The notes beneath the pieces are model-generated. The model searched no databases. It had not been told where the DNA came from and saw nothing but the letters and a program-made list of their open reading frames with translations. A stretch of DNA of 41,344 nucleotides, taken from the IMG/VR virus record IMGVR_UViG_2681813235_000001, positions 1 to 41,344 of that record; one strand, given 5' to 3'. The position numbers and the translations under genes are program-made. Positions 1 to 41,344 of the stretch are shown here, piece after piece (positions within the stretch are counted from its first letter, which is position 1; each line of letters starts with the position of its first letter). This DNA comes from a virus. Taxonomy: Duplodnaviria > Heunggongvirae > Uroviricota > Caudoviricetes.

Positions 1-201
1 TTACCCATTGGCGCGGCTTAAGAGCTTATTTTTGAATTCACAATGGTCACGATATAACCATCTTGCTCGCCCGTGGATAACTTTGGCTTTTGGCAGGTCG
101 CCGGACTTAATCCGGTCATAGATGAAGGTTTTACCGAAGCCAGTATCGGCCATGATGAATTTCAAATCAACCAGTGAATCAGGCTGTAGTTCGTGTTGCA
201 T
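1..201 (-). CDS. AlpA-family excisionase-like DNA-binding protein (complete, stop at 1-3)
   Basis: 66-aa ORF; pattern L-x-L-x-x-I-x-x-x-TG-x-x-x-x-x-IY-x(n)-G-x-x-P-x(n)-GR-x-x-W fits AlpA/Xis winged-HTH family from memory; lies at the distal end of the leftward early operon. Confidence 0.55.
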   Translation of the reverse strand: MQHELQPDSLVDLKFIMADTGFGKTFIYDRIKSGDLPKAKVIHGRARWLYRDHCEFKNKLLSRANG

Positions 202-242
202 GAGTGCTATCTCCGAATAGGGAATCGAACCTGCAAATCAGG

Positions 243-268
243 TAATAAAAAACCGCCATCAGGCGGCT
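243..268 (-). terminator. Rho-independent terminator (minus strand)
   Basis: Minus-strand RNA reads GCCGCC-UGAU-GGCGG followed by UUUUUU; overlaps the stop of the small ORF 259-426. Confidence 0.5.
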
Positions 269-426
269 TGGTGTTCTTTCAGTTCTTCAATTCGAATATT
301 GGTTATGTCTGCATGTGCTATCTGCGCCCATAGCATCCAGTGGTCATAGCAGTCATTGATGTTCTCTGCTTCGATAACTCTGTTGAATGGCTCTCCATTC
401 CATTCACCTGTGACTCGAAAGTGCAT
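259..426 (-). CDS. hypothetical small protein (55 aa, not in ORF track)
   Basis: Hand-translated ATG(426)...TGA(259): MHFRVTGEWNGEPFNRVIEAENINDCYDHWMLWAQIAHADITNIRIEELKEHQAA; GGAG 7 nt upstream of ATG; terminator immediately after stop. Confidence 0.4.
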   Translation of the reverse strand: MHFRVTGEWNGEPFNRVIEAENINDCYDHWMLWAQIAHADITNIRIEELKEHQAA

Positions 427-514
427 TTATCATCTCCATAAAACAAAACCCGCCGTAGCGAGTTCAGATAAAAGAAATCCCCGCGAGTGCGAGGATAGTT
501 ACTTGTTCATATTA

Positions 515-796
515 TTAATCGTCAATGTATTTTGAGCATTGTGGGCAATCATCAATCCCACAATACGATTCATATGCATCCTTTATTGCGTCGCGGGCTT
601 CAGTAAGAGTATTGAATAAGTTGCAGCTATTATCTTTTTGATATAGGTAAGTTCCTAATTTATAAGCAGAAGAAGCATCATTTCCGCTGTCTAAAATTAC
701 ATCGTTATGGATTCTGCACCTTGCAAGAACTCCTGATCCCATAAGGGTCTGCATAGCCCATTGCTCTTGATCTTCACACAAATCATGAATGCTCAT
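515..796 (-). CDS. hypothetical protein (Ea-region)
   Basis: ORF 515-814 begins with GTG; in-frame ATG at 796 (MSIHDL...) preceded by GAGG 7 nt upstream; Cys-containing C-terminus; no family recognised. Confidence 0.4.
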   Translation of the reverse strand: MSIHDLCEDQEQWAMQTLMGSGVLARCRIHNDVILDSGNDASSAYKLGTYLYQKDNSCNLFNTLTEARDAIKDAYESYCGIDDCPQCSKYIDD

Positions 797-910
797 TTCA
801 ACACCTCTCTTCACGTTTCACACACGTTAAGATTAACAGTGTTTTTACATGCTTTGGAAGATTTATTTTATAAAAACTCTTTTAATACAAATAGATATAA
901 TAGTTCACTA

Positions 911-1579
911 TTATAGCTCCTTTAATCGAGGCGGTTCTGGTAGAGGCATCCAGTGGGTTACCTCTTTGAGATACAGGTCTTCGCCATCACCGTCATCCCA
1001 AGTTGGATTGCCATCATTAAACCAGTCGCCATATACGCCGACCTGAGTGTTGGGGATGTTTGGTGGGTAGTTGTTTTTAAAGTCAGCTGCTAACACATAG
1101 CATTGTCGCTCTCCCATTTCTGGCATTCGCTCACTACAGCTTATCCAACCATCCGGAGTTACCGGATAGTTGCCGGGTTCTTTAATGTGCAAGCGAGGCT
1201 CACCATCTTTTGGCTCAGGCCACTGGCGCTCCATGTTGATCTTCAATTTATCTTCCATAGCAGCGGTAATTTCAGCATCGCTGATGCCAGCACGGCGCTG
1301 TGCATCCCACAACAGAAACTGCATATCAGCCCACTCGCTAAGATCGTCTGGTTCGGCTGCGGCTTCCAGTGCCTCTTTTGAGAGATGTTTCAGCGGACCA
1401 ATGGGGCCAACGCAGCCAAATGTGGAGTCAGACCATTTGGCATGCTCGTGGCGAATCTGTTCGCGTTCCAGTGATGCCAGTGCAATTCGTGCCAGTTCCA
1501 TTTGTTCGCCACGAGTAAGTCCGTTATCAAGCGGATTTTTAATGAATAATTTGATACGTTCTTTGGTTATAGCGCTCAT
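911..1579 (-). CDS. DUF550/DUF551-type phage protein (Ea-region)
   Basis: Start MSAITKERIK at 1579 overlaps upstream stop (ATGA); C-terminal W-x-SCSERMPE ... THWMPLPEPP block resembles the DUF551 signature from memory. Confidence 0.5.
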   Translation of the reverse strand: MSAITKERIKLFIKNPLDNGLTRGEQMELARIALASLEREQIRHEHAKWSDSTFGCVGPIGPLKHLSKEALEAAAEPDDLSEWADMQFLLWDAQRRAGISDAEITAAMEDKLKINMERQWPEPKDGEPRLHIKEPGNYPVTPDGWISCSERMPEMGERQCYVLAADFKNNYPPNIPNTQVGVYGDWFNDGNPTWDDGDGEDLYLKEVTHWMPLPEPPRLKEL

Positions 1580-1580
1580 A

Positions 1581-1997
1581 TCACTCTCCTTTGATGCGAA
1601 TGCCTGTTGCAATGCTGTTTATGATGCTGTCAGTGCATGGGGTAGAAAGCTGGGCATCTCCAGCAATTCTCATGACCTCAACATCTGCATATCGAATACC
1701 GAGGTGTATCAGACCGGCTATACCTGACTTAAGCCGAGCATTTTCCATAAACAGATCCTTTGCCCGCTGTTTTTCTGCCTCAAGCTCAACGCGCAACTTC
1801 CCTACCGTTAACGCAATATCCTCGTTCTCTTGGTCGCGGCGTTTGATGTATTGCTGGTTTCTTTCCCGTTCATCCAGCAGTGCCAGCACAACCTGAGGTG
1901 TGACTTTCATACGAAATGCCAGCAATTTTTGAGGCGTTGCTACTGTTTCAATTGCTACTGCCGCCTCACGCAGTGCCTGAGAGTTAATTTCGCTCAC
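1581..1997 (-). CDS. Ead/Ea22-like protein
   Basis: 138-aa ORF with a coiled-coil-like central region; position and composition typical of Ead/Ea22-like genes in lambdoid early-left regions; family assignment from memory. Confidence 0.45.
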   Translation of the reverse strand: MSEINSQALREAAVAIETVATPQKLLAFRMKVTPQVVLALLDERERNQQYIKRRDQENEDIALTVGKLRVELEAEKQRAKDLFMENARLKSGIAGLIHLGIRYADVEVMRIAGDAQLSTPCTDSIINSIATGIRIKGE

Positions 1998-2215
1998 TTC
2001 GAACCTCTCTGTTTACTGATAAGCTCCAGATCCTCCTGGCAACTTGCACAAGTCCGACAACCCTGAACGACCAGGCGTCTTCGTTCATCTATGGGATCGC
2101 CACACTCACAACAATGAGTGGCAGATATAGCCTGGTGGTTCAGGCGGCGCATTTTTATTGCTGTGTTGCGCTGTAATTCTTCAATTTCTGATGCTGAATC
2201 AATGATGTCTGCCAT
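1994..2215 (-). CDS. TraR/DksA-family C4 zinc-finger protein
   Basis: 73 aa with C-x-x-C ... C-x-x-C (CCECGDPIDERRR ... CRTCASCQ), classic phage TraR-like layout. Confidence 0.6.
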   Translation of the reverse strand: MADIIDSASEIEELQRNTAIKMRRLNHQAISATHCCECGDPIDERRRLVVQGCRTCASCQEDLELISKQRGSK

Positions 2216-2267
2216 CTTCCATTAATCCCTGAATTGTTGGTTAATACGCTTGAGGGTGAATGCGAAC

Positions 2268-2292
2268 AATAAAAAAGGAGCCTGTAGCTCCC
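2268..2292 (-). terminator. candidate Rho-independent terminator (minus strand)
   Basis: Minus-strand RNA: GGAGC-UACAG-GCUCC followed by UUUUUUAUU. Confidence 0.4.
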
Positions 2293-2313
2293 TGATGATT
2301 TTGCTTTTCATGT

Positions 2314-2529
2314 TCATCGCTCCTTAAAGACGCCGTTTAACATGCCGATCGCCAGACTTAAATGAGTCGGTGTGAATCCCATCAGCGTTACCGTTTCGCG
2401 GTGCTTCTTCAGTACGCTACGGCAAATGTCATCGACGTTTTTATCCGGAAACTGCTGTCTGGCTTTTTTGATTTCAGAGTTAGCCAGACGGGCAATGCTG
2501 CGAAGGGCGTTTTCTTGCTGAGGTGTCAT
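2314..2529 (-). CDS. hypothetical protein (71 aa)
   Basis: ORF 2314-2625 trimmed to in-frame ATG at 2529 (MTPQQENALRS...); no family recognised. Confidence 0.4.
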   Translation of the reverse strand: MTPQQENALRSIARLANSEIKKARQQFPDKNVDDICRSVLKKHRETVTLMGFTPTHLSLAIGMLNGVFKER

Positions 2530-2605
2530 TGAACAAGTCCCATGTCGGCAAGCATAAGCACACAAAATATGAAGCCCGCTGCCAGAAAAATGCATTCCGT
2601 GGTTG

Positions 2606-2797
2606 TCATACCTGGTCTCTCTCATCTGCTTCTGCTTTCGCCACCATCATTTCCAGCTTTTGTGAAAGGGATGCGGCTAACGTATGAAATTCTTCGTCTG
2701 TTTCTACTGGTATTGGCACAAACCTGACTCCAATTTGAGCGAGGCTATGTGCCATCTCGATACTCGTTCTTAACTCAACAGGAGATGCTTTGTGCAT
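2606..2797 (-). CDS. hypothetical protein
   Basis: 63-aa ORF; start uncertain (alternative ATG at 2755); acidic C-terminus. Confidence 0.3.
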   Translation of the reverse strand: MHKASPVELRTSIEMAHSLAQIGVRFVPIPVETDEEFHTLAASLSQKLEMMVAKAEADERDQV

Positions 2798-2958
2798 ACA
2801 GCCCCTCGTTTATTATTTATCTCCTCAGCCAGCCGCTGTGCTTTCAGTGGATTTCGGATAACAGAAAGGCCGGGAAATACCCAGCCTCGCTTTGTAACGG
2901 AGTAGACGAAAGTAATCGCGCCTACCCGGATATTATCGTGAGGATGCGTCATCGCCAT
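2770..2958 (-). CDS. hypothetical protein downstream of exo
   Basis: 62-aa ORF whose start overlaps the exo stop (ATGGCGATGA); no family recognised. Confidence 0.4.
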
Positions 2959-3629
2959 TGCTCCCCAAATACAAAACCAATTTCAGCCAGTGCCTCGTCC
3001 ATTTTTTCGATGAACTCCGGCACCATCTCGTCAAAACTCGCTATGTACTTTTCATCCCGCTCAACCACGACATAATGCAGGCCTTCACGCTTCATACGCG
3101 GGTCATAGTTGGCAAAGTACCAGGCATCTTTTCGCGTCACCCACATGCTGTACTGCACCTGGGCCATGTAAGCCGACTTTATGGCCTCGAAACCACCGAG
3201 CCGGAACTTCATGAAATCCCGGGAGGTAAACGGGCATTTCAGCTCAAGACCATTGCCGTCACTGCATAAACCATCGGGAGAGCAGGCGGTGCGCATACTT
3301 TCGTCGCGATAGATGATCGGGGATTCAGTAACATTCACGCCGGAAGTGAATTCAAACAGGGTTCTGGCGTCGTTCTCGTACTGTTTTCCCCAGGCCAGCG
3401 CCTTAGCATTAACTTCCGGAGCCACACCGGTGCAAACCTCAGCCAGCAGGGTGTGGAAGTAGGACATTTTCATGTCAGGCCACTTCTTTCCGGAGCGGGG
3501 TTTTGCTATCACGTTGTGAACTTCTGAAGCGGTGATGACGCCGAGCCGTAATTTGTGCCACGCATCATCCCCTTGTTCGACAGCTCTCACATCGATCCCG
3601 GTACGCTGCAGGATAATGTCCGGTGTCAT
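2949..3629 (-). CDS. exo: lambda-type exonuclease (Red-alpha, YqaJ family)
   Basis: 226-aa translation matches my recollection of phage lambda Exo nearly residue-for-residue ([44 protein letters not shown]...). Confidence 0.95.
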
Positions 3630-4411
3630 GCAGCCACCTTCTGCTCAGAGGCTTTCTGTTTCAGGAATCCAAGAGCTTTCACTGCTTCGGCCTGTGTCAG
3701 TTCTGACGATGCGCGAATGTCGCGGCGAAATATCTGGGAACAGAGCGGCAATAAGTCGTCATCCCATGTTTTGTCTAGGGCAATCAGCAGAGTGTTAATC
3801 TCCTGCATGGTTTCATCGTTAACCGGAGTAATGTCGCGTTCCGGCTGACGTTCTGCGGTGTATGCGGTATTTTCGACAATGCGCTCGGCTTCATCCTTGT
3901 CATAGATACCAGCAAATCCGAAGGCCAGACGGGCACACTGAATCATGGCTTTATGCCGTAACATCCGTTTGGGATGCGACTGCCACGGGCCGGTGATTTC
4001 TCTGCCTTCGCGGGTTTTGAATGGTTCGCGGCGGCATTCATCCATCCACTCGGTAACGCAGATCGGATGATTACGGTCTTTGCGGTAAATTCGGCATGTA
4101 CAGGATTCATTGTCCTGCTCAAAGTCCATGCCATCAAACTGCTGGTTTTCATTGATGATGCGGGACCAGCCATCAACGCCCACCACCGGAACGATGCCGT
4201 TCTGCTTGTCAGGGAAGGCGTAAATTTCTTTCGTCCACGGATTAAGGCCGTACTGGTTGGCGACGATCAGCAATGCGATGAACTGCGCATCGCTGGCATC
4301 ACCTTTAAATGCCGTCTGGCGAAGAGTGGTGATCAGTTCCTGTGGGTCGACAGAATCCATGCCGACACGTTCAGCCAGCTTCCCTGCCAGCGTTGCGAGT
4401 GCTGTACTCAT
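3626..4411 (-). CDS. bet: lambda-type Bet single-strand annealing recombinase (Red-beta)
   Basis: 261-aa translation matches my recollection of lambda Bet ([44 protein letters not shown]...); stop/start overlap with exo. Confidence 0.95.
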
Positions 4412-4416
4412 CCGTT

Positions 4417-4713
4417 TTATACCTCTGAATCAATATCAACCTGGTGGCGGGCAATAGTTTCAACCATGTACCGGATGTGTTCTGCCATGCGTTCCTGAAA
4501 CTCAACATCGTCATCAAACGCACGGGTAATGGCTTTTTTGCTGGCCCCGTGGCGTTGCAAATGATCGATGCATAGCGATTCAAACAGGTGCTGGTGCAGG
4601 CCTTTTTCCATGTCGTCTGCCAGTTCTGCCTCTTTCTCTTCACGGGCGATCTGCTGGTAGTGACGCGCCCAGCTCTGAGCCTCAAGACGATCCTGAATGT
4701 AATAAGCGTTCAT
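4417..4713 (-). CDS. gam: Gam host-nuclease (RecBCD) inhibitor, GamS-length form
   Basis: 98-aa translation matches lambda GamS from memory ([21 protein letters not shown]...VDIDSEV). Confidence 0.9.
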
Positions 4714-4789
4714 GGCTGAACTCCTGAAAATGGCTGTGAAAATATCGCCCGCGAAATGCCAGGCTGATTAGGAAAACAGGAAAGGGGGG

Positions 4790-5200
4790 TTAGTGATTCA
4801 GGCCGTTACCGCGTCCGTCGAGAAAAACTTCCACGAGCAAATCACGGGTATAAGTGCGCTCGATGCCGCGATGCAGATAAAGCCGTCCGCGTAAATTAGC
4901 TGATGCAGTCCAGGTACCATCTTTGTGTTTGACCAGCATTCCTGGCATGACCGCACCTCGATTAACGGTCTGCGTTCCATAATGTTGATGAACCATAAAA
5001 ACTCCTGCCCGTAAGCTGGGCTGCTGAACATATAGAGACTTCTGCGCGTATTCAGGCGGTGGATGGCCGCCGGTTGTCATAACTAAGCCGCCTCGTTGAA
5101 GCGACTGAGGTATGAGGTGTTGAGTTGATTTCAGCTGGTCACACCGACGTTCACGCGTCCGTTTCACCCCTCGCACTCCCCGGAGCCTGCCGAAATTCAA
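4790..5200 (-). CDS. hypothetical first ORF of the leftward (pL-like) operon; start uncertain
   Basis: 136-aa ORF begins with TTG; in-frame ATG (MTTGGHPP...) has GAGG upstream; N-terminal region is Arg-rich (RLRGVRGVKRTRERR), reminiscent of N-type arginine-rich motifs, but no lambda N/Kil/CIII match. Confidence 0.3.
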   Translation of the reverse strand: MNFGRLRGVRGVKRTRERRCDQLKSTQHLIPQSLQRGGLVMTTGGHPPPEYAQKSLYVQQPSLRAGVFMVHQHYGTQTVNRGAVMPGMLVKHKDGTWTASANLRGRLYLHRGIERTYTRDLLVEVFLDGRGNGLNH

Positions 5201-5277
5201 GCTGCGGATCTAAGCGGTCATCGCAACGGTGAATCAGGCGGTTGCCGTATCGTTGTGTTGTTGCGACATGGTAATAA

Positions 5278-5321
5278 TAGCTATTGCTATTGGTGGTATC
5301 AATACTTATTGCTATTGATTG
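5278..5321. promoter_or_regulatory. putative oL-like operator cluster (direct repeats TTGCTATTG)
   Basis: TTGCTATTG at 5284-5292 and 5309-5317 plus near-copy TAGCTATTG 5278-5286; the 13-mer TTGCTATTGATTG (5309-5321) recurs at 7959-7971 next to the repressor gene. Confidence 0.4.
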
Positions 5322-5445
5322 ATGTGTTTTGATATTAACTGTTTGATAGCAAAAAGAATTAATTTTGTGACTTGCATCGCATAGCGATAACTGAAGGGAG
5401 GTTGTGGTGGTTTTTCGAACGGTTTGTGTGATGAGGGGAGGGGAC

Positions 5446-5473
5446 AAAAGAAAACCCGGCACGGTGGCCGGGC
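5446..5473 (-). terminator. Rho-independent terminator ending the repressor-linked operon (tIMM-like)
   Basis: Minus-strand RNA: CCCGGC-CACCGU-GCCGGG followed by UUUUCUUUU. Confidence 0.55.
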
Positions 5474-5637
5474 TAGATCTTAAAGTATTTATCTTTTAGA
5501 GATGTAGATGCAAAATTTTTTGCCTTTGAAAATTTTTTGTCATCAGAAGAGCTTATGAACTCATCTTTTTTGTAGGGAACCGCTAATGCTGCATCACGTC
5601 TGCGAGGCAGCTTACTTACTTCCTCGCACTTTTTCAT
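5473..5637 (-). CDS. unlisted small ORF (54 aa, Lys/Ser-rich) downstream of kinase
   Basis: Hand-translated ATG(5637)...TAG(5473): MKKCEEVSKLPRRRDAALAVPYKKDEFISSSDDKKFSKAKNFASTSLKDKYFKI; ATG is 2 nt after kinase stop; stop abuts the terminator hairpin. Confidence 0.35.
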   Translation of the reverse strand: MKKCEEVSKLPRRRDAALAVPYKKDEFISSSDDKKFSKAKNFASTSLKDKYFKI

Positions 5638-5639
5638 GA

Positions 5640-6686
5640 TCAGTTATCCTTTAATAACCTATACAGTTTTGTAGGGGTACATCCTGAGGATATTGTTAAG
5701 TTCGTAGCACGCCTTTTCCGCCCACCATCGTATAAACGAAAACCAGTAGTAGACGAATTTTCTGCGTCAAAAACTATAGACAGTATAACGTCCCCAGACT
5801 TTTTTTGCCATTCATATGTGCCGTTAGTTGGTTTTGTCATCTGTAGACGCCAGTCAAGAACGCCATCACTTATAGCTGAGAGATCGTTTAGTACGTCTAG
5901 TACGGATTGATATCTTTCATTTGGATCTACATGAATGCATTTGTTTACTATTGTTATCAATTTTTTATGTATGTGGGAAGGATACTCTTTTAATGGATAG
6001 GAGCCATTAATTATCGACTCTCTGAGTTGTTCAATCGTTCTAAATGCAGATCTTTCTCTTTCAAAATTATCATATCCAACACACATTCTATATATGGTTA
6101 ATCCTGCCTGATATATGTCATATGTGAAATTATAATCATTTGTTGATAAAGAAAAATATTCCGGTGGCACATGAAAATGATATCCAAACTCAGGCGCAGC
6201 TCTCGATTCCTCATTGACTAACTGAGACAATCCAAAGTCAGATAGCATGGCCTCATTTCTGTTTGATATCATGATGTTATTAGGTTTTATATCAAAATGC
6301 ATAAGACCTTTTGAGTGTATATGATAAAGCCCACTTAAAAATTGAATAGAATACCGTATTATCTCCCTGCTCGTAAGATTAATCTTTTTTATTAATTGGT
6401 TTAGCGAACCATTATGATAAAATGGCATGGCTATATAGATATTGCTCTCACATTGAGCAGCATACTGAACTTGCACAATATTTGGATGTGCATGTTTATA
6501 GAGAAGCCTTGCTTCATTAAAGTAGTCGTCGTGGTTAGTGTTTTCTTTTTTTTCTATTTCTTTAATCACCAAGTCATGAGCTAGGTGTCTGTCATGAGCC
6601 AGATATACTTTTGAAAAACAACCCTGTTCTTCTAGATCACGAATCCATTCGAATGCTACATCAGCTCTTTTGTATGGAGTCAGCAT
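5640..6686 (-). CDS. Hanks-type (eukaryotic-like) protein kinase
   Basis: 348 aa; kinase motifs visible in translation: Gly-rich loop region GCFSKVY, invariant-Lys region LVIKEI, catalytic loop HFDIKPNN, SDFG (DFG motif); ATG overlaps stop of upstream ORF (ATGCTGA); visibly AT-rich. Confidence 0.85.
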   Translation of the reverse strand: MLTPYKRADVAFEWIRDLEEQGCFSKVYLAHDRHLAHDLVIKEIEKKENTNHDDYFNEARLLYKHAHPNIVQVQYAAQCESNIYIAMPFYHNGSLNQLIKKINLTSREIIRYSIQFLSGLYHIHSKGLMHFDIKPNNIMISNRNEAMLSDFGLSQLVNEESRAAPEFGYHFHVPPEYFSLSTNDYNFTYDIYQAGLTIYRMCVGYDNFERERSAFRTIEQLRESIINGSYPLKEYPSHIHKKLITIVNKCIHVDPNERYQSVLDVLNDLSAISDGVLDWRLQMTKPTNGTYEWQKKSGDVILSIVFDAENSSTTGFRLYDGGRKRRATNLTISSGCTPTKLYRLLKDN

Positions 6687-7141
6687 CCCCTTACCTCCGC
6701 AGATAGTGCAGCCAAAACAGCTTCATTTGTTTCAGTTGTAAAACCAGAATTATCGATTCCATTTATATTACGGTGTGACTTCAATATTTCTTTATACTCG
6801 ATCTCTGTTAGGTTCAATGATGACTTCATACCAGATTTTCTAATGGTGTAATATCTTCTTACATCACTGCTTGAAAATGCTTCTTGAATAACAGCTTCTA
6901 TATAAAGGCGGTCAATGCTAAGATTATCAGAGTTTGATTCAGTAACGCGTATAGCAGCTAATTCAACATTATATAAATTAAGAATGTCGAGGATGTTATT
7001 TCGCACATACTTTAATTTTTCTGGTGTGTCTAAGGTCGAAGGTATTTTAATAACATCAACACATTTGAGTGCAGACTCATCAGTGCAATATACAACAAAA
7101 GATGTAACTTTGGGCGCCGCCCTAACACCTAGTATTCTCAT
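6680..7141 (-). CDS. hypothetical protein, first gene of the cassette downstream of the repressor
   Basis: 153-aa ORF, AT-rich, no recognisable motif; translationally coupled to the kinase. Confidence 0.5.
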   Translation of the reverse strand: MRILGVRAAPKVTSFVVYCTDESALKCVDVIKIPSTLDTPEKLKYVRNNILDILNLYNVELAAIRVTESNSDNLSIDRLYIEAVIQEAFSSSDVRRYYTIRKSGMKSSLNLTEIEYKEILKSHRNINGIDNSGFTTETNEAVLAALSAEVRGC

Positions 7142-7221
7142 TTTTTATATCCCATTTTAGATTCAGGCTGCGTTTCTGCAGCCTCTCTCATCACCCAAAT
7201 GTCTAATCAGGCTATTATTGA

Positions 7222-7914
7222 TTATCCATGTTTCCTGTATGTTTGCGGCATGCTCCCAATAACTTTCCCGAAGATAAACACCCGGTTCATCTCGTCTTTC
7301 TCGATTGGGTCCCACGGTGAGTAGCTCTTGTTATCAGAGATAACCAGCAGTTTATCCTTCATCATTTGCAGGCGCTTAACATGGGCTGTGTCGTCATACA
7401 GAAACGCATAGATACCATCACCGTCGAAAGATTTAACAGTGATATCAACGAACAGAAGATCACCTGGTTCGATCGTTCCTGACATGCTGTCACCGCGTAC
7501 GTTAATGATGCGGATATTTTCTGCCTTCCTGCCATCGAACATGTGACGAGCATCGTCAAACGAGTACTCAACCGAGCGTAGAACTTCTACAAACTCACGG
7601 TTGATGACTCCCGGCCCGGCACTCACTTCTATATCAAGAACGTCAATCTTGAAGTATTTGGGATGGTTGGCAGCAGGCTTCCCTGATTGTTGACCGTCAT
7701 TTCTCATCGGGCCTATGCCTGATGAGAGCCACTCTGTTCGAACACCCAATGCATTAGCTATTTCAACAATTTTTGTTGAGCCGCGTGCGTTGCCGCTTGT
7801 CAGTCTCCAGATTGTGGGTTGAGCTACGCCAGACGCCTTTGCAAGAGCGCCTTGAGACATTCCAGATTGTTCCATCGCTAGGTTTAAGCGATCAGCAAGA
7901 GTTTCTTTTTTCAT
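7222..7914 (-). CDS. CI-like prophage repressor (N-terminal HTH plus C-terminal LexA/S24-type autocleavage domain)
   Basis: N-terminal HTH (SQGALAKASGVAQPTIWRL); C-terminal region with Ser (VRGDSMSGT) and Lys (HVKRL) at expected S24 positions; ATG at 7914 (MKKETLADRL) with almost no leader, as for lambda pRM transcripts; divergent from a Cro-like gene. Confidence 0.8.
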   Translation of the reverse strand: MKKETLADRLNLAMEQSGMSQGALAKASGVAQPTIWRLTSGNARGSTKIVEIANALGVRTEWLSSGIGPMRNDGQQSGKPAANHPKYFKIDVLDIEVSAGPGVINREFVEVLRSVEYSFDDARHMFDGRKAENIRIINVRGDSMSGTIEPGDLLFVDITVKSFDGDGIYAFLYDDTAHVKRLQMMKDKLLVISDNKSYSPWDPIEKDEMNRVFIFGKVIGSMPQTYRKHG

Positions 7915-8024
7915 AAGTTTTAATTTATACGCTTGCGTATTGATGGTCAAAACACGTTTTGCTATTGATTGGGTTAATACGCATTGCTATTATCCATTCA
8001 TTGTAATACCAATAGGAATTGATA
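7915..8024. promoter_or_regulatory. oR-like divergent promoter/operator region
   Basis: Intergenic between divergent repressor and Cro-like genes; contains TTGCTATTGATTG (7959-7971), TTGCTATTA (7984-7992) and palindrome CAAAAC-ac-GTTTTG (~7948-7961). Confidence 0.5.
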
Positions 8025-8252
8025 ATGACAAATCAAACCATTCAACTCGCAATCAGTATTACAGGTAGTCAAAAACGACTGGCAGATCTATGCGGTGTAG
8101 CCCAGCCCACTGTTTGGCGTTGGCTACACGGTGGCGGAATTGATGCCCGCTATGTAATGAAAATTGTCTCAGCCACTGGTGGAAAGATTAAACCAGCAGA
8201 TATTCGTCCCGACCTTGCACCATTGTTTAACGCGAGTAATTCTGCCGCCTAA
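8025..8252 (+). CDS. Cro-like HTH regulator
   Basis: 75 aa from ATG 8025 (AGGAA upstream); HTH QKRLADLCGVAQPTVWRW; first gene of the rightward operon. Confidence 0.7.
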   Translation: MTNQTIQLAISITGSQKRLADLCGVAQPTVWRWLHGGGIDARYVMKIVSATGGKIKPADIRPDLAPLFNASNSAA

Positions 8253-8282
8253 ACTGCGGCGTTAACTGATAAGGCAATGATT

Positions 8283-8822
8283 ATGCAACCACTTACATAC
8301 CAACAGACTAGCGGATTTAGCCCGACTGCGGTGATAAATCGTTCTCAAATAAAACAGGTGCCAGGCCACGAAAAAATCCGTGATGCCGTTCGCGCCTGGT
8401 CGGCTGCAGATAATCAGGATGTTGTTGCCGCACTCATTGTGAATGAGTATCGGGAGCAGGGCGGCGGCACCATCGATTTCCCTGATGATGTCAGCCGTGC
8501 ACGCCAGAAGCTGTTCCGCTTCCTCGATAACAAATTCGATTCTGAAAAATACCGAAATAACGTGCGTGAACTGACCCCGGCAATTCTGGCGGTACTACCG
8601 CTGGAATATCGCGGTTACCTGGTTGAGCAGGATAGCTTCATGACTCGGTTGGCTGAAATGGAAAAGGAACTCAGTGAGGCAAAACAGGCTGTCATTCTCA
8701 ACGCACCACGCCACCAGAAACTGAAGGAGATGAGTGAAGGCATTGTGTCGATGTTTCGTGTGGACCCGGACCTGGCTGGTCCATTGATGGCGATGGTCAC
8801 CACCATGCTGGGGGCAATATGA
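8283..8822 (+). CDS. YdaT-family protein (CII-position regulator)
   Basis: Shares EY-x-RQGGG and PAILA-x-LP blocks with my recollection of E. coli Rac YdaT; lies between Cro-like and O genes. Confidence 0.55.
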   Translation: MQPLTYQQTSGFSPTAVINRSQIKQVPGHEKIRDAVRAWSAADNQDVVAALIVNEYREQGGGTIDFPDDVSRARQKLFRFLDNKFDSEKYRNNVRELTPAILAVLPLEYRGYLVEQDSFMTRLAEMEKELSEAKQAVILNAPRHQKLKEMSEGIVSMFRVDPDLAGPLMAMVTTMLGAI

Positions 8823-8908
8823 CAGGTTCAGAAATGGCGAAAGCCGGTCTGCGCGAACAGAACCGACTTTCAGGTGCAAATCGTAACACACTCATTGCGG
8901 GAGGAATT

Positions 8909-9838
8909 ATGGCAAACACTGCTGAGATATTCAATTTTCCAGTGCCGGATGTGGCACAAAAGGAGCCGCGCGTGGCAGATCTCGATGATGGTTATACGCG
9001 CATTGCAAATGAGTTGCTGGAAGCTGTGATGCTGGCCGGATTAACACAGCACCAGCTTCTGGTCTTCCTGGCTGTCATGCGCAAAACATATGGCTTTAAT
9101 AAAAAACTGGATTGGGTGAGCAACGAGCAACTTTCCGAGTTGACCGGGATATTGCCGCACAAGTGTTCTGCTGCAAAAAGTGTTCTGGTAAAGCGTGGGA
9201 TTTTTATTCAGAGCGGGCGGAATATCGGCATTAATAATGTGGTCAGTGAATGGTCAACATTACCCGAATCAGGTAAGAAAAATAAAGTTTACCTGAAAGA
9301 GGTAAATTTACCTGAATCAGGTAAGAAAAGTTTACCCAAATCAGGTAAAGGCGTTTACCCGAATCAGGTAAACACAAAAGACAAACTAACAAAAGACAAT
9401 ATAAAACCTTTTTCGTCCGAGAATTCTGGCGAATCCTCTGACCAACCAGAAAACGATCTTCCTGTGGAGAAACCAGATGTTGCAATTCAGAGCGGCAGCA
9501 GGTGGGGGACAGCAGAAGACCTGACCGCCGCAGAGTGGATGTTTGACATGGTGAAGACCATCGCGCCATCAGCCAGAAAACCGAATTTTGCAGGGTGGGC
9601 TAACGATATCCGTCTGATGCGTGAACGTGATGGACGTAACCACCGCGACATGTGTGTACTGTTCCGCTGGGCCTGCCAGGACAACTTCTGGTCCGGTAAC
9701 GTGCTGAGTCCGGCCAAACTCCGCGACAAGTGGACCCAGCTCGAAATCAACCGGAACAAGCAACAGGCTGGCGTGACAGTCGGCAAACCAAAACTCGACC
9801 TGACAAACACTGACTGGATTTACGGGGTGGATCTATGA
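8909..9838 (+). CDS. O: replication initiator O (lambda O family)
   Basis: From ATG 8909 (GGGAGG upstream): MANTAEIFNF...VADLDDGY...RKTYGFNK parallels lambda O N-terminus; iterons inside the gene; stop/start overlap with P. Confidence 0.85.
   Translation: MANTAEIFNFPVPDVAQKEPRVADLDDGYTRIANELLEAVMLAGLTQHQLLVFLAVMRKTYGFNKKLDWVSNEQLSELTGILPHKCSAAKSVLVKRGIFIQSGRNIGINNVVSEWSTLPESGKKNKVYLKEVNLPESGKKSLPKSGKGVYPNQVNTKDKLTKDNIKPFSSENSGESSDQPENDLPVEKPDVAIQSGSRWGTAEDLTAAEWMFDMVKTIAPSARKPNFAGWANDIRLMRERDGRNHRDMCVLFRWACQDNFWSGNVLSPAKLRDKWTQLEINRNKQQAGVTVGKPKLDLTNTDWIYGVDL
9260..9373. repeat. ori iterons (about 5 copies of TTTACC(C/T)(G/A)AATCAGGTAA) with A-rich flank
   Basis: Copies at ~9260-9277, 9288-9306 (variant), 9307-9325, 9331-9350, 9354-9373, followed by A-rich tract 9374-9415; located inside O as in ori-lambda. 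Confidence 0.7.
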
Positions 9839-10536
9839 AAAACATCGCCGCACAGATGGTTAACTTTGACCGTGAGCAGATGCGTCGGATCGCCAACAAC
9901 ATGCCGGAACAGTACGACGAAAAGCCACAGGTACAGCAGGTAGCGCAGATCATCAACGGTGTGTTCAGCCAGTTACTGGCAACTTTCCCGGCGAGCCTGG
10001 CTAACCGTGACCAGAATGAACTGAACGAAATCCGCCGCCAGTGGGTGCTGGCTTTTCGGGAAAACGGGATCACCACAATGGAACAGGTTAACGCTGGAAT
10101 GCGCGTAGCCCGTCGGCAGAATCGACCATTCCTGCCATCACCCGGGCAGTTTGTCGCCTGGTGCCGGGAAGAAGCATCCGTTAACGCCGGGCTGCCAAAC
10201 GCCAGCGAGCTGGTTGATATGGTTTACGAGTATTGCCGGAAGCGTGGCCTTTATCCGGATGCAGAGTCTTATCCATGGAAATCAAACGCGCACTACTGGT
10301 TGGTTACCAACCTGTATCAGAACATGCGGGCCAATGCGCTTACTGATGCGGAATTACGGCGCAAGGCTGCCGATGAACTGACCTGTATGACCACGCGAAT
10401 TAACCGTGGTGAGACGATACCTGAACCAGTAAAACAACTTCCTGTCATGGGCGGTAGACCTCTAAATCGTGCACAGGCTCTGGCGAAGATCGCAGAAATC
10501 AAAGCGAAGTTTGGGCTGAAAGGAGACAGAGCATGA
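9835..10536 (+). CDS. P: replication protein P (DnaB helicase loader)
   Basis: 233-aa translation matches lambda P from memory almost throughout (MKNIAAQMVNFDREQMRRIANNMPEQYDEKPQVQQVAQIINGVFSQLLATFPASLANRDQNE...). Confidence 0.95.
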   Translation: MKNIAAQMVNFDREQMRRIANNMPEQYDEKPQVQQVAQIINGVFSQLLATFPASLANRDQNELNEIRRQWVLAFRENGITTMEQVNAGMRVARRQNRPFLPSPGQFVAWCREEASVNAGLPNASELVDMVYEYCRKRGLYPDAESYPWKSNAHYWLVTNLYQNMRANALTDAELRRKAADELTCMTTRINRGETIPEPVKQLPVMGGRPLNRAQALAKIAEIKAKFGLKGDRA

Positions 10537-10792
10537 GTGAGCAATACTGGTTTTTGTGTGCAAAATTGGGCTAGAAGGAAATATCAATCGACGCAGAAAT
10601 AATTAAGTTATTTTTTTAATAGAACTGAGCTTGAAGATATGATTTTGCAGGGATACTTACGCTGTGAGCAGTCGAAGACATTGCAACATGCAAGTGATTC
10701 TCAATATTCATAGATGACAAAACATAATGCGAAGATGTAACATATTAATTTCTATGATTTGAAATGTCTAAGTTGTAAAAAGGAAAACTATA

Positions 10793-11050
10793 ATGTATGT
10801 AGATATTTATAAAAGTGATATTTGTAATTCTAAGTATCTTGTTGTCCCAGCGAATACAGTGGTTACAGGAAATGCCCTCGGGGTGAGTGATCCTGACTTC
10901 TCGAAATTTTCAATTATCAAAAAAAGTGAGTTGTTAGAACCTGGGATGATAGGTATCAATGACGTAAGAGCTAAAAGCGATATCAATTCTATTGGATATC
11001 ATATTTTAAGAGTGAGAACTTCTTTTCAAGAAGACACAACTAAAAATTAA
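10793..11050 (+). CDS. hypothetical protein in AT-rich island (weakly YcgL-domain-like)
   Basis: 85-aa ORF with AAAAGGA 8 nt upstream; visibly AT-rich island 10540-11080; weak resemblance MYVDIYKS...SKYLVV to YcgL (M-x-VIYRS...YLYV). Confidence 0.35.
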   Translation: MYVDIYKSDICNSKYLVVPANTVVTGNALGVSDPDFSKFSIIKKSELLEPGMIGINDVRAKSDINSIGYHILRVRTSFQEDTTKN

Positions 11051-11086
11051 TTTTTGATTTTTTTAGAATCAACCTTTCATAATCAT

Positions 11087-11205
11087 GTCATCGGAGCCTG
11101 AACAACTCCGATGACTTCTGCGCTAAACGGGGACGTTTATGCGCACATACAATCCAAATTATCTTCTCCCTTCACAGATGTAGAAATGCACCTGCGGTTT
11201 TTTAT
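11087..11205. repeat. direct repeat copy 1 (hairpin plus ~90-bp conserved segment)
   Basis: Hairpin GTCATCGGAG-(9 nt)-CTCCGATGAC at 11087-11115, then segment near-identical to 13427-13516. Confidence 0.75.
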
Positions 11206-11270
11206 ATTCGGTGTTTGGCCTCGGCAGTATAGAGCTGGGAATCTCTGTTCGTCTGGCGGCTAAAGGCGAT

Positions 11271-11360
11271 ATGGAAATCGTGATGTCTTGGCCTAAAGTA
11301 GTTGCAACAGTTGTAGCAGCTATGGCTGTGATCATCATGGTGTCCATTTACTGGGGTTGA
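11271..11360 (+). CDS. possible small hydrophobic peptide (29 aa)
   Basis: Hand-translated: MEIVMSWPKVVATVVAAMAVIIMVSIYWG; single predicted TM helix; weak SD (AAGG, 4-nt spacing); antisense ORF 11159-11347 also open, so strand is ambiguous. Confidence 0.25.
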   Translation: MEIVMSWPKVVATVVAAMAVIIMVSIYWG

Positions 11361-11448
11361 CGATATGATTTATCTGGGGATATATTCTTACGCGTTGCCG
11401 CAAAATCGGCACACGGGATTGGCGTCCCGGAATACTACTCAACGCATG

Positions 11449-11469
11449 CCGCGTTAAGCGGTTTTTTTA
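11449..11469 (+). terminator. weak candidate intrinsic terminator
   Basis: CCGC-GTTAA-GCGG followed by TTTTTTT; stem only 4-5 bp. Confidence 0.3.
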
Positions 11470-11624
11470 TGCGCTAAGCACGGCTACGTCCAAATTATGG
11501 TGGGCTGTGTGAGGGCTTCTTCGGGAGCGCCGGGTTTGAGTAGCCGGTTACGCCAACCTTGCACAGTTCACCACCAGTCGATTGGCGTCGTTGGTGGTGA
11601 TGGTTAACCTGATGAGGTGATACT

Positions 11625-12230
11625 ATGACTACTCAATTAGCATTCCACAAAACGACGTTTACCCCGATTTGCCACAATAACAGAATTTGGCTTACTGCCA
11701 CTGAAGTTGGTTTAGCTCTGGAATATGCGGACGATAAAGCAGTTCAGCGTATTTACTCTCGTCACTCAGATGAATTTACAGATATGATGACAAGGGTGGT
11801 CAAAGTGACCACCCCTCGTGGAATGCAGGAGTCTCGAGTATTTAGCCTTCGCGGAGCCCATCTGATCGCCATGTTTGCTCGTACTCCTGTGGCCAAAGAA
11901 TTCCGCCGCTGGGTGCTGGATATTCTCGATCGAGAAATTCAACAATCCCCAATCACAAAACAATTCACTGATAACGAACTTTGCACACTTGCTTGGTTAT
12001 GGCGGGCAAGTGACACAATGTTAACCGCTTGCCAAAACGTCACTCCGCTTCTTCAGGTAGCAGAACACCGCGAAGCCGGTCGCTTCACTTCAATCGAACA
12101 AGAATATCCCCGGATACTCAATAAGGCACAGGCAATCCTTGCCAGAGAAACGGCACATGTAAAATTCCGGCCGTGGCAGGATGATAAGTGGAGTCGAGTA
12201 TTGACGCATTTACGTTCTGAACGGCTGTAA
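11625..12230 (+). CDS. Bro-N domain protein (putative antirepressor-like)
   Basis: N-terminal region (ICHNNRIWLTATEVGLALEY ... RVFSLRGAHLIAMFARTPVAKEFRRWVLDIL) fits the Bro-N pattern from memory; GAGGTG SD. Confidence 0.55.
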   Translation: MTTQLAFHKTTFTPICHNNRIWLTATEVGLALEYADDKAVQRIYSRHSDEFTDMMTRVVKVTTPRGMQESRVFSLRGAHLIAMFARTPVAKEFRRWVLDILDREIQQSPITKQFTDNELCTLAWLWRASDTMLTACQNVTPLLQVAEHREAGRFTSIEQEYPRILNKAQAILARETAHVKFRPWQDDKWSRVLTHLRSERL

Positions 12231-12529
12231 TAAAGTTGCGGGAGAGAAATGCCGCTAGTATTTTGTAATTAATTGAATTCTGACGGTTTAATGAGAAGTC
12301 AAGAACACTACTTGTACTATAATCGTTCGATGTTAGTGAGGGTTTGATGCAAAAAATGAAGTGATTGACCCTAAATTTGCGCGATCAGCGACAGATTGTA
12401 CACCGAGATCCTGTGGGCTGGAATTTGCAGAGAAATACCGAAAATGATATCCAATATTGTTTTCAGTTCCTACATCATACCTGATAAGGGTATAATCATA
12501 AAAATCAGGATAATTCAAGTTATAATTGT

Positions 12530-12946
12530 ATGAATAAAAACGACCTTGAAGCATTATCTGACACTAGGCTTAATGAGGCCAAATGCTTGCTTGATCATGG
12601 CTTTTTTCATGGTGCATATTATCTTTGTGGGTATGCAGTTGAATGTGCATTGAAGGCCTGTATTGCCAAGTCATTTTTACAACATGAGTTTCCAAACAAA
12701 AAAGTCGTAAATGATTCATATACTCATGATTTGTCGCAACTTCTCAAAATTGCCAACTTACATCAAATTTTGATTGCTGACGCAAAAAATGATGTTTCGT
12801 TGGAGATTAACTGGTCGGTCGTTAAAGACTGGAGCGAGCAATTTAGATACGACAATAACATAAGTAAAGCTATGGCCGAACAATTGTTTGATGCTGTAGG
12901 TGACCAAAATTCTGGAGTTTTGAAATGGGTAAAAGCACACTGGTAA
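12530..12946 (+). CDS. HEPN-domain protein
   Basis: 138 aa; central block GAYYLCGYAVECALKACIAKS ... THDLSQLLKIA matches classic HEPN helices; no clear R-x(4-6)-H motif seen; AT-rich. Confidence 0.55.
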   Translation: MNKNDLEALSDTRLNEAKCLLDHGFFHGAYYLCGYAVECALKACIAKSFLQHEFPNKKVVNDSYTHDLSQLLKIANLHQILIADAKNDVSLEINWSVVKDWSEQFRYDNNISKAMAEQLFDAVGDQNSGVLKWVKAHW

Positions 12947-13326
12947 TCGGCAGAGAGTTGACAAAAGATATGGAATTCTCAGGTCAATTTTTGTTAAAAA
13001 AACTCAAGTTACAGAATTTAACTATTGATGCTGCAATGTGGTTTTATTACCCAGATCTATCTTGGAGATATATTTTAGTTATCAGTGACTTCTCAGAACG
13101 TGGACCGGCAGAAATATATAGAAAAATCAGTGAGATAAATAGAAATAGCATATCAAAAAAGTATAAGCCGATACCATTAGAAGCAATTGAGGCTAAGGGG
13201 GATTCAGCTTTTATTTATAAAATGTTAAAAGGATTTGCTAGAGTCAACGATGGTAAAGTTCGCGTTTCTAATTCTATGGTAAATGGTTTAGAAATCGTTG
13301 ACTGTCTGATCTATGAGTTAAAATAA
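12925..13326 (+). CDS. hypothetical protein, overlapping partner of the HEPN gene
   Basis: 133-aa ORF; start overlaps HEPN 3' end by 22 nt with GGAG upstream; no nucleotidyltransferase GS...DxD motif found; AT-rich. Confidence 0.45.
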   Translation: MGKSTLVIGRELTKDMEFSGQFLLKKLKLQNLTIDAAMWFYYPDLSWRYILVISDFSERGPAEIYRKISEINRNSISKKYKPIPLEAIEAKGDSAFIYKMLKGFARVNDGKVRVSNSMVNGLEIVDCLIYELK

Positions 13327-13397
13327 GAAATCTCTTGCTGGGTATCATTATTGTTTAAATGACTTTTGATTTTCAATAATCAACTTGTCATAATTAA

Positions 13398-13516
13398 GTC
13401 ACCGGAGTTTGAACTCCTCCGGTGACTTCTGCGCTAAACGGGGACGTTTATGCGCACATACAATCCAAACTCTCTTCTCCCTTCACAGATGCAGAAATGC
13501 ACCTGCAATTCTTTGC
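13398..13516. repeat. direct repeat copy 2 (hairpin plus ~90-bp conserved segment)
   Basis: Hairpin GTCACCGGAG-(9 nt)-CTCCGGTGAC at 13398-13426, then segment near-identical to 11116-11205; immediately upstream of ninB. Confidence 0.75.
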
Positions 13517-13547
13517 ATCTAGCGTTTGACCTCTGCGGAGGTGAAGC

Positions 13548-14003
13548 GTGAACCTCCCACAAGACGGCATCAAATTACATCGCGGCAACTTCACCGCTAT
13601 CGGTCAGCAGATCCAGCCTTATCTGGAGGAAGGCAAATGCTTTCGCATGGTGCTTAAACCGTGGCGCGAGAGACGCAGTCTTTCCCAGAATGCACTCAGC
13701 CACATGTGGTACAGCGAAATCAGTGAATACCTCATCAGCAGGGGTAAAACGTTCGCCACTCCAGCTTGGGTAAAAGATGCTCTCAAACACACATATCTCG
13801 GTTATGAAACCAAAGACCTGGTTGATGTCGTAACCGGTGATATCACCACTATCCAGTCGTTACGCCATACCTCCGATCTTGATACCGGAGAGATGTATGT
13901 CTTCCTGTGTAAGGTTGAAGCCTGGGCGATGAATATTGGTTGCCATCTGACTATTCCGCAGAGCTGCGAGTTCCAGCAGCTCCGCGACAAGCAGGAGGCG
14001 TAA
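13548..14003 (+). CDS. ninB: NinB-family recombination protein
   Basis: GTG start with GGAGG 6 nt upstream; R-S-L-S-Q-N-x(5)-W block resembles the NinB signature region; nin-region position. Confidence 0.55.
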
Positions 14004-14173
14004 TGGCTACACCGCTTATTCGTGTCATGAACGGACACATCTACAGAGTACCAAATCGTCGTAAGCGTAAACCTGAGCTGAAGCCATCCGAAATACCAAC
14101 ACTGCTCGGGTATACCGCCAGCCTGGTTGATAAAAAATGGTTGCGACTGGCAGCAAGGAGGAATCATGGCTGA
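14003..14173 (+). CDS. hypothetical small protein (56 aa)
   Basis: ATG overlaps ninB stop (TAATG); AGGAGG upstream; basic protein [23 protein letters not shown]... Confidence 0.4.
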   Translation: MATPLIRVMNGHIYRVPNRRKRKPELKPSEIPTLLGYTASLVDKKWLRLAARRNHG

Positions 14174-14456
14174 TTTGAGAAAAGCAGCGCGTAGTCGGGA
14201 ATGCCAGGTAAGAATCCCTGGCGTATGTAATGGCAACCCTGAAACGTCTGTACTGGCACATATCCGGCTGACTGGATTGTGCGGCACCGGTACCAAACCG
14301 CCAGACCTGATTGCCACCATTGCATGTTCTGCCTGCCACGACGAAATCGACCGCCGCACGCATTTTGTTGACGCTGGATATGCAAAAGAATGCGCGCTGG
14401 AAGGTATGGCGAGAACGCAGGTTATCTGGCTGAAAGAGGGGGTAATTAAGGCGTGA
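14166..14456 (+). CDS. ybcO: YbcO-like DUF1364 protein (putative Zn-binding nuclease)
   Basis: From ATG 14166 (AGGAGG upstream): [34 protein letters not shown]...[11 protein letters not shown], matching DLP12 YbcO from memory. Confidence 0.6.
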
Positions 14457-14815
14457 ATACTTACCACATCACACTACCCTGGCCGCCGAGCAATAACCGC
14501 TACTACCGCCATAATCGCGGGCGCACACACATCAGCGCAGAAGGGCAGGCATACCGCGATAACGTCACCCGAATCATTAAAAACGCAATGCTGGATATCG
14601 GCCTGGCTATGCCAGTGAAAATCCGTATTGAGTGCCACATGCCGGATCGCCGTCGCCGTGACCTGGATAATCTGCAAAAAGCCGCTTTTGACGCACTCAC
14701 CAAAGCAGGTTTCTGGCTGGATGATGCTCAGGTCGTTGATTACCGCGTTGTGAAGATGCCAGTTACCAAAGGTGGGAGGCTGGAACTGACCATCACCGAA
14801 ATGGGGAATGAATGA
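14453..14815 (+). CDS. rusA: RusA Holliday-junction resolvase
   Basis: 120-aa translation matches E. coli DLP12 RusA from memory ([25 protein letters not shown]...). Confidence 0.9.
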
Positions 14816-14952
14816 TGTTTGAGTTTTATATGGCAGAACTTCTTCGCCACCGCTGGGGGCATCTGCGCTTATATCGTTTCCCCGGTTCTGTTTTGACCGA
14901 TTACCGAATACTGAAGAATTACGCCAAAACCCTGAAAGGAGCTGCCGCATGA
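14812..14952 (+). CDS. ylcG: YlcG-like small protein (46 aa, not in ORF track)
   Basis: Hand-translated: [46 protein letters not shown]; overlaps rusA stop and Q-like start. Confidence 0.55.
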
Positions 14953-15638
14953 ATACCCAATATTTACAGTATGTCCGCGAGCAACTCATTGTGGCTACCG
15001 CTGATTTGAGCGGAGCAACGAAAGGCCAGCTTGAAGCCTGGCTGGAGCATGCACAATTTGATACTGGTACATACAAACGAAAGAAGCGACGCATTCTGGA
15101 TGAGGTAACTGGCAAGATTATTATGCTGGATAATCCGCCGATTTCCGGTAAACAGTCGTACGCAAAAGGTTCATCTGTCGCCCTGATCAGTCCGGTCGAG
15201 TTTTCAACCTCTTCATGGCGCCGCGCTGTTCTGTCTCTCGATGAGCATCAGAAAGCATGGTTGCTGTGGAGTTACAGTGAAAATATTCGCTGGGAGCATC
15301 AGGTTGCCATAACGCAGTGGGCATGGAGCGAGTTTAAGACTCTGTTGGGTACCAGAAAAATTGCAGGTAAGACACTGGAACGCCTGAAGAAGTTGATCTG
15401 GCTGGCGGCACAGGATGTGAAGAGCGAACTGGCAGGGCGTGAGGCTTATGAATACCAGGAACTGGCGTCACTGGTGGGAGTGACATCAAAAAACTGGTCT
15501 GAGACATTCACTGAACGCTGGGTTGCAATGAAGCACATTTTTCTACAGCTTGATAGCGAAGCTTTATTGCTTCTAACGAGAACACGTTCAAAACAAAAGG
15601 CGACATTTTCACAGCAAAATATTGCAAAACTGGATTAA
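14949..15638 (+). CDS. putative late-gene antiterminator (Q-like)
   Basis: 229-aa ORF in the canonical Q position between nin genes and the lysis cassette; not lambda Q by sequence; assignment is positional. Confidence 0.5.
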   Translation: MNTQYLQYVREQLIVATADLSGATKGQLEAWLEHAQFDTGTYKRKKRRILDEVTGKIIMLDNPPISGKQSYAKGSSVALISPVEFSTSSWRRAVLSLDEHQKAWLLWSYSENIRWEHQVAITQWAWSEFKTLLGTRKIAGKTLERLKKLIWLAAQDVKSELAGREAYEYQELASLVGVTSKNWSETFTERWVAMKHIFLQLDSEALLLLTRTRSKQKATFSQQNIAKLD

Positions 15639-15639
15639 A

Positions 15640-15848
15640 AAGCATATATTTCATATAAATCTGATATTTTGCCAATGTTGTACGCACTGGCAGTAATCCA
15701 AATTCAAGCTCGAGGTTTAAAGCCTTGGGCTTTTCTGTTTCTGGGCGGTGAGTATCCTTTCAACGTACCCCAGCCAGGGTGTCTTCAGCTGTTGAGTTGA
15801 TATTGCTTAACCCTCTGTTGCCAGCTACATGCTGGCTTTTTTATTCCA
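15640..15848 (+). promoter_or_regulatory. putative late promoter/qut region with short leader
   Basis: Between Q-like gene and holin; candidate -35 TTGCCA at 15669-15674; hairpin plus T-tract at ~15720-15745 and at 15821-15848. Confidence 0.35.
15821..15848 (+). terminator. Rho-independent terminator (tR'-like)
   Basis: GCCAGC-TACAT-GCTGGC followed by TTTTTTATT. Confidence 0.55.
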
Positions 15849-15959
15849 GGCTTGCGGGGAGCATCAACTCCGTGCTTTGTCGTTAAATTACCCCGTGAGT
15901 CTGATTTCTGACATTTAACGTCCCGGCCTTTTGTCGGCGGCGAAACATTGGCTATTCAT

Positions 15960-16265
15960 ATGCACGAAAAAGAGAGCCTTGCCGGAGCGTTCTGGCTCGT
16001 TTTGCTGATCATCGCAGGTTGGGGCGGTCTGGTCCGCTACCTGATAGATGTGAAGCAGAGTAAAGCAACGTGGAGTTGGATAAATGCTCTGGCTCAGATA
16101 GTGGTATCAGGATTCACCGGTGTTATTGGTGGCCTGATCAGCATCGAAAGTGGATTCAGTATTTACATGATTCTCGCGACAGCGGGGATTAGTGGTGCGA
16201 TGGGTTCGGTTGCACTGACGTACTTCTGGGAACGACTGACAGGGGTGAAAAATGCAAAATCTTAA
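15960..16265 (+). CDS. holin (three predicted TM helices)
   Basis: ORF 15948-16265 starts with TTG; first ATG at 15960; three hydrophobic segments; immediately upstream of, and overlapping, the endolysin. Confidence 0.65.
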   Translation: MHEKESLAGAFWLVLLIIAGWGGLVRYLIDVKQSKATWSWINALAQIVVSGFTGVIGGLISIESGFSIYMILATAGISGAMGSVALTYFWERLTGVKNAKS

Positions 16266-16728
16266 TCCTCAGCGTAAAGCTTTCCTCGATATGGTGGCAT
16301 GGTCAGAAGGAACGGATAACGGACGGCAGAAAACCAGAAATCATGGTTATGACGTCATTGTAGGCGGAGAGCTATTTACTGATTACTCCGATCACCCTCG
16401 CAAACTTGTCACGCTAAACCCAAAACTCAAATCAACAGCCGCCGGACGTTACCAGCTTCTTTCCCGTTGGTGGGATGCCTACCGTAAGCAGCTTGGCCTG
16501 AAAGACTTCTCTCCAAAAAGCCAGGACGCTGTGGCATTGCAGCAGATTAAGGAGCGTGGCGCTTTACCGATGATTGATCGCGGTGATATCCGTCAGGCTA
16601 TCGATCGTTGCAGCAATATCTGGGCGTCGTTACCTGGTGCAGGTTACGGTCAGTATGAACATAAAATCGGTGACCTGATTTCCCGGTTTAAAGAGGCTGG
16701 TGGGGTGGTAAATGAAGTTGAGCTATAA
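16252..16728 (+). CDS. R: endolysin, lambda R-type lytic transglycosylase
   Basis: 158-aa translation matches lambda R from memory (NQRKAFLDM.AWSEGTDNGRQKTRNHGYDVIVGGELFTDYSDHPRKLVTLNPKLKST...). Confidence 0.9.
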   Translation: MQNLNPQRKAFLDMVAWSEGTDNGRQKTRNHGYDVIVGGELFTDYSDHPRKLVTLNPKLKSTAAGRYQLLSRWWDAYRKQLGLKDFSPKSQDAVALQQIKERGALPMIDRGDIRQAIDRCSNIWASLPGAGYGQYEHKIGDLISRFKEAGGVVNEVEL

Positions 16729-17104
16729 GCTGGTTATCGCTGCATTCTTCTTTACTGTCATCGGTTCTTTCATCTGGTCTGCCAACCACTACTACAGCAA
16801 ATATCAGCACGAAAAGAAACGTGCTGATGAGGCTGTACAAAATGTTGAATCTGCAACAGCCATTACCCGTAACGTCCTGCAATCACTGCAAATCGTCAAT
16901 ACAGTTATAGAGGTTAACCAGCATGCAAAACAGCAGATCGCACTGGAGTCACAGAGAACCCAGGAAGATATCAAAGTGGCTGTTGCGGATGATGATTGTG
17001 CTTCACGTCCTGTGCCTGCTGCCGCTGCTGACCGGTTGCGGAAATTCGCGAACGGTTTACGTGAGCGCTCCGGTGGCACCACTGCCAGCCAGCCTGACTT
17101 CTGA
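16712..17104 (+). CDS. Rz: Rz-like i-spanin
   Basis: N-terminal TM helix then coiled-coil-like periplasmic region; overlaps endolysin 3' end. Confidence 0.65.
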   Translation: MKLSYKLVIAAFFFTVIGSFIWSANHYYSKYQHEKKRADEAVQNVESATAITRNVLQSLQIVNTVIEVNQHAKQQIALESQRTQEDIKVAVADDDCASRPVPAAAADRLRKFANGLRERSGGTTASQPDF

Positions 17105-17261
17105 TACTCCTGTACCGTTTATACCCAATCCGCTGACGTATGGTACCAGTCTGGAGTTGAATGTTGCTCTATTGTCAGCCTTGGGACAATGTAATTTTGA
17201 TAAAACTGGAATCAGAAAGATTGAATCACGGCGCGCTATTTTGCATTCGAAAGACAAATAG
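16989..17261 (+). CDS. Rz1: Rz1-like o-spanin lipoprotein (overlapping Rz in another frame)
   Basis: From ATG 16989 in ORF 16923-17261: MMIVLHVLCLLPLLTGCGNS has a lipobox (LTGC); Pro-rich mature part; starts inside Rz and extends past it. Confidence 0.5.
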   Translation: MMIVLHVLCLLPLLTGCGNSRTVYVSAPVAPLPASLTSDTPVPFIPNPLTYGTSLELNVALLSALGQCNFDKTGIRKIESRRAILHSKDK

Positions 17262-17629
17262 CTCGAGTTATATTTTTCATTATCAGTGCGAATGCGCCTA
17301 ATAAAGCTGTGTATTATGATAATTTTATAAAACTTATGGGCTTAAATTCAGACGCCAGCGTTTTTATAGTGTAATGTAGCAGCTTACATAAAATATGCAT
17401 CGTGATTAACTATTAGTCCAACCTTTTGGACCAATATGAAAGTGGAAGTTTGTACAAATCGTTTGTAGATGATTAAACATGTGTCTAGTAGAGCTAGTCA
17501 TGAACAGGTTTATTACGTATCATTTTGTTTAGATTATCGAGAGTACAACTAGTAGAGCAGCTAATCTTTAGATAGTGCCAGTGATGTTCACTTACGATAA
17601 ACTAACCTTTTCATTCAGTGGAGGTTATG

Positions 17630-18064
17630 ATGTGGCATACATTACTTAACTGGCCTTGGGGAACTGTGTGGTCAGCTGTATCGGCTTTAGGTTCAATTGT
17701 AACTGTTACATTAGGTTTTTGGGCAATGAATGTTTGGCGGCGACAGGAGGCTCTGAAGGCCAAAATGGCTCTGAAAATGGCAGTGGCTGATTATTCAAAT
17801 GCATTATCACAGCTACCTTTATCTCTTAGTCGTAATGTTCGTATTGAAAAAAGGGCCGAGCTACGAGAGTTAAGCCATAAATTAAATGCTATTAATAATG
17901 CTTTTTTGATATGCGAACATATGTTGGAAAAATACCCACGTGTAAACAGCGGTTGTCGTTCTTTATCTGTTGCCCACAAAGAATATATTAGAATGAGAGA
18001 TAATAGTATTCAGGCGAAATATATTTGTCATAATATTCTTTCAGAACAGTTTGTATTCAAATGA
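17630..18064 (+). CDS. hypothetical membrane-anchored protein (cargo between lysis and packaging genes)
   Basis: ORF 17618-18064 begins with GTG; ATGs at 17627/17630 follow GGAGG; N-terminal TM helix; AT-rich gene and flanks. Confidence 0.45.
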   Translation: MWHTLLNWPWGTVWSAVSALGSIVTVTLGFWAMNVWRRQEALKAKMALKMAVADYSNALSQLPLSLSRNVRIEKRAELRELSHKLNAINNAFLICEHMLEKYPRVNSGCRSLSVAHKEYIRMRDNSIQAKYICHNILSEQFVFK

Positions 18065-18191
18065 AAATGAACGATTGGTATTTACTTGCCGTTTATTCAT
18101 TGGATTGAAAAGTCTATTTAGCAAACCGTGTTAAAGCGGTTTCTGATTGCAGTTATGGTTAGATATTTAACGAAAACTACAGGGATAATAG

Positions 18192-18542
18192 ATGCCTCCA
18201 CGAACCCCAAAAGCCTGCCGCGTTCGCGGCTGCCGCCATACCACGACTGACCCATCAGGCTACTGCGAAAGCCACAAAAGCGAAGGCTGGAAGCAATACA
18301 AGTCTGGCCAGTCCCGTCATCAGCGCGGTTATGGTTCGAAGTGGGACGTTATCCGCGCGCGTGTGCTGAAGCGTGACAAAGGCCTGTGCCAGTTGTGCCT
18401 GCGTGCCGGTGTGGTGCGCGAGGCGAAAACCGTTGACCACATCATCCCTAAAGCGCATGGCGGCACCGATGCAGACAGTAACCTACAGAGTCTGTGCTGG
18501 CCGTGTCATAAGGCGAAGACGGCCCGTGAACGGATTAAGTAA
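18192..18542 (+). CDS. HNH endonuclease (terminase-associated)
   Basis: 116 aa with Cys pairs and DHIIPKAHGG...N...LCWPCH (HNH motif); directly upstream of the terminase genes as in HK97-like phages. Confidence 0.8.
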   Translation: MPPRTPKACRVRGCRHTTTDPSGYCESHKSEGWKQYKSGQSRHQRGYGSKWDVIRARVLKRDKGLCQLCLRAGVVREAKTVDHIIPKAHGGTDADSNLQSLCWPCHKAKTARERIK

Positions 18543-18564
18543 GAACCAGTTCCCACTGCCAGAG

Positions 18565-18628
18565 GGGAGGGGCGGGTCAAATCCCTGTGACCTGACGTCT
18601 TCCGGACTGCCCGCCCCATCGTTTTTTT
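18565..18628 (+). other. GC-rich inverted repeat plus T-tract between HNH and TerS (terminator and/or cos-proximal element)
   Basis: GGGGCGGG (18569-18576) ... CCCGCCCC (18610-18617) followed by TTTTTTT (18622-18628). Confidence 0.3.
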
Positions 18629-18667
18629 ATACCCGCGAAAAATGAAATTTAACCAGGAGTGCCGCAT

Positions 18668-19162
18668 ATGGCTGGAACGGCGGGGCTTTCCGGGCGTCGC
18701 CCCAAGCCAACGGCGCGCAAGGCGCTGGCCGGAAACCCCGGCAAGCGAGCCCTGAATAAAGATGAACCTGTTTTTACGCCCATCAAAGGTGTTGAGCCAC
18801 CGGAGTGGTTCGCTGAAGAAGATCTCCCTCTCGCCACGATCATGTGGCAACTGACAACCAAAGAACTCTGCGGTCAGGGCCTGCTGTGCGTGACTGACCT
18901 CGCGGTGCTTGAGCGGTGGTGCGTGGCCTACGAGTTCTGGCGGCGTGCCGTGAAAAATATTGCCAGACAGGGCAACACCATCACCGGTGCAATGGGTGGC
19001 ATGGTCAAAAATCCGGAGCTGACCGCCAAGAAAGAACAGGAGTCCGAGATGAGCAGCACGGGGGCAATGCTCGGACTCGACCCCAGCAGCCGCCAGCGTC
19101 TGATTGGCCTGGCGGGGCAGAAGAAAGCCACTAACCCGTTTCTGAAAATCATCGAATCATGA
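18668..19162 (+). CDS. terminase small subunit
   Basis: ATG 18668 with AGGAG 8 nt upstream (ORF 18659 begins with GTG); ~164 aa; immediately precedes and overlaps TerL. Confidence 0.7.
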
Positions 19163-20892
19163 GCCGGAAATCTTACCCCAACGTAAATGCTGCCAATCAG
19201 TATGCCCGTGATGTCGTGCGCGGAAAGATTGTGGCCTGCCAGTTTGTGATTCAGGCCTGCCAGCGCCATCTTGATGACCTGATGGCGGAAAAAAGTAAGT
19301 CGTTTCGTTACCGCTTCGACAAGGACCTGGCTGAACGGGCCGCGAAATTTATTCAGCTGTTGCCACACACCAAGGGGGAGTGGGCATTCAAGAGGATGCC
19401 CATCACGCTGGAACCGTGGCAGCTCTTTGTGATCTGCTGTGCGTTTGGCTGGGTCAATAAAGGCTCCCGGCTGCGCCGCTTCAGGGAGGTGTATACCGAA
19501 ATCCCCCGTAAGAACGGCAAATCGGCAATCTCTGCCGGTGTTGCCCTGTATTGTTTTGCCTGTGATAACGAGTTTGGCGCGGAAGTGTATTCCGGTGCCA
19601 CGACAGAGAAACAGGCGTGGGAAGTCTTTCGCCCGGCGCGACTGATGTGTAAACGCACACCCATGCTGACGGAAGCGTTCGGGATTGAGGTTAACGCCTC
19701 AAACATGAACCGTCCGGAGGATGGCGCGCGGTTTGAACCGCTGATCGGTAACCCCGGTGATGGTTCATCACCCCACTGTGCCGTGGTGGATGAATATCAC
19801 GAGCACGCCACCGATGCGCTTTATACCACGATGCTTACCGGGATGGGCGCGCGACGTCAGCCACTGATGTGGGCCATCACCACCGCCGGGTACAACATTG
19901 AGGGGCCGTGCTACGACAAGCGGCGGGAAGTTATCGAGATGCTCAACGGTTCGGTACCCAACGATGAACTGTTCGGGATCATCTATACCGTTGACGAAGG
20001 CGATGACTGGACCGACCCGCAGGTGCTGGAAAAAGCTAACCCGAATATTGGCGTGTCGGTTTATCGCGAATTTTTGTTAAGTCAGCAGCAGCGTGCGAAA
20101 AATAACGCCCGTCTGGCAAACGTCTTTAAAACAAAACACCTCAATATCTGGGTGTCGGCGCGTTCGGCGTATTTCAACCTGGTGAGCTGGCAGAGCTGCG
20201 AGGATAAATCACTGACCCTTGAGCAGTTCGAGGGGCAACCGTGCATTCTGGCCTTTGACCTGGCGCGTAAGCTGGATATGAACAGCATGGCGCGACTTTA
20301 TACCCGCGAGATTGACGGTAAAACGCATTACTACAGTGTGGCTCCGCGCTTCTGGGTACCGTATGACACGGTGTACAGCGTCGAGAAAAATGAAGATCGC
20401 CGGACAGCCGAACGCTTTCAGAAATGGGTGGAAATGGGCGTTCTGACCGTTACCGATGGTGCGGAGGTGGATTATCGCTACATCCTCGAGGAGGCCAAAG
20501 CGGCGAACAAAATCAGCCCGGTCAGTGAGTCACCCATCGACCCCTTCGGGGCGACCGGGTTGTCACATGACCTTGCTGATGAAGACCTGAATCCCGTCAC
20601 TATCATTCAGAACTACACCAACATGTCCGACCCGATGAAAGAGCTGGAAGCGGCAATTGAATCGGGGCGCTTTCATCATGATGGCAATCCCATCATGACC
20701 TGGTGTATCGGCAATGTGGTCGGCAAAACCATTCCGGGTAACGATGATGTGGTGAAACCCGTCAAAGAGCAGGCGGAAAACAAAATTGACGGTGCAGTTG
20801 CGCTGATTATGGCGGTTGGCAGAGCCATGCTGTACGAGAAAGAAGACACGCTGTCTGACCACATTGAGTCCTATGGGATCCGCTCGCTTTAA
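19159..20892 (+). CDS. terminase large subunit
   Basis: 577-aa ORF; size and position between small subunit and portal; ATPase-like N-terminal region. Confidence 0.85.
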
Positions 20893-20903
20893 CTGAGGTA
20901 ATT

Positions 20904-21086
20904 ATGATCATGCTGATTCTCGCGCCTCTGGTGGGCGTGCTGGGGGCGCTTTTGCTGGCGTATGGTGCCTGGCTGATTTATCCCCCGGCGGGGTTTGTTG
21001 TTGCCGGGTCGTTGTGCCTGTTCTGGTCGTGGCTGGTAGCGCGATATCTCGACCGTACACAGCTGTCTGTTGGTGGAGGTAAATAG
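20904..21086 (+). CDS. small two-TM membrane protein between TerL and portal
   Basis: 60 aa: [49 protein letters not shown]...; two hydrophobic helices; GAGGT upstream. Confidence 0.35.
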
Positions 21087-22327
21087 TGTTCTTTTCGGGA
21101 TTATTTCAACGAAAAAGTGACGCACCGGTGACCACGCCAGCAGAGCTGGCGGATGCCATCGGGTTGTCCTACGACACCTATACCGGAAAGCAGATCAGCA
21201 GTCAGCGGGCCATGCGACTGACGGCGGTTTTTTCCTGCGTCAGAGTGCTGGCAGAGTCGGTCGGGATGTTGCCCTGCAATCTGTATCACCTGAACGGCAG
21301 CCTGAAGCAGAGAGCCACCGGCGAACGTCTGCATAAACTGATCTCCACGCATCCCAATGGCTATATGACGCCGCAGGAGTTCTGGGAGCTGGTGGTCACC
21401 TGTCTGTGCCTGCGGGGAAACTTTTACGCCTACAAAGTGAAAGCATTTGGCGAAGTGGCTGAACTGCTGCCCGTCGATCCCGGCTGTGTGGTACCGAAGC
21501 TTAACAGTAGCTGGGAGCCGATCTATCAGGTCACATTCCCGGATGGCTCCACGGATGTACTGAGCCAGGAGGATATCTGGCATGTGCGCACGCTGACGCT
21601 GGACGGACTGGTGGGGCTGAATCCCATCGCCTATGCCCGCGAGGCAATATCGCTGGCAGCTGCGACCGAAGAGCACGGGGCCAGACTGTTCAGCAATGGC
21701 GCGGTGACGTCGGGTGTGTTGCGTACAGAGCAGACGCTGTCAGATCAGGCTTATGAGCGCCTGAAGAAAGATTTTGAGGAGCGTCACACCGGGCTTGGCA
21801 ATGCTCACCGCCCGATGATCCTTGAGATGGGGCTGGACTGGAAGTCGATGGCGCTGAACGCCGAGGACAGCCAGTTCCTGGAAACCCGCAAGTTTCAGCT
21901 TGAAGAAATCTGTCGTCTGTTCCGGGTGCCGTTGCACATGGTGCAGAACACCGATCGCGCCACCTTCAACAATATCGAAGAGCTGGGGCTGGGATTTATC
22001 AACTATTCACTGGTGCCGTATCTGACCCGCATCGAACAGCGGATCAACACCGGACTGGTACGAAAAAGTAAGCAGGGCGTTTATTACGCCAAATTTAACG
22101 CCGGGGCGTTACTGCGCGGGGATATGAAGTCCCGTTTTGAAGCCTACGCCACCGGGATCAACTGGGGAATTTACTCTCCCAATGACTGCCGCGACCTGGA
22201 AGATATGAATCCGCGTCCCGGTGGTGATGTCTATCTCACACCGATGAACATGACCACGAAACCCTCCGATGGCAGTAAAGCCGGTAAGCAGAAGGATAAC
22301 GCCAATGCAGACGAAACAACGTCTTGA
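21086..22327 (+). CDS. portal protein (HK97-type head module)
   Basis: 413-aa ORF directly after terminase and before the prohead protease; positional and size-based call. Confidence 0.8.
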   Translation: MFFSGLFQRKSDAPVTTPAELADAIGLSYDTYTGKQISSQRAMRLTAVFSCVRVLAESVGMLPCNLYHLNGSLKQRATGERLHKLISTHPNGYMTPQEFWELVVTCLCLRGNFYAYKVKAFGEVAELLPVDPGCVVPKLNSSWEPIYQVTFPDGSTDVLSQEDIWHVRTLTLDGLVGLNPIAYAREAISLAAATEEHGARLFSNGAVTSGVLRTEQTLSDQAYERLKKDFEERHTGLGNAHRPMILEMGLDWKSMALNAEDSQFLETRKFQLEEICRLFRVPLHMVQNTDRATFNNIEELGLGFINYSLVPYLTRIEQRINTGLVRKSKQGVYYAKFNAGALLRGDMKSRFEAYATGINWGIYSPNDCRDLEDMNPRPGGDVYLTPMNMTTKPSDGSKAGKQKDNANADETTS

Positions 22328-22955
22328 TGTACCGCTGAGTCTGAAATCTGTCAGTGACTCCGGTGAGTTTGAAGGGTATGGCTCCGTCTTTGGTGTAAAG
22401 GACAGCCACGATGATGTGGTGATGTCCGGGGCATTTGCTGCTTCCCTGCGGGCGTGGAGTGACAGAAAAGCGTTACCTGCGCTGCTCTGGCAGCACCGCA
22501 TGGATGAGCCCATCGGAGTTTACACCGAAATGAAGGAAGACGATGTCGGGCTTTACGTCAGGGGGCGGTTGCTCATTGATGATGATCCCCTGGCAAAACG
22601 CGCACATGCACACATGAAGGCCGGTTCGTTAACCGGCCTTTCTATTGGGTACGTCCTGAAAGACTGGGAATACGACCGGACGAAAGAAGCCTTTTTGCTG
22701 AAAGAAATCGACCTCTGGGAAGTCAGTCTGGTGACGTTTCCGTCTAACGACGAGGCGCGGATCAGCGACGTCAAGAACGCGCTGGCCCGCGGGAAAATCC
22801 CTGAACAGAAAAAAATCGAAAGAGTCCTGCGTGATGTCGGACTCTCCCGTACCCAGGCCAAAGCATTCATGGCCGGGGGCTATGGCGCACTGTCCCTGCG
22901 CGACGCTGAGGATGTGGGCTCTGCACTGAATGCACTGAAAAATCTGAACTTCTAA
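22305..22955 (+). CDS. prohead protease (HK97 family)
   Basis: ORF 22269-22955 trimmed to ATG 22305 (GAAGGA upstream); lies between portal and major capsid. Confidence 0.75.
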   Translation: MQTKQRLDVPLSLKSVSDSGEFEGYGSVFGVKDSHDDVVMSGAFAASLRAWSDRKALPALLWQHRMDEPIGVYTEMKEDDVGLYVRGRLLIDDDPLAKRAHAHMKAGSLTGLSIGYVLKDWEYDRTKEAFLLKEIDLWEVSLVTFPSNDEARISDVKNALARGKIPEQKKIERVLRDVGLSRTQAKAFMAGGYGALSLRDAEDVGSALNALKNLNF

Positions 22956-22969
22956 TCAGGAGAAATACG

Positions 22970-24175
22970 ATGGCAGTTGATATTAAAGATGTCGAACAGG
23001 TCGCGCAGGAGCTGCAGCAGAAGTTTGACGACTTCAAGGCAAAGAACGACAAGCGCGTGGATGCGATTGAGCAGGAAAAAGGCAAACTTGCCGGGCAGGT
23101 GGAAACCCTGAACGGGAAACTCAGCGAGCTGGAAAACCTCAAAAGCGATCTTGAAAAAGAGCTGCTTGAGCTGAAACGTCCGGCAGGTGGTGCGCAAAAT
23201 AAACTGGCCACCGAGCATAAAGAAGCGTTTGTGGGCTTCCTGCGTAAAGGCCGTGAAGATGGTCTGCGCGATCTGGAGCGCAAGGCATTACAGGTGGGCA
23301 CCGATGAAGACGGTGGCTATGCCGTGCCGGAAGCGCTGGATCGCAACATTCTGACCTTGCTGAAAGATGAAGTGGTGATGCGCCAGGAAGCCACGGTGAT
23401 CACCGTTGGCGGTTCCGACTACAAAAAACTGGTGAATCTGGGCGGCACGGCTTCCGGATGGGTTGGCGAGACTGACGCGCGCTCCCAGACTGCCACCTCC
23501 AGACTGGGGCTGATTGAACCTTTCATGGGGGAAATCTACGGTAACCCGCAGGCCACCCAGAAAATGCTGGATGATGCCTTTTTCAACGTGGAGGCCTGGA
23601 TCAACAGCGAGCTGGCAACCGAATTTGCCGAACAGGAAGAAATTGCCTTTACCACCGGCGATGGTACCAAGAAGCCGAAAGGGTTCCTGGCGTATGAATC
23701 CACGGATGAAACCGATAAGGTCCGGGCGTTCGGCAAACTTCAGCATATTGTATCCGGCGACGCGACTGCGGTGACCGCAGACGCCATTATCAAACTGATT
23801 TACACGCTGCGAAAGGCACACCGCACCGGCGCGAAGTTCATGATGAACAACAACAGCCTGTTTGCCATCCGTTTGCTGAAAGACACCGAGGGTAACTATC
23901 TGTGGCGTCCGGGGCTGGAACTGGGGCAGCCGTCCTCTCTGGCGGGTTACGGTATCGCTGAAAACGAACAGATGCCGGATATCGCCGCTGATGCGAAAGC
24001 CATTGCATTTGGTAACTTCAAACGGGGTTACACCATCGTTGACCGTATCGGCACCCGCATTCTGCGTGACCCGTACACCAATAAACCGTTTGTCGGTTTT
24101 TATACAACCAAGCGCACCGGCGGGATGCTGGTCGATTCGCAGGCCATCAAACTGCTGAAGATTGCTGCGGCGTAA
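22970..24175 (+). CDS. major capsid protein (HK97 fold)
   Basis: 401 aa; N-terminal coiled-coil delta-domain-like region (KFDDFKAKNDKRVDAIEQEKGKLAGQVETLNGKLSELENLKSDLEKELLELK) followed by a capsid-sized body. Confidence 0.85.
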   Translation: MAVDIKDVEQVAQELQQKFDDFKAKNDKRVDAIEQEKGKLAGQVETLNGKLSELENLKSDLEKELLELKRPAGGAQNKLATEHKEAFVGFLRKGREDGLRDLERKALQVGTDEDGGYAVPEALDRNILTLLKDEVVMRQEATVITVGGSDYKKLVNLGGTASGWVGETDARSQTATSRLGLIEPFMGEIYGNPQATQKMLDDAFFNVEAWINSELATEFAEQEEIAFTTGDGTKKPKGFLAYESTDETDKVRAFGKLQHIVSGDATAVTADAIIKLIYTLRKAHRTGAKFMMNNNSLFAIRLLKDTEGNYLWRPGLELGQPSSLAGYGIAENEQMPDIAADAKAIAFGNFKRGYTIVDRIGTRILRDPYTNKPFVGFYTTKRTGGMLVDSQAIKLLKIAAA

Positions 24176-24224
24176 TCATTCAGGGGCGCGGAACCGCGCC
24201 CCCTGTTCTGACGGGTGAAGAATC

Positions 24225-24425
24225 ATGATCCTGAAACAAGATCTGAAATGGTCACCGGACGGTATGCGTGTTGAGGTCATTCGGGCCGGTGAGTATGACG
24301 ACGGGGCGCTTCCTGCCCGGGTGCAGGAGATTGCACTTCAGGCCGGGTTAGCAGAGCGCGGAACCAGTGCAAAAAGCAGTAAAGCGGCAAAAGAGAAAAA
24401 AGCCACGACCAGTAAAGAGGGCTGA
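24225..24425 (+). CDS. hypothetical small protein (Lys-rich C-terminus)
   Basis: 66-aa ORF between major capsid and connector genes. Confidence 0.35.
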   Translation: MILKQDLKWSPDGMRVEVIRAGEYDDGALPARVQEIALQAGLAERGTSAKSSKAAKEKKATTSKEG

Positions 24426-24427
24426 GT

Positions 24428-24751
24428 ATGCTTCTGACAATGGAAGAGATTAAAGCCCAACTCCGGCTGGATGAGGATTACGATGCTGATGACCGCCATC
24501 TGCAACTGCTGGCCTGTGCGGCGCAAAAGCGGACGGAAACGTATCTGAACCGGAAGCTCTATGCACCGGATGAAACCATTCCGGACAGCGATCCGGACGG
24601 GCTGCACCTGCCGGATGATATTCGTCTGGGGATGCTGATGCTTATCAGCCATTTTTACGAAAACCGCTCGTCGGTTACGGAAGTGGAGAAACTCGACATG
24701 CCGCAGAGTTTTGGCTGGCTTGTCGGCCCGTACAGGTACTTTCCGCAATGA
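24428..24751 (+). CDS. head-tail connector protein (gp6-like)
   Basis: 107 aa, acidic; position after capsid; family assignment from memory. Confidence 0.55.
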   Translation: MLLTMEEIKAQLRLDEDYDADDRHLQLLACAAQKRTETYLNRKLYAPDETIPDSDPDGLHLPDDIRLGMLMLISHFYENRSSVTEVEKLDMPQSFGWLVGPYRYFPQ

Positions 24752-25158
24752 AAATTCGTCAGGCGCAGACCAGCGCAACCTACATTCTGCCGGACCCCGG
24801 TGAACTGAATAAACGCGTCCTGATCCGCCAGCGGGTGGATATGCCCGTGGATAACTTTGGCGTGGAGTCTCAATACCCGGTTACGTTCCGGACATGGGCG
24901 AAGGTTATCCAGACCAGTGCCACCACCTGGCAGGAAACCGCGCAGACCGGGGACGCCATCACCCATTACATCACCATTCGCTACCGCCGGGGGATCACCG
25001 CTGATTATGAGGTGGTCTGCGGTGACAGTGTGTACCGGGTGAAACGTCAGCGCGATCTGAACGGGGCGCGGCGCTTTCTGCTGCTGGAGTGTACGGAACT
25101 GGGCGAATTTACGCAGAGTCACGGAGGCAGCAATGGCGACTCCCTTTTTTCACGTTGA
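24748..25158 (+). CDS. head closure / head-tail adaptor protein
   Basis: 136-aa ORF, overlapping start/stop chain in head completion cluster. Confidence 0.5.
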   Translation: MKIRQAQTSATYILPDPGELNKRVLIRQRVDMPVDNFGVESQYPVTFRTWAKVIQTSATTWQETAQTGDAITHYITIRYRRGITADYEVVCGDSVYRVKRQRDLNGARRFLLLECTELGEFTQSHGGSNGDSLFSR

Positions 25159-25639
25159 TGTTCAGCAGCCCGCGGAGATGCGCTTTAACCGCGCCCGTGT
25201 CCGGCGGGCGTTTGTCACGATTGGTCAGCGTCATATGCGTGATGCCCGTCGGCTGGTGATGCGCCGTGCGCGGTCGGCACCGGGTGAAAACCCCGGTTAT
25301 CAGACCGGACGCCTGGCACGTTCGATTGGTTACATGGTACCCAGAGCCAGTAAACATCGCCCTGGTTTTATGGCACGTATAGCCCCTAACCAGCGTAATG
25401 GAGAGGGAAACCGCCGTATCACCGGTGATTTTTATCCGGCTTTTTTGTTCTATGGCGTGAGGCGAGGGGCAAAGCGTCGTCGCAGCCATCATCGTGGTGC
25501 ATCCGGTGGCAGCGGCTGGCGACTGGCTCCACGTAATAACTTCATGGTGGAAACGCTTGAAAAGAACCGCAGCTGGACACGCTATTTTCTGGCGCGGGAA
25601 TTGCGTAAATCACTGAAGCCGGAGCGACGACGCAGATGA
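25133..25639 (+). CDS. HK97 gp10-like tail-completion protein (Arg-rich; uncertain)
   Basis: 168-aa ORF in the only long sense-strand frame here; very Arg-rich, low complexity. Confidence 0.4.
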   Translation: MATPFFHVDVQQPAEMRFNRARVRRAFVTIGQRHMRDARRLVMRRARSAPGENPGYQTGRLARSIGYMVPRASKHRPGFMARIAPNQRNGEGNRRITGDFYPAFLFYGVRRGAKRRRSHHRGASGGSGWRLAPRNNFMVETLEKNRSWTRYFLARELRKSLKPERRRR

Positions 25640-26196
25640 AACTGACGCCTGTTATTGCTGCGCTGCGTGCCCGCTGCCCGTATTTTGAAAACCGGGTGGC
25701 AGGCGCGGCACAGTTCAAAAATCTGCCGGAGGTCGGAAAGTTGAGACTCCCGGCGGCGTATGTGGTACCGGGTGATGACTCTCCGGGAGAAAACAAAAGC
25801 CAGACCGACTACTGGCAGGAGCTGAAAGAGGGCTTCTCCGTGGTTGTCATACTGAGTAACGGGCGTGATGAGCGCGGTCAGTTTGCCTCGTATGATGTGG
25901 TGGACGATGTCCGGCAGATGCTCTTTAAGGTCCTGCTGGGCTGGAACCCGGAAGCGTGCGGTAACCCGATTACCTATGACGGCGGCACGCTGCTGGATCT
26001 GAATCGTCATGAGCTGATTTATCAGTTCGATTTTTCGGTCATCAGCGAGCTGACCGAAGACGATACCCGCCAGCAGGATGAGCTGAACAGTCTGGATGAA
26101 CTGCGAACGCTGGCGATTGATGTTGATTATCTCGATCCCGGTAACGGGCCTGACGGCGATATCGAACATCACACCGAAATAACCCTTCCTTCCTGA
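25636..26196 (+). CDS. tail-associated protein of Mu-like tail module (unknown function)
   Basis: 186-aa ORF overlapping neighbours, directly upstream of DUF2635-like ORF and sheath. Confidence 0.5.
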   Translation: MKLTPVIAALRARCPYFENRVAGAAQFKNLPEVGKLRLPAAYVVPGDDSPGENKSQTDYWQELKEGFSVVVILSNGRDERGQFASYDVVDDVRQMLFKVLLGWNPEACGNPITYDGGTLLDLNRHELIYQFDFSVISELTEDDTRQQDELNSLDELRTLAIDVDYLDPGNGPDGDIEHHTEITLPS

Positions 26197-26204
26197 GAAT
26201 CTTC

Positions 26205-26375
26205 ATGTTTGTGAAACCTGTTAAAGGGCGGTCAGTGCCTGACCCTGCCCGCGGTGACCTTTTGCCCACCGAAGGGCGAAATGTTGACGAGAACAACTAC
26301 TGGCTGCGCCGTGAAGCAGCGGGTGATATCCGGCGCGTGAATAAAAAGGTGAACACCGATGACGATAAGCTTTAA
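26205..26375 (+). CDS. DUF2635-like small protein (56 aa, not in ORF track)
   Basis: Hand-translated MFVKPVKGRSVPDPARGDLLPTEGRNVDENNYWLRREAAGDIRRVNKKVNTDDDKL; typical small gene preceding the sheath in Mu-like tails. Confidence 0.45.
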   Translation: MFVKPVKGRSVPDPARGDLLPTEGRNVDENNYWLRREAAGDIRRVNKKVNTDDDKL

Positions 26376-27855
26376 CACCATTCCGTCGAATACGCTGGTT
26401 CCGCTGTTTTATGCGGAAATGGATAACCAGGCGGCGAATACTGCACAGGACAGCGGGGCATCGTTGCTGATTGGTCACGCCAATAACGGTGCAGAGATTG
26501 TTGCCAACAGTCTGGTGCTGATGCCGTCGGCAGACTATGCACGCCAGATTTGTGGTGCGGGAAGTCAGCTGGCGCGTATGGTCGAGGCTTATCGCCAGAC
26601 CGACCCGTTTGGCGAGCTGTATGTGATTGCCGTTCCGGAAGCCACAGGCGCGTCGGCAACGGTTACGCTGACGGTGACCGGAGCAGCAACCGAAACCGGC
26701 ACGGTGAATGTGTATGTGGGACGTACCCGCGTGCAGGCACCGGTGACCAACGGCGATAACGTCACGACGATTGCCAGCAGTATCAAAGATGCCATCAATG
26801 CCGTTCCGGCCCTGCCGTTTACGGCCTCATCTTCGGCAGGCGTGGTCACACTGACCGCGCGTCATAAGGGGCTTTGCGGGAATGAAATTCCTGTCAGCCT
26901 CAATTACTACGGCTTTGGTGGGGGCGAAGTGCTGCCAGCGGGTGTACAGATTGCCGTGGCGACGGGGACCGCCGGAACGGGCGCTCCGGTTCTCACCGGT
27001 GCGGTGGCTGCAATGGCGGATGAGCCGTTTGATTATATCGGTCTGCCGTTCAACGACACGGCCTCCGTTAACACGCTGGTGACCGAGATGAACGATACCA
27101 GCGGTCGCTGGAGCTATGCGCGTCAGCTGTATGGTCATGTGTATACGGCAAAGATCGGCACGCTGTCAGAACTGGTGACCGCAGGTGACCAGTTTAACCA
27201 GCAGCACATCACCCTGGCGGGGTACGAAAAAGAGACCCAGACGCCTGCCGACGAGCTGGCGGCAAGCCGTACCGCCCGCGCAGCGGTGTTTATCCGCAAC
27301 GATCCGGCACGTCCCACGCAGACCGGTGAGCTGGTGGGTATGCTGCCTGCGCCGAAGGGGAAACGGTTCACGATGACCGAGCAGCAGACCCTGCTGTCTC
27401 ATGGCGTGGCAACGGCGTATGTCGAAAGCGGGGTGCTGCGCATTCAGCGTGATGTCACCACGTACAGGAAAAATGCTTACGGGGTTGCGGATAACAGCTA
27501 CCTCGACAGCGAGACGCTGCATACCAGTGCGTATGTACTGCGCAAACTGAAATCCGTCATTACCAGTAAGTACGGGCGTCACAAGCTTGCCTGTGACGGT
27601 ACCCGCTTTGGTCCCGGTCAGGCGATTGTCACCCCGGCGGTGATCAAAGGGGAACTGCTGGCAACCTACCGTCAGCTCGAGCGTGCGGGGATCGTGGAAA
27701 ACTACGAACTGTTCAAGCAGTACCTGGTTGTGGAGCGTGATGCCAGCGATCCGAACCGCCTGAACACGCTGTTCCCGCCTGACTATGTTAACCAGTTGCG
27801 TGTCTTTGCCGTGGTTAACCAGTTCCGTCTTCAGTATTCAGAGGAGTCTGCATAA
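26359..27855 (+). CDS. contractile tail sheath protein
   Basis: 498-aa ORF followed by tube, chaperone and tape-measure genes in Mu/P2-like order. Confidence 0.8.
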   Translation: MTISFNTIPSNTLVPLFYAEMDNQAANTAQDSGASLLIGHANNGAEIVANSLVLMPSADYARQICGAGSQLARMVEAYRQTDPFGELYVIAVPEATGASATVTLTVTGAATETGTVNVYVGRTRVQAPVTNGDNVTTIASSIKDAINAVPALPFTASSSAGVVTLTARHKGLCGNEIPVSLNYYGFGGGEVLPAGVQIAVATGTAGTGAPVLTGAVAAMADEPFDYIGLPFNDTASVNTLVTEMNDTSGRWSYARQLYGHVYTAKIGTLSELVTAGDQFNQQHITLAGYEKETQTPADELAASRTARAAVFIRNDPARPTQTGELVGMLPAPKGKRFTMTEQQTLLSHGVATAYVESGVLRIQRDVTTYRKNAYGVADNSYLDSETLHTSAYVLRKLKSVITSKYGRHKLACDGTRFGPGQAIVTPAVIKGELLATYRQLERAGIVENYELFKQYLVVERDASDPNRLNTLFPPDYVNQLRVFAVVNQFRLQYSEESA

Positions 27856-28211
27856 TGGCCCGTATCGGGGGAACCTGTTATTTCAAAATTGACGGTCAGC
27901 AGCTATCGCTGACCGGCGGCATTGAGGTGCCCATGAACAGGACGGTCAATGATGACATCATCGGCCTGGACGGTTCAGTGGACCGCAAGGAAACTCACCG
28001 TGCGCCTTATGTCAAAGGGACCTTCAAGGTGCCGAAGAATTTTCCGGTGAGCAAAATCACCTCGTCTGATGAGATGACCATCACTGCCGAGCTGGCGAAC
28101 GGTCAGGTCTATGTACTGTCGTCTGCCTGGCTGCACGGCGAAGCGAACCATAATGCCGAAGAAGGCACGGTCGATCTTGAGTTCCACGGTGAAGAAGGGG
28201 ATTACCAGTAA
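27855..28211 (+). CDS. tail tube protein
   Basis: 118-aa ORF immediately after sheath. Confidence 0.75.
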   Translation: MARIGGTCYFKIDGQQLSLTGGIEVPMNRTVNDDIIGLDGSVDRKETHRAPYVKGTFKVPKNFPVSKITSSDEMTITAELANGQVYVLSSAWLHGEANHNAEEGTVDLEFHGEEGDYQ

Positions 28212-28480
28212 TGAAAGAGCTTGAGTTAAAGAAACCGATTACCGCTCATGGCGAGACACTCTCCGTACTGGAGTTTGATGAGCCCACCGGGAAAGATGTC
28301 CGCGAGCTGGGGTATCCCTACCAGATGAATCAGGATGAGTCCGTCAGACTTCTGGCGCATGTGGTATCGAAATATATTGTGCGGCTGGCGAAAGTGCCGC
28401 AAAGCTCTGTCGACCAGATGTCTCCGGCAGACCTGAATGCAGCGGCGTGGCTTGTGGCTGGTTTTTTCCTCCAGGCCTGA
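28211..28480 (+). CDS. tail assembly chaperone (short form)
   Basis: 89-aa ORF between tube and tape measure; followed by overlapping -1 frame ORF. Confidence 0.6.
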   Translation: MKELELKKPITAHGETLSVLEFDEPTGKDVRELGYPYQMNQDESVRLLAHVVSKYIVRLAKVPQSSVDQMSPADLNAAAWLVAGFFLQA

Positions 28481-28629
28481 CGGCTGAATACCTTACTGAT
28501 CGCTTCTTTGATTGCGCCAGCTACTGGCGCATTAATCCCTTCGAATTGCTGAATATGCCGATCAGTGAAATTCCCTTGCTGGTCAGTCAGGCAAACAGGA
28601 TAGAGCAGGAGAAACGCACACATGGCTGA
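28447..28629 (+). CDS. -1 frame extension of tail assembly chaperone (programmed frameshift product)
   Basis: Slippery heptamer T_TTT_TTC at 28462-28468 in the zero frame of 28211-28480; -1 frame stays open to 28629, overlapping the tape-measure start. Confidence 0.5.
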   Translation: MACGWFFPPGLTAEYLTDRFFDCASYWRINPFELLNMPISEIPLLVSQANRIEQEKRTHG

Positions 28630-30454
28630 ATTTGAGCTTAAGGCGTTGATCACCGGTGTCGACAGGCTTTCTCCCGCGCTGTCGAAAATGCAAAAGAAAA
28701 TCCGGGGATTTAAACGCCAGGCGGAAGAAGCGTCACAGGGTGGGCTGGCGCTTGGTGGCGGACTGGCAGCGGGTCTGACGCTTTCCCTGAAATCTTATGC
28801 CGATCAGGAAAACGCCGCCACCGGGCTGAAAGTCGCCATGATGGATGCGAATGGCGAGGTTGGAAAGAGCTTTCAGGACATCAATAAACTGGCTATTGGC
28901 CTGGGTAACCAGCTACCCGGTACAACGGCTGATTTCCAGAACATGATGCAGATGCTGGTGCGTCAGGGGATCCCGGCAGAAAACATTCTTGGCGGTGTGG
29001 GTAAAGCGACAGCTTATCTTGCGGTACAACTGAAAAAAACACCGGAAGCGGCTGCTGAGTTTGCTGCAAAGATGCAGGATGCTACCGGAACGGCGTCAGA
29101 AGACATGATGGGGCTGTTCGACACTATCCAGAAGGCGTTTTATCTGGGCGTTGACGATACCAACATGTTGTCCTTCTTCACTAAAACCAGTTCTGTTCTG
29201 AAGATGGTGAACAAGGACGGTCTTCAGGCTGCACAGAGCCTTGCCCCCATCAGCGTCATGATGGATCAGATGGGGATGAACGGGGAGTCGGCAGGTAATG
29301 CCCTGCGAAAAGTTATCCAGTCCGGATTAAGCGTTAAGAAAATCAGGGACGTCAATAAAATCATGGCCCGCCAGAAACTCGGGGTACAGCTCGATTTTAC
29401 TGACGGCAAAGGAAGTTTTGGCGGTCTTGATAACATGTTCAGGCAACTGGCAAAGCTGCGAAAACTGACCGACGTTAAGCGAACAGGTGTACTTAAGGCA
29501 ATATTTGGTGATGATGCCGAAACCCTTCAGGTGGTCAATGCACTAATCGATAAAGGAAAGGATGGCTACGATCAGATCCAGCAGAAGATGAATAAACAGG
29601 CCAGCCTGAATAAACGTGTTCAGGCCCAGCTTGGTACGCTGTCCAACCTGTGGGAGGCAATGACGGGGACCGCAACTAACGGCCTTGCGGCTATTGGCGG
29701 CGCATTTTCTGGTGACGCCAAAAATATCACGCAATGGCTGGGGGAGTTGGGGGAGAAATTCACGAAGTTTGCGGATGAAAATCCCCGGGTTATTCGCGGC
29801 GTCGTCGGGCTTGCTGCCGGTCTTGCGATTCTGAAACTGGGATTGATGGGCGTGGGCAGTGCCATCAGTATCGTCAGCAGGATCATGTCGATGACGCCGA
29901 TTGGCATGATTGCGACGGCGATTGCCCTGGCTGCGGGATTAATTATCACTAACTGGGATGTTGTCGGACCTTATTTTAAGAAACTCTGGGAAACCATTAG
30001 TCCTTATTTTGAGGCTGGCTGGGAACTTCTGAAGAAGGTTTTTGCCTGGTCGCCGCTGGGGATGGTGATCAATAACTGGGGACCGGTTGTTAAGTGGTTT
30101 CAGGATATGTGGGATAAGCTGAAGCCGATTATTGAATGGTTTACCGACAGTTCCGGTGACACGGTCGATGCCATTAACTCGGCGCAGTGGGGCGCGGGTG
30201 CTTATGATGCTTATGGGACGGGAATACCGGCACGGGGATACACTCCTTATCCGGCGGTGGATCCGGCTCAGGCAAACAACGCCTCCGATGCCACAGGCTC
30301 GAATCCCTTCATGATTAATAAAGCTACCGCGCCAAAAGTTGATGGTGAGATCAAGGTATCATTTATAAATATGCCACCAGATATGCGGGTTACGGAAACA
30401 CGCTCCAGTGGCATTGATATAAATCACGATGTTGGCTATACCCGATTTTGGTAG
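28622..30454 (+). CDS. tail tape measure protein
   Basis: 610 aa, Ala/Gly/Lys-rich with hydrophobic central segment; canonical position. Confidence 0.85.
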   Translation: MAEFELKALITGVDRLSPALSKMQKKIRGFKRQAEEASQGGLALGGGLAAGLTLSLKSYADQENAATGLKVAMMDANGEVGKSFQDINKLAIGLGNQLPGTTADFQNMMQMLVRQGIPAENILGGVGKATAYLAVQLKKTPEAAAEFAAKMQDATGTASEDMMGLFDTIQKAFYLGVDDTNMLSFFTKTSSVLKMVNKDGLQAAQSLAPISVMMDQMGMNGESAGNALRKVIQSGLSVKKIRDVNKIMARQKLGVQLDFTDGKGSFGGLDNMFRQLAKLRKLTDVKRTGVLKAIFGDDAETLQVVNALIDKGKDGYDQIQQKMNKQASLNKRVQAQLGTLSNLWEAMTGTATNGLAAIGGAFSGDAKNITQWLGELGEKFTKFADENPRVIRGVVGLAAGLAILKLGLMGVGSAISIVSRIMSMTPIGMIATAIALAAGLIITNWDVVGPYFKKLWETISPYFEAGWELLKKVFAWSPLGMVINNWGPVVKWFQDMWDKLKPIIEWFTDSSGDTVDAINSAQWGAGAYDAYGTGIPARGYTPYPAVDPAQANNASDATGSNPFMINKATAPKVDGEIKVSFINMPPDMRVTETRSSGIDINHDVGYTRFW

Positions 30455-30545
30455 CCAGGATTCCCCTCACAGGTATTGCTGGTTGTAAGTCATAAATAGA
30501 GTGATAGAATTAATGCACATTTAGAAAAATGTTAATAGGCGAAAA

Positions 30546-31076
30546 ATGAAAGGCTATATCACAGCAAGTGTAATTCTTGGAGCAGCGGCTATTTTTTCAT
30601 CTCTCATAATCTCTGGCAACATCTCCTTTAAAGATGAACATATTATTCAGTTATCTGGAGGAGCCATAAAACTTGGTGATGTTTATAAAGAAAATAAATT
30701 GATAAGTGCAAAGATTATTTTTCCAGATAATCAGGGTGAACAGATTCTTGTTGTCGACGGCAATCCTGAAAACTTTAAGGAGGATTTTCAGGAGAAATTA
30801 AATAAAGTAATAAAAACTTTAAATGCGTCAAAGAAAAAAGATGAAGAGAAAGTTAGCCTGGATAATTTAAGTGTTATTGAAGAGTCTAAACTAGAGCTCG
30901 TTTCTGCGGTGCGTTACTCTGCTCAGTATGTTCCTATGTTTACTCTGACGCTGGACAAAAAAGAAATTACCATGCCTAAAAATACGGTAATATTTCCATT
31001 TGCCAGCGATGAAACAGCTAAGTATTTAAATGAACAACAGCAAAAGTATAAAGATTCGTTGTTTCTGACTCGCTAA
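30546..31076 (+). CDS. hypothetical exported/membrane-anchored protein (AT-rich cargo within tail cluster)
   Basis: 176 aa; N-terminal hydrophobic signal/anchor (ASVILGAAAIFSSLIISG); visibly AT-rich; own terminator follows. Confidence 0.45.
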   Translation: MKGYITASVILGAAAIFSSLIISGNISFKDEHIIQLSGGAIKLGDVYKENKLISAKIIFPDNQGEQILVVDGNPENFKEDFQEKLNKVIKTLNASKKKDEEKVSLDNLSVIEESKLELVSAVRYSAQYVPMFTLTLDKKEITMPKNTVIFPFASDETAKYLNEQQQKYKDSLFLTR

Positions 31077-31095
31077 TTAATAAAATTCATTACAA

Positions 31096-31126
31096 GGCCA
31101 CCTTCTAATAGGTGGCTTTTTTATTT
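31096..31126 (+). terminator. Rho-independent terminator
   Basis: GCCACC-TTCTAATA-GGTGGC followed by TTTTTTATTTT. Confidence 0.6.
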
Positions 31127-31137
31127 TCGGAGTGTAT

Positions 31138-32466
31138 ATGACGTGGAAAGACAGGCTTCAGGATGCGTCATTTCGAGGTGTGCCGTTTAAGGTTGAAGAA
31201 GAAAGTGCGGGAACCGGCCGTCGTGTGGAAACACACGAATATCCGAACCGCGACAAACCCTATACCGAAGATCTGGGAAAAGTCACTTTCCGCCCGTCCA
31301 TCACAGCTTATGTGGTGGGAGATGACTGCTTTGACCAGCGCGATCGCCTGATTGAAGCGCTGAATAAACCCGGTCCCGGCACGCTTGTCCACCCGACATA
31401 TGGTGAGCTGAAAGTCTGTGTTGACGGGGAAGTTCGGGTCAGCACATCGAAAAGTGAAGGGCGTATTGTCCGCTTTGACCTGAAGTTTGTCGAAGCGGGA
31501 GAACTCTCTTACCCCACATCAGGTGCGGCGACGGCGCAGACGCTGATGTCATCCTGTTCTGCACTGGATGACTGCATCAGTGACAGTTTCAGTGGTTTCA
31601 GTATCGATGGTGTGGCGGATTTCGTGCAGAACGACGTTATCGGTAATGCCAGCATAATACTGGGGTATGTTTCTGATGCGATGAAAGTGGTGGATTCTGC
31701 CGTATCGGATGCCGCCAGGCTGTTGCAGGGGGATATCTCGGTACTTCTGCCGCCGCCATCGTCAGGCAAAAATTTCGTTGAGCAGGTGCAGAAAATGTGG
31801 CGTACCGGGAAACGCCTTTATGGTAACGCCAGCGACCTGGTCACCATGATCAAAACGCTTTCCGGTGTCAGCCTCGGCAGCGATCTGCAACCGCGCGGCG
31901 TCTGGAAAACGGACAGTAAAACCACCGCCACGGCGACGCAGCAGCGTAACGTGGTTGCCAGCACCCTTCGTACGACCGCAATCAGCGAAGCGGCGTATGC
32001 CGTCACCCGATTGCCTGCGCCAACAACTTCCGCGGTGATGCAGAATTCCGCAGTGGGGCAGGCAACAACACCCGCGCAGAGCACTGGCTGGCCTTCCGTC
32101 ACGCATCCGGCACTGAACAATGCACCGGCGGTGAAAAACACGGTTGACCTGCCGACGTGGGAAGAACTGACTGACATTCGCGACACACTGAATACGGCAA
32201 TTGATAAGGAGTTGTCCCGTACAACCAGCGATGCGCTGTTTCTGGCGCTGCGCCGGGTGAAAGCAGATCTGAATGCGGATATCAACACGCGCCTTGAACA
32301 GTCTGCACGGATCATTCAGCGCACACCGGATGAGGTTTTACCCGCGCTGGTGCTGGCAGCGACCTGGTTTGATAACGCGGCGCGTGACGCGGACATTATC
32401 CGGCGTAATGCCATTACGCATCCCGGCTTTGTGCCGGTGATCCCTCTGAAGGTGCCAGTGCAATGA
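31138..32466 (+). CDS. DNA circularisation protein (Mu N-like)
   Basis: ATG 31138 with GGAG upstream (ORF 31132 begins with GTG); N-terminal MTWKDRLQDASFRGVPF...THEYPNRD fits the Mu gpN-type N-terminal domain from memory. Confidence 0.7.
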   Translation: MTWKDRLQDASFRGVPFKVEEESAGTGRRVETHEYPNRDKPYTEDLGKVTFRPSITAYVVGDDCFDQRDRLIEALNKPGPGTLVHPTYGELKVCVDGEVRVSTSKSEGRIVRFDLKFVEAGELSYPTSGAATAQTLMSSCSALDDCISDSFSGFSIDGVADFVQNDVIGNASIILGYVSDAMKVVDSAVSDAARLLQGDISVLLPPPSSGKNFVEQVQKMWRTGKRLYGNASDLVTMIKTLSGVSLGSDLQPRGVWKTDSKTTATATQQRNVVASTLRTTAISEAAYAVTRLPAPTTSAVMQNSAVGQATTPAQSTGWPSVTHPALNNAPAVKNTVDLPTWEELTDIRDTLNTAIDKELSRTTSDALFLALRRVKADLNADINTRLEQSARIIQRTPDEVLPALVLAATWFDNAARDADIIRRNAITHPGFVPVIPLKVPVQ

Positions 32467-33542
32467 ACGACAATGTCACGCTACGGGTAAATGGCCGGGA
32501 GTGGAATGGCTGGACATCGGTGCGCATCGGTGCCGGTATTGAACGGCTGGCGCGGGATTTCAGTGTGGAGATCACCCGCCAGTGGCCGGGAGATGAGGGT
32601 ATTACCACGCTTCAGCCGCGCATTAAAAACGGTTCAAAAGTGGAGGTGCTGATTGGTGATGAGCGGGTGATCACCGGCTGGGTGGAGGCGACGCCCGTTC
32701 GTTACGATGCCCGTTCGGTCAGCACCGGTATTGCCGGACGCAGTCTGACCGCTGACCTGATTGACTGTGCAGCCGAACCGACACAGTTTAACGGACGATC
32801 GCTGGTACAGATTGCGCAGGCGCTTGCTGCGCCTTTCGGCATTGAGGTGGTGAACAACGGTGCGCCGTCGGGTGTTATTCCTGATGTCCAGCCTGATCAC
32901 GGTGAAACGGTGATTGAGGTAATCAACAAAATACTCGGTCAGCAGCAGGCACTGGCTTACGACGACCCGCACGGCAGGCTGGTGATTGGCGGTATTGGCT
33001 CAACGCGGGCACATACTGCGCTGGTACTCGGGGAAAACATCCTTTCCTGCGATACGGAGAAGAGTATCCGGGAGCGGTTTTCTGTTTACCAGGTGGCGGG
33101 GCAGCGTGCCGGAAACGACGATGATTTCGGTGAGGCCACCACCACCGCGCTGCGGGCCCGCACAGAGGACGCATTTATTGCCCGTTACCGTCCGATGCAT
33201 ATCAGGCAGACAGGGCAGGCTACGGGGGCAGGCTGTATTGCCCGTGCGGACTTTGAAGCCCGACAACGGGCGGCGCGGACGGATGAAACCACCTATGTGG
33301 TGCAGGGCTGGCGACAGGGTAACGGTACGCTGTGGCAGCCCAACCAGCGGGTGATTGTCTTTGATCCGGTCTGTGGTTTCGACAATACCGAACTGCTTGT
33401 TTCGGAAGTCACGTTTACTCAGGACCAGAACGGCACCCTGACGGAAATCCGTGTCGGCCCACCTGATGCTTATCTGCCTGAACCCGAAGTCCCCGGCGCG
33501 CGGAAAAAGAAAAAAGCCAGAGTACAGGAGGACCCGTTCTGA
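32463..33542 (+). CDS. Mu P-like baseplate/tail protein
   Basis: 359 aa; position and overlapping start consistent with Mu gpP homologues. Confidence 0.7.
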   Translation: MNDNVTLRVNGREWNGWTSVRIGAGIERLARDFSVEITRQWPGDEGITTLQPRIKNGSKVEVLIGDERVITGWVEATPVRYDARSVSTGIAGRSLTADLIDCAAEPTQFNGRSLVQIAQALAAPFGIEVVNNGAPSGVIPDVQPDHGETVIEVINKILGQQQALAYDDPHGRLVIGGIGSTRAHTALVLGENILSCDTEKSIRERFSVYQVAGQRAGNDDDFGEATTTALRARTEDAFIARYRPMHIRQTGQATGAGCIARADFEARQRAARTDETTYVVQGWRQGNGTLWQPNQRVIVFDPVCGFDNTELLVSEVTFTQDQNGTLTEIRVGPPDAYLPEPEVPGARKKKKARVQEDPF

Positions 33543-34090
33543 TGAGGACGATTGAAGCCATGCAGCGACAACTCCTCGGCCTGATTGGGCGGGCCGTGGT
33601 GAAAAGCATCAGTGCCGCCACGAAATGTCAGACCGTGGATGTGTCCCTGATTGCCGGTGAACCCAAAGCAGGGGTTGAACATCTTGAACCCTACGGTTTT
33701 ACCTCAAGGGCAAACAGCGGTGCGGAAGCGGTGGTGTTGTTTCCGGATGGCGACCGTTCTCATGCGGTGGTTGTTACGGTGTCGGACCGGCGCTACCGCC
33801 TGAAAGGGCTGCAGACGGGTGAGGTGGCTGTCTATGACGATCAGGGGCAGTCCGTGACGCTGACCCGGGAGGGGATCGTGGTGGACGGTGCAGGTAAAAC
33901 GATCACGTTTCGCAATTCACCTAAAGCACGTTTTGAAATGGACCTGGAAGTGACAGGACAGGTGAAAGACCTGTGCGACTCCGGCGGCACCACCATGTCA
34001 GCGATGCGGCTTGCCTATAACGGGCATCGTCACAGAGAGAACGGTCAGGGCAGTAACACCGACAAACCTGATAAAGCGATGGAGGCATGA
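33542..34090 (+). CDS. baseplate assembly protein V-like (spike)
   Basis: 182 aa; position after P-like gene. Confidence 0.65.
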   Translation: MRTIEAMQRQLLGLIGRAVVKSISAATKCQTVDVSLIAGEPKAGVEHLEPYGFTSRANSGAEAVVLFPDGDRSHAVVVTVSDRRYRLKGLQTGEVAVYDDQGQSVTLTREGIVVDGAGKTITFRNSPKARFEMDLEVTGQVKDLCDSGGTTMSAMRLAYNGHRHRENGQGSNTDKPDKAMEA

Positions 34091-34515
34091 TGGAACTGTG
34101 GCTGACGGTGAACGGTAAACGCACCTGCGCCAGCGCACCGCTGGATCCGCTGACCCGCGCTGTGGTGATTTCCCTGTTTACCTGGCGGCGGGCGGAGCCT
34201 GATGACAACGCCGACGTCCCGATGGGATGGTGGGGGGATACCTGGCCTGCGGTACAGAATGACCGTTACGGCTCCCGACTGTGGCTGCTTCAGCGCAGCA
34301 AACTGACCAATCAGCTGGTGCAGACGGTAAGGGGGTATATCCGCGAATGCCTGCAATGGATGATTGATGACGGCGTGGTGTCCCGTATTGATCTGGATAT
34401 CCGCCGCACCGGGATTAATGAACTGGGTAACAGTATCACTCTCTGGCGTCGTGACGGACCGGTAATGATTTCTTTTGATGATCTGTGGAGTGCGATAACG
34501 CATGGCGGACAGTGA
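34087..34515 (+). CDS. gp46/W-like baseplate protein
   Basis: 142 aa; canonical position. Confidence 0.6.
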   Translation: MMELWLTVNGKRTCASAPLDPLTRAVVISLFTWRRAEPDDNADVPMGWWGDTWPAVQNDRYGSRLWLLQRSKLTNQLVQTVRGYIRECLQWMIDDGVVSRIDLDIRRTGINELGNSITLWRRDGPVMISFDDLWSAITHGGQ

Positions 34516-35560
34516 ATTTCAGCGCCCGACGCTGGCAGAAAACATCAGTATGCTCCGTAACGATTTATTCGCCAGGCTGGACGTCAGCGACACGCTCCGG
34601 CGCATGGATGAAGACGTGCGGGCAAAGGTGTATGCGGCGGCGCTGCATACGGTTTACGGGTACATCGATTATCTGGCAATGAATATGCTGCCTGACCTGT
34701 GCGATGAGTCCTGGCTGGCGCGACATGCTGCGATGAAACGGTGTCCGCGCAAGGGGGCCACGGCTGCCAGCGGGTATATGTGCTGGGAAGGTGTCAGCGA
34801 TGGCCTGAAGGTGACTGCCGGGAGCGTGATTCAGCGCGATGACCTGGTTCAGTACACGGCAACTGCCGATGCAACCAGCTCCGGTGGTGTCCTACGTGTG
34901 CCGATCACTTGCTCAACTACAGGCGCGGTCGGTAACGCTGACGACGGTACGTCATTAATCCTGGTCACGCCGGTGAATGGTCTGCCGTCTTCCGGTGTTG
35001 CAGATACCCTGACTGGCGGATTCGATACTGAAGATCTGGAAACGTGGCGCGCCCGCGTCATTGAGCGGTATTACTGGACGCCGCAGGGCGGGGCTGACGG
35101 GGACTATGTCGTCTGGGCTAAAGAAGTGCCCGGCATTACCCGCGCATGGACATACCGTCACTGGATGGGAACGGGAACTGTCGGTGTGATGATTGCCAGC
35201 AGTGACCTGATTAATCCCATTCCGGAAGAATCAACGGAAACGGCGGCAAGACAACATATCGAGCCACTGGCCCCGGTGGCAGGCTCTGATTTGTATGTGT
35301 TCAGGCCGGTGGCACATACGGTGGATTTTCATATCCGCGTGACGCCGGACACACCGGAAATACGGGCTGCCATCACCGCGGAGTTGCGTTCGTTCCTGCT
35401 GCGTGATGGTTATCCGCAGGGAGAACTGAAGGTATCGCGTATCAGTGAGGCGATTTCCGGTGCGAACGGGGAATACAGCCATCAGTTGCTTGCACCGGCA
35501 GACAATATCTCCATTGCAAAAAATGAACTGGCGGTTCTGGGGACGATTTCATGGACGTGA
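34502..35560 (+). CDS. baseplate J-like protein
   Basis: 352 aa; canonical position and size. Confidence 0.7.
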
Positions 35561-36135
35561 CAAACGATGATTACATCCGTCTGTTGTCGGCACTGTTGCC
35601 CCCCGGTCCGGCGTGGTCAGCCAGTGATCCGGCGATTGCCGGTGCGGCACCGTCATTAACCCGTGTTCATCAGCGTGCGGATGCCCTGATGCGGGAGCTG
35701 GATCCGCGCACCACCACTGAACTGATAAACCGCTGGGAGCGTCTGTGCGGTCTGCCGGATGAATGTATTCCCGCAGGGACACAGACCCTTCGTCAGCGTC
35801 AGCAACGGCTGGATGCGAAGGTTAACCTGGCGGGCAGCATCAACGAGAATTTTTATCTTGCACAGCTTGCTGCCCTGGGCAGACCAGATGCCAACATCAC
35901 GCGATACGACAAAAGCACGTTCACCTGCTCATCGGTCTGTACTGACGCGGTGAATGCGCCGGAATGGCGGTATTACTGGCAGGTCAACATGCCAGCTGCC
36001 ACCAACACCACCTGGATGACATGTGGCGATCCCTGTGATTCCGCACTGCGTATCTGGGGCGACACCGTTGTCGAGTGTGTGCTTAACAAACTCTGCCCGT
36101 CGCATACCTACGTAATTTTTAAATATCCGGAGTAA
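35551..36135 (+). CDS. gp48-like tail protein (DUF2313/YmfQ-like)
   Basis: 194 aa; Cys-containing C-terminus; position between J-like gene and tail fibre. Confidence 0.55.
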
Positions 36136-36138
36136 TTC

Positions 36139-36927
36139 ATGCATCGTATAGACACGAAAACCGCGCAGAAGGATAAGTTCGGCGCGGGTAAGAACGGTTT
36201 TACCCGTGGTAACCCCCAGACCGGCACACCTGCCACCGATCTGGATGATGACTACTTTGACATGTTGCAGGAAGAACTTTGTAGCGTGGTAGAGGCCTCC
36301 GGTGCCAGCCTGGAGAAAGGGCGGCATGACCAGCTGCTTACCGCACTTCGTGCGCTGCTGTTAAGCCGCAAGAATCCGTTTGGCGATATCAAATCGGATG
36401 GCACTGTGCAAACGGCTCTCGAAAACCTTGGTTTGGGAGAAGGCTCTGCATTACCTGTTGGTGTCCCTGTTCCGTGGCCTTCAGCCACTCCGCCAACAGG
36501 CTGGCTGAAATGCAATGGTGCAGCTTTTTCTGCTGAAGAATACCCGGAACTGGCAAAAGTTTACCCGACAAATAAATTGCCTGATTTACGTGGTGAGTTT
36601 ATTCGTGGCTGGGATGACGGGCGGGGGATTGATACAGGTCGCTCTATTTTAAGTATTCAGGGATATGCAACGGAGGATCATGCTCATGGATTACCGTCAA
36701 GATCCACGATTGTGACTGATGCAACTATTAATTTCTATTTTGATGAAAGCTGGGTAAATAGTGGCACTGATATTATCAAAAGAGGAAACACAAACGATGC
36801 CGGATTACCAGCACCGGATTATGGAACCTTTAAAACATATAAACAATCAGTGGCTGGTTTAGGTGCCGCAGCCTCAGAAACGCGTCCGCGTAATATTGCA
36901 TTTAACTATATCGTGAGGGCAGCCTGA
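36139..36927 (+). CDS. tail fibre protein with tail-collar domain
   Basis: C-terminal region ([31 protein letters not shown]...[17 protein letters not shown]) fits the phage tail-collar motif from memory. Confidence 0.7.
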
Positions 36928-37529
36928 TGCATAAAGCAATATTAAATAGTGAGCTCATTGCAACAAAGGCAGGGGATGTTACCGTTTATAACTATGATGG
37001 TGAAACACGGGAATATATTTCCACTTCAAATGAATATCTTGCCGTTGGTGTCGGCATTCCGGCATGTTCCTGTTTAGATGCCCCCGGCACACATAAGGCT
37101 GGTTATGCAATCTGCCGTTCTGCAGATTTTAACTCATGGGAATATGTGCCAGATCATCGCGGTGAAATTGTCTATAGCACCGAAACAGGAGAATCAAAAG
37201 AAATCACCGCTCCGGGTGATTACCCTGAAAATACAACCACTATCGCCCTATTAACGCCATATGATAAATGGGATGGTGAGAAATGGGTGACGGATATCGA
37301 GGCACAGCATAGCGCCGCAGTAGATGCAGCAGAAGCACAGCGCCAGTCGCTGATTGATACTGCAATGGCTTCCATTAGTCTGATTCAACTGAAATTGCAG
37401 GCCGGGAGGAAGCTGACGCAGACAGAAACCACCCGACTAAACGCTGTGCTGGATTACATTGACGCGGTGACGGCAACGGATACCAGCACCGCGCCGGATG
37501 TCATCTGGCCTGAACTGCCGGAGGCGTAG
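36927..37529 (+). CDS. tail fibre assembly protein (Tfa)
   Basis: 200 aa directly after tail fibre; size and position typical. Confidence 0.65.
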   Translation: MHKAILNSELIATKAGDVTVYNYDGETREYISTSNEYLAVGVGIPACSCLDAPGTHKAGYAICRSADFNSWEYVPDHRGEIVYSTETGESKEITAPGDYPENTTTIALLTPYDKWDGEKWVTDIEAQHSAAVDAAEAQRQSLIDTAMASISLIQLKLQAGRKLTQTETTRLNAVLDYIDAVTATDTSTAPDVIWPELPEA

Positions 37530-37563
37530 GCCATTCAATATCTGTAGCACTGGAGGTAATCAG

Positions 37564-37923
37564 ATGGGTTGGTGCGATGGTACTAACAACTATAATATAA
37601 GCTTCAGTGTCGCCGTTCGTCCTTGGGGTTATCGCCATGAAAACATTGATACATGGTTTAGCCGTTACTTTTATAAAAATGCCAACAGTGCCTTAACCAG
37701 TGCCGGTGGTCGCACCAGCAATAACACCGTTTCGGGACAAGAGGCAACATACTCACCGTTTTACGGCATTACTTCTCGTGCATTTACTATCCTATCGTGT
37801 AACGGTAGAGGTAATGGCAACAACAACGTACAGAAGTTACGCACAAACGGAACACATCGCGCCCCGATATCTGTCAACCGTTCGAACCGTTGCACTCTAC
37901 AAGACGCTCATGTAGAACGCTAG
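37564..37923 (+). CDS. hypothetical protein (start uncertain)
   Basis: ORF 37498-37923 trimmed to ATG 37564 (MGWCDGTNNY...); Asn/Ser/Thr/Gly-rich; could be a remnant. Confidence 0.25.
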   Translation: MGWCDGTNNYNISFSVAVRPWGYRHENIDTWFSRYFYKNANSALTSAGGRTSNNTVSGQEATYSPFYGITSRAFTILSCNGRGNGNNNVQKLRTNGTHRAPISVNRSNRCTLQDAHVER

Positions 37924-38256
37924 GGTTGGGTGGACGCGAATACCCGCACCCAAATATTCGGTATCGATGTACAGGACCCTCGACGCCCGGCAGGATTTTT
38001 GCAATGCACTTTGGCTGAAGGATTTATTCCTTTGGTTGGGGATTATGTATGACTGCAAGTGTAAGTAGTAAGCCTCTTATTCCAGGGGGGGCTCACCCTA
38101 AGGGCTTCAACTGTCGATAGTTCTTCGGGGCTTATTGGGTCGAATTCAAACCCACAAAAAATAGTGTGGGCGCAAGACGGGACGCCATATGAAAGTATTT
38201 TAGACCGTGTATGAATCCAGTGTAATAACGCCCCGGACCCATTTAACGGAACGGAT

Positions 38257-38730
38257 TTGTACATAAAGACAATCGACTACTATCGTATGCCTGCATTGGT
38301 ATTGGGTAGCTGCGCTTATAAGTTTATGCACCAGCAGGGCACGTTCACACCTATTGTCAAGGTTGGCGCTACAACACTAACACCTACAGGCACACCACAA
38401 GGTTTTTATGAGCGTATAGGGGATACTTTTAAATGCTGGATAAATTTTTATGAGAATGGTGTTGATTTAAGAATTCTTTCTGGGCAATTCAAAATTGAGG
38501 GGTTGCCATTTGCTATAACGTCGTTAGATAGCACCACAAGCTTCCCTGTTGTTCACGCTGCATATATTAAAACAACGGCTATCGGCATGTCGGCCACAAT
38601 GTCAGGGACCACCATTAACCTCAGAAAGAATTATAGTTCTTCCTTGTTTAATGGCAGTGACTTTATCTCAAGCTTGGAGCATTTCATTAAGTTTAAAATA
38701 GAGTCCACGGTTGCAAGAACAGCAGTATAA
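38257..38730 (+). CDS. hypothetical protein (Thr/Ser-rich)
   Basis: 157-aa ORF followed by a terminator shared with the convergent acyltransferase gene. Confidence 0.35.
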   Translation: MYIKTIDYYRMPALVLGSCAYKFMHQQGTFTPIVKVGATTLTPTGTPQGFYERIGDTFKCWINFYENGVDLRILSGQFKIEGLPFAITSLDSTTSFPVVHAAYIKTTAIGMSATMSGTTINLRKNYSSSLFNGSDFISSLEHFIKFKIESTVARTAV

Positions 38731-38731
38731 T

Positions 38732-38760
38732 AAAAGCGCCCGGTTGGGCGCTTTTATTTC
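38732..38760. terminator. bidirectional intrinsic terminator between convergent genes
   Basis: AAAGCGCCC-GGTT-GGGCGCTTT flanked by A/T tracts on both sides. Confidence 0.5.
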
Positions 38761-39695
38761 TATAGCAAATACTTTACTTTGCTATTTAGCTTAACTAATA
38801 CGTAAGAAACAGGAACTAGAACCCCAATAACAAAAAGATATCGTAGTGCACTTAATTTGTCATCGTATACATAATCCTGCCCAATGAATATTATTGCGGG
38901 ATGAACTAAATAAACAGCCGTAGCAAAGGAAGATAGGTGTTTATACTTTCCAAGAATATCAATCTTCATTATGTAAGTGAACAATAACGGCGAAATAAGC
39001 AATAATGAAAACATCATATCTAATTGCTTATCTGCACCGAATAACTTCAGATTAAGATAAGATTCTGCAATCAACAATGCAAAGGCTGATGCGACTATCG
39101 GCAAGCCATAATTTTTTACATTACTTATGCCAGCTCTGCGGATAAGTAAACCAATGATCATAAATGGAAGACAGTCAAATAAGAAGTTTCTATGGGATGG
39201 GGTAAATGCAAGAACCTTTGATATAATTCCGCTGAAAACATTTAGGTTTGCAGCATATTGAAGTAAGGTGCCAGATATATATAAAATCATTGACAAAATT
39301 ATCAAGGTGCTTGCTGGTTTGCCCATCAATAAATAAAGTAGGCATCCAGCCAAGATTACTCCAGTTATATACCATAAAGCATAATAACCATTAAATATAT
39401 TTATTAGAGTAGTAACAACTCCTGCTTTACCAAGCCAAAATGGGAGGTATATAATAGACCATACGACATATAAAATAAGCATCCTGGAAATCCACTTTAT
39501 GAAGTCTTTCCCTGTTTCAATTCTAGTAAAAAAATAACCAGTTATTATAAGAAATAGAGGTACTGATAATCTAAAAATTCCGTTAACAAGGAGGTGACTT
39601 ACTGTTGTATTAAGCTCTCTAAGAATATCAAGGTGTATAAATACAACAAAAAATGCCGCAGTAACTTTTAATATATCTATTGATAGATGTCTCAT
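38760..39695 (-). CDS. acyltransferase-3 family integral membrane protein (putative O-antigen acetyltransferase, lysogenic conversion)
   Basis: Polytopic membrane protein with many hydrophobic helices, AT-rich, next to the integrase, the usual site for oac-type conversion genes; first ATG at 39695 (ORF from GTG at 39710). Confidence 0.65.
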   Translation of the reverse strand: MRHLSIDILKVTAAFFVVFIHLDILRELNTTVSHLLVNGIFRLSVPLFLIITGYFFTRIETGKDFIKWISRMLILYVVWSIIYLPFWLGKAGVVTTLINIFNGYYALWYITGVILAGCLLYLLMGKPASTLIILSMILYISGTLLQYAANLNVFSGIISKVLAFTPSHRNFLFDCLPFMIIGLLIRRAGISNVKNYGLPIVASAFALLIAESYLNLKLFGADKQLDMMFSLLLISPLLFTYIMKIDILGKYKHLSSFATAVYLVHPAIIFIGQDYVYDDKLSALRYLFVIGVLVPVSYVLVKLNSKVKYLL

Positions 39696-39708
39696 TGATA
39701 GATGTCTC
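39679..39708. repeat. perfect 15-bp tandem duplication spanning the acyltransferase start
   Basis: ATTGATAGATGTCTC at 39679-39693 repeated at 39694-39708; on the coding strand gives GTG-AGACATCTATCA / ATG-AGACATCTATCA (MRHLS-MRHLS). Confidence 0.8.
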
Positions 39709-39988
39709 ACATGCGTCTAAGAAGGAAATTGGCAGTATTTTATGAATTATGACTTTAAAATGATTAACAATCAACATATTACATCATTTGCACTAGTAGC
39801 CTTGATCATAGAATCAGCATCTGTTTGGCCTGTCGTTCACGGCATAGACATTCACAAGGTTATTTAACCAAGCGCAACTATATCTTGCCAGACAAATCAT
39901 TCTGACTGCGGTTTTGTGTTTTTTAACTTGATCGACTCCCGGCTTTAGCAATGCTGTGTATTTATTCAGTATAAATGGAGGGCGGGTT

Positions 39989-40153
39989 ATGGCACGCAGA
40001 TACGAGATACCCTGCGCTTTTACGGCAGCAATCAAATCAGAACCAAGTGGTCGCAAGATGGTGTCAACGCAGGACTTTGTAACACAGCGGGCAAAGGTCA
40101 ACAGGCACTGGTCACAAGTGAATATTTGTAGTAATTGTGACGATCATAATTAA
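39989..40153 (+). CDS. hypothetical small protein next to integrase (very uncertain)
   Basis: ATG 39989 preceded by GGAGGG at 7 nt; 54 aa; no motif recognised. Confidence 0.2.
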   Translation: MARRYEIPCAFTAAIKSEPSGRKMVSTQDFVTQRAKVNRHWSQVNICSNCDDHN

Positions 40154-40186
40154 CCTAGCATCAACTGTGACAATCCGGTGATTTAA

Positions 40187-41344
40187 TTACTCCACCTTCC
40201 CATCAAGCCAATCCGCCCACCACTGCATCATTTCTCTGCGCTTATCTAGATACTGAGCATGGTTGTAAATCCCGCGCACAGATCCGCCGTTGGCATGTGC
40301 CAGTTGCACTTCAATAGCATCAGCAGGCCATTCGTGCTCGTTCATAATCGTGCTGAATTCATGCCTGAATCCGTGACCGCTTTCCAGACCTTCATAGCCG
40401 ATTTGTTTGATCACAAGCAGTACAGCGTTCTCGCAAATTGGCTTCTTCTTATCGTTGCGCCCGGCAAAAACAAACTCTGATACTGGTTTGGTGATTGAGC
40501 TTAGCGTAGTGAGAAGTTCAACCACCTGGTCTGACATAGGAACCACATGAATTTTGCGTCCCTTCATCACACTGGCGTCGATGGTGATAATCCTGTTTTC
40601 AAAATCGACGTTCTTCCATTGCATGGAACGAAGCTCTTTCGTTCTTAGGGCGGTGTAGCGTAAAATTTTAGTAGCAATGAGCGATACGATACTTCCTGAA
40701 AATGTTGCCAGTGCTTTGTTGAATGCCGGGATCTGGTCTGCAGGAAGAAACGGGAAGTTCTTCTTGCGGTATCCCTTCATGGCGTCAGCAAGGTCAGGTG
40801 CCGGGTTATATTTAGCCCTACCGGTGACAATAGCGTAACGGAAAACCTCGCCGCATCTTCTGCGGGCTTTGTTGGCTCGCTCCATTGCACCGCGATCTTC
40901 AAATCTGCGGATTACTTCCAGCAGTTGCATCGGCTCAATATCCTGAATTTCAATGCCGCCGATGATAGGTAAAATGTCGTCATCAAACATTTTGGCAAGT
41001 TCAGTTGCATAGCCTACTGACCAGACTTGCTTCTTGTGCTCGTACCATTCCTTGTAAATCGCACTAAAGGAATTGTTGTTAGACGAAGCCTTTTTCGCCT
41101 TTACCGGATCGATGCCGACCGAGATGTCTTTCCTCGCAGTCCATGCTTTATCCCTTGCCTCTTGCAAAGTCATAAGCGGATATTTTCCGACGGTCAGGAT
41201 TTTCTCCTTACCGTCAATCTTGTAGCGAAGCTGCCATACCTTTTTCCCTGACACAGGGACATAAAGGTACAGGCCATTACCATCGAGAAGGCGGTATGGT
41301 TTTTCTTTCGGCTTTGCTGCTTCAATCTGCTTAACGGTGAGCAT
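40187..41344 (-). CDS. tyrosine integrase, P4-like family
   Basis: 385 aa; N-terminal MLTVKQIEAAKPKEKPYRLLDGNGLYLYV...GKKVWQLRY typical of P4-type integrase arm-binding domains; C-terminal HGFRHEFST...H..G...Y region consistent with the tyrosine-recombinase catalytic domain; start codon is the last 3 nt of the window. Confidence 0.85.
   Translation of the reverse strand: MLTVKQIEAAKPKEKPYRLLDGNGLYLYVPVSGKKVWQLRYKIDGKEKILTVGKYPLMTLQEARDKAWTARKDISVGIDPVKAKKASSNNNSFSAIYKEWYEHKKQVWSVGYATELAKMFDDDILPIIGGIEIQDIEPMQLLEVIRRFEDRGAMERANKARRRCGEVFRYAIVTGRAKYNPAPDLADAMKGYRKKNFPFLPADQIPAFNKALATFSGSIVSLIATKILRYTALRTKELRSMQWKNVDFENRIITIDASVMKGRKIHVVPMSDQVVELLTTLSSITKPVSEFVFAGRNDKKKPICENAVLLVIKQIGYEGLESGHGFRHEFSTIMNEHEWPADAIEVQLAHANGGSVRGIYNHAQYLDKRREMMQWWADWLDGKVE

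Follow-up and report, generated by a model that had tools for sequence, protein, structure and literature searches.

A small conserved gene at the end of a prophage Stk-type kinase cassette and its possible tie to the kinase

Between the gene of an Stk-type kinase and an intrinsic terminator, the window (the whole 41,344-nt stretch of Caudoviricetes DNA that was analysed) carries a minus-strand open reading frame of 54 codons, which raises the question whether this frame is a gene at all and, if it is, whether its product has anything to do with the kinase. An earlier note, made from the letters alone, had considered a kinase substrate or regulator on the one hand and a frame open by chance in AT-rich DNA on the other. 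The frame itself is just as described there: the hand translation, MKKCEEVSKLPRRRDAALAVPYKKDEFISSSDDKKFSKAKNFASTSLKDKYFKI followed by the stop codon, is exact for 5473..5637, the ATG (5637-5635) comes two nucleotides (TC) after the kinase TGA (5642-5640), and the TAG (5475-5473) overlaps the first pairs of the terminator hairpin (Table 1). The description of the ORF as unlisted, however, is true only of the list available to that reader, since a mechanical ORF list with a minimum of 40 aa contains the frame, and it does not hold for the databases, where phage 933W has the gene annotated as L0081 (93% amino acid identity, both proteins 54 aa) and GenBank carries the exact protein as 'hypothetical protein'. 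The existence of the gene is thus not new, because it is an allele of one that has carried an annotation since the 933W genome and belongs to a PHROG family, with a match to phrog_4063 (E 3.4e-38) that places residues 1-54 on profile positions 1-54. RefSeq/PGAP leaves the small ORF without annotation in four listed genomes with 100% identity to the window, so that it exemplifies how an annotation pipeline can drop a conserved micro-protein in some alleles. No mention of L0081 as a phage gene, of its RefSeq accession or of guessed locus tags was found in the literature searched.

Table 1. Features of the small gene, its cassette and the adjoining immunity region (positions in the window)
Feature	Position	Strand	Basis or remark
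OL/PL region (probable), just past the terminator, end of the cI-operon slot	5269..5317	-	two 24-nt direct repeats and a promoter-like site
Intrinsic terminator, equivalent to 933W tM: hairpin 5474..5453, T-rich tail 5452..5443	5443..5474	-	first pairs of the stem supplied by the small gene's stop codon
Small protein gene, 54 aa (933W L0081 family, phrog_4063)	5473..5637	-	ORF, identity, PHROG match, dN/dS
AGGA, Shine-Dalgarno-like element of the small gene	5647..5650	-	within the last kinase codons (..LKDN, stop), 9 nt 5' of the ATG
Stk-type eukaryotic-like (Hanks) kinase, 348 aa	5640..6686	-	Pfam Pkinase 1.2e-46; catalytic loop HFDIKPNN
First cassette gene, RuvC-fold protein, 153 aa (933W L0083)	6680..7141	-	3' end shares 7 nt with the kinase start
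Hairpin in the cassette leader, AGGCTGC-AGAAAC-GCAGCCT	7165..7184	-	933W: GGTCGC-AGAGAT-GCGGCC in the same place, both arms changed
cI-like repressor (HTH and S24 peptidase), directly upstream of the cassette	7222..7914	-	Pfam Peptidase_S24, HTH_3; PGAP CDS in the identical NZ_CP027462.1

The frame could in principle be open without being a gene, for it is short, lies in a region of about 40% G+C, would arise as one open 54-codon frame at the local base composition with P ~0.015, and is the very ORF that PGAP skips in window-identical genomes. The five other frames over it contain 2-7 stops each. Against chance stands the behaviour of the frame in its relatives, where the earlier note had proposed to look for frameshifts and stops: it is open in 66 of 66 fetched loci (18 nucleotide alleles, 16 proteins) and in divergent cassettes from Escherichia, Klebsiella, Serratia, Salmonella, Enterobacter lignolyticus and metagenome and IMG/VR contigs, keeps a length of 50-55 codons across Enterobacterales, retains its Shine-Dalgarno-like element and tolerates indels only in frame (P0016 has lost 4 codons, L052 has gained 1). 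The comparison of synonymous with non-synonymous changes, also proposed there, yields a dN/dS of 0.18-0.34 at dS values up to ~1, as under purifying selection (Fisher p 3e-5 to 0.005 for divergent pairs, 3e-5 for the window against L008), compared with 0.04-0.21 for the kinase; variable sites at codon positions 1, 2 and 3 number 29, 27 and 44. Together with invariant residues and the full-length PHROG match, the dN/dS values and in-frame indels reject the reading as an accident of AT-rich DNA, which is now hardly credible. By its pattern of substitution and frame conservation, the ORF is a genuine conserved protein-coding gene.

The encoded protein is basic and hydrophilic (pI 9.8, net charge about +7, 6.3 kDa), so that the earlier characterisation as hydrophilic and rich in Ser, Thr and Tyr is right in its first part but not in its second, these three residues making up 10 of 54 positions while Lys (12) dominates. 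Conservation is concentrated in an N-terminal core, P11-R12R13R14-D15-A16A17L18A19-x-P21-Y22 (P-RRR-[DE]-AALA-x-P-Y), in which R13 and R14 are invariant throughout the family, D/E15 and A16 nearly so and Tyr22 invariant in 19/19 recognisable-family sequences, and in a C-terminal motif, L47-x-x-K50-Y-F. The least conserved part is the Ser/Thr-rich middle, whose Ser and Thr residues are not kept. Relatives form 10 clusters among 1.84 billion representatives, all but one of them 50-55 aa long (the exception has 80 aa) and none fused to other domains. The protein has no match in PDB sequences (E up to 10), Pfam (E up to 0.01) or PADLOC (E up to 0.1), the last being true, at meaningful E-values, of the RuvC-fold protein as well, and AF2 gives it no confident fold when modelled alone (pLDDT 69, pTM 0.19). 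It would have escaped the published 2D-PAGE of the lysogen (PMC3342100), because the IPG strips used there end at or below pH 7, where a protein of pI 9.8 does not focus, and the protein is also very small. Pattern scans of contigs with the alignments of the small protein and of the kinase returned 89 and 78 stretches, respectively, none of which was confirmed by tblastn. The idea that a frameshift fuses the small protein to the kinase was rejected, as a TAA stands in the frame of the small ORF three codons before its ATG.

How the gene is embedded has been conserved along with its reading frame. The claim that it is fixed inside the transcription unit is borne out by the 2-nt spacing to the kinase stop and a Shine-Dalgarno-like purine run (AAGGA, GAGG or AAGGG, 7-9 nt 5' of the ATG) in every kinase-linked family member examined, with kinases down to 55-60% identity, as well as by the terminator-like hairpin that follows the gene in all fetched alleles except L013 and L068. 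The AAGGA-type element and the spacing are kept in L048 and L052-57, and L068 and L071 keep GAGG or AAGGG with the same spacing despite a different kinase C-terminus. The start region of the small gene has no strong structure (-4.5 kcal/mol, z -0.4), and the geometry of kinase stop and ATG, read from the sequence, suggests translational coupling. At the other end, the terminator hairpin (8 pairs, 6 of them G-C, tail TTCTTTTGTC) folds at -14.6 kcal/mol (z = -3.0 against shuffles), and the 933W record annotates tM as 'putative terminator for pM transcript'. In all compared alleles but L013 the stem persists through compensatory changes, for example from CCCGGC/GCCGGG to CCCCGC/GCGGGG in L061, and its loop varies.

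Such tight packing could mean that only the act of translation matters, shielding the kinase mRNA at its 3' end against Rho or RNases, or modulating termination at tM, with the peptide itself irrelevant. The ORF indeed fills the entire gap between kinase stop and terminator, and its stop, TAA or TAG, falls within the terminator stem in all compared alleles except L065, which has one extra base, and L013, which has no hairpin. Yet the amino acid sequence is under purifying selection and retains its invariant residues beside kinases of as little as 55% identity, and L068, L071 and L076-79 have retained the ORF without the zero-spacing geometry, so that this explanation is considered very unlikely.

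Comparison of the loci places the small gene at the end of a mobile cassette of three genes, in which a RuvC-fold protein (~153 aa) and an Stk-type kinase (~348 aa) precede the small protein and the terminator. The kinase shares 97% amino acid identity with Stk of 933W, is matched by the PADLOC PD-T4-6/mad6 kinase models and has CaMK1, PKR and Nek7 as its closest solved sequences. The cassette is compact, brings its own terminator and moves among lambdoid immunity regions (L010-12, L068-73), where its slot lies between cI and PL, neighbourhoods of tail-fibre-assembly or P2-type tail genes (L008, L061, L065), islands flanked by integrases or AlpA (L005-7, L062, L064) and a source-named plasmid (P0024); in Serratia it lies beside thrS (L004). 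Beyond the terminator in the window, two 24-nt direct repeats (5269-5292 and 5294-5317) overlap the minus-strand promoter-like TTGATA-17-TATTAT at 5302..5274. A scan of the window detected no terminator-like site between the cI-like gene and the cassette, and neither strand of 4700..8400 has an Rfam match (E up to 1). In the lysogen, the cassette is likely to be transcribed from the maintenance promoter of the cI-like gene. Dependence of stk expression on pRM has been reported (PMC3430580), and homologues of the upstream 933W proteins p23 (L0083) and p24 (L0084) were assigned to 2D-gel spots that are specific to the lysogen and follow a cI-like expression profile, albeit with MASCOT scores not flagged as significant (PMC3342100).

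A functional tie between the small protein and the kinase is indicated only indirectly, by strict synteny, co-divergence and conservation of position. As kinase identity falls from 97 to 55%, identity of the small protein falls from 93 to 42%, its N-terminal half being better kept than its C-terminal half; such co-divergence is expected of any tightly linked genes and is no proof of interaction. The position of the small gene is kept in more distant cassettes, whose first gene is 31-68% identical to P0075: in 9 of 10 such loci an ORF of 50-66 aa begins at -4..+10 nt from the kinase stop, a clear hairpin follows 8 of these 9 ORFs, and the N-terminal motif aligns in hhalign with E = 2.5e-4.

There are, however, small genes without a kinase. 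In a rare Salmonella prophage lineage (L013/L014, L060) both the kinase and the RuvC-fold gene are missing and what is kept is the small gene with its terminator, L013 being without the hairpin. Homology to the cassette starts exactly at the ATG in L013/L014 and 5 nt before it in L060, and the Shine-Dalgarno sequences are new (GGAGG, and GAGGGAAGGA with an 11-aa extension). A 112-aa ORF in the Salmonella loci was examined as a kinase or RuvC-fold remnant and rejected for want of similarity; a short left-hand homology, likewise tried as a cassette remnant, proved to be the 3' end of cI. These kinase-less copies with new ribosome-binding sites imply that the small protein may act independently, or else that they are relics.

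In the first case the small protein would have its own sequence-specific function, independent of the kinase, and would simply be co-transferred with the cassette, for instance as an Arg-rich nucleic-acid-binding peptide in the manner of N proteins, as a partner of the RuvC-fold protein or as a stand-alone lysogeny or anti-defence factor. Besides the orphans themselves, its very basic character, with an RRR cluster ahead of a helix-prone segment, and the conserved hairpin with a GAAA/GAGA-type loop in the cassette leader are in keeping with such a function. But the orphans are rare, with 1-4 contigs against at least 1000 each for the kinase-linked window and 933W alleles in an exact look-up, and they form one lineage (dS 0.08) whose internal dN/dS of 0.9, on tiny counts, fits decaying relics. 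Every context examined among the 10 representative clusters is moreover either kinase-linked or of the orphan lineage. The leader hairpin is absent from L008, L010, L068 and L071, whose small proteins keep RRR, and because these cassettes have the motif without the hairpin, an N-like peptide acting on it is unlikely. On balance an independent function appears unlikely, though it deserves serious consideration.

The reading preferred here, to which we would give about an even chance, is that the small protein is the product of a translationally coupled last cassette gene and acts as a disordered partner, regulator or substrate of the kinase. In the lysogen the cassette would probably be co-transcribed with cI from the maintenance promoter, and ribosomes finishing the kinase would re-initiate 2 nt downstream, and would therefore make the small protein together with the kinase. 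Disordered when alone, it might bind the kinase module through its N-terminal P-RRR-[DE]-AALA-x-P-Y motif as a dedicated regulatory partner, most plausibly one that holds back or tunes the kinase up to its activation by an infecting phage. It could instead be a dedicated substrate or adaptor of the kinase. A simple role of Tyr22 as phospho-acceptor is weakened by the distant positional homologues, which, aligned by eye, have Ser, Lys or Phe at the equivalent position; around R13-R14-D15-A16 they read PKREM.. or PSRDS... Cloned stk alone, in work of Friedman and colleagues from 2011, reportedly may suffice for HK97 exclusion, and if this is true the small protein would be a modulator rather than an obligatory inhibitor. 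A bolder version, in which Stk is an obligate three-part system with the RuvC-fold protein sensing recombination intermediates of phage, the micro-protein serving as a labile safety catch of the pseudosubstrate type on the kinase and the orphans of other prophages acting as Stk-disarming decoys in cells that these infect, seems rather improbable.

The closest known counterpart is 933W itself, in which L0081 (AAD25426.1; WP_000745483.1) likewise follows stk and precedes the terminator tM. Its cassette region is 96.9% identical in DNA to 5447..7204 of the window, and the two small proteins are separated by four amino acid differences (C4R, S30P, N41S, A43T). Unlike in 933W, the cassette in the window stands behind a different cI, has no L0084 and is not followed by an N gene. 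The slot between cI and OL/PL, closed by a terminator, is also the one occupied by lambda rexA-rexB and by other exclusion morons of the cI operon such as 434 hex; for morons of the rexAB type, expression in the lysogen together with the repressor and exclusion of other phages are described (PMC3564112). The proteins of rexAB and hex are unrelated to those of the Stk cassette. In related slots a BsuBI-type restriction-modification pair, or another set of two genes, stands in place of the cassette; the terminator has stayed, in some cases along with the final 7 codons of the small ORF.

PKI and the PKA regulatory subunit RI, which carries the motif RRxA-phi, are pseudosubstrate or peptide inhibitors of Hanks kinases, and R13-R14-D15-A16-A17 resembles this pseudosubstrate motif; the likeness is one of resemblance, not of membership or homology, and distant cassettes do not retain Ala at the presumed P0 site. 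Like these inhibitors and like the small partners in the kinase toxin-antitoxin pairs HipA-HipB and HipT-HipS, the small protein, basic and predicted to be disordered, is encoded next to a kinase that is kept silent, again a resemblance only. It differs from a type II antitoxin of the HipB/HipS type in having no Pfam or PADLOC domain, DNA-binding or other, no PDB relative and no confident fold, and its gene lies downstream of the kinase gene, where that of such an antitoxin is usually found upstream.

Stk, an abortive-infection kinase, is described as a prophage kinase whose activation by HK97 infection leads to exclusion (PMC3681748), and Stk and the single-gene kinase defences Stk2 and PD-T4-6 have been treated alone (PMC3681748, PADLOC models), with the neighbours of the kinase system not detailed in Vassallo 2022. 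What the present comparison modestly adds is that the Stk exclusion kinase of Shiga-toxin prophages never stands alone: a RuvC-fold gene and the gene of a co-evolving micro-protein always flank it, and studies of Stk-type or PD-T4-6-like defence that use the kinase gene alone may miss two components.

The 54-codon frame that the earlier note placed between the kinase stop and a terminator was described accurately there: the translation it gave is exact for the minus strand from 5637 to 5473, the kinase TGA (5642-5640) is followed by two bases and then the ATG, and the TAG (5475-5473) supplies the first pairs of the terminator hairpin, which folds at -14.6 kcal/mol (z = -3.0). The start is placed for coupling to translation of the kinase, the coupling itself being a prediction. 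The encoded protein is basic (pI 9.8, net charge about +7) and gave no confident fold on its own (AF2; pLDDT 69, pTM 0.19); no relative of known structure or family was found in Pfam or by PDB sequence search, and an Rfam search of the region around the ORF returned no match.

Features of the small-ORF region in the window
Feature	Position	Strand	Remarks
Hanks-type protein kinase ORF	5640..6686	-	348 codons; Pfam Pkinase 1.2e-46
AGGA in the last kinase codons (..LKDN)	5650-5647	-	9 nt before the small-ORF ATG
Small ORF	5473..5637	-	54 codons, ATG...TAG
Terminator hairpin	5474..5453	-	8 pairs, 6 of them G-C; then TTCTTTTGTC
Two 24-nt direct repeats	5269-5292, 5294-5317		past the terminator; overlap the promoter-like site
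Promoter-like site	5302..5274	-	overlapped by the 24-nt repeats

Positions 5447..7204 are 96.9% identical to 9911..11666 of the Shiga-toxin phage 933W, where terminator tM is annotated first, then L0081 (a hypothetical protein of 54 aa), then stk and then L0083 (153 aa). This makes the small ORF an allele of L0081, from which it differs by seven nucleotides, four of them non-synonymous (C4R, S30P, N41S, A43T), and it matches phrog_4063, a family without assigned function, over its full length (E 3.4e-38). Sequence and position both place it in the L0081/phrog_4063 family. Its existence was already known, as GenBank/UniProt has the exact protein, from at least 1000 contigs, under the name 'hypothetical protein', and most of the stretch 5440-5700 (terminator, small ORF and kinase 3' end) is present in 223 of 5426 complete E. 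coli genomes. RefSeq/PGAP calls the 933W allele and skips the ORF in the four listed complete genomes with 100% identity to the window, as seen in NZ_CP027462.1 (L003 6001-6261); of two alleles of a conserved micro-protein differing at four amino acids, one is thus called and the other omitted.

From the window alone, the earlier note's alternative that the frame is simply open by chance could not be dismissed: with the local base composition, one 54-codon frame stays open with P about 0.015, and the other five frames at the site carry 2-7 stops each. Comparative data exclude it. The frame is intact in all 66 fetched loci (18 nucleotide alleles), and its indels are in frame: four codons are deleted in the homologue P0016 and one is inserted in L052. 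Nei-Gojobori estimates give dN/dS of 0.18-0.34 for the small ORF (dS up to about 1.0), 0.04-0.21 for the kinase and 0.03-0.11 for the 153-aa gene. The non-synonymous deficit is significant for divergent pairs: against L008, 21.4/128.8 non-synonymous and 17.6/33.2 synonymous differences were counted (Fisher p = 3e-5), and against L010 p = 0.005. Variable sites number 29, 27 and 44 at codon positions 1, 2 and 3. The small ORF is thus very probably a real gene and a member of the cassette. Two of the 44 IMG/VR copies have a disrupted kinase, broken after 84 (L047 3001-3255) and 102 codons (L051 2607-2915), and the small ORF 3' of it is intact in both.

A word-indexed protein search retrieved 16 small-protein clusters at 65-98% identity, those with source names coming from Escherichia, Serratia, Klebsiella, Salmonella and Enterobacter lignolyticus. 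Length is 50 or 54 aa in 13 of them, and the C-terminus is frameshifted in three single-member clusters (P0007, P0012, P0015). The full HMM scan of 1.84 billion representatives yielded only 10 clusters, of 50-55 aa save one of 80 aa, and none of these 10 is fused to another domain. Among 19 sequences M1, P11, R13, R14, A19, Y22, L47 and K50 are invariant and K2, K3, R12, A16, A17, P21 and F52 nearly so.

Among family members whose loci were looked up, Salmonella orphans excepted, the layout is constant: a gene of about 153 aa overlaps the start of a kinase gene of about 348 aa, and 2 nt later follow the small gene, the hairpin and a T tract. These cassettes lie after cI in lambdoid prophages (L010-12, L068-73), by tail-fibre-assembly or P2-type tail genes (L008, L061, L065), by integrases or AlpA/AntA (L005-7, L062, L064) and by thrS in Serratia (L004); one cluster of first-gene homologues (P0024) is source-named as plasmid-borne in Klebsiella variicola. 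The kinase matches the PADLOC kinase models PD-T4-6 and mad6, the RuvC-fold protein encoded by the first gene has only a marginal match there (tm_HEPN, E 0.015), and the small protein matches no PADLOC model. Outside prophages, a distant cassette whose first gene is 42% identical to the window's stands in a defence-island setting at L075 1-3585, immediately after SMC-like and JetD_C-domain (Wadjet-like) genes; this contig breaks off within the kinase.

The terminator stem shows compensatory changes (CCCGGC/GCCGGG to CCCCGC/GCGGGG) with variable loops, and the stop codon (TAA or TAG) falls within it in all listed alleles but two. A role for translation alone at the terminator, which this geometry might bring to mind, is contradicted by the constraint on the amino-acid sequence and by the loss of zero spacing in distant cassettes; L068 and L071, the most divergent members of the family, have the hairpin a few nucleotides further 3'.

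The same two members keep the 2-nt spacing and an SD-like element despite a different kinase C-terminus. The two proteins diverge together, kinase identity falling from 97% to 55-60% and small-protein identity from 93% to 42-44%, with 46-96% identity in the small protein's N-terminal half versus 19-89% in its C-terminal half. Ten more distant cassettes (L076-L085) were reached via first-gene homologues 31-68% identical to P0075, which is itself 59% identical to the window protein. Nine of them carry a gene of about 340 aa with a DFG motif, followed by an ORF of 50-66 aa starting at -4 to +10 nt from its stop, with a clear hairpin 3' in eight; the exception, L081, has an 84-aa ORF, and HxDxKPxN is also kept in five of the ten. 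The N-terminal motif is still recognisable in L076-L080 (PKREMLTTATPY, PSRDSSTKAIPY, KRREQTVSAKPS), and hhalign relates the distant ORFs to the small-protein family with E = 2.5e-4 and a probability of 43%. The strongest case for counting the small gene as a functional part of the kinase module comes from this positional conservation.

A role independent of the kinase, whether by binding nucleic acid, by partnering the RuvC-fold protein or as a factor on its own, is kept alive by the charge of the small protein and by orphan copies. In one Salmonella lineage the small gene and terminator occur without the kinase and RuvC-fold genes (L013 4608-5153; L014 4608-5153; L060 1244-1441). In L013 and L014 the orphan is preceded by cI, an unrelated 112-aa ORF, a hairpin and a new GGAGG; in L060 it lies about 300 nt after cI with GAGGGAAGGA and an 11-codon in-frame N-terminal extension. 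In L013/L014 homology to the cassette starts exactly at the ATG, in L060 5 nt ahead of it; it ends past the terminator, which is degenerate in L013. Orphans are rare (1-4 contigs, versus at least 1000 each for the two linked alleles looked up by exact match, those of the window and 933W) and mutually close (dS 0.08), with dN/dS of 0.9 between them on about 11 changes and 0.3-0.4 against linked copies. Possibly they are relics, or else a gene useful on its own, perhaps in anti-defence.

The cassette occupies the slot between cI and PL, since the repressor lies 5' and the repeats with the promoter-like site past the terminator are probably OL/PL. In lambda the same slot holds rexAB. Homology to 933W ends at both cassette ends: the window has a different repressor (7222..7914), no L0084 and no N gene downstream. 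The identical prophage in NZ_CP027462.1 (around window 5031..5462) adjoins icd; N is missing from the stretch that separates its PL region from kil, and its PGAP annotation is empty between kil and the kinase. Oslovirus Lyz12581Vzw (L066 2501-2548) retains only the last 7 small-ORF codons and the terminator, behind a BsuBI-type restriction-modification pair, and in Lambda_4C10-type phages (L067 1501-1533) a different two-gene cassette is followed by nothing more than the terminator stretch. These remnants are further decay states, and the slot is a hotspot of cassette replacement with the terminator as right-hand anchor.

At 7191..7211 (-), 3' of the prophage's own cI stop (TAA 7224-7222), lies CCTGATTAGACATTTGGGTGA, which matches the true cI end in L060 and L014 and also DNA upstream of the first gene in the non-lambdoid L004, L008, L061 and L064. 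This is the fossil of a repressor's 3' end, and it suggests that mobilisation of the cassette began behind a cI gene. A conserved leader hairpin without U tract follows at 7165..7184 (-) (AGGCTGC-AGAAAC-GCAGCCT); its 933W counterpart (GGTCGC-AGAGAT-GCGGCC) differs on both arms, with a GAAA/GAGA-type loop. The hairpin is absent from the more divergent L008, L010, L068 and L071, which keep the protein motif, so that an N-like Arg-rich peptide binding it (7184..7165) is unlikely.

According to PMC3430580, stk expression depends on pRM and is limited to stable lysogeny. Homologues of 933W p23 (L0083) and p24 (L0084), the two genes that precede stk there, appeared as lysogen-specific 2D-gel spots with a cI-like profile, the MASCOT scores of these matches not being flagged significant; the IPG strips reached no higher than pH 7, so a 6-kDa protein of pI 9.8 was not resolvable (PMC3342100). 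The small protein would be made together with the kinase and would bind the kinase module via P-RRR-[DE]-AALA-x-P-Y, as a regulatory partner. That it acts with or through the kinase has about an even chance; that it is specifically an inhibitor is rather unlikely. Because R13-R14-D15-A16-A17 looks like RRxA-phi and the kinase is silent until infection, a pseudosubstrate-like restraint is attractive; the invariant Tyr22 would make a dedicated substrate or adaptor equally possible. In distant positional homologues the site aligned by eye to Tyr22 is occupied by Ser, Lys or Phe, which favours a binding residue over a strict phospho-acceptor. Friedman et al. are said to have found in 2011 that gene 41 of HK97 activates Stk. 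By gene numbering it appears to be an Erf-like single-strand annealing protein, the HK97 record (L074 4176-4781) giving the order Gp40, erf, recombinase, Gp43 = kil; if true, this would fit recombination-sensing by the RuvC-fold partner.

What the comparison adds is that the Stk defence kinase, which the sources consulted treat singly, belongs to a conserved three-gene cassette that includes a co-evolving micro-protein and its own terminator. The small protein resembles the antitoxins of kinase toxins, from which it departs in having no DNA-binding domain and a gene downstream of the kinase, and it likewise resembles, without belonging to, the pseudosubstrate inhibitors of Hanks kinases.

Follow-up and report, generated by a model that had tools for sequence, protein, structure and literature searches.

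In phage lambda, the ren gene lies directly 3' of the replication gene P and 5' of the nin leader, overlaps the P stop codon (ATGA), and belongs to the dispensable, variable content of the genome. Extra genes inserted between conserved neighbours have reportedly been described by Hendrix and colleagues as phage "morons," and a classical moron carries its own promoter and its own terminator. On the protein side, E. coli YcgL (PF05166, formerly DUF709; NMR structure 2h7a) is encoded by a chromosomal core gene of the Enterobacteriaceae, which ycgJ and pliG separate from minCDE over a distance of about 1.6 kb; the protein has a C-terminal polyproline (PPPP) tail.

The window analyzed here, a stretch of 41,344 nucleotides, is a lambdoid prophage. 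Between its P gene and the first copy of a nin-leader element lies an AT-rich island that holds a small open reading frame, ORF85. The island and its flanks comprise the following features.

8819-9838: O, upstream of the island
9835..10536, plus strand: replication gene P, 233 aa (Pfam Phage_lambda_P, E 5.6e-62), the left flank of the island
10526..11078, plus strand: variable cargo cassette, with junctions from pairwise blastn
10537..10792, plus strand: AT-rich non-coding leader, 256 nt, 32% G+C
10780..10784, plus strand: Shine-Dalgarno sequence AAGGA, 8 nt before the ATG, read from the sequence
10793..11050, plus strand: ORF85, 85 aa, ATG start, the sole island ORF of at least 60 aa
11059..11225, plus strand: nin-leader element copy 1 (D1a), 167 nt, a direct repeat that forms the right flank of the island

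ORF85 and lambda ren share their position and orientation, 3' of P and 5' of the nin leader, as well as their character as dispensable, variable content. However, ORF85 lies 256 nt from P rather than overlapping its stop codon, neither Pfam nor PHROG matches connect it to Ren, and the ren gene of a comparison locus, L022, is unrelated to it by inspection. A 13-codon ORF (MSEQYWFLCAKLG) at 10533-10574 does share the coupling geometry of lambda ren, its ATG overlapping the stop codon of P (ATGA); it may be what is left of an earlier ren-like gene or may have arisen by chance, and its third codon is altered in the Escherichia albertii copy. ORF85 also resembles a moron in being a single gene of deviant composition (0.32 versus 0.49 G+C) between blocks that are conserved in related phages. 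Its identity to YcgL is about 16-18%, and in contrast to YcgL, it has no polyproline tail, is phage-borne, and is rare. Taking all of the comparisons together, we judge it reasonably probable that the island is a horizontally exchanged cargo cassette with one real gene, whose product would be an early-expressed, accessory putative binding protein.

A sequence-only reading of this DNA had noted an AT-rich stretch of about 540 bp between P and a first repeat, in a position typical of cargo such as ren. The composition bears this out: G+C is 0.322 across 10537-11058 (0.329 in ORF85 and 0.320 in the 256-nt leader), compared with 0.484 in O, 0.536 in P, and 0.494 in the whole window. At 32% against 49%, the island lies 2.3 standard deviations below the mean of all 522-nt windows (z = -2.3), and only 0.83% of these are equally AT-rich, which places it in the lowest 0.8%. 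The repeat that was said to bound the island exists as well, since 11059-11225 recurs at 13370-13536 with 84% identity. The left edge falls slightly earlier than had been stated. Homology to other E. coli prophages stops at 10525 in pairwise blastn, 11 nt before the P stop codon, and the last 11 nt of P (10526-10536) are already part of the variable segment. The right junction was located at 11045/11046 against a ren-type prophage and at 11078/11079 against VCH_CASS14-type prophages.

Comparing the same interval among prophages, it becomes clear that the segment from P to the nin leader is a slot for interchangeable cargo, and at least three unrelated cargos occupy it. The slot of E. coli 95-3322 holds ren itself, overlapping the P stop codon, together with an unrelated AT-rich gene of 88 aa, whose product has no family match and no alignment to ORF85. 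In many other E. coli strains, the slot is filled by a minus-strand gene of 115 aa of the VCH_CASS14 integron-cassette type (Pfam E 5.7e-20). The suggestion of a ren-like cargo position is thereby supported, and the slot has the look of a hot spot at which AT-rich single-gene cassettes recombine. The alternative cargos map as follows in complete E. coli genomes.

L022, 838-1673: ren and the 88-aa gene
L023, 1042-1389, minus strand: VCH_CASS14-type gene

The ORF85-bearing cargo is scarce. Neither the 5,426 complete E. coli genomes, searched in near and distant modes and down to blastn sensitivity, nor 50,697 phage records contained a match to the island DNA; a 101-nt match of 72% identity in the plasmid collection was judged to be due to chance. 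Scans with the single protein returned one identical IMG/VR contig and nothing in the species-representative genomes, and tblastn of two ORF85 relatives against phages gave no match. In the scattered draft assemblies that carry the island, it is always situated between P and a Bro-N/P22_AR_C ant gene, and the genes further downstream vary.

We then considered whether ORF85 is a gene at all. An early description of one well-initiated ORF preceded by a Shine-Dalgarno sequence proved correct, with AAGGA at 10780-10784 and 8 nt to the ATG; the other ORFs of at least 30 aa that overlap ORF85 are TTG-initiated minus-strand frames of 34-75 aa without support. Alone, ORF85 has no match in Pfam, PHROGs, NCBIfam, PADLOC, or PDB sequences. 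A word-indexed search of 5.8 billion clusters recovered only the identical protein, on approximately 30 contigs of E. coli draft assemblies, plus one variant from E. albertii. An exhaustive phmmer/HMMER search of 1.84 billion representatives yielded 19 proteins at E <= 1e-3. About 16 of these small proteins, 79-114 aa in size, are full-length and 32-51% identical to ORF85; three very long repetitive matches were left out of the family. When the family alignment was used as the query, the word-indexed search recovered six members. The relatives share the start methionine and the motif M-x-V-D-I-Y-x-S ... K-F-L-x-V-P-x-G ... D-x-D-F ... L-x-P-G-x-I-G ... G-Y-H-I, within which D4, Y6, and F36 are invariant across the alignment. 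A profile search had been put forward as the check on conservation of the ORF, and with about 16 full-length relatives having a conserved start and conserved motifs, the ORF is conserved.

The E. albertii copy offers a closer comparison. Within ORF85, 11 substitutions (5 synonymous and 6 non-synonymous) and no indels separate it from the window, which gives a pN/pS of 0.32, a value that rests on a small sample of 11 substitutions. In the 256-nt leader, the same comparison shows about 19 substitutions and 2 indels. Mainly because of the family conservation, and in addition because of the E. albertii comparison, we conclude that ORF85 is a real protein-coding gene. With a GRAVY of -0.15 and a pI of 6.5, its product is predicted to be a soluble, near-neutral, single-domain protein.

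These data also bear on the view that ORF85 is a spurious frame and that the island serves as regulatory or spacer DNA without coding content, such as an H-NS-bound spacer or a termination zone like lambda tR2. Such a view could draw on the AT-richness, on the lack of any curated-library match for ORF85 alone, and on the single-sequence AlphaFold model, which was unusable (pLDDT 37). It is nevertheless very improbable. The full-length relatives come from different genera at 32-51% identity and preserve the start and the motifs, the model built from the alignment is confident and matches a solved fold, and ORF85 is better conserved than the leader and indel-free, while the leader has no RNA structure signal. 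We regard a spurious ORF in a non-coding island as refuted by the full-length relatives, the conserved motifs, and the alignment-based model that matches 2h7a.

The model of ORF85 generated from the 17-sequence alignment reached a pLDDT of 82 and a pTM of 0.70. Its predicted elements are beta strands at residues 2-8, 14-19, and 39-47, a helix at 57-67, and a further beta strand at 70-73. A Foldseek search of the whole PDB ranked YcgL (2h7a) first, with a probability of 0.90 and a TM score of 0.57; YcgL was the best structural match of the model by two methods, and the model has the YcgL alpha/beta fold as seen in 2h7a. In BFVD, no viral structure matched the model meaningfully. In profile comparisons, the family profile aligned to 2h7a within the PDB in two colinear stretches (E 0.14), and hhalign of the family against a YcgL alignment gave an E value of 2.9e-4 with a probability of 40% over 69 colinear columns, although that YcgL alignment is shallow and its members are at least 76% identical. 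The Y and S of the strand-1 motif are common to YcgL.

At the level of sequence families, PF05166 (YcgL) matched 5 of the 17 family members, the best being the relative P0014 with 19.4 bits (E 0.0014) against a cut-off of 25, whereas ORF85 itself had no match to it at E <= 1 or E <= 10. DUF6139 (PF19636) matched 10 of the 17 members over their full length, with positions 1-75 aligned to positions 1-74 of 77 and a best E of 2.7e-5 (24.5 bits against a gathering cut-off of 27); ORF85 itself gave no match to DUF6139 even at E <= 10 through HMMER's filters. The gathering thresholds, 25 bits for PF05166 and 27 bits for PF19636, were thus reached by neither ORF85 nor its relatives. DUF6139 and the ORF85 group agree in protein size and align along their full length, with scores below the cut-off, and on these sequence grounds, DUF6139 is the closest sequence family of the group. 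Since all DUF6139 scores fall below the cut-off and ORF85 has none, ORF85 and its relatives are best described as a divergent, unannotated sister group. Overall, the modeling suggests that ORF85 is a remote relative of the YcgL/DUF6139 superfamily with an alpha/beta fold. The weak YcgL-like features seen at the outset are therefore correct as a statement about fold and superfamily, with 2h7a on top by two methods and the family thresholds not reached. No functional data on YcgL, DUF709, or DUF6139 were found in the literature searched, and for that reason, the fold yields no mechanism.

More can be learned from the genomic context of the relatives. Wherever the context was readable, they were located in prophage early regions of Enterobacterales (Yersinia enterocolitica, Rouxiella badensis, and other enterobacterial assemblies), with some of them placed between the replication genes and Q and others next to the integrase, where the leftward early operon ends. 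Their orientation is that of the neighbouring genes, from which often only 30-87 nt separate them, and like ORF85, their genes are AT-rich relative to their own loci (G+C 0.34-0.42 versus 0.46-0.54). AGGA-type ribosome-binding sites with similar spacing precede most of the homologues that were read and the E. albertii copy, with a weaker GGGA/GAAGG in L020. Their neighbours include DNA methyltransferases (L009, L013, and L018), Pol III theta homologues (L009, L011, L017, and L020), and exonucleases.

We propose that ORF85 would be a delayed-early gene on the rightward transcript that starts at pR and includes O and P, in the manner of ren in lambda. Co-transcription from pR is the simplest model because no terminator-like site was detected from P to the end of ORF85 and because the homologues lie within early operons. 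As the domain is too small for an enzyme and shows no catalytic motif, a non-enzymatic binding role is suggested, in which ORF85 would stoichiometrically bind a macromolecule of the host or of a rival phage. The alternating residues D4, Y6, and S8 should face one side of the sheet, which suggests a conserved binding surface; this face would be made up of D4-x-Y6-x-S8 of strand 1 and the C-terminal GYH motif. The protein would then serve as a dispensable accessory in host takeover or inter-phage conflict and not in replication itself.

The neighbours of the relatives invite a more specific proposal, namely that ORF85 is an early protein with an anti-restriction or anti-defence role, or one that modulates host DNA metabolism, with a host nuclease, a defence system, or a replisome component as its target. 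The recurrent adjacency to DNA methyltransferases, phage Pol III theta homologues, and exonucleases in early operons fits this idea, as does a small, slightly acidic to neutral protein, like many phage inhibitors. However, the association is a loose one, of a sort common to all accessory early regions, the neighbours of ORF85 within the window are P and an ant module, and no structural match to known anti-defence proteins was present in the PDB or BFVD. We therefore consider this proposal unlikely. Equally doubtful is a combination of fold and function in which ORF85 and its approximately 16 relatives form a hitherto unrecognized, prophage-restricted branch of YcgL/DUF6139 that acts as a small inhibitor in conflicts with the host or with other phages; its target might be, for instance, a host defence or exclusion system or a DNA-metabolism protein.

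The 256-nt AT-rich leader, which contains no ORF of at least 60 aa, is unusually long for simple co-transcription. A separate promoter for ORF85 may lie within it, which would point to lysogenic expression, or H-NS may silence it. Two promoter-like sites are present, at 10616-10643 and 10714-10743, each with 9 of 12 hexamer matches, and the -10 hexamers of the E. albertii copy at these sites (TATAAT and TAATAT) are nearer to the consensus. The count of promoter-like sites, 6 compared with 3.3 +/- 1.9 in shuffles, is not clearly above chance. The leader has no significant RNA structure signal (fold z = +0.70), Rfam has no match inside 10537-11058 and matches only downstream, and the H-NS high-affinity motif has no match in the island when two mismatches are allowed.

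It is conceivable on these grounds that ORF85 is a moron expressed in lysogeny, driven by its own leader promoter in the repressed prophage and contributing superinfection exclusion, anti-phage defence, or altered host physiology. The foreign composition and the long leader ahead of ORF85 are in keeping with such a gene, the promoter-like sites and their E. albertii counterparts could serve it, and candidate defence genes, namely a HEPN pair and a protein kinase, occupy other AT-rich islands of this prophage. On the other hand, 9/12 matches are weak and are expected by chance in AT-rich DNA, no terminator-like site follows ORF85 as it would in a classical moron, PADLOC returned no match, and the placement of the homologues, within early operons and with short gaps to the adjacent genes, speaks for early lytic expression. 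Lysogenic expression thus seems possible but rather improbable, and the cargo cassette with an early-expressed gene remains our preferred reading, within which a promoter of ORF85's own in the leader is possible.

Downstream of the island, the order is the element at 11059-11225, the isrK/C4-type RNAs and ant, the HEPN pair, the second repeat copy, and a phage 82-like nin region (orf33, orf151, ninE, ybcO, rusA, and Q). The 167-nt direct repeat (11059-11225 and 13370-13536) flanks the ant and HEPN cassettes and is homologous to the nin-leader segment of phage 82, which is annotated with a -35, a -10, and a "possible regulator-binding site" before orf33. Copy 1 has a promoter-like site at 11054-11083 and stable hairpins (RNA fold z = -3.18 versus shuffles), and the first hairpin stays paired through a T/A to C/G double change between the copies. 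Copy 2 precedes orf33 and the ninB-like orf151. In copy 1, only a truncated orf33 of 14 codons is present, a hint that recombination at the repeat element brought in the cassettes. The following features lie between the copies.

11382-11433: c4 a1/b1 target (Rfam, below the gathering score)
11396-11468: isrK (Rfam, 58.9 bits)
11493-11578: C4 antisense RNA (Rfam, 72.7 bits)
11625-12230: Bro-N/P22_AR_C antirepressor (ant) gene, directly 3' of the isrK/C4 RNAs
within 12530-13326: HEPN-domain protein, 138 aa (Pfam HEPN E 3e-6; PADLOC candidate PDC-M28A E 1.8e-7; phrog_5737)
within 12530-13326: HEPN partner, 133 aa (no domain match; phrog_5760)

A good promoter-like site (TTGACG-18-TATATT, 11357-11386) precedes the ant module, and 11382-12230 looks like a P1/P7-style ant module controlled by antisense RNA, of the Gifsy-1 IsrK type, in a lambdoid nin region. 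The two genes at 12530-13326 form an AT-rich overlapping pair that is replaced by other genes in sister prophages; this HEPN pair is a candidate toxin-antitoxin or defence pair. A further AT-rich island on the minus strand at 5640-7141 (G+C about 0.32-0.36) adjoins the repressor gene and encodes two proteins.

within 5640-7141, minus strand: eukaryotic-type protein kinase, 348 aa (Pfam Pkinase E 1.2e-46)
within 5640-7141, minus strand: 153-aa protein, no match

The kinase resembles the Stk kinase of phage 933W, which is implicated in exclusion, and sister prophages carry HipA_2 with DUF3037, or DUF7946/7947, at this site. Other segments with a G+C of at most 0.36, at 17100-18200, 30300-31200, and 38540-40050, are probably additional cargo islands.

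What began as an orphan ORF now belongs to a small, defined family with a confidently predicted fold, a family not annotated in Pfam, PHROGs, or NCBIfam, and ORF85 merits annotation as a phage protein of the YcgL/DUF6139-like type. The comparison of prophages also documents hot swapping of cargo between P and the nin leader in lambdoid prophages. Barring the discovery of a phenotype, ORF85 is a real, rare, and ordinary phage accessory gene that would not surprise a specialist. Were the inhibitor reading true, it would provide the first functional handle on the uncharacterized YcgL superfamily; likewise, if the phage-borne branch shows a phenotype in plating, in exclusion, or through a binding partner, it could give the first functional clue for YcgL/DUF6139.

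Follow-up and report, generated by a model that had tools for sequence, protein, structure and literature searches.

A structured leader with an upstream ORF, present in two copies around the cargo of a lambdoid phage genome, is probably the 5' control region of the ninB-rusA-Q operon

In phage lambda, the boundary between ren and ninB is occupied by tR2, an intrinsic terminator that N-modified RNA polymerase reads through. The element described here occupies the same place as tR2: its hairpin directly precedes the ninB translation start, where the ren-ninB variable interval ends on the right, and an RNA 3' end has been mapped at the homologous hairpin (HP1) of E. coli K-12 (see below). Unlike tR2, to which it has no sequence similarity (its covariance model finds nothing in lambda), it is accompanied by a promoter-like element, the leader ORF ylcH and the further hairpins HP2 and HP4, all of which lambda lacks. 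Similar to the leader ORFs of the mdtU-mdtJI, speFL and mok-hok type, ylcH is a short ORF whose stop codon overlaps the downstream start; in the predicted folds, the downstream Shine-Dalgarno (SD) sequence would pair with sequence inside the leader ORF, the start of the leader would itself be enclosed in a hairpin, and Rho could load on a C-rich linker. The YlcH peptide sequence differs from that type in being largely dictated by RNA elements. A third comparison is with morons, which are reportedly promoter-gene-terminator units (Juhala et al., 2000; also in PMC4104026), and with the conserved boundary or linker sequences of lambdoid mosaicism. Like these, the element sharply separates unrelated cargo from the conserved nin genes, is joined to three different downstream genes (ninB, a small hydrophobic ORF and, in locus L235, a membrane ORF) and has hosted a crossover, but it is a structured control region that far exceeds the usual short boundary sequences in length.

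The window analysed here is the whole 41,344-nucleotide stretch of IMG/VR record IMGVR_UViG_2681813235_000001 (Caudoviricetes), in which all features given below lie on the + strand. A repeat search of the window returned a single direct-repeat family of 167 nt with 84% identity (11059-11225 and 13370-13536), extended by local blastn to 11052-11225 versus 13364-13536 (83.9% over 174 nt). When the upstream copy (copy A) is aligned with the downstream copy (copy B), just five positions differ in the core (11106-11195 versus 13417-13506), and the similarity of the two sequences is far above chance expectation. Both copies fold HP1 as a perfect 10-bp stem, at 11087-11115 in copy A (GTCATCGGAG / CCTGAACAA / CTCCGATGAC; -15.1 kcal/mol) and at 13398-13426, the lambda tR2 position, in copy B (GTCACCGGAG / TTTGAACTC / CTCCGGTGAC; -17.0 kcal/mol). 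At the fifth pair copy A has U-A and copy B has C-G, a single compensated difference, and the loops (CCUGAACAA versus UUUGAACUC) differ at four of nine positions. The near-identical repeats, the compensatory stem change, the differing loops and the placement of the second copy upstream of ninB, where lambda has tR2, had all been described correctly in the original prediction. However, the repeats begin about 35 nt 5' of the hairpin, where that description started them, and take in the promoter-like element; it had also missed that they are a truncated and a complete copy of a small annotated gene, ylcH/orf33.

The two repeats are probably copies of the 5' control region of the ninB/ybcN-rusA-Q operon in one large lambdoid group, hereafter the ylcH leader. 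Its elements follow one order: a sigma-70-like promoter, HP1, UUCU, HP2, a C-rich and G-poor linker, the HP3 region and HP4. The leader immediately precedes ninB/ybcN in phage 82, phi80, HK639 and the DLP12 prophage of E. coli K-12, occurs in about 55% of complete E. coli genomes (2962/5426) and is common to phages differing in immunity and Q type. Most loci (143/153) carry a single copy. In a sample anchored on ninB, a strict pattern was matched in 60 of the 78 loci having enough upstream sequence, and 17 of the 18 misses were judged by eye to be variant units, which brings the overall count to 77/78. The phage 82 record X92588, 87% identical to copy B, annotates the same sequence as a putative -35, a -10, a 'possible regulator-binding site', an RBS and orf33, followed by orf151. 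In the K-12 annotation, ylcH (b4588, DLP12) overlaps ybcN, and this K-12 unit scores 103 bits with the covariance model of the leader; the arms of phi80 IR4 are those of HP1. Judged by sequence, these earlier annotations (orf33, ylcH, IR4), which are no more than putative feature calls, concern the same element as the repeats. In the literature searched, neither an RNA structure nor covariation, coupling or a 3' end had been tied to orf33, ylcH or IR4, a whole-word search returned no functional study of ylcH, and a sequence-string search was likewise empty. In addition, cmscan against Rfam release 15 (positions 8000-17000, E <= 1) gave no match at either repeat, its only hits being C4, isrK and c4-a1b1 in the cargo plus a chance rliD match.

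The structured RNA that had been proposed is borne out by covariation. In an alignment of 68 homologues fitted to the model, most of them gathered by a pattern fixing CATAAT, TGAAC and TTCTGCGC and not the stems, pairing is kept in 97.7% of cells and 17 of 27 pairs have changed on both sides, a level of covariation reached by none of 500 shuffles; slid controls were 18-36% paired. HP1 and HP2 covary strongly (8/10 and 7/10 pairs, respectively). RNAalifold gives the same helices, and the minimum-free-energy fold of copy B (13395-13560) has z = -6.95. HP2 lies at 11120-11144 in copy A (GCGCUAAACG-GGGA-CGUUUAUGCGC) and at 13431-13455 in copy B, and its pairing is kept across five sequence versions. 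The ylcH SD falls in its loop (GGGGA in copy A) and the AUG in its stem (11139, 3' arm, in copy A), and in copy B fold and model alignment predict sequestration of the ylcH start region. The HP3 region (11175-11194 in copy A, CAGAUGUA-GAAA-UGCACCUG by model alignment) is nearly invariant among homologues, so its fold is weakly supported. Because of this covariation, the unit is best regarded as functional and kept by selection, not as a neutral linker.

Pair 5 of HP1, which is U.G in 36 homologues, C-G in 25 and U-A in 7, is a classic covarying pair with a wobble intermediate. The inner-stem cells hold about 60 G.U-type versus about 8 other mismatches, and as G.U far outnumbers A.C, HP1 can be assigned to RNA structure on the + strand. 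This bears on the suggestion, inherent in the phage 82 annotation, that HP1 is a DNA palindrome serving as operator for a dimeric regulator over the start of the ninB promoter. The inverted repeat does begin 4 nt past the -10 hexamer, a place from which an operator would prevent initiation, and another conserved palindrome, TTGAT-N8-ATCAA, extends over the -35 element and the spacer. An operator would nevertheless have lost its half-site symmetry in the 36 of 68 sequences with T.G at pair 5, and the excess of G.U-type mismatches is that of an RNA stem. Moreover, stems have been replaced wholesale with pairing kept (GTCGCAGTCGG/CCGATTGTGAC, TCTGCCAGCGG/CCCTGGCAGA) whereas only the loop is conserved, the opposite of what an operator would show, and the unit occurs in phages of differing immunity and Q type. 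An operator function is highly unlikely on these grounds.

The leader ORF runs from HP2 to a stop codon overlapping the start of ninB. In copy B it spans 13450-13551 (33 codons), its TGA overlapping the GTG start of ninB/ybcN (GTGA), which is the gene normally found 3' of the unit and encodes an Orf-family recombination mediator (13548-14003). The ORF has 31-33 codons in 147 of 152 distinct units, about 146 of which end in ATGA or GTGA, and its three sequence versions stay in frame through a 3-nt length difference. The linker contains 12 C and no G in 30 nt. In the minimum-free-energy fold, HP4 (13522-13549) pairs the ninB SD GGAGG (13537-13541) and part of the GTG start (13548-13550). Three sequence types of this anti-SD/SD pairing occur among homologues; the ninB SD is paired in 55/59 of them versus 477/590 in shuffles, a control that the natural sequences do not beat.

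If the repeats were two paralogues of a small protein gene kept for its peptide, the hairpins being incidental, an intact ORF in 147/152 units and the widely conserved stretch SQMQKCTC(D/N)(F/S)LH would follow naturally. The N-terminal third of the peptide, however, is wholly different among the three versions (e.g., MRPQSELLTL, VQTTIRTPFN), in which the ACAAUC motif is kept in all three codon phases and is therefore conserved at the RNA level. Likewise, variants in which QKC has become LIG, LNG, PIG or LSG still retain HP3 pairing, and the C-terminal residues are set by the ninB SD (GGEA from GGAGGUGAAGCG, KEAV from AAGGAGGCCGUA). Together with the stop codon in copy A ylcH in this window and the lack of a Pfam family for the peptide, this makes a gene kept for its peptide a very improbable explanation indeed.

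Upstream of HP1, a promoter-like element, TTGATT-N17/18-CATAAT, has 9/12 consensus matches. A consensus scan places it at 11054-11083 in copy A, with an 18-nt spacer that includes an ATCAAC block, and it lies at 13366-13394 in copy B, where the spacer has the 17 nt of most copies and the hexamers are the putative -35 and -10 of X92588. The hexamers are at least 90% conserved between variable flanks, the TTGAT, ATCAA and CATAAT blocks are conserved in homologue alignments, and nATAAT is kept in the ninB-anchored sample. A conserved promoter-like element agrees with the terminator-promoter unit originally proposed, whereas HP1 is not a canonical terminator. It lacks a U-tract (tail UUCUGCGC, 3 U in 8), and a terminator scan does not flag the site. 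It does have the stable, G+C-rich stem of a terminator (10 bp; -14.5 to -17.1 kcal/mol among copies), with a 9-nt loop that is larger than usual. By contrast, lambda tR2 is canonical (GGCCUGC/GCAGGCC followed by UUUUUAUUU). With a d'Aubenton-Carafa-type formula, HP1 scores -20 to -28 versus +17.5 for tR2, and the tail scores are 2.2 versus 4.06.

An N-utilisation site consists of a 5-bp stem on a GNRNA pentaloop with boxA (CGCUCUU) upstream and is specific to the N protein of the phage. The HP1 loop U-GAACA-A resembles lambda U-GAAAA-A, but it has no contiguous closing 5-bp stem and no boxA, and this candidate was rejected. HP1 is conserved across phages whose antitermination systems differ, HK639 and phi80 among them.

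A transcript end at the hairpin, for which the original prediction had suggested Term-seq as a check, is seen in published K-12 Term-seq data, which concern the homologue and not this window. In two growth conditions, 3' ends map to MG1655 positions 572349 and 572350 (Adams et al., 2021, PMC7815308, supplementary files 1 and 3), after ...GGUGACUUCU and 5-6 nt past the homologous HP1 stem, and the same data contain no further curated 3' end in 572351-572479. At about 1600-1900 reads the signal is weak, and the prophage concerned is defective and was in cells that had not been induced. Since HP1 has no U-tract and a negative terminator score, the mapped end could reflect processing or an exonuclease stop instead of termination.

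One feature that the insulator model set out below does not explain is the conserved promoter directly 5' of a transcript-ending hairpin. Were the local promoter central, HP1 would be a 5'-terminal stem-loop stabilising the ylcH-ninB mRNA, or a hairpin RNA of about 30 nt with a trans-acting loop. The conservation of the -35 and -10 with a 17-nt spacer is consistent with this, as is the predicted start 6-8 nt past CATAAT, which corresponds to stem positions 3-5, the outer three pairs being those kept worst (12, 6 and 3 unpaired cells). This start lies about 29-31 nt before the 3' end, which, having passed the filter for Supplementary file 3, implies that a transcription start was mapped 21-200 nt before it (Adams et al., PMC7815308). 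The YUGAAC loop motif is conserved even in the ninB-anchored sample and, as expected of a portable expression cassette, the promoter-HP1-HP2 part is fused to a different ORF in L235. Compensated changes in the outer pairs of phi80-type variants, on the other hand, indicate that the full HP1 stem is transcribed, i.e., from upstream, and loop targets in the window are not above chance (17 YTGAACA matches versus 13.3 expected). A central role for the local promoter is therefore improbable. Another, distinctly unlikely, possibility is that the apical motif (C)CUGAACA(A) is the recognition site for an RNA-binding protein, of the host or of the phage, or for a kissing RNA, promoter and HP1 together forming a conditional attenuator of non-N transcription into nin and Q. 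If true, this would constitute a new class of cis-regulatory RNA, found in about half of E. coli genomes and portable between genes.

The DNA between the two copies is composed of separate submodules. In copy A, ylcH' (11139-11183) reads 14 codons and then TAG where homologues have CAG, and RefSeq marks its ETEC1720 equivalent as an incomplete pseudogene. The signature TTCGGTGTTT is common to all A copies, which in 9/9 loci are linked to a small hydrophobic ORF, here the 29-aa MEIVMSWPKVVATVVAAMAVIIMVSIYWG (11271-11360). This ORF is intact in 7/9 two-copy loci and has no Pfam family. Copy A is an old, partly decayed paralogue that heads the hydrophobic ORF. It is followed by a first cargo module (11357-12230), whose left boundary is its own -35 element. 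The module comprises a promoter found by promoter scan (TTGACG-N18-TATATT, 11357-11386), isrK/c4-a1b1 (11382-11468; Rfam, isrK above gathering score), C4 antisense RNA (11493-11578; Rfam, above gathering score) and a Bro-N + P22_AR_C protein (11625-12230; Pfam). The second module (12530-13326) is a HEPN pair with a weak PADLOC match to PDC-M28A, consisting of the HEPN protein (12530-12946; Pfam HEPN) and an overlapping 133-aa partner (12925-13326).

The original prediction held that the repeats served as the homology for inserting this cargo, so that an empty site should carry one copy only. One-copy loci are indeed the commonest, and in every phage compared the variable interval ends on its right at the -35 element of the unit. 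Moreover, phage recombinases tolerate diverged homology of such length (De Paepe et al., 2014, PMC3945230). In locus L225, a 629-nt direct repeat of 98.6% identity has its junction inside the unit, pointing to a recent crossover there and thus to a unit that can act as recombination homology; in L197, an independent two-copy architecture encloses a second, unrelated cargo. Against insertion arms stands the state of copy A, which is no recent duplicate of copy B, being 84% identical with a diverged 3' third, and which shares its own signature and downstream ORF with other A copies. Each submodule, furthermore, has a separate boundary, and the same modules occur without copy A. The isrK/C4/Bro-N module lacks an upstream copy in at least six loci (in L210 it directly follows ren), the HEPN protein and its partner are found with one copy only in L162, L126 and L227, and one or other module lies beside a single copy in L210, L135, L155, L162, L126 and L227. 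Such loci agree with a refuting observation that the original prediction had itself named, homologues that keep the gene order and lack the repeats. No exact empty-site relative was found among 5426 E. coli genomes with a synthetic A/B junction query at >=80% coverage. Arms acquired for this cargo block are accordingly unlikely: the unit belongs to ninB as its resident 5' control region, neither created by insertion of the cargo nor needed for that insertion, and what stands of the claim is that it sometimes recombines (L225, L197). An insertion scar of the target-site-duplication or att type was also rejected, given repeats of about 170 nt that are just 84% identical, the absence of an integrase or transposase between them and the old lineage of copy A. 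Overall, the earlier reading is partly supported.

In the preferred model, that of a control region for the ninB/ybcN-rusA-Q operon, HP1 would be the counterpart of lambda tR2, ending non-antiterminated transcripts from the cargo or from its own promoter and so keeping them out of the nin genes and Q. Transcripts that pass HP1 would be translationally closed. By translational coupling, ninB would be translated only by ribosomes that open HP2, read ylcH and unfold HP4, and where ylcH is left untranslated Rho could load on the unoccupied C-rich linker. Such a block to expression fits the report that rusA, downstream in DLP12, needs an inserted promoter for expression (PMC4118853). Copy A would head a separate 310-bp submodule encoding the small hydrophobic peptide, which together with the C4/Bro-N module and the HEPN pair may have been stacked by mosaic recombination between P/ren and ninB. 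Since they are 84% identical over about 170 nt, copies A and B may recombine, duplicating or deleting the intervening DNA, although they would not have originated as insertion arms.

Lambdoid prophages have a major hotspot of cargo and defence genes between their replication genes and ninB, which here and in related loci holds emrE, ybcL/M, PD-lambda-1, HEPN pairs and antirepressor modules. In the proposed model, the unit at its right edge would decide whether cargo transcription leaks on into the recombination genes and into Q, the activator of the late genes. The unit emerges as a covariation-supported, multi-hairpin leader with an upstream ORF and, at the K-12 homologue, an in-vivo transcript end; it is absent from Rfam and essentially unstudied, though present in K-12. 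It offers a testable model of how prophages may insulate lethal late genes from moron expression, why rusA and ybcN of DLP12 would be silent, and how a functional control region may double as a recombination hotspot for cargo exchange.

A repeat search of the window returned a single long direct repeat in the region, 11059-11225 and 13370-13536 (167 nt, 84% identity), which local blastn widened to 11052-11225 (copy A) and 13364-13536 (copy B, directly 5' of ninB), 83.9% identical over 174 nt; in the core, 11106-11195 versus 13417-13506, five positions differ. Each copy contains a perfect 10-bp hairpin (HP1), located at 11087-11115 in copy A (GTCATCGGAG-CCTGAACAA-CTCCGATGAC) and at 13398-13426 in copy B (GTCACCGGAG-TTTGAACTC-CTCCGGTGAC). 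The original prediction of near-identical, hairpin-bearing repeats is thus borne out, and the hairpins differ by one compensated pair and by loop changes exactly as it described. Copy B folds strongly (13395-13560, -64.2 kcal/mol, z = -6.95 versus dinucleotide shuffles), and its fold includes HP1 and two further hairpins: HP2, which places a Shine-Dalgarno sequence (GGGGA) in a 4-nt loop and the AUG of a short reading frame, ylcH, in its 3' arm, and HP4 (13522-13549), in which GGAGG and part of a GTG start are paired. The frame is intact in copy B (33 codons, 13450-13551), and its TGA overlaps the ninB GTG at 13548. Copy A folds less distinctively (z = -2.6) and has a TAG at codon 15 of the ylcH frame.

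A search of phage records identified the repeat in GenBank X92588, a phage 82 sequence (orf33, orf151, orf56, orf96, rus, orf45, Q) that is 87% identical to it. On the matching stretch this record annotates putative -35 and -10 elements, the inverted repeat as a "possible regulator-binding site", then a ribosome-binding site and orf33; next comes orf151, i.e., ninB. In E. coli K-12 this leader unit lies in prophage DLP12, directly after ybcM, where orf33 goes by the name ylcH (b4588), has 33 codons and overlaps ybcN; the phi80 annotation labels the hairpin arms IR4. The unit is immediately 5' of ninB in all single-copy phages examined (82, phi80, HK639, CobraSix, KO-TP1 and K-12 DLP12), and it occurs in 2962 of 5426 complete E. 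coli genomes. Among 153 fetched unit-bearing loci, 143 carry one copy and 10 carry two. When loci were instead sampled through the NinB protein, a strict unit pattern matched 60 of the 78 loci with sufficient upstream sequence, and 17 of the remaining 18 were judged by eye to be variant units (77/78); one locus has lost the 5' part. A pattern scan of genome contigs gave mostly chance matches outside Enterobacteriaceae. Lambda, in contrast, does not carry the unit, and its 76-nt ren-ninB spacer holds instead the canonical terminator tR2 (GGCCTGC...GCAGGCC, then TTTTTATTT). As far as our literature search reached, the unit has been annotated since 1996 yet never characterized, and its multi-hairpin, leader-ORF architecture and covariation are undescribed; no Rfam family matched at either repeat.

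In alignments of diverse copies, similarity is absent upstream of the -35 element, where a constant succession of parts begins: TTGAT(T), 8 nt, ATCAAC, 4-5 nt, CATAAT, 3-4 nt, HP1, UUCU, HP2, a linker rich in C and poor in G (12 C and 0 G in 30 nt), a near-invariant CACAGAUGCAGAAAUGCACCUGCGAUUUUCUGCAU, and HP4, the last hairpin, which in the fold pairs the ninB Shine-Dalgarno sequence. HP2 comes in five or more sequence versions, all with the helix intact (UAAACG/CGUUUA, AUUUAAG/CUUAAAU, UUUGAG/CUCAAA, AUUUGAUG/CAUUAAAU and AUAUGAUU/AAUUAUAU), and the HP1 stem can be replaced wholesale (e.g., GUCGCAGUCGG/CCGAUUGUGAC, UCUGCCAGCGG/CCCUGGCAGA, UCCGUCAGCGG/CCCUGACGGA and GUUGCGUCCGG/CCGGGCGUGAC). 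A fixed-register pair count is confounded by 11-bp stem variants, and covariation was therefore scored on a model-fitted alignment, in which 68 distinct copies were aligned to a covariance model built from 15 ungapped seeds; most of these sequences had been gathered by a pattern scan in which CATAAT, TGAAC and TTCTGCGC were fixed and the stems left free. Standard pairs occupy 97.7% of cells, both-side changes occur at 17 of 27 pairs, and none of 500 shuffles reached the observed covariation values, whereas sliding the partners by 1-3 columns reduced pairing to 18-36%. The covarying pairs are concentrated in HP1 (8/10) and HP2 (7/10), with only 2 of 7 in HP3, a putative helix of the near-invariant stretch, and RNAalifold recovered the same three helices from the same alignment. 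The pair singled out in the original prediction is U.G in 36 copies, C-G in 25 and U-A in 7, the pattern of a covarying pair with its wobble intermediate. An alternative helix in the HP3 region, HP3b (AUGCAGAAA/UUUCUGCAU), pairs in 91.7% of cells, but its covariation does not exceed that of shuffles (339/500).

Paired arms of this kind could also reflect a protein-bound DNA palindrome or an RNA made from the minus strand. Folding energy is uninformative as a strand test, the reverse complement of HP1 being similarly stable (-14.4 versus -13.5 kcal/mol on average), and wobble and mismatch counts were used for this reason. The inner HP1 pairs contain about 60 G.U-type cells against about 8 other mismatches, an excess that disfavors both alternatives and is consistent with an RNA of the plus strand.

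Of 152 distinct units, 147 have an open ylcH frame of 31-33 codons, and in about 146 the frame closes with ATGA or GTGA and so overlaps the start that follows. We infer that ylcH is a leader ORF that would couple ninB translation to its own; a test for sequestration of the ninB Shine-Dalgarno sequence did not beat its shuffle control. The peptide itself looks like a by-product of the RNA elements, because its first third is wholly different between sequence versions, the nucleotide motif ACAAUC is retained in three different codon phases, rare variants (QKC to LIG, LNG, PIG or LSG) keep the HP3 pairing, and the C-terminal residues are dictated by the ninB Shine-Dalgarno sequence. Another frame (MTSALNG...), with an ATG/GTG within the HP1 3' arm, is open in both window copies, and its two differences between them are synonymous; it was rejected on account of an in-frame TAA in the second sequence version.

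Published Term-seq data place transcript ends at the homologous hairpin in K-12. In MG1655, 3' ends were found at 572349 (+) and 572350 (+) under two growth conditions (Adams et al., 2021, eLife, PMC7815308), where the surrounding sequence is given as ...GTCACCGGAGCCTGAACAACTCCGGTGACTTCT|G and the site is labeled "upstream ORF -19 ylcH, -117 ybcN" (PMC7815308). Mapped on L321, the locus used for K-12, these ends fall 5-6 nt past the HP1 stem, and the curated lists (PMC7815308) give no others at 572351-572479. Since an exonuclease coming from downstream is expected to halt first at HP4, HP3 or HP2, generation of the end at HP1 itself is favored. The 3'-end filter requires a dRNA-seq start 21-200 nt upstream (Adams et al., PMC7815308), and the start predicted from the unit's putative promoter lies about 29-31 nt upstream of the 3' end. 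Term-seq read counts at HP1 are low. The tail after HP1 (UUCUGCGC) speaks against a plain terminator, as does a terminator scan, which did not flag HP1; a d'Aubenton-Carafa-type score is -20 to -28 for HP1 versus +17.5 for lambda tR2. Additionally, rusA, which lies downstream in DLP12, is expressed only when a promoter has been inserted (PMC4118853), a requirement consistent with an expression-blocking leader. The proposal that a structured RNA marks a transcript boundary in the position of tR2 is largely upheld, but HP1 lacks the U-tract of a canonical terminator.

A palindrome, TTGAT-N8-ATCAA(C), located at 11054-11072 and 13366-13383, is conserved in all homologues and spans the -35 element together with spacer sequence of the unit's putative promoter, with the ATCAAC block at a constant position relative to the -10 element; owing to one additional T, its spacer is N9 in copy A. 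No regulator could be assigned to it: compared with the FNR and IHF consensus sequences, both the spacing and the TTR element misfit. The known prophage small RNAs considered do not account for the unit: the AgvB/AsxR anti-sRNAs are encoded downstream of PR', elsewhere than the unit, the Pas sRNA paper does not mention the locus, and HusR (YnfL) binds near rusA, again elsewhere. Four unexplained features, namely the conserved putative promoter directly upstream of HP1, the conserved HP1 loop motif YUGAAC, the spacer ATCAAC and the missing U-tract, leave room for a factor-dependent attenuator.

The original prediction also held that the repeats served as homology arms for inserting the cargo between them, which was not borne out: they are a resident ninB control region and an old paralogue. 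To judge from the compared loci, copy A is an old paralogue tied to a 29-aa hydrophobic ORF, since this ORF follows copy A in 9 of 9 two-copy loci of the window's type, every A copy has a 3' signature (TTCGGTGTTT) absent from B copies, and the copy A promoter and HP1 are degenerate or truncated in several relatives (L002, L208, L004, L145 and L003). A count of 304 of 5426 E. coli genomes was obtained for copy A and for its 29-aa ORF. Moreover, cargo occurs without copy A: the C4/Bro-N module is found without an upstream copy, as in L210, where it directly follows ren and homology to the window begins at the module's own -35, and the HEPN pair adjoins a single unit in L162, L126 and L227. A search for an exact empty-site relative of the window found none: no contiguous match to a synthetic A/B junction query turned up among 5426 complete E. 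coli genomes, nor any match of at least 85% identity to the orf85 flank. The only case resembling an empty site is a distant one, L232, where a 46%-identical orf85 precedes a single unit and ninB. The window's orf85 (10793-11050) is AT-rich, encodes 85 aa and lies upstream of copy A; it has no Pfam or PADLOC match, and its DNA has no match of at least 85% identity in the same genomes, so the host of the window may be other than typical E. coli.

Three separable pieces lie between the copies, namely the rest of copy A with the hydrophobic ORF, the C4/Bro-N module and the HEPN pair. The 29-aa ORF (11271-11360; MEIVMSWPKVVATVVAAMAVIIMVSIYWG) has a good Shine-Dalgarno sequence and a stop codon within the -35 element of the next promoter; it is kept in 7 of 9 two-copy loci, is broken by a TAG in L002 and L208, has a variant C-terminus (...VVVVIIAPPICKG) and is without a Pfam match; its product may be a small membrane protein or else a peptide resembling type I toxins. 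The module at 11357-12230 has its own promoter (11357-11386), isrK / c4-a1b1 target hairpins (11382-11468) above the Rfam gathering score, a C4 antisense RNA (11493-11578; 72.7 bits versus a gathering score of 45) and, closing it, a Bro-N + P22_AR_C antirepressor-like protein (Pfam), a layout shared with P1 immI and the Gifsy-1 isrK locus. A version with 70-78% identity lies near ninE in about 250 phage records, most of them from Stx phages. The HEPN pair (12530-13326) comprises a HEPN-domain protein, with a weak PADLOC match to PDC-M28A (E = 1.8e-7), and a 133-aa partner that overlaps it by 22 nt and has no family match; the two may form a defense or toxin-antitoxin pair.

The unit does recombine, as indicated by three fetched loci. 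In L225, positions 1-629 and 2464-3092 form a 629-nt direct repeat of 98.6% identity; it starts with the contig, enters the unit and has its right end inside ylcH, the product expected of an unequal crossover in the unit, and a recent one. In L197 (6817-11106), two units enclose a ninB fragment of 32 codons and some 3.8 kb of other cargo, which includes a GNAVPP-motif (C5 methyltransferase-like) reading frame; this is an independent two-copy architecture unrelated to the window's type. In L235 (4816-5103), an unrelated 74-aa membrane ORF (two-TM-like, MRIKKKSLFFRLFVSLLLCVF...) is joined at its AUG to the promoter, HP1 and HP2, in place of ylcH-ninB. Additionally, the distance from P to the unit varies from 934 to 9465 bp among loci, and the contents of this interval differ, with emrE, ylcJ, ybcK, ybcL and ybcM in K-12 and PD-lambda-1 in PhiR26_1. 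Thus, the P-unit interval is a general cargo hotspot with the unit as its right edge.

Follow-up and report, generated by a model that had tools for sequence, protein, structure and literature searches.

Few effectors are as common in bacterial immunity and toxin-antitoxin systems as the HEPN RNases, and to our knowledge the understood ways of restraining them are few: AMPylation by MNT proteins, occlusion of the RnlB type, RNA antitoxins and allosteric tetramers such as that of HepS. The rnlAB system carries its toxin gene upstream of its antitoxin gene. The classical MNT-associated HEPN proteins (PF05168/UPF0332; TT1696 1ufb, AF0298 2hsb, ST0689 1wol) belong to the HEPN-MNT toxin-antitoxin systems, dyads in which the MNT gene is almost always found 5′ of the HEPN gene (PMC3710099). 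RnlA is a protein of 357 aa with three domains (two TBP-like domains, NTD and NRD, plus the HEPN domain) and a canonical R318-x4-H323 motif, and inhibition by the RnlB-type antitoxin works through binding to the canonical HEPN dimer, whose active site is thereby blocked (PMC8266594). [quoted passage not shown] HepS (Gifsy-1) and Tha (S. aureus prophages) are HEPN abortive-infection proteins carried by prophages; HepS, whose lambdoid location is similar to that of the genes described below, is a solo protein with a canonical RX4-6H motif (R100-H105) and no co-occurring partner. Furthermore, a variant HEPN layout that combines an Ex3[KR] motif, a retained Arg and a strongly conserved second His N-terminal to this Arg has been described in AF0298 and AbiV, and non-catalytic RNA binding has also been considered for such HEPNs (Anantharaman et al., PMC3710099).

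The locus analysed here lies in a window of 41,344 nucleotides (the whole stretch of Caudoviricetes DNA that was analysed, IMG/VR record IMGVR_UViG_2681813235_000001) and consists of two plus-strand genes with ATG starts: gene A (12530..12946, 138 aa), which encodes an HEPN-domain protein, and gene B (12925..13326, 133 aa), which belongs to an unannotated family and overlaps the 3′ end of A by 22 nt (12925-12946). An earlier note, made from the letters of this DNA, had delineated both ORFs and their overlap and had quoted the segments GAYYLCGYAVECALKA and THDLSQLL from the first of them; its coordinates proved exact and both segments are found in ORF 12530-12946. It had also placed an AT-rich pair in the nin region, and indeed the GC content per scan interval falls to 0.356 and 0.352 across 12501-13500, against ~0.43–0.52 in the flanks, in a lambdoid prophage where the replication genes and an antirepressor-like gene are followed by A-B and then by the ninB/ybcN-ninE-rusA-Q block. 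In E. coli O26, A corresponds to WP_001038620.1 (PHROG 5737), a predicted RNase effector or toxin, and B to WP_000520500.1 (PHROG 5760), an alpha/beta-fold protein predicted to neutralise or regulate A; PHROGs labels both families as 'unknown function'. Both ORFs are real genes, as indicated by the Pfam HEPN score of A and by the conservation of B across phyla together with its confident fold, which rule out B as a chance ORF on the 3′ end of A.

Gene A matched the PF05168-type HEPN profile of Pfam over residues 12-118 with 27.8 bits, above the cut-off of 22 (E 3e-6), and its predicted structure is the all-alpha four-helix fold of HEPN proteins, in agreement with the first reading of this ORF. 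Among 155 unique family members, R13, E38, K42, H66, R106 and Y107 were kept in 99-100% of the sequences, as were structural Gly, Tyr and Trp residues. The canonical Rx4-6H motif, already noted as unclear in the window, is absent from its protein, which reads RYDNNISK, with no His, at the 99% conserved R106, and a His at R106+4 to +6 was present in only 11 of these 155 members. The family displays instead an Ex3[KR] motif (E38 in 100%, K42 in 99%), a His N-terminal to the Arg (H66, 100%) and the invariant Y107 directly beside R106. A is thus a member of the HEPN superfamily by profile and by fold, which lacks the canonical motif and carries the described variant. From its residues, this layout would correspond to an "alternative histidine" active site, as in AF0298 and AbiV, instead of Rx4-6H. 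Catalysis by A is plausible, since the residue pattern matches this known variant, and its RNase activity is not assured, as the canonical catalytic His is missing.

The protein encoded by B has no such anchor among described families. No match was obtained for it in Pfam, NCBIfam or PADLOC, its family profile matched no chain among PDB sequences, and Foldseek returned nothing significant against the PDB (best E 0.038, TM ≤0.39; MNT chains at TM ~0.3). The nucleotidyltransferase signatures that the earlier note had described as absent from the partner are indeed lacking, with neither G[GS] nor DxD/DxE motifs and no conserved acidic pair. No HTH, RHH or AbrB family was detected in B and 27 relatives, and no recognisable enzymatic or membrane motif was found in B. 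The family is nonetheless large and well conserved: an exhaustive profile search recovered 850 representatives (50% clustering, E≤1e-3), nearly all of 120-145 aa, and G20, W39, W47, G60, Y65, R113, D126 and Y130 were conserved in 94-99% of the 155 unique pairs (N120 in ~80%). The AlphaFold2 model of B is confident (pLDDT 90.8), with an alpha-beta-beta-alpha-alpha-beta-alpha-beta-beta order of elements; the fold of B is not confidently assignable, an MNT origin being a lead and not a finding. Homologues of B are named 'hypothetical protein' in the sources covered, apart from one 'ribosomal protein S28E/S33' from JGI, an evident mis-annotation. Over 77% of the length of B, a 'eukprot' gene model of 178 aa matches it with 100% identity, probably because this eukaryotic data set includes contaminating bacterial sequence or a chimeric model.

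The two genes form a strictly linked, ancient unit. Searching one-genome-per-species contigs with A gave at least 591 confirmed matches, and the 80 loci among the matches listed, completed by 41 IMG/VR viral contigs and 15 other contigs, made up 136 A-seeded loci. The 80 genome loci span at least 12 phyla, including Bacteroidota, Chloroflexota, Acidobacteriota, Planctomycetota, Desulfobacterota, Nitrospirota, Verrucomicrobiota, Spirochaetota, Latescibacterota, Poribacteria, Actinomycetota and Gamma/Betaproteobacteria. Among the matches listed, a B-profile match lay directly downstream of A and on the same strand in 136/136 loci, even for the most distant A (27% identity). Reciprocally, A was found directly upstream of B in all 80 B-seeded metagenome loci, 19 of which were cut by contig ends and three of which held a frameshift-split A, so that the partner stands 3′ of the HEPN gene in 216/216 loci. 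Mean pairwise identities across phyla were ~49% for A and 35% for B, and the correlation between the pairwise identities of A and B (r=0.70, when the highest of 500 Mantel permutations reached 0.085) indicates that the two genes diverge together. A third conserved component was rejected by an all-against-all BLAST of the flanking ORFs of the 80 genome loci, where no family occurred in more than 5 loci, a maximum that reflects related genomes.

Several loci depart from the intact arrangement. In three metagenome loci (L185, L205 and L206), B is complete and A is interrupted near residue 95, where its coding sequence changes frame. Either the sequence contains frameshift errors, or the HEPN gene has been inactivated and its partner retained; if real, this is the decay pattern expected for a toxic upstream gene. 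In a Desulfobacterales MAG, a second partial B-like ORF (L018:4888-5079, E 3.5e-17) follows the complete B and could be a second copy of the partner gene, either duplicated or decayed.

The overlap itself is ancient. A start of B exactly 22 nt ahead of the end of the stop codon of A was found in 72 of 86 distinct loci across phyla, with 63 ATG, 8 GTG and 1 TTG. In the window, the plus-strand coupling region (12914..12946) brings together a Shine-Dalgarno-like GGAG, the start of B and the stop of A: the GGAG (12914-12917) overlaps the codon of the invariant G129 of A (12914-12916), the ATG of B (12925-12927) is made of the last base of the K132 codon and the TG of the W133 codon (xxA-TGG), and the stop codon of A occupies 12944-12946. 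G129 and W133 are both 100% conserved in A. The conservation of the overlap, the position of the start on the W133 codon and that of the GGAG over the G129 codon point to a translational coupling that would set A and B at a fixed stoichiometry.

Genomic contexts depict the pair as cargo. Among 5426 complete E. coli genomes, 190 contain the 1.15-kb segment with the pair at 99.7% identity, and O26/O103 STEC are numerous among them. In the genome inspected, that of the O26:H11 strain 11368, a lambdoid prophage integrated beside a tRNA-Arg gene carries it, in the order replication genes, antirepressor-like gene, A-B, ybcN(ninB)-ninE-ybcO-rusA-ylcG-Q, with the RefSeq names 'HEPN domain-containing protein' for A and 'hypothetical protein' for B. 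Klebsiella prophages carry the pair in the nin region upstream of NinG/Q, and Klebsiella phage Kp4864-1 holds both genes at ~59% identity. In Acinetobacter prophages, the pair follows the lysis genes, beside UmuDC, AbiH and an integrase; in enterobacterial and Acinetobacter genomes it is thus prophage cargo whose position differs. In other genomes, the pair separates purM from purH (Chloroflexota), lies within a PIN/HicB/Fic toxin-antitoxin island (Woeseiaceae) or stands between unrelated housekeeping genes. No defence-island signal emerged from the 145 nearest-neighbour proteins of 80 genomes: these were mostly housekeeping proteins, and only 3/145 were a known defence protein (Septu PtuA). 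The pair thus behaves as a small selfish or mobile cassette, not as a defence-island resident. More generally, it displays the features generic to type II systems, namely a compact two-gene operon of small, co-inherited proteins that is mobile and patchily distributed.

Within the window, the pair belongs to a larger repeated architecture. A direct repeat of 167 nt (11059-11225 and 13370-13536; 84% identity, 86% column identity in a wider alignment) flanks a 2.3-kb block (11226-13369) that comprises a C4/IsrK module, a Bro-N/P22AR_C antirepressor-like gene and A-B. It corresponds to the segment that the annotation of phage 82 calls the 'nin leader', where a putative promoter (-35/-10), a hairpin, an RBS and orf33 are marked. 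Its second copy includes a plus-strand hairpin at 13396..13428, 70 nt past the stop of B, with a 12-bp stem (dG -20 kcal/mol; z -4.63; 0/200 shuffles fold as well); its counterpart in phage 82 bears the annotation 'possible regulator-binding site', and the differences between the two leader hairpin copies are compensatory in the stem. This hairpin may be a terminator or a regulator-binding site that closes the cassette. The duplication suggests that the block entered, or can leave, through recombination between the leaders. At its 5′ side, the isrK element (11396-11468; RF01394, 58.9 bits) and the C4 antisense RNA (11493-11578; RF01695, 72.7 bits) both exceed their Rfam gathering scores, a c4 a1/b1 target element (11382-11433) is sub-threshold in Rfam, and the Bro-N/P22AR_C antirepressor-like ORF (11625-12230) directly follows these RNA elements. 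We take this C4/isrK and antirepressor arrangement 5′ of the HEPN pair to resemble a P1 immI-like or Gifsy-1 IsrK-AnrP-like module. An AT-rich plus-strand spacer of 299 nt (12231..12529) separates it from A and contains a perfect -10 hexamer, TATAAT (12491-12496), preceded by a weak -35 (TTCCTA) at 17 nt, possibly the own promoter of A-B. A consensus scan of this spacer detected no promoter at the thresholds used and no terminator, so that transcription could just as well read through from the antirepressor operon.

Other AT-rich islands (GC 0.33-0.38, for a background of ~0.5-0.6) occur in the window at 5501-7000, 10501-11000, 30501-31000 and 38501-40000 and may be additional morons; one of them holds an 85-aa ORF (10793-11050), just ahead of the first leader copy. 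Downstream of ylcG, the window carries a 229-aa ORF (14949-15638) where the O26 reference prophage has the quuD antiterminator of 128 aa (384 nt), and in Klebsiella prophages with A-B the corresponding gene is a Phage_antiter_Q of 229 aa. The window may therefore differ from the O26 reference in its late-regulation module.

Taken together, these features are consistent with A-B being a self-contained, horizontally mobile two-gene module of toxin-antitoxin type, carried as cargo by this lambdoid prophage, in which A would be the HEPN RNase-type effector and B a non-enzymatic neutraliser; we regard this as the best-supported reading, at about even odds. A would act as an HEPN endoribonuclease through E38-x3-K42 on helix 2, H66 on helix 3 and R106 on helix 4, B would be made in step with it through the 22-nt overlap, and, by analogy with RnlB on RnlA, B could bind the A dimer and hold it inactive. 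If B was lost, degraded or displaced, for instance because phage infection stops host expression or because the incoming phage provides a trigger, the RNase would be freed and could arrest translation and growth, leading to abortive infection or to stabilisation of the prophage or replicon. Of the candidate toxin-antitoxin or abortive-infection pair put forward in the earlier note, the HEPN identity and fold of A, its conserved residue set, the lack of nucleotidyltransferase motifs in B, the linkage with its co-divergence and conserved overlap, and the mobility in variable contexts were supported; we infer the RNase activity and toxicity of A, its neutralisation by direct binding of B, the assignment of the toxin to A rather than B, and the defence against phages. 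Several observations stand against the toxin-antitoxin reading: the canonical catalytic His of A is missing, A is unusually conserved for a toxin when compared with B, neighbourhoods carry no defence-island signal and known defence models give a weak match for A and none for B. B also lacks the DNA-binding domain typical of most type II antitoxins, which is weak evidence against type II as this feature is not universal among them.

A first alternative is a highly diverged type VII HEPN-MNT system, in which B would derive from a minimal nucleotidyltransferase and either modify Y107, the invariant neighbour of R106, through a non-canonical site, or persist as a pseudo-enzyme that binds. In pol-beta nucleotidyltransferases, a helix with the GS loop stands between the first two strands, and the predicted alpha-beta-beta-alpha-alpha-beta order of B appears to leave no place for it. 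In addition, the conserved residues of B form a different set, devoid of the G[GS], DxD/DxE and acidic-pair signatures, MNT chains remained far from significance in the structural search, the profile of B retrieved no nucleotidyltransferase from PDB sequences or Pfam, and the order of the genes is reversed relative to MNT-HEPN dyads (PMC3710099). We judge this descent improbable, and the canonical form of HEPN-MNT was rejected, given the missing motifs, the reversed order and the lack of any nucleotidyltransferase nearby. A second alternative is a two-subunit factor for RNA binding or processing, with B as a KH-like or BolA/RbfA/RimP-like adaptor and A as a regulated or non-catalytic HEPN, serving a physiological RNA task of the cell or phage and not acting as a toxin. 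Such a role seems rather unlikely for a pair without a conserved neighbourhood, patchy among E. coli (190/5426) and carried there by a prophage in each context inspected, which is found elsewhere in toxin-antitoxin islands and beside AbiH; moreover, the structural similarities of B to such adaptors all fall below significance, and the invariant E/K/H/R set of A points to catalysis over mere binding.

The order of the genes raises the question of which partner would be toxic. Since most type II dyads have their antitoxin gene in the first position (PMC3710099), the upstream A could be the antidote or regulator of a growth-inhibiting B, whose conserved R113-x6-N120-x5-D126 hairpin could form a functional site. 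This reversal is distinctly unlikely in our view: it would place the toxicity in a protein with no recognisable enzymatic or membrane motif and leave the invariant residues of catalytic type to its antidote, HEPN is the toxic moiety in every characterised toxin-antitoxin or Abi system cited here, and rnlAB offers a precedent for the toxin-first order. The location in the early-right operon region of lambdoid phages, where lytic expression is possible, and the 41 viral contigs holding the pair would also suit a function that benefits the phage or counters defence, for instance by breaking down signalling nucleotides, or the RNAs of the host or a competitor, in the lytic cycle. We consider this highly improbable, as most family members are chromosomal, outside phages and in phyla far from enterobacteria, and the position within phages varies between the nin region and the end of the lysis genes, as for a moron and not for an integrated phage function. 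Finally, with 850 representative clusters and no Pfam, NCBIfam, PADLOC or PDB relative, B may found a new family and fold of HEPN regulators, and A-B a new and widespread class (at least 12 phyla) of HEPN-based immunity or addiction systems. In these, B would be a sensor-inhibitor that responds to a phage cue by releasing the RNase and its alternative active site, or else a specificity subunit of KH-like type that guides the RNase to a defined RNA; this bolder extension is possible and still doubtful.

Under the toxin-antitoxin reading, the pair offers a compact system (138 + 133 aa) that is directly testable in E. coli, with a predicted restraining partner devoid of detectable relatives in known families, and could serve to test the still unproven "alternative histidine" active site of HEPN proteins. 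Its strict co-inheritance over at least 12 phyla implies that a mechanism solved in E. coli should transfer broadly. In the prophages of Shiga-toxigenic E. coli (O26, O103), Klebsiella and Acinetobacter, it could affect superinfection immunity or prophage stability. Another HEPN partner would bring little surprise to a specialist; what makes the pair a good target is how widely it is distributed and how strictly it is linked, together with the unassignable fold of the partner and the small size of the system.

Compared with known systems, A and B match no established defence assignment. PADLOC gave a weak match of A to its candidate PDC-M28A (29.7 bits) and none for B, and NCBIfam returned none. 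This 138-position profile was matched by 21/21 tested members of the A family (best E 7.5e-12), which relates A to an HEPN family already flagged as a defence candidate. The score of the window protein lies far below the within-family scores against the A profile built here (E ~1e-60), so that PDC-M28A is probably a sister family and not the same one. The literature covered, which was incomplete, contained no description of the pair (accessions, or HEPN with lambdoid, prophage or nin-region) and no mention of PDC-M28, and the WP accessions were absent from the DefensePredictor supplements as covered, in part for several files.

The pair belongs to none of the HEPN-MNT/HepT-MntA, RnlAB, AbiV, HepS and Tha systems. 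It differs from HEPN-MNT by a partner that lacks a GS/DxD motif, matches neither NTP_transf_2 nor Polbeta in Pfam and is encoded 3′ of the HEPN gene with a conserved 22-nt overlap. Unlike the RNA antitoxin of AbiV, the partner of A is a conserved protein, and an RNA antitoxin of type III was rejected here, with no tandem repeats and no Rfam RNA within or next to A-B, the sole Rfam matches nearby being the C4/isrK RNAs of the upstream antirepressor module. HepS and Tha share with A the small HEPN protein carried as accessory cargo by a temperate phage, but both are solo proteins with a canonical motif, so that the pair is not of their type: contrary to HepS, A has an obligate partner and no canonical His. 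With RnlA-RnlB and LsoA-LsoB, the pair would share an HEPN RNase blocked by a small, non-enzymatic and non-DNA-binding protein, and a phage-defence role or a place on a mobile element; A is, however, a bare single-domain HEPN of 138 aa without the canonical His of RnlA, and the profile of B matches no PDB chain, RnlB included if deposited. By analogy, RnlA-RnlB would be the closest mechanistic precedent, and HepS and Tha the closest in biological setting. What is new here is an obligate partner family and a conserved overlapping-gene architecture on an HEPN module of toxin type.

What the first reader, a model, noticed from the sequence alone, without database searches (positions are those of the whole stretch)
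17262..18130. AT-rich cargo gene for a membrane-anchored protein between Rz/Rz1 and HNH/terminase
Seen: a ~145-aa ORF with an N-terminal TM helix inside a visibly AT-rich stretch with long AT-rich flanks, inserted between the lysis and packaging modules. Established knowledge: lambda carries the lysogenic-conversion gene bor at the equivalent position. Function here is unknown; it could be a conversion factor or an exclusion/defence protein.
Basis: partly seen in the sequence, partly recalled or inferred. Interest (0 to 1): 0.5.

Follow-up and report, generated by a model that had tools for sequence, protein, structure and literature searches.

The report
Prophage add-on gene for membrane protein
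This is a real add-on ("moron") gene that an E. coli prophage carries between its lysis and DNA-packaging genes; it encodes a small inner-membrane protein of an uncharacterised phage family, probably made in the lysogen to interfere with other phages, but its function is untested, so it is a fairly ordinary find.

Summary
A 974-bp AT-rich segment (17205-18178; GC 0.33-0.37, flanks 0.49-0.59) replaces the 69 bp that phage SfV has between Rz1 and HNH. It carries one gene, 17630-18064 (+), 144 aa. The gene is under purifying selection (dN/dS 0.05-0.28).

The protein has one N-terminal TM helix and a cytoplasmic four-helix bundle (AF2 pLDDT 84; positive-inside rule met in 70 of 72 relatives). It belongs to PHROG 6169 (unknown function). 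It has no Pfam, NCBIfam, PADLOC or PDB relative.

In 35 of 42 loci examined, the family lies directly after the lysis cassette and before the packaging genes, whatever their types. The exceptions are three loci inside a DNA-modification cluster upstream of the terminase, one between TerL and portal, one antiparallel to its neighbours, and two without recognisable lysis genes upstream.

The Rz1-HNH junction in E. coli is a polymorphic cargo site. It can be empty, hold four unrelated AT-rich genes, or hold a 21%-identical allele of this same family.

A -10-like hexamer abuts an anti-Shine-Dalgarno hairpin upstream of most members. In the window copy this leader is weak.

Best reading: a moron encoding a prophage-expressed inner-membrane exclusion or abortive-infection protein (function inferred, about 0.4). 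A Bor-like surface role is unlikely. It is a new member of a known kind.

The parts
17205..18178 (.). AT-rich segment that replaces 69 bp of phage SfV between the 3' end of Rz1 and the HNH gene (the moron plus its flanks)
   Evidence: blastn against SfV breaks at 17204 and resumes at 18179. GC is 0.33-0.37. The full 17100-18300 stretch is present in 27 of 5,426 E. coli genomes; the 17240-17600 part alone matches 28.
17630..18064 (+). Coding sequence, 144 aa (RefSeq calls 17627, 145 aa): a bitopic inner-membrane protein of family PHROG 6169
   Evidence: dN/dS 0.05-0.28. 67 cluster representatives at E<1e-3, 60 of them 129-195 aa (the rest six shorter proteins of 51-113 aa and one 966-aa outlier).
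17657..17734 (+). Predicted transmembrane helix (about W10-V35), Gly/Ala/Ser/Thr-rich and flanked by Trp
   Evidence: Kyte-Doolittle scan, and K/R counts of 0 before versus 4 after the helix. AF2 models a helix over 11-61.
17735..17776 (+). Juxtamembrane cytoplasmic motif W-R-R-Q-E-A-L-K-A-K-M-A-L-K, the most conserved part of the family (K invariant; W and Q at least 90%)
   Evidence: alignments A1 and A2
17603..17627 (+). Hairpin pairing UAACCUUU with GGAGGUUA, which sequesters the Shine-Dalgarno sequence (GGAGG 17620-17624)
   Evidence: RNAfold gives -7 kcal/mol, no better than shuffles in this copy. In the family, 17 of 21 lineages have the SD paired, against 11.6 expected. The arms differ between deep alleles but stay complementary. 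There is no double compensatory change within the close group.
17575..17603 (+). Candidate weak sigma-70 promoter: GTGCCA, 17 nt, TAAACT (8 of 12). The -10-like hexamer directly abuts the hairpin.
   Evidence: Read from the sequence. T1, A2, A4 and T6 of the hexamer are invariant in 13 upstream sequences. A hexamer of the same kind is seen 25-30 nt before the start in the deep alleles where this was measured. It falls below the scan's 9-of-12 threshold.
17495..17523 (+). Second promoter-like site, TAGTCA, 17 nt, TATCAT (9 of 12), specific to the E. coli lineage
   Evidence: The scan found 5 sites against 3.1 expected, so it is not significant on its own.
17262..17574 (.). AT-rich non-coding spacer upstream. 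No conserved structure. More diverged than the gene, with indels.
   Evidence: RNA fold z = +0.44. No Rfam match. It occurs only together with the gene.
18065..18178 (.). AT-rich non-coding tail of the insert. No intrinsic terminator.
16992..17261 (+). Rz1 (o-spanin, lysC) on the left flank. Its last 57 nt belong to the replaced segment.
18192..18542 (+). HNH endonuclease on the right flank, the first gene of the packaging module

Best explanation
The segment is a horizontally acquired single-gene moron. It sits at a polymorphic cargo site between the lysis cassette and the packaging module of an SfV/e14-like E. coli prophage.

Shown: it encodes a 144-aa bitopic inner-membrane protein. The protein has a short N-terminus outside the cell, one TM helix and a roughly 110-residue four-helix bundle in the cytoplasm. 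It belongs to an uncharacterised family of temperate enterobacterial phages (PHROG 6169).

Inferred: the gene is transcribed at a low level from its own weak promoter in the lysogen. The conserved -10-like hexamer abuts the 5' arm of an anti-Shine-Dalgarno hairpin, so a transcript starting about 7 nt downstream would lack that arm and be translated. The Q-dependent late read-through transcript would carry the whole hairpin and be translated poorly. This resembles IS10 fold-back inhibition.

Inferred: the protein acts at the cytoplasmic face of the inner membrane against superinfecting phages, either by blocking genome entry or by aborting infection. On this reading the conserved TM and juxtamembrane helix is the anchor or effector part, and the fast-diverging bundle is the specificity part.
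For: Cargo status: the insert is defined against SfV, it occurs in 27 of 5,426 genomes, and its GC deviates from the locus in E. coli, Hafnia and Enterobacter copies.

Hotspot: the same Rz1-HNH junction is empty or carries four unrelated AT-rich genes. In 27 genomes, including ETEC H10407, it carries a 21%-identical allele of the same family. The region upstream of the packaging module is a published moron and defence site in lambdoid phages (PMC11364771).

Independence from the lysis machinery: the window and L001 share the cargo at 99.9% identity but have unrelated holins. L001 and L048 share a holin at 97% but carry the two divergent alleles. The family follows four or more kinds of lysis cassette and precedes three kinds of terminase.

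Own transcription: a -10-like hexamer shows the canonical conservation pattern. The leader is more conserved than the coding sequence in deep pairs (0.84 vs 0.59; 0.76 vs 0.60). Intrinsic terminators follow the gene in 6 of 16 lineages. One member is antiparallel to all its neighbours (L052).

Topology: 70 of 72 members have more K/R after the TM helix (mean 4.07) than before it (0.38).

Precedent: the HK97 gp15 moron sits inside a late operon and encodes an inner-membrane exclusion protein (PMC3594210).

Against: In the window copy the promoter is weak (8 of 12), no terminator is present, and the hairpin is no more stable than shuffles. Within the close group the hairpin shows no double compensatory change.

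The gene is co-oriented with the late operon in all but one context, so it must be transcribed late in lytic growth whatever else happens.
Confidence: 0.4

Rival explanations
1. It is a late-expressed accessory of the phage's own lytic cycle. The membrane-anchored protein would be made from the Q-dependent late transcript and would tune lysis timing, membrane events at the end of infection, or some packaging or egress step. The hairpin would simply keep its dose low.
For: The gene is co-oriented with the late operon in 41 of 42 loci. It directly follows the spanin genes in 35 of them, including alleles of 18-25% identity. The window copy has no terminator and only a weak promoter. The remaining members still lie close to terminase genes.
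Against: It is absent from most otherwise near-identical prophages (27 genomes carry it; about 980 match only the flanks), so it is dispensable. It does not co-vary with the type of holin, endolysin, spanin or terminase. In CobraSix it is separated from the lysis genes. Its AT-rich composition is foreign to the late operon. One member is antiparallel to its neighbours. It has no similarity to holins, antiholins or spanins.
Confidence: 0.25
2. It is a lysogenic-conversion factor that changes host physiology or virulence rather than phage sensitivity. This would be the Bor, Lom or GrlR-like kind of moron. For example, it might modulate an inner-membrane transporter, a stress response or a signalling protein from the cytoplasmic side.
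For: It occupies the same hotspot as lambda bor (established knowledge). A GrlR-family regulator sits at this very junction in other strains. The window hairpin pairs a U-rich arm with the SD, which loosely resembles fourU RNA thermometers (the resemblance is my own knowledge).
Against: The globular domain is predicted to be cytoplasmic, and only about 9 residues face the periplasm. That excludes a Bor-like surface role. There is no lipobox or signal peptide. There is no Rfam thermometer match. The family is confined to phage late regions and was not seen in chromosomal or pathogenicity-island contexts.
Confidence: 0.15
3. It is a selfish or neutral passenger. The gene would persist because it rides a recombination-prone junction and costs little, with no selected function for phage or host.
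For: It has a patchy distribution and no recognisable domain. The window copy has weak expression signals.
Against: There is clear purifying selection over long divergence (dN/dS 0.05-0.28). Motifs are conserved family-wide across 67 cluster representatives. The leader is more conserved than the coding sequence in deep pairs.
Confidence: 0.1

Closest known systems
HK97 gp15 moron (superinfection exclusion; Cumby et al. 2012, reviewed in PMC3594210)
   Same: Both are single-gene morons embedded in and co-oriented with a late operon of a lambdoid phage. Both encode a small inner-membrane protein with one TM helix. gp15 is expressed from the prophage and blocks genome entry.
   Different: gp15 is 62 aa, YebO-like and lies in the tail operon. 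There is no sequence relationship: tblastn of the query against 50,697 phage records found only Enterobacter phage CobraSix. This protein has a 110-residue cytoplasmic bundle, and its function is untested.
Lambda bor (lipoprotein moron between Rz and cos)
   Same: It occupies the same genomic niche, between the lysis genes and the packaging end of a lambdoid genome.
   Different: Bor is an outer-membrane lipoprotein encoded on the opposite strand. This protein has no lipobox and no Pfam hit, its domain faces the cytoplasm, and it is co-oriented with the late genes.
Tai/Ati tail-assembly-inhibition systems of phi80-like phages (PMC11364771)
   Same: These are prophage defence genes placed predominantly just upstream of the packaging module. 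Their expression is arranged so that the defence is on in the lysogen and neutralised in the lytic cycle.
   Different: Tai is a 26-kDa soluble protein transcribed divergently, with a partner anti-Tai gene. Here there is a single co-oriented gene for a membrane protein, and any insulation would be translational (the hairpin).
IS10 fold-back inhibition of externally initiated transcripts (Davis, Simons and Kleckner 1985; my own knowledge, no citable text found)
   Same: The 5' arm of an RBS-sequestering hairpin lies at or upstream of the element's own transcription start. Only read-through transcripts would therefore be translationally blocked.
   Different: The IS10 case is proven. Here the transcription start is only predicted from a -10-like hexamer, and the hairpin is weak in the window copy.
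Listeria TERi locus (bioRxiv 10.1101/2025.02.27.640495)
   Same: A conserved promoter region serves as home for different small prophage defence genes. Here the leader is more conserved than the divergent alleles downstream of it.
   Different: TERi is in a Gram-positive host, lies in the early module, and encodes soluble small proteins that target the terminase. There is no homology.

Membership tests
Moron (Juhala/Hendrix definition, as summarised in PMC3594210) | Extra DNA relative to closely related phages | tested here: met
   974 bp here against 69 bp in SfV. The junction is empty in many E. coli prophages (H62-H67).
Moron (Juhala/Hendrix definition, as summarised in PMC3594210) | Base composition differs from the surrounding genes | tested here: met
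   GC 0.37 (GC3 0.29) against 0.49-0.59 in the neighbours
Moron (Juhala/Hendrix definition, as summarised in PMC3594210) | Own promoter | tested here: inconclusive
   The window has only weak candidates (8 of 12 and 9 of 12). The family-wide conserved -10-like hexamer and one antiparallel member argue for a promoter.
Moron (Juhala/Hendrix definition, as summarised in PMC3594210) | Own terminator | tested here: not met
   None in the window copy. Present in 6 of 16 related lineages.
Moron (Juhala/Hendrix definition, as summarised in PMC3594210) | Expression from the repressed prophage | not testable with these tools
   Needs RNA or protein data from a lysogen
PHROG 6169 (phage protein family of unknown function) | Significant full-length match to the family profile | tested here: met
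   E = 4e-57 over residues 4-145. All 35 aligned relatives match.
Lambda Bor family | Lipoprotein signal peptide with lipobox, and a Bor Pfam domain | tested here: not met
   No Pfam hit at E <= 10. No Cys before residue 95 (sequence).
i-spanin (Rz-like) | N-in/C-out topology, extended periplasmic coiled coil, and a partner o-spanin gene | tested here: not met
   K/R counts of 0 before and 4 after the TM helix predict N-out/C-in. The model is a compact four-helix bundle. There is no spanin Pfam or PHROG hit. The phage already has Rz and Rz1.
Holin / antiholin | A small membrane protein matching a holin family, linked to one lysis cassette type | tested here: not met
   The only holin PHROG hit has E = 2.3. 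The cargo and the holin type are uncoupled.
Known anti-phage defence systems (PADLOC-DB v2) | A match to any defence protein model | tested here: not met
   0 hits for the query. Only isolated, insignificant hits among 35 relatives.
Superinfection-exclusion or abortive-infection proteins (functional class) | Protects the lysogen against other phages | not testable with these tools
   Needs phage challenge of a clone or of a deletion lysogen

The most novel reading that the evidence does not exclude
PHROG 6169 would be a previously unrecognised family of prophage-encoded inner-membrane anti-phage proteins, acting by exclusion or abortive infection. Highly divergent alleles (about 20-70% identity among those compared) would act as specificity variants at one conserved slot between the lysis and packaging genes. 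Each would sit behind a conserved leader that permits translation from the moron's own promoter in the lysogen but folds back to silence translation on the phage's late read-through transcript. That would be a translational route to avoiding self-harm during the prophage's own lytic cycle.
Probability: 0.3. Interest if true: 0.6.

Novelty: new member of a known kind. Interest (0 to 1): 0.35.

Why it matters
If the inferred role is right, this adds a small single-gene membrane protein family to the prophage-encoded anti-phage repertoire of Enterobacteriaceae, including ETEC H10407 and clinical E. coli. It would mark the Rz1-HNH / spanin-terminase junction of SfV- and lambda-like prophages as a hotspot worth mining. 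At least four other unannotated AT-rich cargos sit there.

The leader architecture, a -10 box abutting an anti-SD arm, would be a simple and testable way for a moron inside a late operon to be expressed in lysogeny yet kept quiet during lytic growth. If the role is wrong, it remains one more hypothetical membrane protein in a prophage.

Tried and rejected
- Pfam, NCBIfam and PADLOC scans of the protein and of 35 relatives found nothing usable.
- A PDB sequence-profile search had a best E of 0.12.
- Rfam found no match in 16500-18800.
- A structured RNA in the 368-nt upstream spacer was rejected (z = +0.44).
- A Zn-binding site formed by Cys/His (C96, C110, H117, C134, invariant in the close group) was rejected, because those residues are not conserved in the wider family.
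- A second i-spanin, a holin or a Bor-like lipoprotein were each rejected on topology and family tests (see the membership table).
- Covariation support for the hairpin within the close group is absent: 0 double changes, and the shuffles do equally well. A shuffle control shows SD pairing is common by chance (11.6 of 21 expected, 17 observed), and the window hairpin is not better than shuffles.
- The search for related loci with the wide alignment failed for lack of a conserved stretch. The genome-contig scan returned only one locus.
- A literature search found no citable text for IS10 fold-back inhibition. HepS and TERi are unrelated proteins.

Full report
**What is there**

The window is an SfV/e14-like E. 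coli prophage with an HK97-type head, a Mu-type contractile tail and a lambdoid early region. It is 100% identical over 17100-18300 to two E. coli chromosomes (NZ_OY754416.1 and NZ_OY754389.1) and 97.7-99.9% identical to the other fully matching ones.

Between Rz/Rz1 (16712-17261) and the HNH endonuclease (18192-18542) lies an AT-rich stretch with a single convincing ORF on the + strand. GC is 0.374 in the ORF (GC3 0.29), 0.337 in the 365 bp upstream and 0.331 in the 127 bp downstream. The window as a whole is 0.494, and HNH and TerL are 0.54-0.59.

Homology to phage SfV stops at 17204, inside the last 57 nt of Rz1, and resumes at 18179, 13 nt before the HNH start. SfV has 69 bp in between.

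The one correction concerns the start codon. RefSeq calls ATG 17627 (145 aa). Close variants have ATT there, and every homolog begins MW/MF/ML. The start is therefore ATG 17630 (144 aa), 5 nt after GGAGG.

**It is a real gene of a small, uncharacterised phage family**

- Pairwise dN/dS among nine lineages is 0.05-0.28.
- The protein matches PHROG 6169 (unknown function) at E = 4e-57.
- It matches nothing in Pfam, NCBIfam or PADLOC.
- A word-indexed search of 5.8 billion proteins found only 22 relatives, in E. coli, Salmonella, Hafnia and Enterobacter.
- An exhaustive profile search of 1.84 billion cluster representatives found 67 at E <= 1e-3. Sixty are 129-195 aa; the rest are six shorter proteins (51-113 aa) and one 966-aa outlier.
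- None of 35 diverse members hits a Pfam family, and all hit PHROG 6169.

**The protein**

AlphaFold2 (17-sequence alignment, pLDDT 84, pTM 0.68) gives one long helix over residues 11-61 followed by helices that pack into a four-helix bundle. The first part of that helix is the hydrophobic segment.

In the window protein the hydrophobic segment is Gly/Ala/Ser/Thr-rich and only marginally hydrophobic (Kyte-Doolittle 1.54). Relatives reach 2.7. Only 2 of 72 members show a second strongly hydrophobic stretch.

In 70 of 72 family members the 15 residues after the TM helix hold more K/R (mean 4.07) than the 15 before it (mean 0.38). By the positive-inside rule the short N-terminus is periplasmic and the bundle is cytoplasmic.

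The best-conserved part is the juxtamembrane helix W-[RKS]-x-Q-[ED]-x-L-K-A-K-x-x-[FL]-K, followed by weaker motifs ((C/T)-E-x-L, H-x-x-Y-x-x-G, and C-terminal F-V-F). The Cys and His residues that are invariant in the close group are not conserved in the wider family, so I dropped the idea of a metal site.

Fold searches return only generic helical bundles. A PDB profile search returns nothing.

**Where the family lives**

I examined 42 loci.

- In 35 loci, the gene lies on the late-gene strand directly after the spanin genes of whatever lysis cassette is present. Cassette types seen were a lambda-family holin with GH24; holin_8 plus holin_3_7 with GH19 or GH108; and PF00959 lysozymes. The gene lies before whatever packaging module is present: HNH with P27-type TerS and HK97-type TerL; Nu1-like with GpA; or Terminase_2. 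This holds even for alleles only 18-25% identical (L037, L040, L050, L051).
- In three prophages (L041, L049, L053) it lies inside a DNA-modification cluster between the lysis genes and the terminase.
- In the temperate Enterobacter phage CobraSix, a 34%-identical member lies between TerL and portal.
- In L052 the gene is antiparallel to all its neighbours, so it must have its own promoter there.
- In L010 and L033 no recognisable lysis genes lie directly upstream.

The cargo does not co-vary with the lysis machinery. The window and strain EC1515 share the cargo at 99.9% identity but have unrelated holins. EC1515 and ETEC H10407 share a holin at 97% identity but carry alleles that are 21% identical.

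**The junction is a cargo hotspot**

I queried E. coli genomes with the two flanks joined. Different strains show different contents at the junction:

- empty junctions of about 70 bp, as in SfV;
- four unrelated AT-rich single genes (GC 0.37-0.39): 168 aa, 169 aa, 94 aa on the opposite strand, and a GrlR-family protein of 106 aa;
- an insert without an annotated gene;
- a 184-aa protein (WP_001005132.1) in 27 genomes, including ETEC H10407, and in Salmonella phage 118970_sal3. It is a distant member of the same family (E = 2.5e-40 to the family profile).

None of these other cargos has a significant Pfam or PADLOC match. The GrlR-family protein's hit falls just below Pfam's cutoff. Published work places prophage defence morons (Tai) predominantly just upstream of the packaging module in lambdoid phages (PMC11364771).

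**Regulatory anatomy**

DNA homology between the window and the Hafnia prophage begins 39 nt before the start codon. Upstream sequences of 13 close lineages share two features:

- a hexamer whose T1, A2, A4 and T6 are invariant: TAAAAT, TACAAT, TAGAAT, and in the window TAAACT at 17598-17603;
- directly next to it, the 5' arm of a hairpin whose 3' arm is the Shine-Dalgarno sequence.

Most deep alleles show the same layout, with different but still complementary arms. Examples are AACCTCC/GGAGGTT, CCTCA/TGAGG, CTCACT/AGTGAG and ATCCTTT/AAAGGAT. Where I measured it, the hexamer ends 25-30 nt before the start codon. In several deep pairs the 70-nt leader is more conserved than the coding sequence (0.84 vs 0.59, 0.76 vs 0.60, 0.74 vs 0.55).

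The limits of this evidence are clear:

- Within the close group the hairpin shows no double compensatory change, and shuffles do as well.
- In a shuffle control the SD is paired by chance in about half of the cases (17 of 21 observed, 11.6 expected).
- The window's own hairpin (-7 kcal/mol) is no better than shuffles.
- The window's candidate promoter (GTGCCA, 17 nt, TAAACT) scores 8 of 12, below the scan threshold. The scan's own hit at 17495-17523 scores 9 of 12, in a region where 5 hits were found against 3.1 expected.
- Intrinsic terminators follow the gene in 6 of 16 lineages but not in the window.

**How it most likely works**

Shown:
- It is a moron-type insertion at a polymorphic junction.
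- It is a real, conserved gene.
- It encodes a bitopic membrane protein whose bundle is predicted to be cytoplasmic.
- It is independent of the lysis and packaging module types.

Inferred:
- Transcription comes from its own weak promoter in the lysogen. A start about 7 nt after the -10-like hexamer falls inside the anti-SD arm.
- The moron's own mRNA would therefore be translatable. The late read-through mRNA, which must cross this gene to reach HNH, terminase and the structural genes, would fold back and be poorly translated. This is the logic of IS10 fold-back inhibition (my own knowledge; I found no citable text).

Function is inferred by analogy. The HK97 gp15 moron is an inner-membrane exclusion protein encoded inside a late operon (PMC3594210). 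Defence genes occupy this niche in phi80-like phages. The pattern of a conserved anchor and juxtamembrane helix with strongly divergent alleles at one slot fits a specificity-varying anti-phage protein acting at the cytoplasmic face of the inner membrane. I put this at about 0.4.

**Rivals**

- A late-expressed accessory of the phage's own lytic cycle (0.25). The constant co-orientation and adjacency to the lysis and packaging genes favour it. Dispensability, lack of co-variation with partners and foreign composition count against it.
- A non-defence conversion factor (0.15). A Bor-like surface role is disfavoured by the predicted topology.
- A neutral passenger (0.1). Purifying selection and leader conservation contradict it.

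**Comparison with what is known, and verdict**

The element meets two of the moron criteria (extra DNA, deviant composition). The promoter criterion is inconclusive, the window copy fails the terminator criterion, and prophage expression cannot be tested here. The protein is a member of PHROG 6169. It is not a member of the Bor, spanin or holin families, or of any PADLOC family.

It is a new member of a known kind: a moron-encoded inner-membrane protein. The most interesting and testable aspects are the allelic series at a fixed slot and the -10/anti-SD leader. Interest is moderate to low (0.35) unless a phenotype is shown.

Noticed in passing
L043:746-1300 and L048:2547-3101 (ETEC H10407, WP_001005132.1); also Salmonella phage 118970_sal3 76310-76861: A 184-aa protein only 21% identical to the window protein occupies exactly the same Rz1-HNH junction in 27 E. 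coli genomes. It matches the family profile at E = 2.5e-40, so two very divergent alleles of one family share one slot.
   Followed up: yes
L042:843-1349, L044:708-1217, L045:743-1027 (-), L046:752-1072: Four unrelated AT-rich (GC 0.37-0.39) single-gene cargos sit at the same junction in other E. coli prophages. Three have no Pfam or PADLOC match. The fourth is a GrlR-family (T3SS regulator-like) protein of 106 aa.
   Followed up: partly
L047:660-1250: A junction insert of about 580 bp has no annotated gene. It contains a duplicated copy of the HNH 5' end and a repeated block of about 290 bp.
   Followed up: no
L021:313-768 and L022:4604-5059: A 90%-identical variant of the window gene carries a 21-nt in-frame duplication inside the TM segment (SAVSALG twice), which lengthens the helix by 7 residues.
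   Followed up: no
L052:4001-4480: A family member (P0060, 159 aa) lies antiparallel to all its neighbours in a prophage with a T7-type connector gene. It must therefore be an independent transcription unit there.
   Followed up: partly
L041, L049, L053 (genes around 1900-6200 of each locus): In these prophages the family gene lies inside a cluster of DNA-modification-type genes between the lysis cassette and the terminase. The genes are MptE-like, Methyltransf_23, DAM-like/GNAT, TAGT (DpdA-like) and ParB_N.
   Followed up: no
L037:4025-5186 and L039:4025-5186 (- strand): A KwaA (Kiwa) gene and a partner sit between the Q antiterminator and the lysis cassette of an Enterobacter prophage, which is a second cargo hotspot. 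L038 has colicin and immunity genes next to the prophage early region.
   Followed up: no
window 15948-16265 versus L001:18823-19149: The window and strain EC1515 carry the same cargo gene (99.9% identical) and endolysin, but their holin genes are unrelated. This is sharp mosaicism within the lysis cassette.
   Followed up: partly
window 17406-17501 (- strand): A 31-aa ORF in the AT-rich spacer stays open (35 aa) in the diverged copy L022. It has no Shine-Dalgarno sequence and many non-synonymous differences, so it is probably not a gene.
   Followed up: partly
NZ_CP059288.1 3547391-3547703 (hit H57): In one E. coli genome the match to the upstream spacer stops at window position about 17552, with a 'hypothetical protein' annotated there. 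This may be a rearranged or interrupted copy.
   Followed up: no

Follow-up and report, generated by a model that had tools for sequence, protein, structure and literature searches.

An AT-rich single-gene cassette in the tail operon of a lambdoid E. coli prophage: a probable moron with a predicted membrane-anchored product

Why does a single AT-rich gene stand between the tape measure gene and the baseplate hub gene of an otherwise tightly packed tail operon, and what may its product do for the prophage or its host? The question is raised by the window, that is, the whole stretch of 41,344 nucleotides analysed here (IMG/VR virus record IMGVR_UViG_2681813235_000001). The window is a complete lambdoid E. 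coli prophage of the SfV/SfI/SfII type, combining a lambdoid head with a Mu-like tail. Its setting is defined by the following features.

7222-7950, CI-like repressor
14949-15638, + strand, Q-like late antiterminator (phrog_304, E 1e-107)
26359-27855, sheath gene, which opens the Mu-like contractile tail module
28622-30454, + strand, tail tape measure protein (TMP) gene, the left flank (PF10145, E 1.3e-26; PHROG tape-measure families)
31138-32466, + strand, Mu gp43-like 'DNA circularization'/baseplate hub gene, the right flank (PF07157, E 3.8e-34; phrog_184)
32463-33542, gp44-like hub gene
38760-39710, acyltransferase-like gene
40187-41344, integrase

Elsewhere between 26359 and 37529 the tail-gene junctions overlap or leave a gap of a few bases at most. 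The lone other exception, the junction of the chaperone and TMP genes, is bridged by a frameshift ORF (28447-28629). Since the remaining junctions overlap or nearly touch, the TMP|gp43 junction is the sole true break in the operon, as had been proposed in an earlier, sequence-only reading of this DNA. The junction contains the following features.

30455-31110, variable cassette (very probably a moron) in the TMP|gp43 junction, 656 bp, delimited by homology edges and low GC
30483-30510, + strand, promoter-like site TTGTAA-16-TAGAAT with an upstream TG (extended -10), a consensus match made in silico
30546-31076, + strand, 176-aa ORF (phrog_5485), which begins at the first start codon following a stop
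31094-31126, + strand, intrinsic-terminator-like hairpin (GGCCACCT/AGGTGGCT core) with a U-run; the 10-bp stem spans 31094-31119 and the T-run extends to 31126
31128-31140, + strand, Shine-Dalgarno sequence GGAG (31128-31131) and ATG (31138) of the gp43-like gene

The 176-aa ORF is present in RefSeq as WP_000679479.1, where it is annotated as 'hypothetical protein'. Its GC content is 0.34, compared with 0.51 in the TMP gene, 0.56 in the gp43-like gene, and 0.51-0.58 in the adjoining tail genes overall. In a sliding profile, the dip in GC (0.33-0.37) is limited to about 30350-31100. The AT-rich ORF of 176 codons described at the outset is therefore real in both length and composition. The protein matches the phrog_5485 HMM over its full length (residues 1-176 against profile positions 1-176 of 176, E 3.8e-108). 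A spurious ORF is ruled out by this full-length family conservation together with a confidently predicted fold.

The hairpin that follows the ORF has a calculated RNA fold of -15.6 kcal/mol (z = -4.7), and none of 200 shuffled sequences folds equally well. It corresponds to the strong intrinsic terminator that had been read at 31096-31126. The downstream gene does restart with its own Shine-Dalgarno sequence, as had also been stated, and its ATG at 31138 is the RefSeq start as well. The T-run and CGGAGTnTATATG, which contains the gp43 ribosome-binding site and start, form the right boundary of the cassette in all the states compared. Hairpin, U-run and CGGAGTnTATATG end the junction in the window, in phage SKA5, in SfII, in Leclercia and in Edwardsiella, with differing stems. 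In SfII, where the junction is empty, 45 bp lie between the homology edges and hold just an annotated terminator. Because a hairpin with a U-run occurs in every junction state, including the empty one, the terminator belongs to the junction and not to the insert alone. The description of the gene as having its 'own terminator' is thus correct in that a strong hairpin follows the ORF, but not in the sense of a terminator exclusive to the insert.

Promoter-like sites are not enriched in the region (five were found, against 6.7 expected from shuffles), and the site at 30483-30510 should therefore be regarded as a lead. A -35-like TTGnnA is aligned in the Leclercia and Lelliottia orthologs, and upstream of the ortholog TGtTATAAT is present in Edwardsiella and TATAAT in the Lelliottia copy. 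An Rfam scan of the cassette returned no RNA family.

In silico comparison with related phages indicates that the interval between the flanking genes is a variable cassette. Homology to SfII, SKA5 and the PH-cargo locus stops at 30448-30454, at the TMP stop, and restarts at 31111-31114, within the T-run. Over the flanks (29800-30454 and 31111-31900), identity to SfV, SfI, SfII and vB_EcoM-689R6 is 94-96%; the stretch from the first flank through the second measures 1,480 bp in those phages, as opposed to 2,101 bp in the present prophage. The cassette is absent from these four isolated phages, and the SfIV junction is likewise empty. The flanking module is found in 1096 of 5426 complete E. coli genomes (~20%), and 174 of the 1096 (~16%) carry the cassette. 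In an evenly spaced sample of the flanking-module matches, about half of the junctions are empty.

When the junction is occupied, its content is not always the 176-aa gene. Six cargos were distinguished in the TMP|gp43 slot, listed here by strand, with the number of genomes in which they occur.

+ strand, 176-aa ORF (window), 179/5426 genomes
+ strand, 162-aa ORF (vB_EcoM-720R4), 101/5426 genomes
+ strand, 170-aa ORF (phage SKA5), 85/5426 genomes
minus strand, 148-aa tRNA_anti-like OB protein (E. coli 30EVA1), 72/5426 genomes
+ strand, 125-aa bPH_1 protein (E. coli GPEC1201), 28/5426 genomes
minus strand, 145-aa ORF (E. coli CUPS SST 5/1), 6/5426 genomes

No mutual similarity is detectable among the six cargos. 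All of them are AT-rich (GC 0.31-0.41), and in five the N-terminus carries a hydrophobic segment of the export or anchor type. When the alternative cargos were scanned with Pfam, NCBIfam and PADLOC, bPH_1 and tRNA_anti-like were the only matches, in one cargo each. The TMP|gp43 junction is thus a multi-cargo cassette slot, prone to recombination. Neither direct nor terminal inverted repeats were found flanking the cassette, the repeat search returning only the terminator hairpin, and so nothing points to transposition or site-specific insertion. Cassette turnover is most simply explained by exchange via the flanks, which are conserved.

P2-like phages and P4-like satellites reportedly possess hotspots for anti-phage systems (Rousset et al. 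2022, PMC9122126). The slot described here is similar to these in that mutually exclusive, unrelated cargos are swapped among close relatives at a fixed site in the backbone, with six cargos and an empty state. It is different in that it lies in an SfV-like tail operon, and in that its cargos are single small genes, mostly exported, with no match to known defence systems. A literature search for a described hotspot at the TMP|gp43 junction found none.

Morons have been described as extra genes of deviant composition, with their own promoter and terminator, that are expressed from the repressed prophage (Juhala et al. 2000, via PMC3594210). Of the criteria in that review, extra DNA, deviant composition and a terminator are all found in the present locus. 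Moreover, absence from related phages, replacement by unrelated genes, and carriage by 174 of 1096 modules imply that the gene is not a conserved structural tail component. The feature can be regarded with considerable confidence as a phage moron and not a structural gene. The sequence-only reading had suggested a comparison of homologous tail clusters for presence or absence of the insert; its outcome, with the cassette missing from the SfV-like phages and the slot cargos swapped, favours the moron that was proposed, and the conservation as a tail component that would have spoken against it was not seen.

The family was delineated in silico by profile searches. Near-identical copies prevail (524 sequences in the cluster of the protein; 92 IMG/VR contigs), and the E. 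coli carriers span human, animal, UTI and avian isolates. Homologs of 41-59% identity occupy the same TMP|gp43 slot in Leclercia and Edwardsiella prophages and in uncultured phages. TMP and gp43 homologs both adjoin the gene in 77 of 81 viral loci, the rest being three contig edges and one IS200-type insertion. The 176-aa gene diverges more than its surroundings, with 53% identity versus 68-86% for the tail proteins alongside, and the TMPs adjoining family members show a mutual identity of just 36-44%. That the gene always occupies this one junction within Enterobacterales could reflect a role tied to its position or to late expression, of use to the phage and not to the host.

The family is also found outside this slot. 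In Lelliottia, an intact homolog with a terminator stands beside icd; of the TMP gene only the final 31 codons remain, upstream of it (tblastn, E 1e-5), and gp43 is missing. This copy is the remnant of a decayed prophage that retained the gene. An exhaustive profile search yielded 77 representatives at 50% clustering, almost all of 170-180 aa. Distant members (~23% identity; E 1.6e-10 with a profile of the close homologs) occur in Pseudomonas and marine bacteria, in integrative islands of ~8-11 kb with a serine recombinase/integrase, an Mrr-type nuclease, a resolvase and DUF5906, and with no tail genes. As the Lelliottia relic and these tail-less islands show, the family is not bound to tails. 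When the 176-aa protein and a distant homolog were compared by tblastn with 50,697 deposited phage genomes, no match was obtained; the gene sources are prophages and IMG/VR contigs only.

The topology and fold of the product were predicted in silico, and two segments may be distinguished.

30549-30614, + strand, predicted N-terminal transmembrane anchor (type II, N-in/C-out), codons 2-23, corresponding to helix 2-23 in the model
30636-31073, + strand, predicted periplasmic alpha/beta domain, codons ~31-176, with four strands, a helix, a beta-hairpin and a helix

The best 19-residue Kyte-Doolittle window has a value of 2.11, at residue 5. The AlphaFold model, based on a 60-sequence alignment, has a pLDDT of 91.9 and a pTM of 0.76, and consists of helix 2-23, strands 32-36, 39-44, 46-58 and 65-72, helix 74-93, strands 114-126 and 132-143, and helix 149-171. 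The N-terminal hydrophobic segment recurs in 58 of the 60 members analysed, and its uncharged stretch has a median length of 23 aa. Across the family its N-flank has a net positive charge and its C-flank a net negative charge; in one member the segment is preceded by a charged extension of 116 aa at the N-terminus. The sequence features favour a type II membrane anchor over a cleaved signal peptide. The N-terminal signal or anchor sequence noted earlier is evident in the hydrophobic peak, in the model and in the family, and the export deduced for the protein holds as a prediction family-wide, in both the model and the 60-member topology analysis. The product is probably an extracytoplasmic, membrane-anchored protein.

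A lipoprotein is ruled out. The 176-aa protein has no Cys and therefore no lipobox, and the lipobox-like strings in a few family members fall in the middle of the helix. Cor, Llp and Ltp are exclusion proteins of the lipoprotein type, with a lipobox whose invariant Cys ends the signal peptide; the window protein, being without Cys, is unlike them.

No match was obtained when PDB sequences were searched with a profile. Foldseek returned a single significant structural relative, the predicted BFVD structure of A0A2H4P829 (E 5.5e-7, probability 1.00, TM 0.57/0.67), a 'lipoprotein' of Pseudomonas phage ventosus. The two proteins are alike in being phage-encoded and targeted to the envelope. They share only 15% identity, however, and A0A2H4P829 is shorter (144 aa) and, by its name, lipid-anchored, not helix-anchored. 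The alpha/beta fold is thus a confidently predicted model without a solved structural relative.

Searches by sequence gave little indication of function. The 176-aa protein has no match in Pfam or NCBIfam scans, no defence family in PADLOC-DB v2.0.0 at E up to 1, and matches in PHROGs to families of unknown function only. No informative family was obtained when 60 phrog_5485 members were scanned with Pfam, NCBIfam and PADLOC, and the PADLOC models matched neither a distant homolog nor any of the five alternative cargos. Taking PADLOC, PHROGs, and hhalign against HK97 gp15 and P22 SieA together, no similarity to known exclusion or defence proteins was seen. A literature search by accession and by PHROG identifier found no paper mentioning WP_000679479.1 or phrog_5485. 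Judged by sequence, phrog_5485, already catalogued as hypothetical, appears to belong to no characterised exclusion or defence family.

In its position and general nature, the gene has several counterparts among prophage genes. HK97 gp15 is a moron located by the TMP gene, and encodes an inner-membrane superinfection exclusion protein that blocks DNA entry (Cumby et al. 2012, in PMC3594210). As in HK97 (annotation NC_002167), a stand-alone gene with a terminator lies in the tail operon and adjoins the tape measure gene; its composition is at odds with that of its neighbours, it is absent in related phages, and its product is an inner-membrane protein, by prediction in the present case. There is, however, no sequence relationship between the two proteins (hhalign probability 0.14%). 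HK97 gp15 is 62 aa long and is encoded upstream of the TMP gene, whereas the window protein is 176 aa long and is encoded downstream of it, has a large predicted periplasmic domain, and belongs to a contractile Mu-like tail module.

P22 SieA is another inner-membrane superinfection exclusion protein that blocks DNA entry (PMC10883804). It resembles the window protein in being a prophage-encoded membrane protein (predicted so here) of similar size (164 aa), but there is no homology, hhalign (probability 0.2%) aligning no more than 21 hydrophobic residues, and the SieA gene has a different location, next to mnt/ant. SieA is polytopic, in contrast to the single anchor and folded periplasmic domain predicted for the window protein. 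The lom and bor genes of lambda are likewise extra AT-rich genes in or near lambdoid late or tail genes, with signals of their own and envelope products, and antitermination of late transcription allows them to be tolerated. Lom and Bor, however, are outer-membrane proteins involved in interaction with the eukaryotic host; they show no similarity to the window protein, for which a different compartment is predicted.

The reading preferred here, with a probability of roughly 0.5, is that the gene is a horizontally acquired moron cassette whose bitopic inner-membrane product shields the lysogen at the envelope, exclusion of other phages being the most plausible form of such shielding. The product would begin with a short cytoplasmic N-terminus, cross the membrane once as a helix, and place its C-terminal alpha/beta domain, of ~145 aa, in the periplasm. 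Expression from the prophage may be inferred as follows: a weak sigma-70 promoter belonging to the gene would drive it in the lysogen, and the hairpin would halt transcription, the baseplate genes being kept silent. In lambdoid phages, Q-modified polymerase transcribes through intrinsic terminators. Because the prophage encodes a Q-like antiterminator, a terminator inside the late operon would be tolerable; during lytic growth, Q-modified RNA polymerase would pass it, and tail expression would be unharmed by the insert. No conserved residues of a catalytic type were seen, and the most likely role of the periplasmic domain is therefore that of a binding protein. As such, it may hinder the penetration or DNA delivery of superinfecting phages.

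Two aspects of the context were counted towards exclusion, namely that the slot cargos are mostly exported and that the distant homologs adjoin a restriction-type nuclease in islands. Superinfection exclusion specifically, suggested by analogy with HK97 gp15, may be the most likely single function, but it is put forward tentatively. Somewhat more speculative is the combined proposal that the TMP|gp43 junction is an undescribed hotspot for single-gene cargos and that phrog_5485 represents a new, periplasm-facing class of exclusion protein that catches the tail tip or TMP of incoming phages.

The foregoing evidence also bears on other functions for the gene. By analogy with lambda Bor and Lom, the product might be an envelope factor for fitness or virulence unrelated to phages, acting in stress tolerance, serum resistance or colonisation. 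Such functions are among those in the moron review (PMC3594210), and this possibility accords with an exported product encoded by a prophage moron, with the range of isolates (human, animal, UTI and avian) among the E. coli carriers, and with the retention of the gene in the decayed Lelliottia prophage. It seems unlikely nevertheless, as Bor and Lom are outer-membrane proteins while an inner-membrane anchor without a lipobox is predicted here, no virulence family in Pfam or NCBIfam shows similarity, and the position of the marine and Pseudomonas island homologs beside an Mrr nuclease is more typical of defence cargo. Less probable again is a late-expressed envelope function that serves the phage in the lysing cell, by blocking injection into debris or infected cells, modulating lysis or conditioning the envelope. 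A precedent exists in T5 Llp, which keeps the progeny from injecting DNA into debris or into cells that already carry an infection. The co-orientation of the gene with the late operon, the Q antiterminator in the prophage, and the strictly conserved position of the gene at this junction in E. coli, Leclercia and Edwardsiella would all suit a function of this kind. The gene is dispensable in SfV, SfI, SfII and SfIV, however, and an intact copy persists without phage genes, with further homologs in non-phage islands. In addition, two of the alternative cargos are on the opposite strand, and so cannot ride as passengers of the late operon.

An orphan immunity protein against a toxin acting in the periplasm, such as a T6SS effector, a colicin or a tailocin-related activity, would also be a small, exported or anchored protein without a catalytic motif that is carried on mobile elements. 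In none of the contexts examined, however, is a toxin or secretion-system gene adjacent, nor is there a family match, which makes this explanation rather improbable. Least probable of all is a part in tail assembly or structure, as an accessory protein tied to the tape measure or the baseplate hub. The gene does share its strand with TMP and gp43, between which it lies, and its position is conserved in diverged prophages. In contrast, it is missing from viable related phages (SfV, SfI, SfII and SfIV) and replaced by unrelated genes, some of them on the opposite strand; its predicted export is incompatible with tail assembly in the cytoplasm; and its homologs occur beside TMPs of widely differing type, and also where tail genes are lacking altogether. 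A tail component is ruled out on these grounds.

As things stand, the gene is a fairly ordinary moron. The contribution of the present analysis is that a structural role is ruled out and that the likely topology, the family and its distribution are defined. Beyond the sequence-only reading, it adds the multi-cargo slot, the occurrence of the family outside tails, and a confident model without solved relatives. The locus itself provides a clean natural cassette slot within a tail operon, with its edges at the TMP stop and at the T-run and gp43 ribosome-binding site. Should the product prove to act in exclusion, the family and the five alternative slot cargos would form a compact set of anti-phage factors acting at the envelope, and the type of prophage that carries them is present in about one-fifth of complete E. 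coli genomes. This would be of relevance to the host range of phages used in therapy, and to the way in which phages with contractile tails cross the periplasm.

In SfV-like prophages, the junction between the tape measure protein gene (TMP) and the Mu gp43-like gene is a slot for multiple cargos, as seen at 30455-31110 in the window and at the six loci compared with it (L001, L004, L010, L011, L012 and L002). The cargos are six small AT-rich genes that are unrelated to one another; five of the six carry export or anchor segments, and two lie on the opposite strand. An empty state of the slot also occurs, in which the terminator is still present. Among the 5426 complete E. coli genomes searched, 1096 carry the module flanking the slot, and no description of the TMP-gp43 slot was found in the literature.

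The interval between gp43 and the hub gene gp44 appears, from sequence comparison, to be a second variable point of the same tail module. In a Leclercia adecarboxylata prophage (L005, 8013-9808) it holds two additional genes, of 503 aa (matching PHROG 'tail protein' families) and 94 aa, and the window is without both. In one IMG/VR prophage (L078, 6560-7250), an IS200/IS605-type transposase gene lies between the terminator hairpin of the moron and gp43, directly 3' of the hairpin.

Homologs of the moron also occur in other settings. In Lelliottia amnigena (L009, 5809-6560), icd is adjoined by an intact homolog with its terminator, upstream of which the tape measure gene is reduced to its last 31 codons and other phage genes are absent. 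This locus is a prophage relic in which the moron homolog is the one gene kept. Distant members of the family (~23% identity), in Pseudomonas and marine loci (L014-L017) and in L018, lie within small integrative islands, one of them inside an FKBP gene, that encode a serine recombinase or integrase, an Mrr-type nuclease, a resolvase and a DUF5906 protein. At L014, the family gene is preceded by another ORF of 180 aa, which has a signal peptide and matches no known family.

Elsewhere in the window, the following features were recorded:

5640-6686, serine/threonine kinase-like protein (phrog_2361)
6680-7141, 153-aa protein (phrog_3875, labelled RuvC-like)
11396-11468, isrK (Rfam match)
11493-11578, C4 antisense RNA (Rfam match)
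11625-12230, anti-repressor (Ant) gene
12530-12946, phrog_5737 ORF, function unknown
12925-13326, phrog_5760 ORF, function unknown
17618-18064, phrog_6169 ORF, function unknown
38760-39710, minus strand, AT-rich gene (GC ~0.33) adjoining the integrase, in the region 38400-40000

With the isrK and C4 matches immediately 5' of the Ant gene, 11396-12230 is a predicted antisense-controlled ant module, resembling immI of P1/P7, within a lambdoid prophage. The gene beside the integrase matches the O-acetyltransferase family phrog_3333 weakly (E 6e-8), and the O-antigen modification genes of SfV-type phages occupy the same position. A further AT-rich island (5200-7200, GC 0.33-0.41) adjoins the CI repressor gene and codes for the kinase-like protein and the 153-aa protein listed above; it may represent a second module with an accessory or exclusion role. 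Additional AT-rich islands (GC 0.34-0.40) at 10400-11200, 12400-13600 and 17200-18000, where the phrog_5737, phrog_5760 and phrog_6169 ORFs are located, may be additional morons.

Follow-up and report, generated by a model that had tools for sequence, protein, structure and literature searches.

What does the AT-rich gene beside the integrase gene of an E. coli prophage encode, and why does a 15-bp sequence stand twice in tandem over its start? The gene lies near the end of a viral record of 41,344 nucleotides (IMGVR_UViG_2681813235_000001), which was analysed over its whole length and is referred to below as the window. GC content falls to a trough of 31-36% around the gene, while the rest of the prophage has about 50%. 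The original prediction for this locus was an acyltransferase-3 membrane protein in the position where serotype-converting phages carry O-antigen acetyltransferases (oac), with a repeat that could be a slipped-strand artefact or could modulate translation initiation. The overall explanation that we regard as reasonably probable is that the gene is a moron whose product acylates a surface polysaccharide, and that its translation starts at an ATG made by the duplication. Such a gene would be a rare new member of a well-known type of phage moron and leaves current concepts unchanged. Features of the locus are collected in Table 1.

Table 1. Features of the acyltransferase locus and its surroundings, in window coordinates.
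Feature	Positions	Strand	Basis or remark
Tailspike 3' remnant, frameshifted, about 1.2 kb, convergent on the AT3 gene	37547..38730	+	
Mobile cassette as common to 186-like phages	38606..39821	-	blastn against L004 and L079
Putative bidirectional intrinsic terminator, flanked by the AT3 stop and the convergent tailspike remnant	38729..38758		AUAAAAGCGCCC-AACC-GGGCGCUUUUAU
AT3 coding sequence	38760..39695	-	311 aa from the junction ATG (39695-39693), the most likely start; stop codon included
Perfect 15-bp tandem duplication	39679..39709	.	TRF period 15, 2.1 copies, 100% matches
Ancestral GTG start (39710-39708) and four codons	39696..39710	-	Now leader or perhaps an N-terminal extension of 5 residues
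Position of the lost Shine-Dalgarno	39711..39720	-	TTAGACGCAT here versus (C/T)AGAGGC(G/A)CAT in relatives
Predicted sigma-70 promoter, TTGATT, 17-nt spacer, CATAAT	39746..39774	-	Consensus scan, 9/12 matches
phrog_3893 gene remnant, first 42 codons, divergent from the AT3 gene	39989..40114	+	
Integrase IntS (argW-specific, Sf6 type), prophage end	40187..41344	-	Pfam integrase domains

Family, fold and rarity of the protein

Counted from a GTG codon, the longest open reading frame at the locus (38760..39710, minus strand) encodes 316 aa. The Pfam profile PF01757 (Acyl_transf_3) matches it with E=1.8e-19 and 70.4 bits (gathering score 31) over profile positions 3-325 of 326, and by this nearly complete match the product is a standalone acyltransferase-3 (AT3) membrane protein, in agreement with the family proposed for it earlier. 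An AF2 model of the protein (pLDDT 88.4, pTM 0.90) has ten long helices, the ten-transmembrane-helix arrangement of the AT3/TmAT fold. Strong matches of this AlphaFold model among solved structures were only HGSNAT and GWT1, both of which are transmembrane acyltransferases; solved-structure relatives of the protein were found neither by sequence search nor by Foldseek. A structure search of BFVD gave a single match, an unnamed protein of 637 aa. The Pfam match and the ten-helix fold are shared with the AT3/TmAT superfamily at large (OafA, OafB, OatA and WecH as well as HGSNAT and GWT1), and so are a conserved histidine in TMH1 and the basic residue that precedes it by 11 positions. Differences from the superfamily are the lack of an SGNH partner domain, a reduced RXXR motif and the rarity of the subfamily.

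An R-X10-H motif in TMH1 (Arg14/His25 of OafB) is described as absolutely conserved in AT3 proteins, and RXXR as a motif at the cytoplasmic face of TMH3 (PMC9833829). In our alignment of the subfamily K10-X10-H21, R42 and VPxF are invariant, and R71 is common though not invariant. The textbook motifs are thus retained in part. His21 of TMH1 is preceded by 11 positions by an invariant lysine (K10) in place of the arginine, and at the RXXR site the second arginine alone remains (R71), with K67 before it (KWISR, i.e. K67-x3-R71). The Lys of K-X10-H is shared with OacD, for which activity has been proven experimentally, so the lysine variant appears to be compatible with activity. Neither a fused racemase nor an SGNH domain is present. 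Among NCBIfam models the best match was the VanT membrane domain (E=1.8e-15, far under its cutoff). The VanT membrane domain is therefore the closest named sequence relative, and the role of VanT is not sugar acylation.

Relatives of this protein are few. Among 5.8 billion proteins searched there were 42 matches, just six of which are at least 60% identical, and in species-representative genomes no relative exceeded 46%, the best being Chryseobacterium proteins at about 40% identity. Apart from one unannotated match at 26%, tblastn against 50,697 phage records gave no relative. Megablast and sensitive blastn alike located the gene in three of 5,426 complete E. coli genomes, and these carriers come from New Zealand, Switzerland and Ecuador. 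The Chryseobacterium homologues neighbour conserved housekeeping genes (DUF808, dnaJ, grpE), a context that is uninformative on function or acceptor.

Setting of the gene in a mosaic prophage

Over its structural half the window shares 97% identity with SfII, SfI, SfIV and SfV, which are serotype-converting Shigella myoviruses. Its integrase shares 379/384 residues (99%) with the integrase of podovirus Sf6, and DNA homology to Sf6 ends with the stop codon of int. The prophage sits at the tRNA-Arg gene argW of E. coli genomes, with yfdC adjoining just beyond int. The prophage thus appears to be a mosaic of an SfII-like myovirus body and an Sf6-type integrase module at argW. The AT3 gene stands outside the structural operons and beside the int/att end of this temperate phage, with 490 bp between it and the integrase gene that closes the window, and has a predicted promoter and terminator of its own. 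The order tailspike, terminator, acyltransferase, promoter, integrase is common to the window and Sf6, where the acyltransferase is oac. The placement of the gene next to int at the prophage end, on which the comparison with serotype-converting phages had been based, is well borne out by this tailspike-oac-int layout and by the near identity of the two integrases.

Both flanking genes are remnants. The tailspike remnant matches, at 66% nucleotide identity, the 3' part of a gene for an 863-aa tail protein, which lies next to a 60% identical relative of the AT3 protein (L007); both open reading frame fragments of the remnant, and the L007 protein itself, match PHROG tail proteins. On the other side, the phrog_3893 remnant has 71% amino acid identity to a 79-aa protein encoded beside the AT3 gene of another relative (L005), and PGAP gives it no annotation.

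Two characterized acetyltransferases invite comparison. Oac of Shigella phage Sf6, an O-antigen O-acetyltransferase, is encoded convergently to the tailspike gene from its own promoter with an argW integrase gene next to it, just like the AT3 gene, and both proteins are standalone ten-helix members of the AT3 family, about 310-330 aa long. Sf6 Oac is nevertheless not orthologous: hhalign aligned about 80 N-terminal residues with 8.7% probability and 22% identity, and tblastn gave no match. Sf6 Oac has R-X10-H and an arginine cluster, whereas the AT3 protein has K-X10-H and KWISR; hhalign paired the latter with KRARR of Sf6 Oac. OacD of Shigella phage SfII, which carries out 6-O-acetylation of GlcNAc, belongs to a phage with the same backbone (structural genes 97% identical). 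Its gene occupies the same relative position, after the tail-fibre assembly gene and convergent, and its K-X10-H motif has the same lysine. Here too, only the first 80 residues or so align with the AT3 protein (8% probability, 24% identity), and SfII differs from the window in having gtrA-gtrB-gtrII in addition and a different integrase. The hhalign and tblastn results led us to reject the protein as an orthologue of Sf6 Oac, of SfII OacD, of a characterized OacB or OacC, or of a protein of any GenBank phage. The likeness to oac implied by the original prediction is one of position; at the protein level, with alignments of about 80 N-terminal residues at 8-9% probability, there is no useful homology.

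The mobile cassette consists of a tailspike fossil of about 125 bp, the terminator, the AT3 gene, its leader, the promoter and about 45 bp upstream. In five sequences the -35 hexamer of the predicted promoter is invariant and a -10 pattern of NANAAT and TCATA is conserved, while the spacer varies; transcription would be expected to begin near 39739. Direct folding of the terminator gave an energy of -23.7 kcal/mol (z = -5.3), and its stem stays paired in relatives via compensatory changes (GCGCCC/GGGCGC, GGCGCC/GGCGCC, ACGCCC/GGGCGT). A terminator scan program, against this strong hairpin, reported none at the site, probably because the A/U-extended stem uses up the T-run that the program seeks.

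Phages with 92% identity to coliphage 186 contain the same 1.2 kb or so, inserted where the portal gene ends. In one of these (L004) homology to phage 186 stops exactly where homology to the window starts, and the portal open reading frame runs 16 codons into the cassette. One further contig has the cassette beside a UmuD-like gene. Every copy of the cassette, the 186-like ones included, retains the shared terminator and about 40 codons of the tailspike C-terminus (...LSLRKNYSSSxFNGSDFISSLEHFI...TVARTA, followed by two stop symbols). With the tailspike C-terminus, terminator and promoter hexamers all kept, the AT3 gene looks like an autonomous moron that was born convergent to a tailspike gene and travels with its own promoter and bidirectional terminator. 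The roughly 50 bp upstream of the promoter were also considered as a fossil of a 186-like portal gene. This idea was rejected, as comparison with phage 186 shows the reverse, the L004 portal gene reading into the cassette.

The 60% relative L007 is directly convergent to the tailspike gene of an epsilon15-like phage, which brings a third group (epsilon15, PhiV10, Tyrion) into the comparison. The oac homologue of PhiV10 modifies the O157 antigen, and Tyrion has homologues as well (AT3 review). None of the deposited epsilon15-like genomes encodes a BLAST-detectable relative of the AT3 protein.

The tandem duplication and the start of translation

Tandem Repeats Finder confirmed that a perfect 15-bp tandem duplication lies over the start of the gene. 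Read along the gene, copy 1 spans 39709-39695, copy 2 follows at 39694-39680 and one further base matches as well; the gene strand reads catG-TGAGACATCTATCAA-TGAGACATCTATCAA-Tagat. The codons are GTG AGA CAT CTA TCA ATG AGA CAT CTA TCA, so that the two in-frame starts (GTG and ATG) and the MRHLS-MRHLS N-terminus that had been read from the repeat are indeed produced by it. No other perfect tandem in the 41-kb window has a period of at least 15, and 20 shuffled window controls gave no repeat of comparable quality.

Like the window, each of the 14 further assemblies that contain this allele has precisely two copies. Three of them are complete genomes, each from a different continent, and the remaining 11 come from NCBI, ENA and Logan. 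Five diverged relatives (L004, L005, L006, L079 and L095; 80-88% nucleotide identity) have one copy each. So does the 60% outgroup, which has GTG at the equivalent position and lacks AGAGG. Since the five relatives and the outgroup have one copy, the second one is a 15-bp insertion relative to all six, and on this comparison the duplication is a fixed, derived mutation of the window lineage. A metagenome pattern scan, which ended in GTTG where the window allele has GTTA and was able to detect single-copy relatives only, found one of them (L095).

The occurrence of the same two copies in 14 independent assemblies argues that the repeat is neither an artefact nor variable. A sequencing or assembly artefact, for which the short length of the repeat would be the only reason, is practically out of the question, and the slipped-strand artefact considered for this locus can be set aside. 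Another possibility is a phase-variable contingency locus in which changes in copy number switch expression. NeuO, encoded by the K1 prophage CUS-3, is likewise a prophage O-acetyltransferase whose gene has a tandem repeat at the coding 5' end. It is a soluble and unrelated acetyltransferase, and its gene has many 7-bp units whose variable number switches the frame. The AT3 gene, unlike neuO, has two 15-bp units that are in frame and invariant. The heptanucleotide repeats at the 5' end of prophage-borne neuO of E. coli K1 are described as a contingency locus (AT3 review), and this precedent is the main attraction of phase variation here. Yet the unit of 15 bp is a multiple of three, a change in its copy number cannot shift the frame, and comparison between isolates gave two copies in all 15 sequences of the allele and one in all relatives. 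We consider phase variation very improbable.

The junction ATG takes its A from the end of copy 1 and its TG from the beginning of copy 2 (..TCAA|TGAGA..) and is missing in single-copy sequence. The five relatives start with GTG and have an AGAGG Shine-Dalgarno five bases upstream. In the window this Shine-Dalgarno is gone, and it is replaced in all 14 other assemblies too (TTAGAC). Calculated anti-Shine-Dalgarno duplexes have -5.8 kcal/mol in the relatives, +0.5 at the GTG of the window and -2.7 at the junction ATG (GAG, 9-nt spacing). The N-terminus read from the junction ATG, MRHLSIDILK..., fits the MRxLSID start common to all homologues, and PGAP calls this start in all three complete genomes. 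These comparisons make the junction ATG at 39695 the most likely start of translation. A 3-bp GAG match at long spacing is a weak predicted initiation signal, and expression may be low. A change of the Shine-Dalgarno by a 2-bp deletion was also considered and rejected, since the MAFFT alignment is free of gaps and has substitutions of AGAGG to TTAGA; we make no claim about the mutational path.

Initiation at the upstream GTG (39710) would give the 316-aa protein with the MRHLS-MRHLS N-terminus, either alone or beside the ATG product. That GTG is ancestral and in frame, and the extension is short and cytoplasmic and so probably harmless. However, upstream anti-Shine-Dalgarno complementarity is absent in the window lineage, none of the homologues has such an extension, and GUG is a weaker initiator than AUG, all of which makes this start improbable. 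A practical lesson for annotation is that the longest open reading frame is not the likely product.

The ancestral gene began at a GTG five bases past AGAGG, and the window lineage has lost this Shine-Dalgarno. The duplication makes an ATG 15 nt downstream of that GTG, from which exactly the canonical MRHLSID is encoded, and the GAG of the old GTGAGA falls 9 nt upstream of it as a weak ribosome-binding element. We infer that the duplication exchanged a Shine-Dalgarno-dependent GUG start for an AUG start and left the protein unchanged, a change that may have been selected or merely tolerated. The earlier suggestion that the repeat modulates translation initiation had the right direction but was too vague, as comparison with the relatives shows that the junction creates an ATG and that the ancestral GTG has lost its Shine-Dalgarno. 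The start region would be a clean natural example of a short tandem duplication that makes a start codon without altering the protein.

Neutral slippage that hitch-hiked to fixation is possible, though we rate it as somewhat unlikely. Translation would then be about equal with or without the duplication, for example by Shine-Dalgarno-independent initiation on an AU-rich, unstructured leader. The leader of the window and those of two relatives have folding z-scores of 0.1-0.4, i.e. no significant structure, and the insignificant z of 0.25 favors such initiation. Rfam gave no leader match, with sub-threshold matches only that were driven by the terminator, and a structured RNA in the leader was rejected on both grounds. 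The lineage is young, with alleles differing by at most 1%, and descent suffices to account for a uniform copy number. Intermediate alleles, with the Shine-Dalgarno lost from a single copy or with the duplication beside an intact Shine-Dalgarno, were found neither among the allele assemblies and relatives nor in a pattern scan of IMG/VR, which returned a known 186-like relative and three chance matches; sensitive blastn of complete E. coli genomes gave the same three genomes only. As we found no allele that had undergone one change without the other, the sequence in which they happened and a 'repair' scenario are offered as conjecture. Against neutrality, the junction makes exactly the in-frame ATG that regenerates the canonical N-terminus, and it co-occurs with loss of the ancestral Shine-Dalgarno, which would be a notable coincidence for two independent neutral events.

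It could also be that the window lineage has a silent gene in decay, with the Shine-Dalgarno loss and the duplication as early steps of pseudogenisation. The weak replacement signal, the pseudogenes already present on both sides (the tailspike and the small divergent gene) and AT-rich DNA that, judged from its GC content, is likely silenced by H-NS are all consistent with decay. However, codon comparisons show the AT3 gene to be under purifying selection, with dN/dS of 0.11-0.16 against its relatives. Within the lineage five alleles (15 sequences, differences of at most 1%) all have an intact open reading frame, and they differ by 3-6 synonymous changes and by 3-5 non-synonymous ones, most of the latter conservative. 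Two IS1-decayed prophages, in which the rest of the prophage has been deleted, still have the gene, and the predicted promoter is intact. The intact frame, the bias towards synonymous and conservative changes and survival in IS1-gutted prophages argue that the gene is still expressed and useful, and decay appears unlikely.

Candidate acceptors and possible meaning

The gene as we understand it encodes a standalone ten-helix AT3 acyltransferase and, as an autonomous cassette, occupies the serotype-conversion slot of a mosaic temperate phage. Its protein would bring an acyl group, most probably the acetyl of acetyl-CoA, through the inner membrane to a surface polysaccharide, most likely the O-antigen of the host, and acylation would alter how phages and antibodies see the cell. 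We infer a surface polysaccharide, the O-antigen foremost, as the acceptor. An O-antigen-type acceptor is favored by the position of the gene in the serotype-conversion slot of Sf6 and SfII-type phages, by the tailspike 3' end that accompanies it wherever it occurs, by the tailspike neighbour of L007 and by a 37% homologue that closes a Wzx/Wzy/glycosyltransferase polysaccharide gene cluster.

The acceptor is nevertheless uncertain, as the best named relative is the VanT membrane domain and the Chryseobacterium homologues stand among housekeeping genes. It may be a different one (enterobacterial common antigen, colanic acid, capsule, periplasmic glucans or peptidoglycan, for instance), or the protein could function in transport, the role proposed for the membrane domain of VanT. 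Acceptors of AT3 proteins are diverse, and the present protein has no detectable orthology to characterized O-antigen acetyltransferases. The serotype-conversion slot, the tailspike linkage, the homologue inside a Wzx/Wzy cluster and the absence of a racemase or SGNH fusion all speak against these options, to which we give rather little, though appreciable, weight. The O-antigen is preferred here.

A bolder and doubtful proposal is that the AT3 protein founds a subfamily of phage-borne acyltransferases for surface polysaccharides, marked by K-X10-H and with its nearest cellular kin in Chryseobacterium at about 40%. A tailspike-linked 1.2-kb cassette would then carry it in epsilon15-like, 186-like and SfII/Sf6-mosaic phages, it would introduce a new O-antigen modification in E. 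coli, possibly of O25 type, and the duplication would be an adaptive repair that restored the native N-terminus behind an AUG once the ancestral GUG start had lost its Shine-Dalgarno. Two host genomes could be typed, and on our reading of gene content both have O-antigen clusters of the O25 family, one O25b-like and one O25a-like; the O25 association is a lead from two genomes only.

If the O-antigen is acylated, the gene would represent an unrecognised modifier of serotype and phage receptor that is present at low frequency in E. coli. Its linkage to the tailspike 3' end would illustrate joint movement of receptor-binding and receptor-modifying genes. O25 is the serogroup targeted by vaccines against extra-intestinal pathogenic E. 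coli (ExPEC), which may lend some interest to an O25-family antigen in two carrier hosts. The same cassette is also found in unrelated temperate phages of other enterobacteria.

Composition and persistence of the AT3 cassette

The acyltransferase-3 (AT3) cassette is accompanied by a degenerate remnant of a phage tail gene, which in the window is a frameshifted 1.2-kb 3' part of a tailspike gene lying behind the tail-fibre assembly gene. A fossil of about 40 codons from this same tailspike C-terminus is kept in every copy of the cassette, including those in 186-like phages, although these have no tailspike. A bidirectional terminator, with compensatory changes in its stem, is likewise common to all cassette copies.

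On the other side of the AT3 gene, a small divergent phrog_3893 gene is reduced to its first 42 codons, being cut off at the junction with the Sf6-type int module. This remnant, which is absent from the PGAP annotation, shares 71% amino acid identity with a 79-aa protein adjoining the AT3 gene in the diverged relative L005. Of the three complete E. coli genomes, two have a prophage that is mostly lost or interrupted by IS1 but in which the AT3 gene and intS are still intact. In 21AR0133 it has shrunk to the AT3 gene, intS and a tailspike fragment of 157 aa, neighboured by IS1 and a truncated dsdX.

Coordinates of features associated with the AT3 cassette, its hosts and relatives
Feature	Location	Strand	Remarks
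Truncated phrog_3893 gene	window 39989-40114	+	small gene
ATG-TGA pair (cATGTGAga)	window 39708-39713	-	overlaps ancestral GTG start
Tailspike remnant	window 37547-38730	+	
Equivalents of tailspike remnant	L004 2236-2389; also L079, L095, L006, L007		AT3 relatives
Imperfect direct repeats	window 9260-9399		within early-region ORF 8819-9838 (+)
Decayed prophage L001	NZ_CM132251.1 1491513-1505103		
Decayed prophage L002	NZ_CP128581.1 1483416-1497006		
Host O-antigen locus L101	NZ_CM132251.1 1855410-1862842		
Host O-antigen locus L102	NZ_CP128581.1 1842087-1855513		
Host O-antigen locus L103	NZ_AP027619.1 1757299-1775041		
SfII OacD (L104)	KC736978.1 18806-19855		

Start region and family motif

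The start-stop pair over the ancestral GTG is conserved among all close relatives (L004, L005, L006, L079 and L095). The pair is probably incidental because only a short spacing of 3 nt separates it from AGAGG. The R-X10-H motif has been termed "absolutely conserved" (PMC9833829). Since OacD of phage SfII, a proven O-acetyltransferase, has Lys in place of the Arg, this definition is too strict.

Host O-antigen clusters and other repeats

O25-family wzx/wzy clusters were identified in two of the three AT3-carrying host genomes, one O25b-like (wbbJ) and the other O25a-like (fnlA/wbjC/wecB) by gene content; both have a wzy gene that the annotation marks as frameshifted. In the third host the cluster has collapsed to rfbBDAC, fragments and gnd, in that order.

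Clustered TTTACCCGAATCAGGTAAAAAAG-like repeats of 19-23 bp, present in two to three copies in the early region, look like an iteron-type replication origin inside a lambda O-like gene. A short tandem repeat of AATGTACA (about 3.5 copies) occupies positions 1-30 at the end of the epsilon15-like phage contig L007, whose AT3 gene lies about 160 bp downstream of the repeat.
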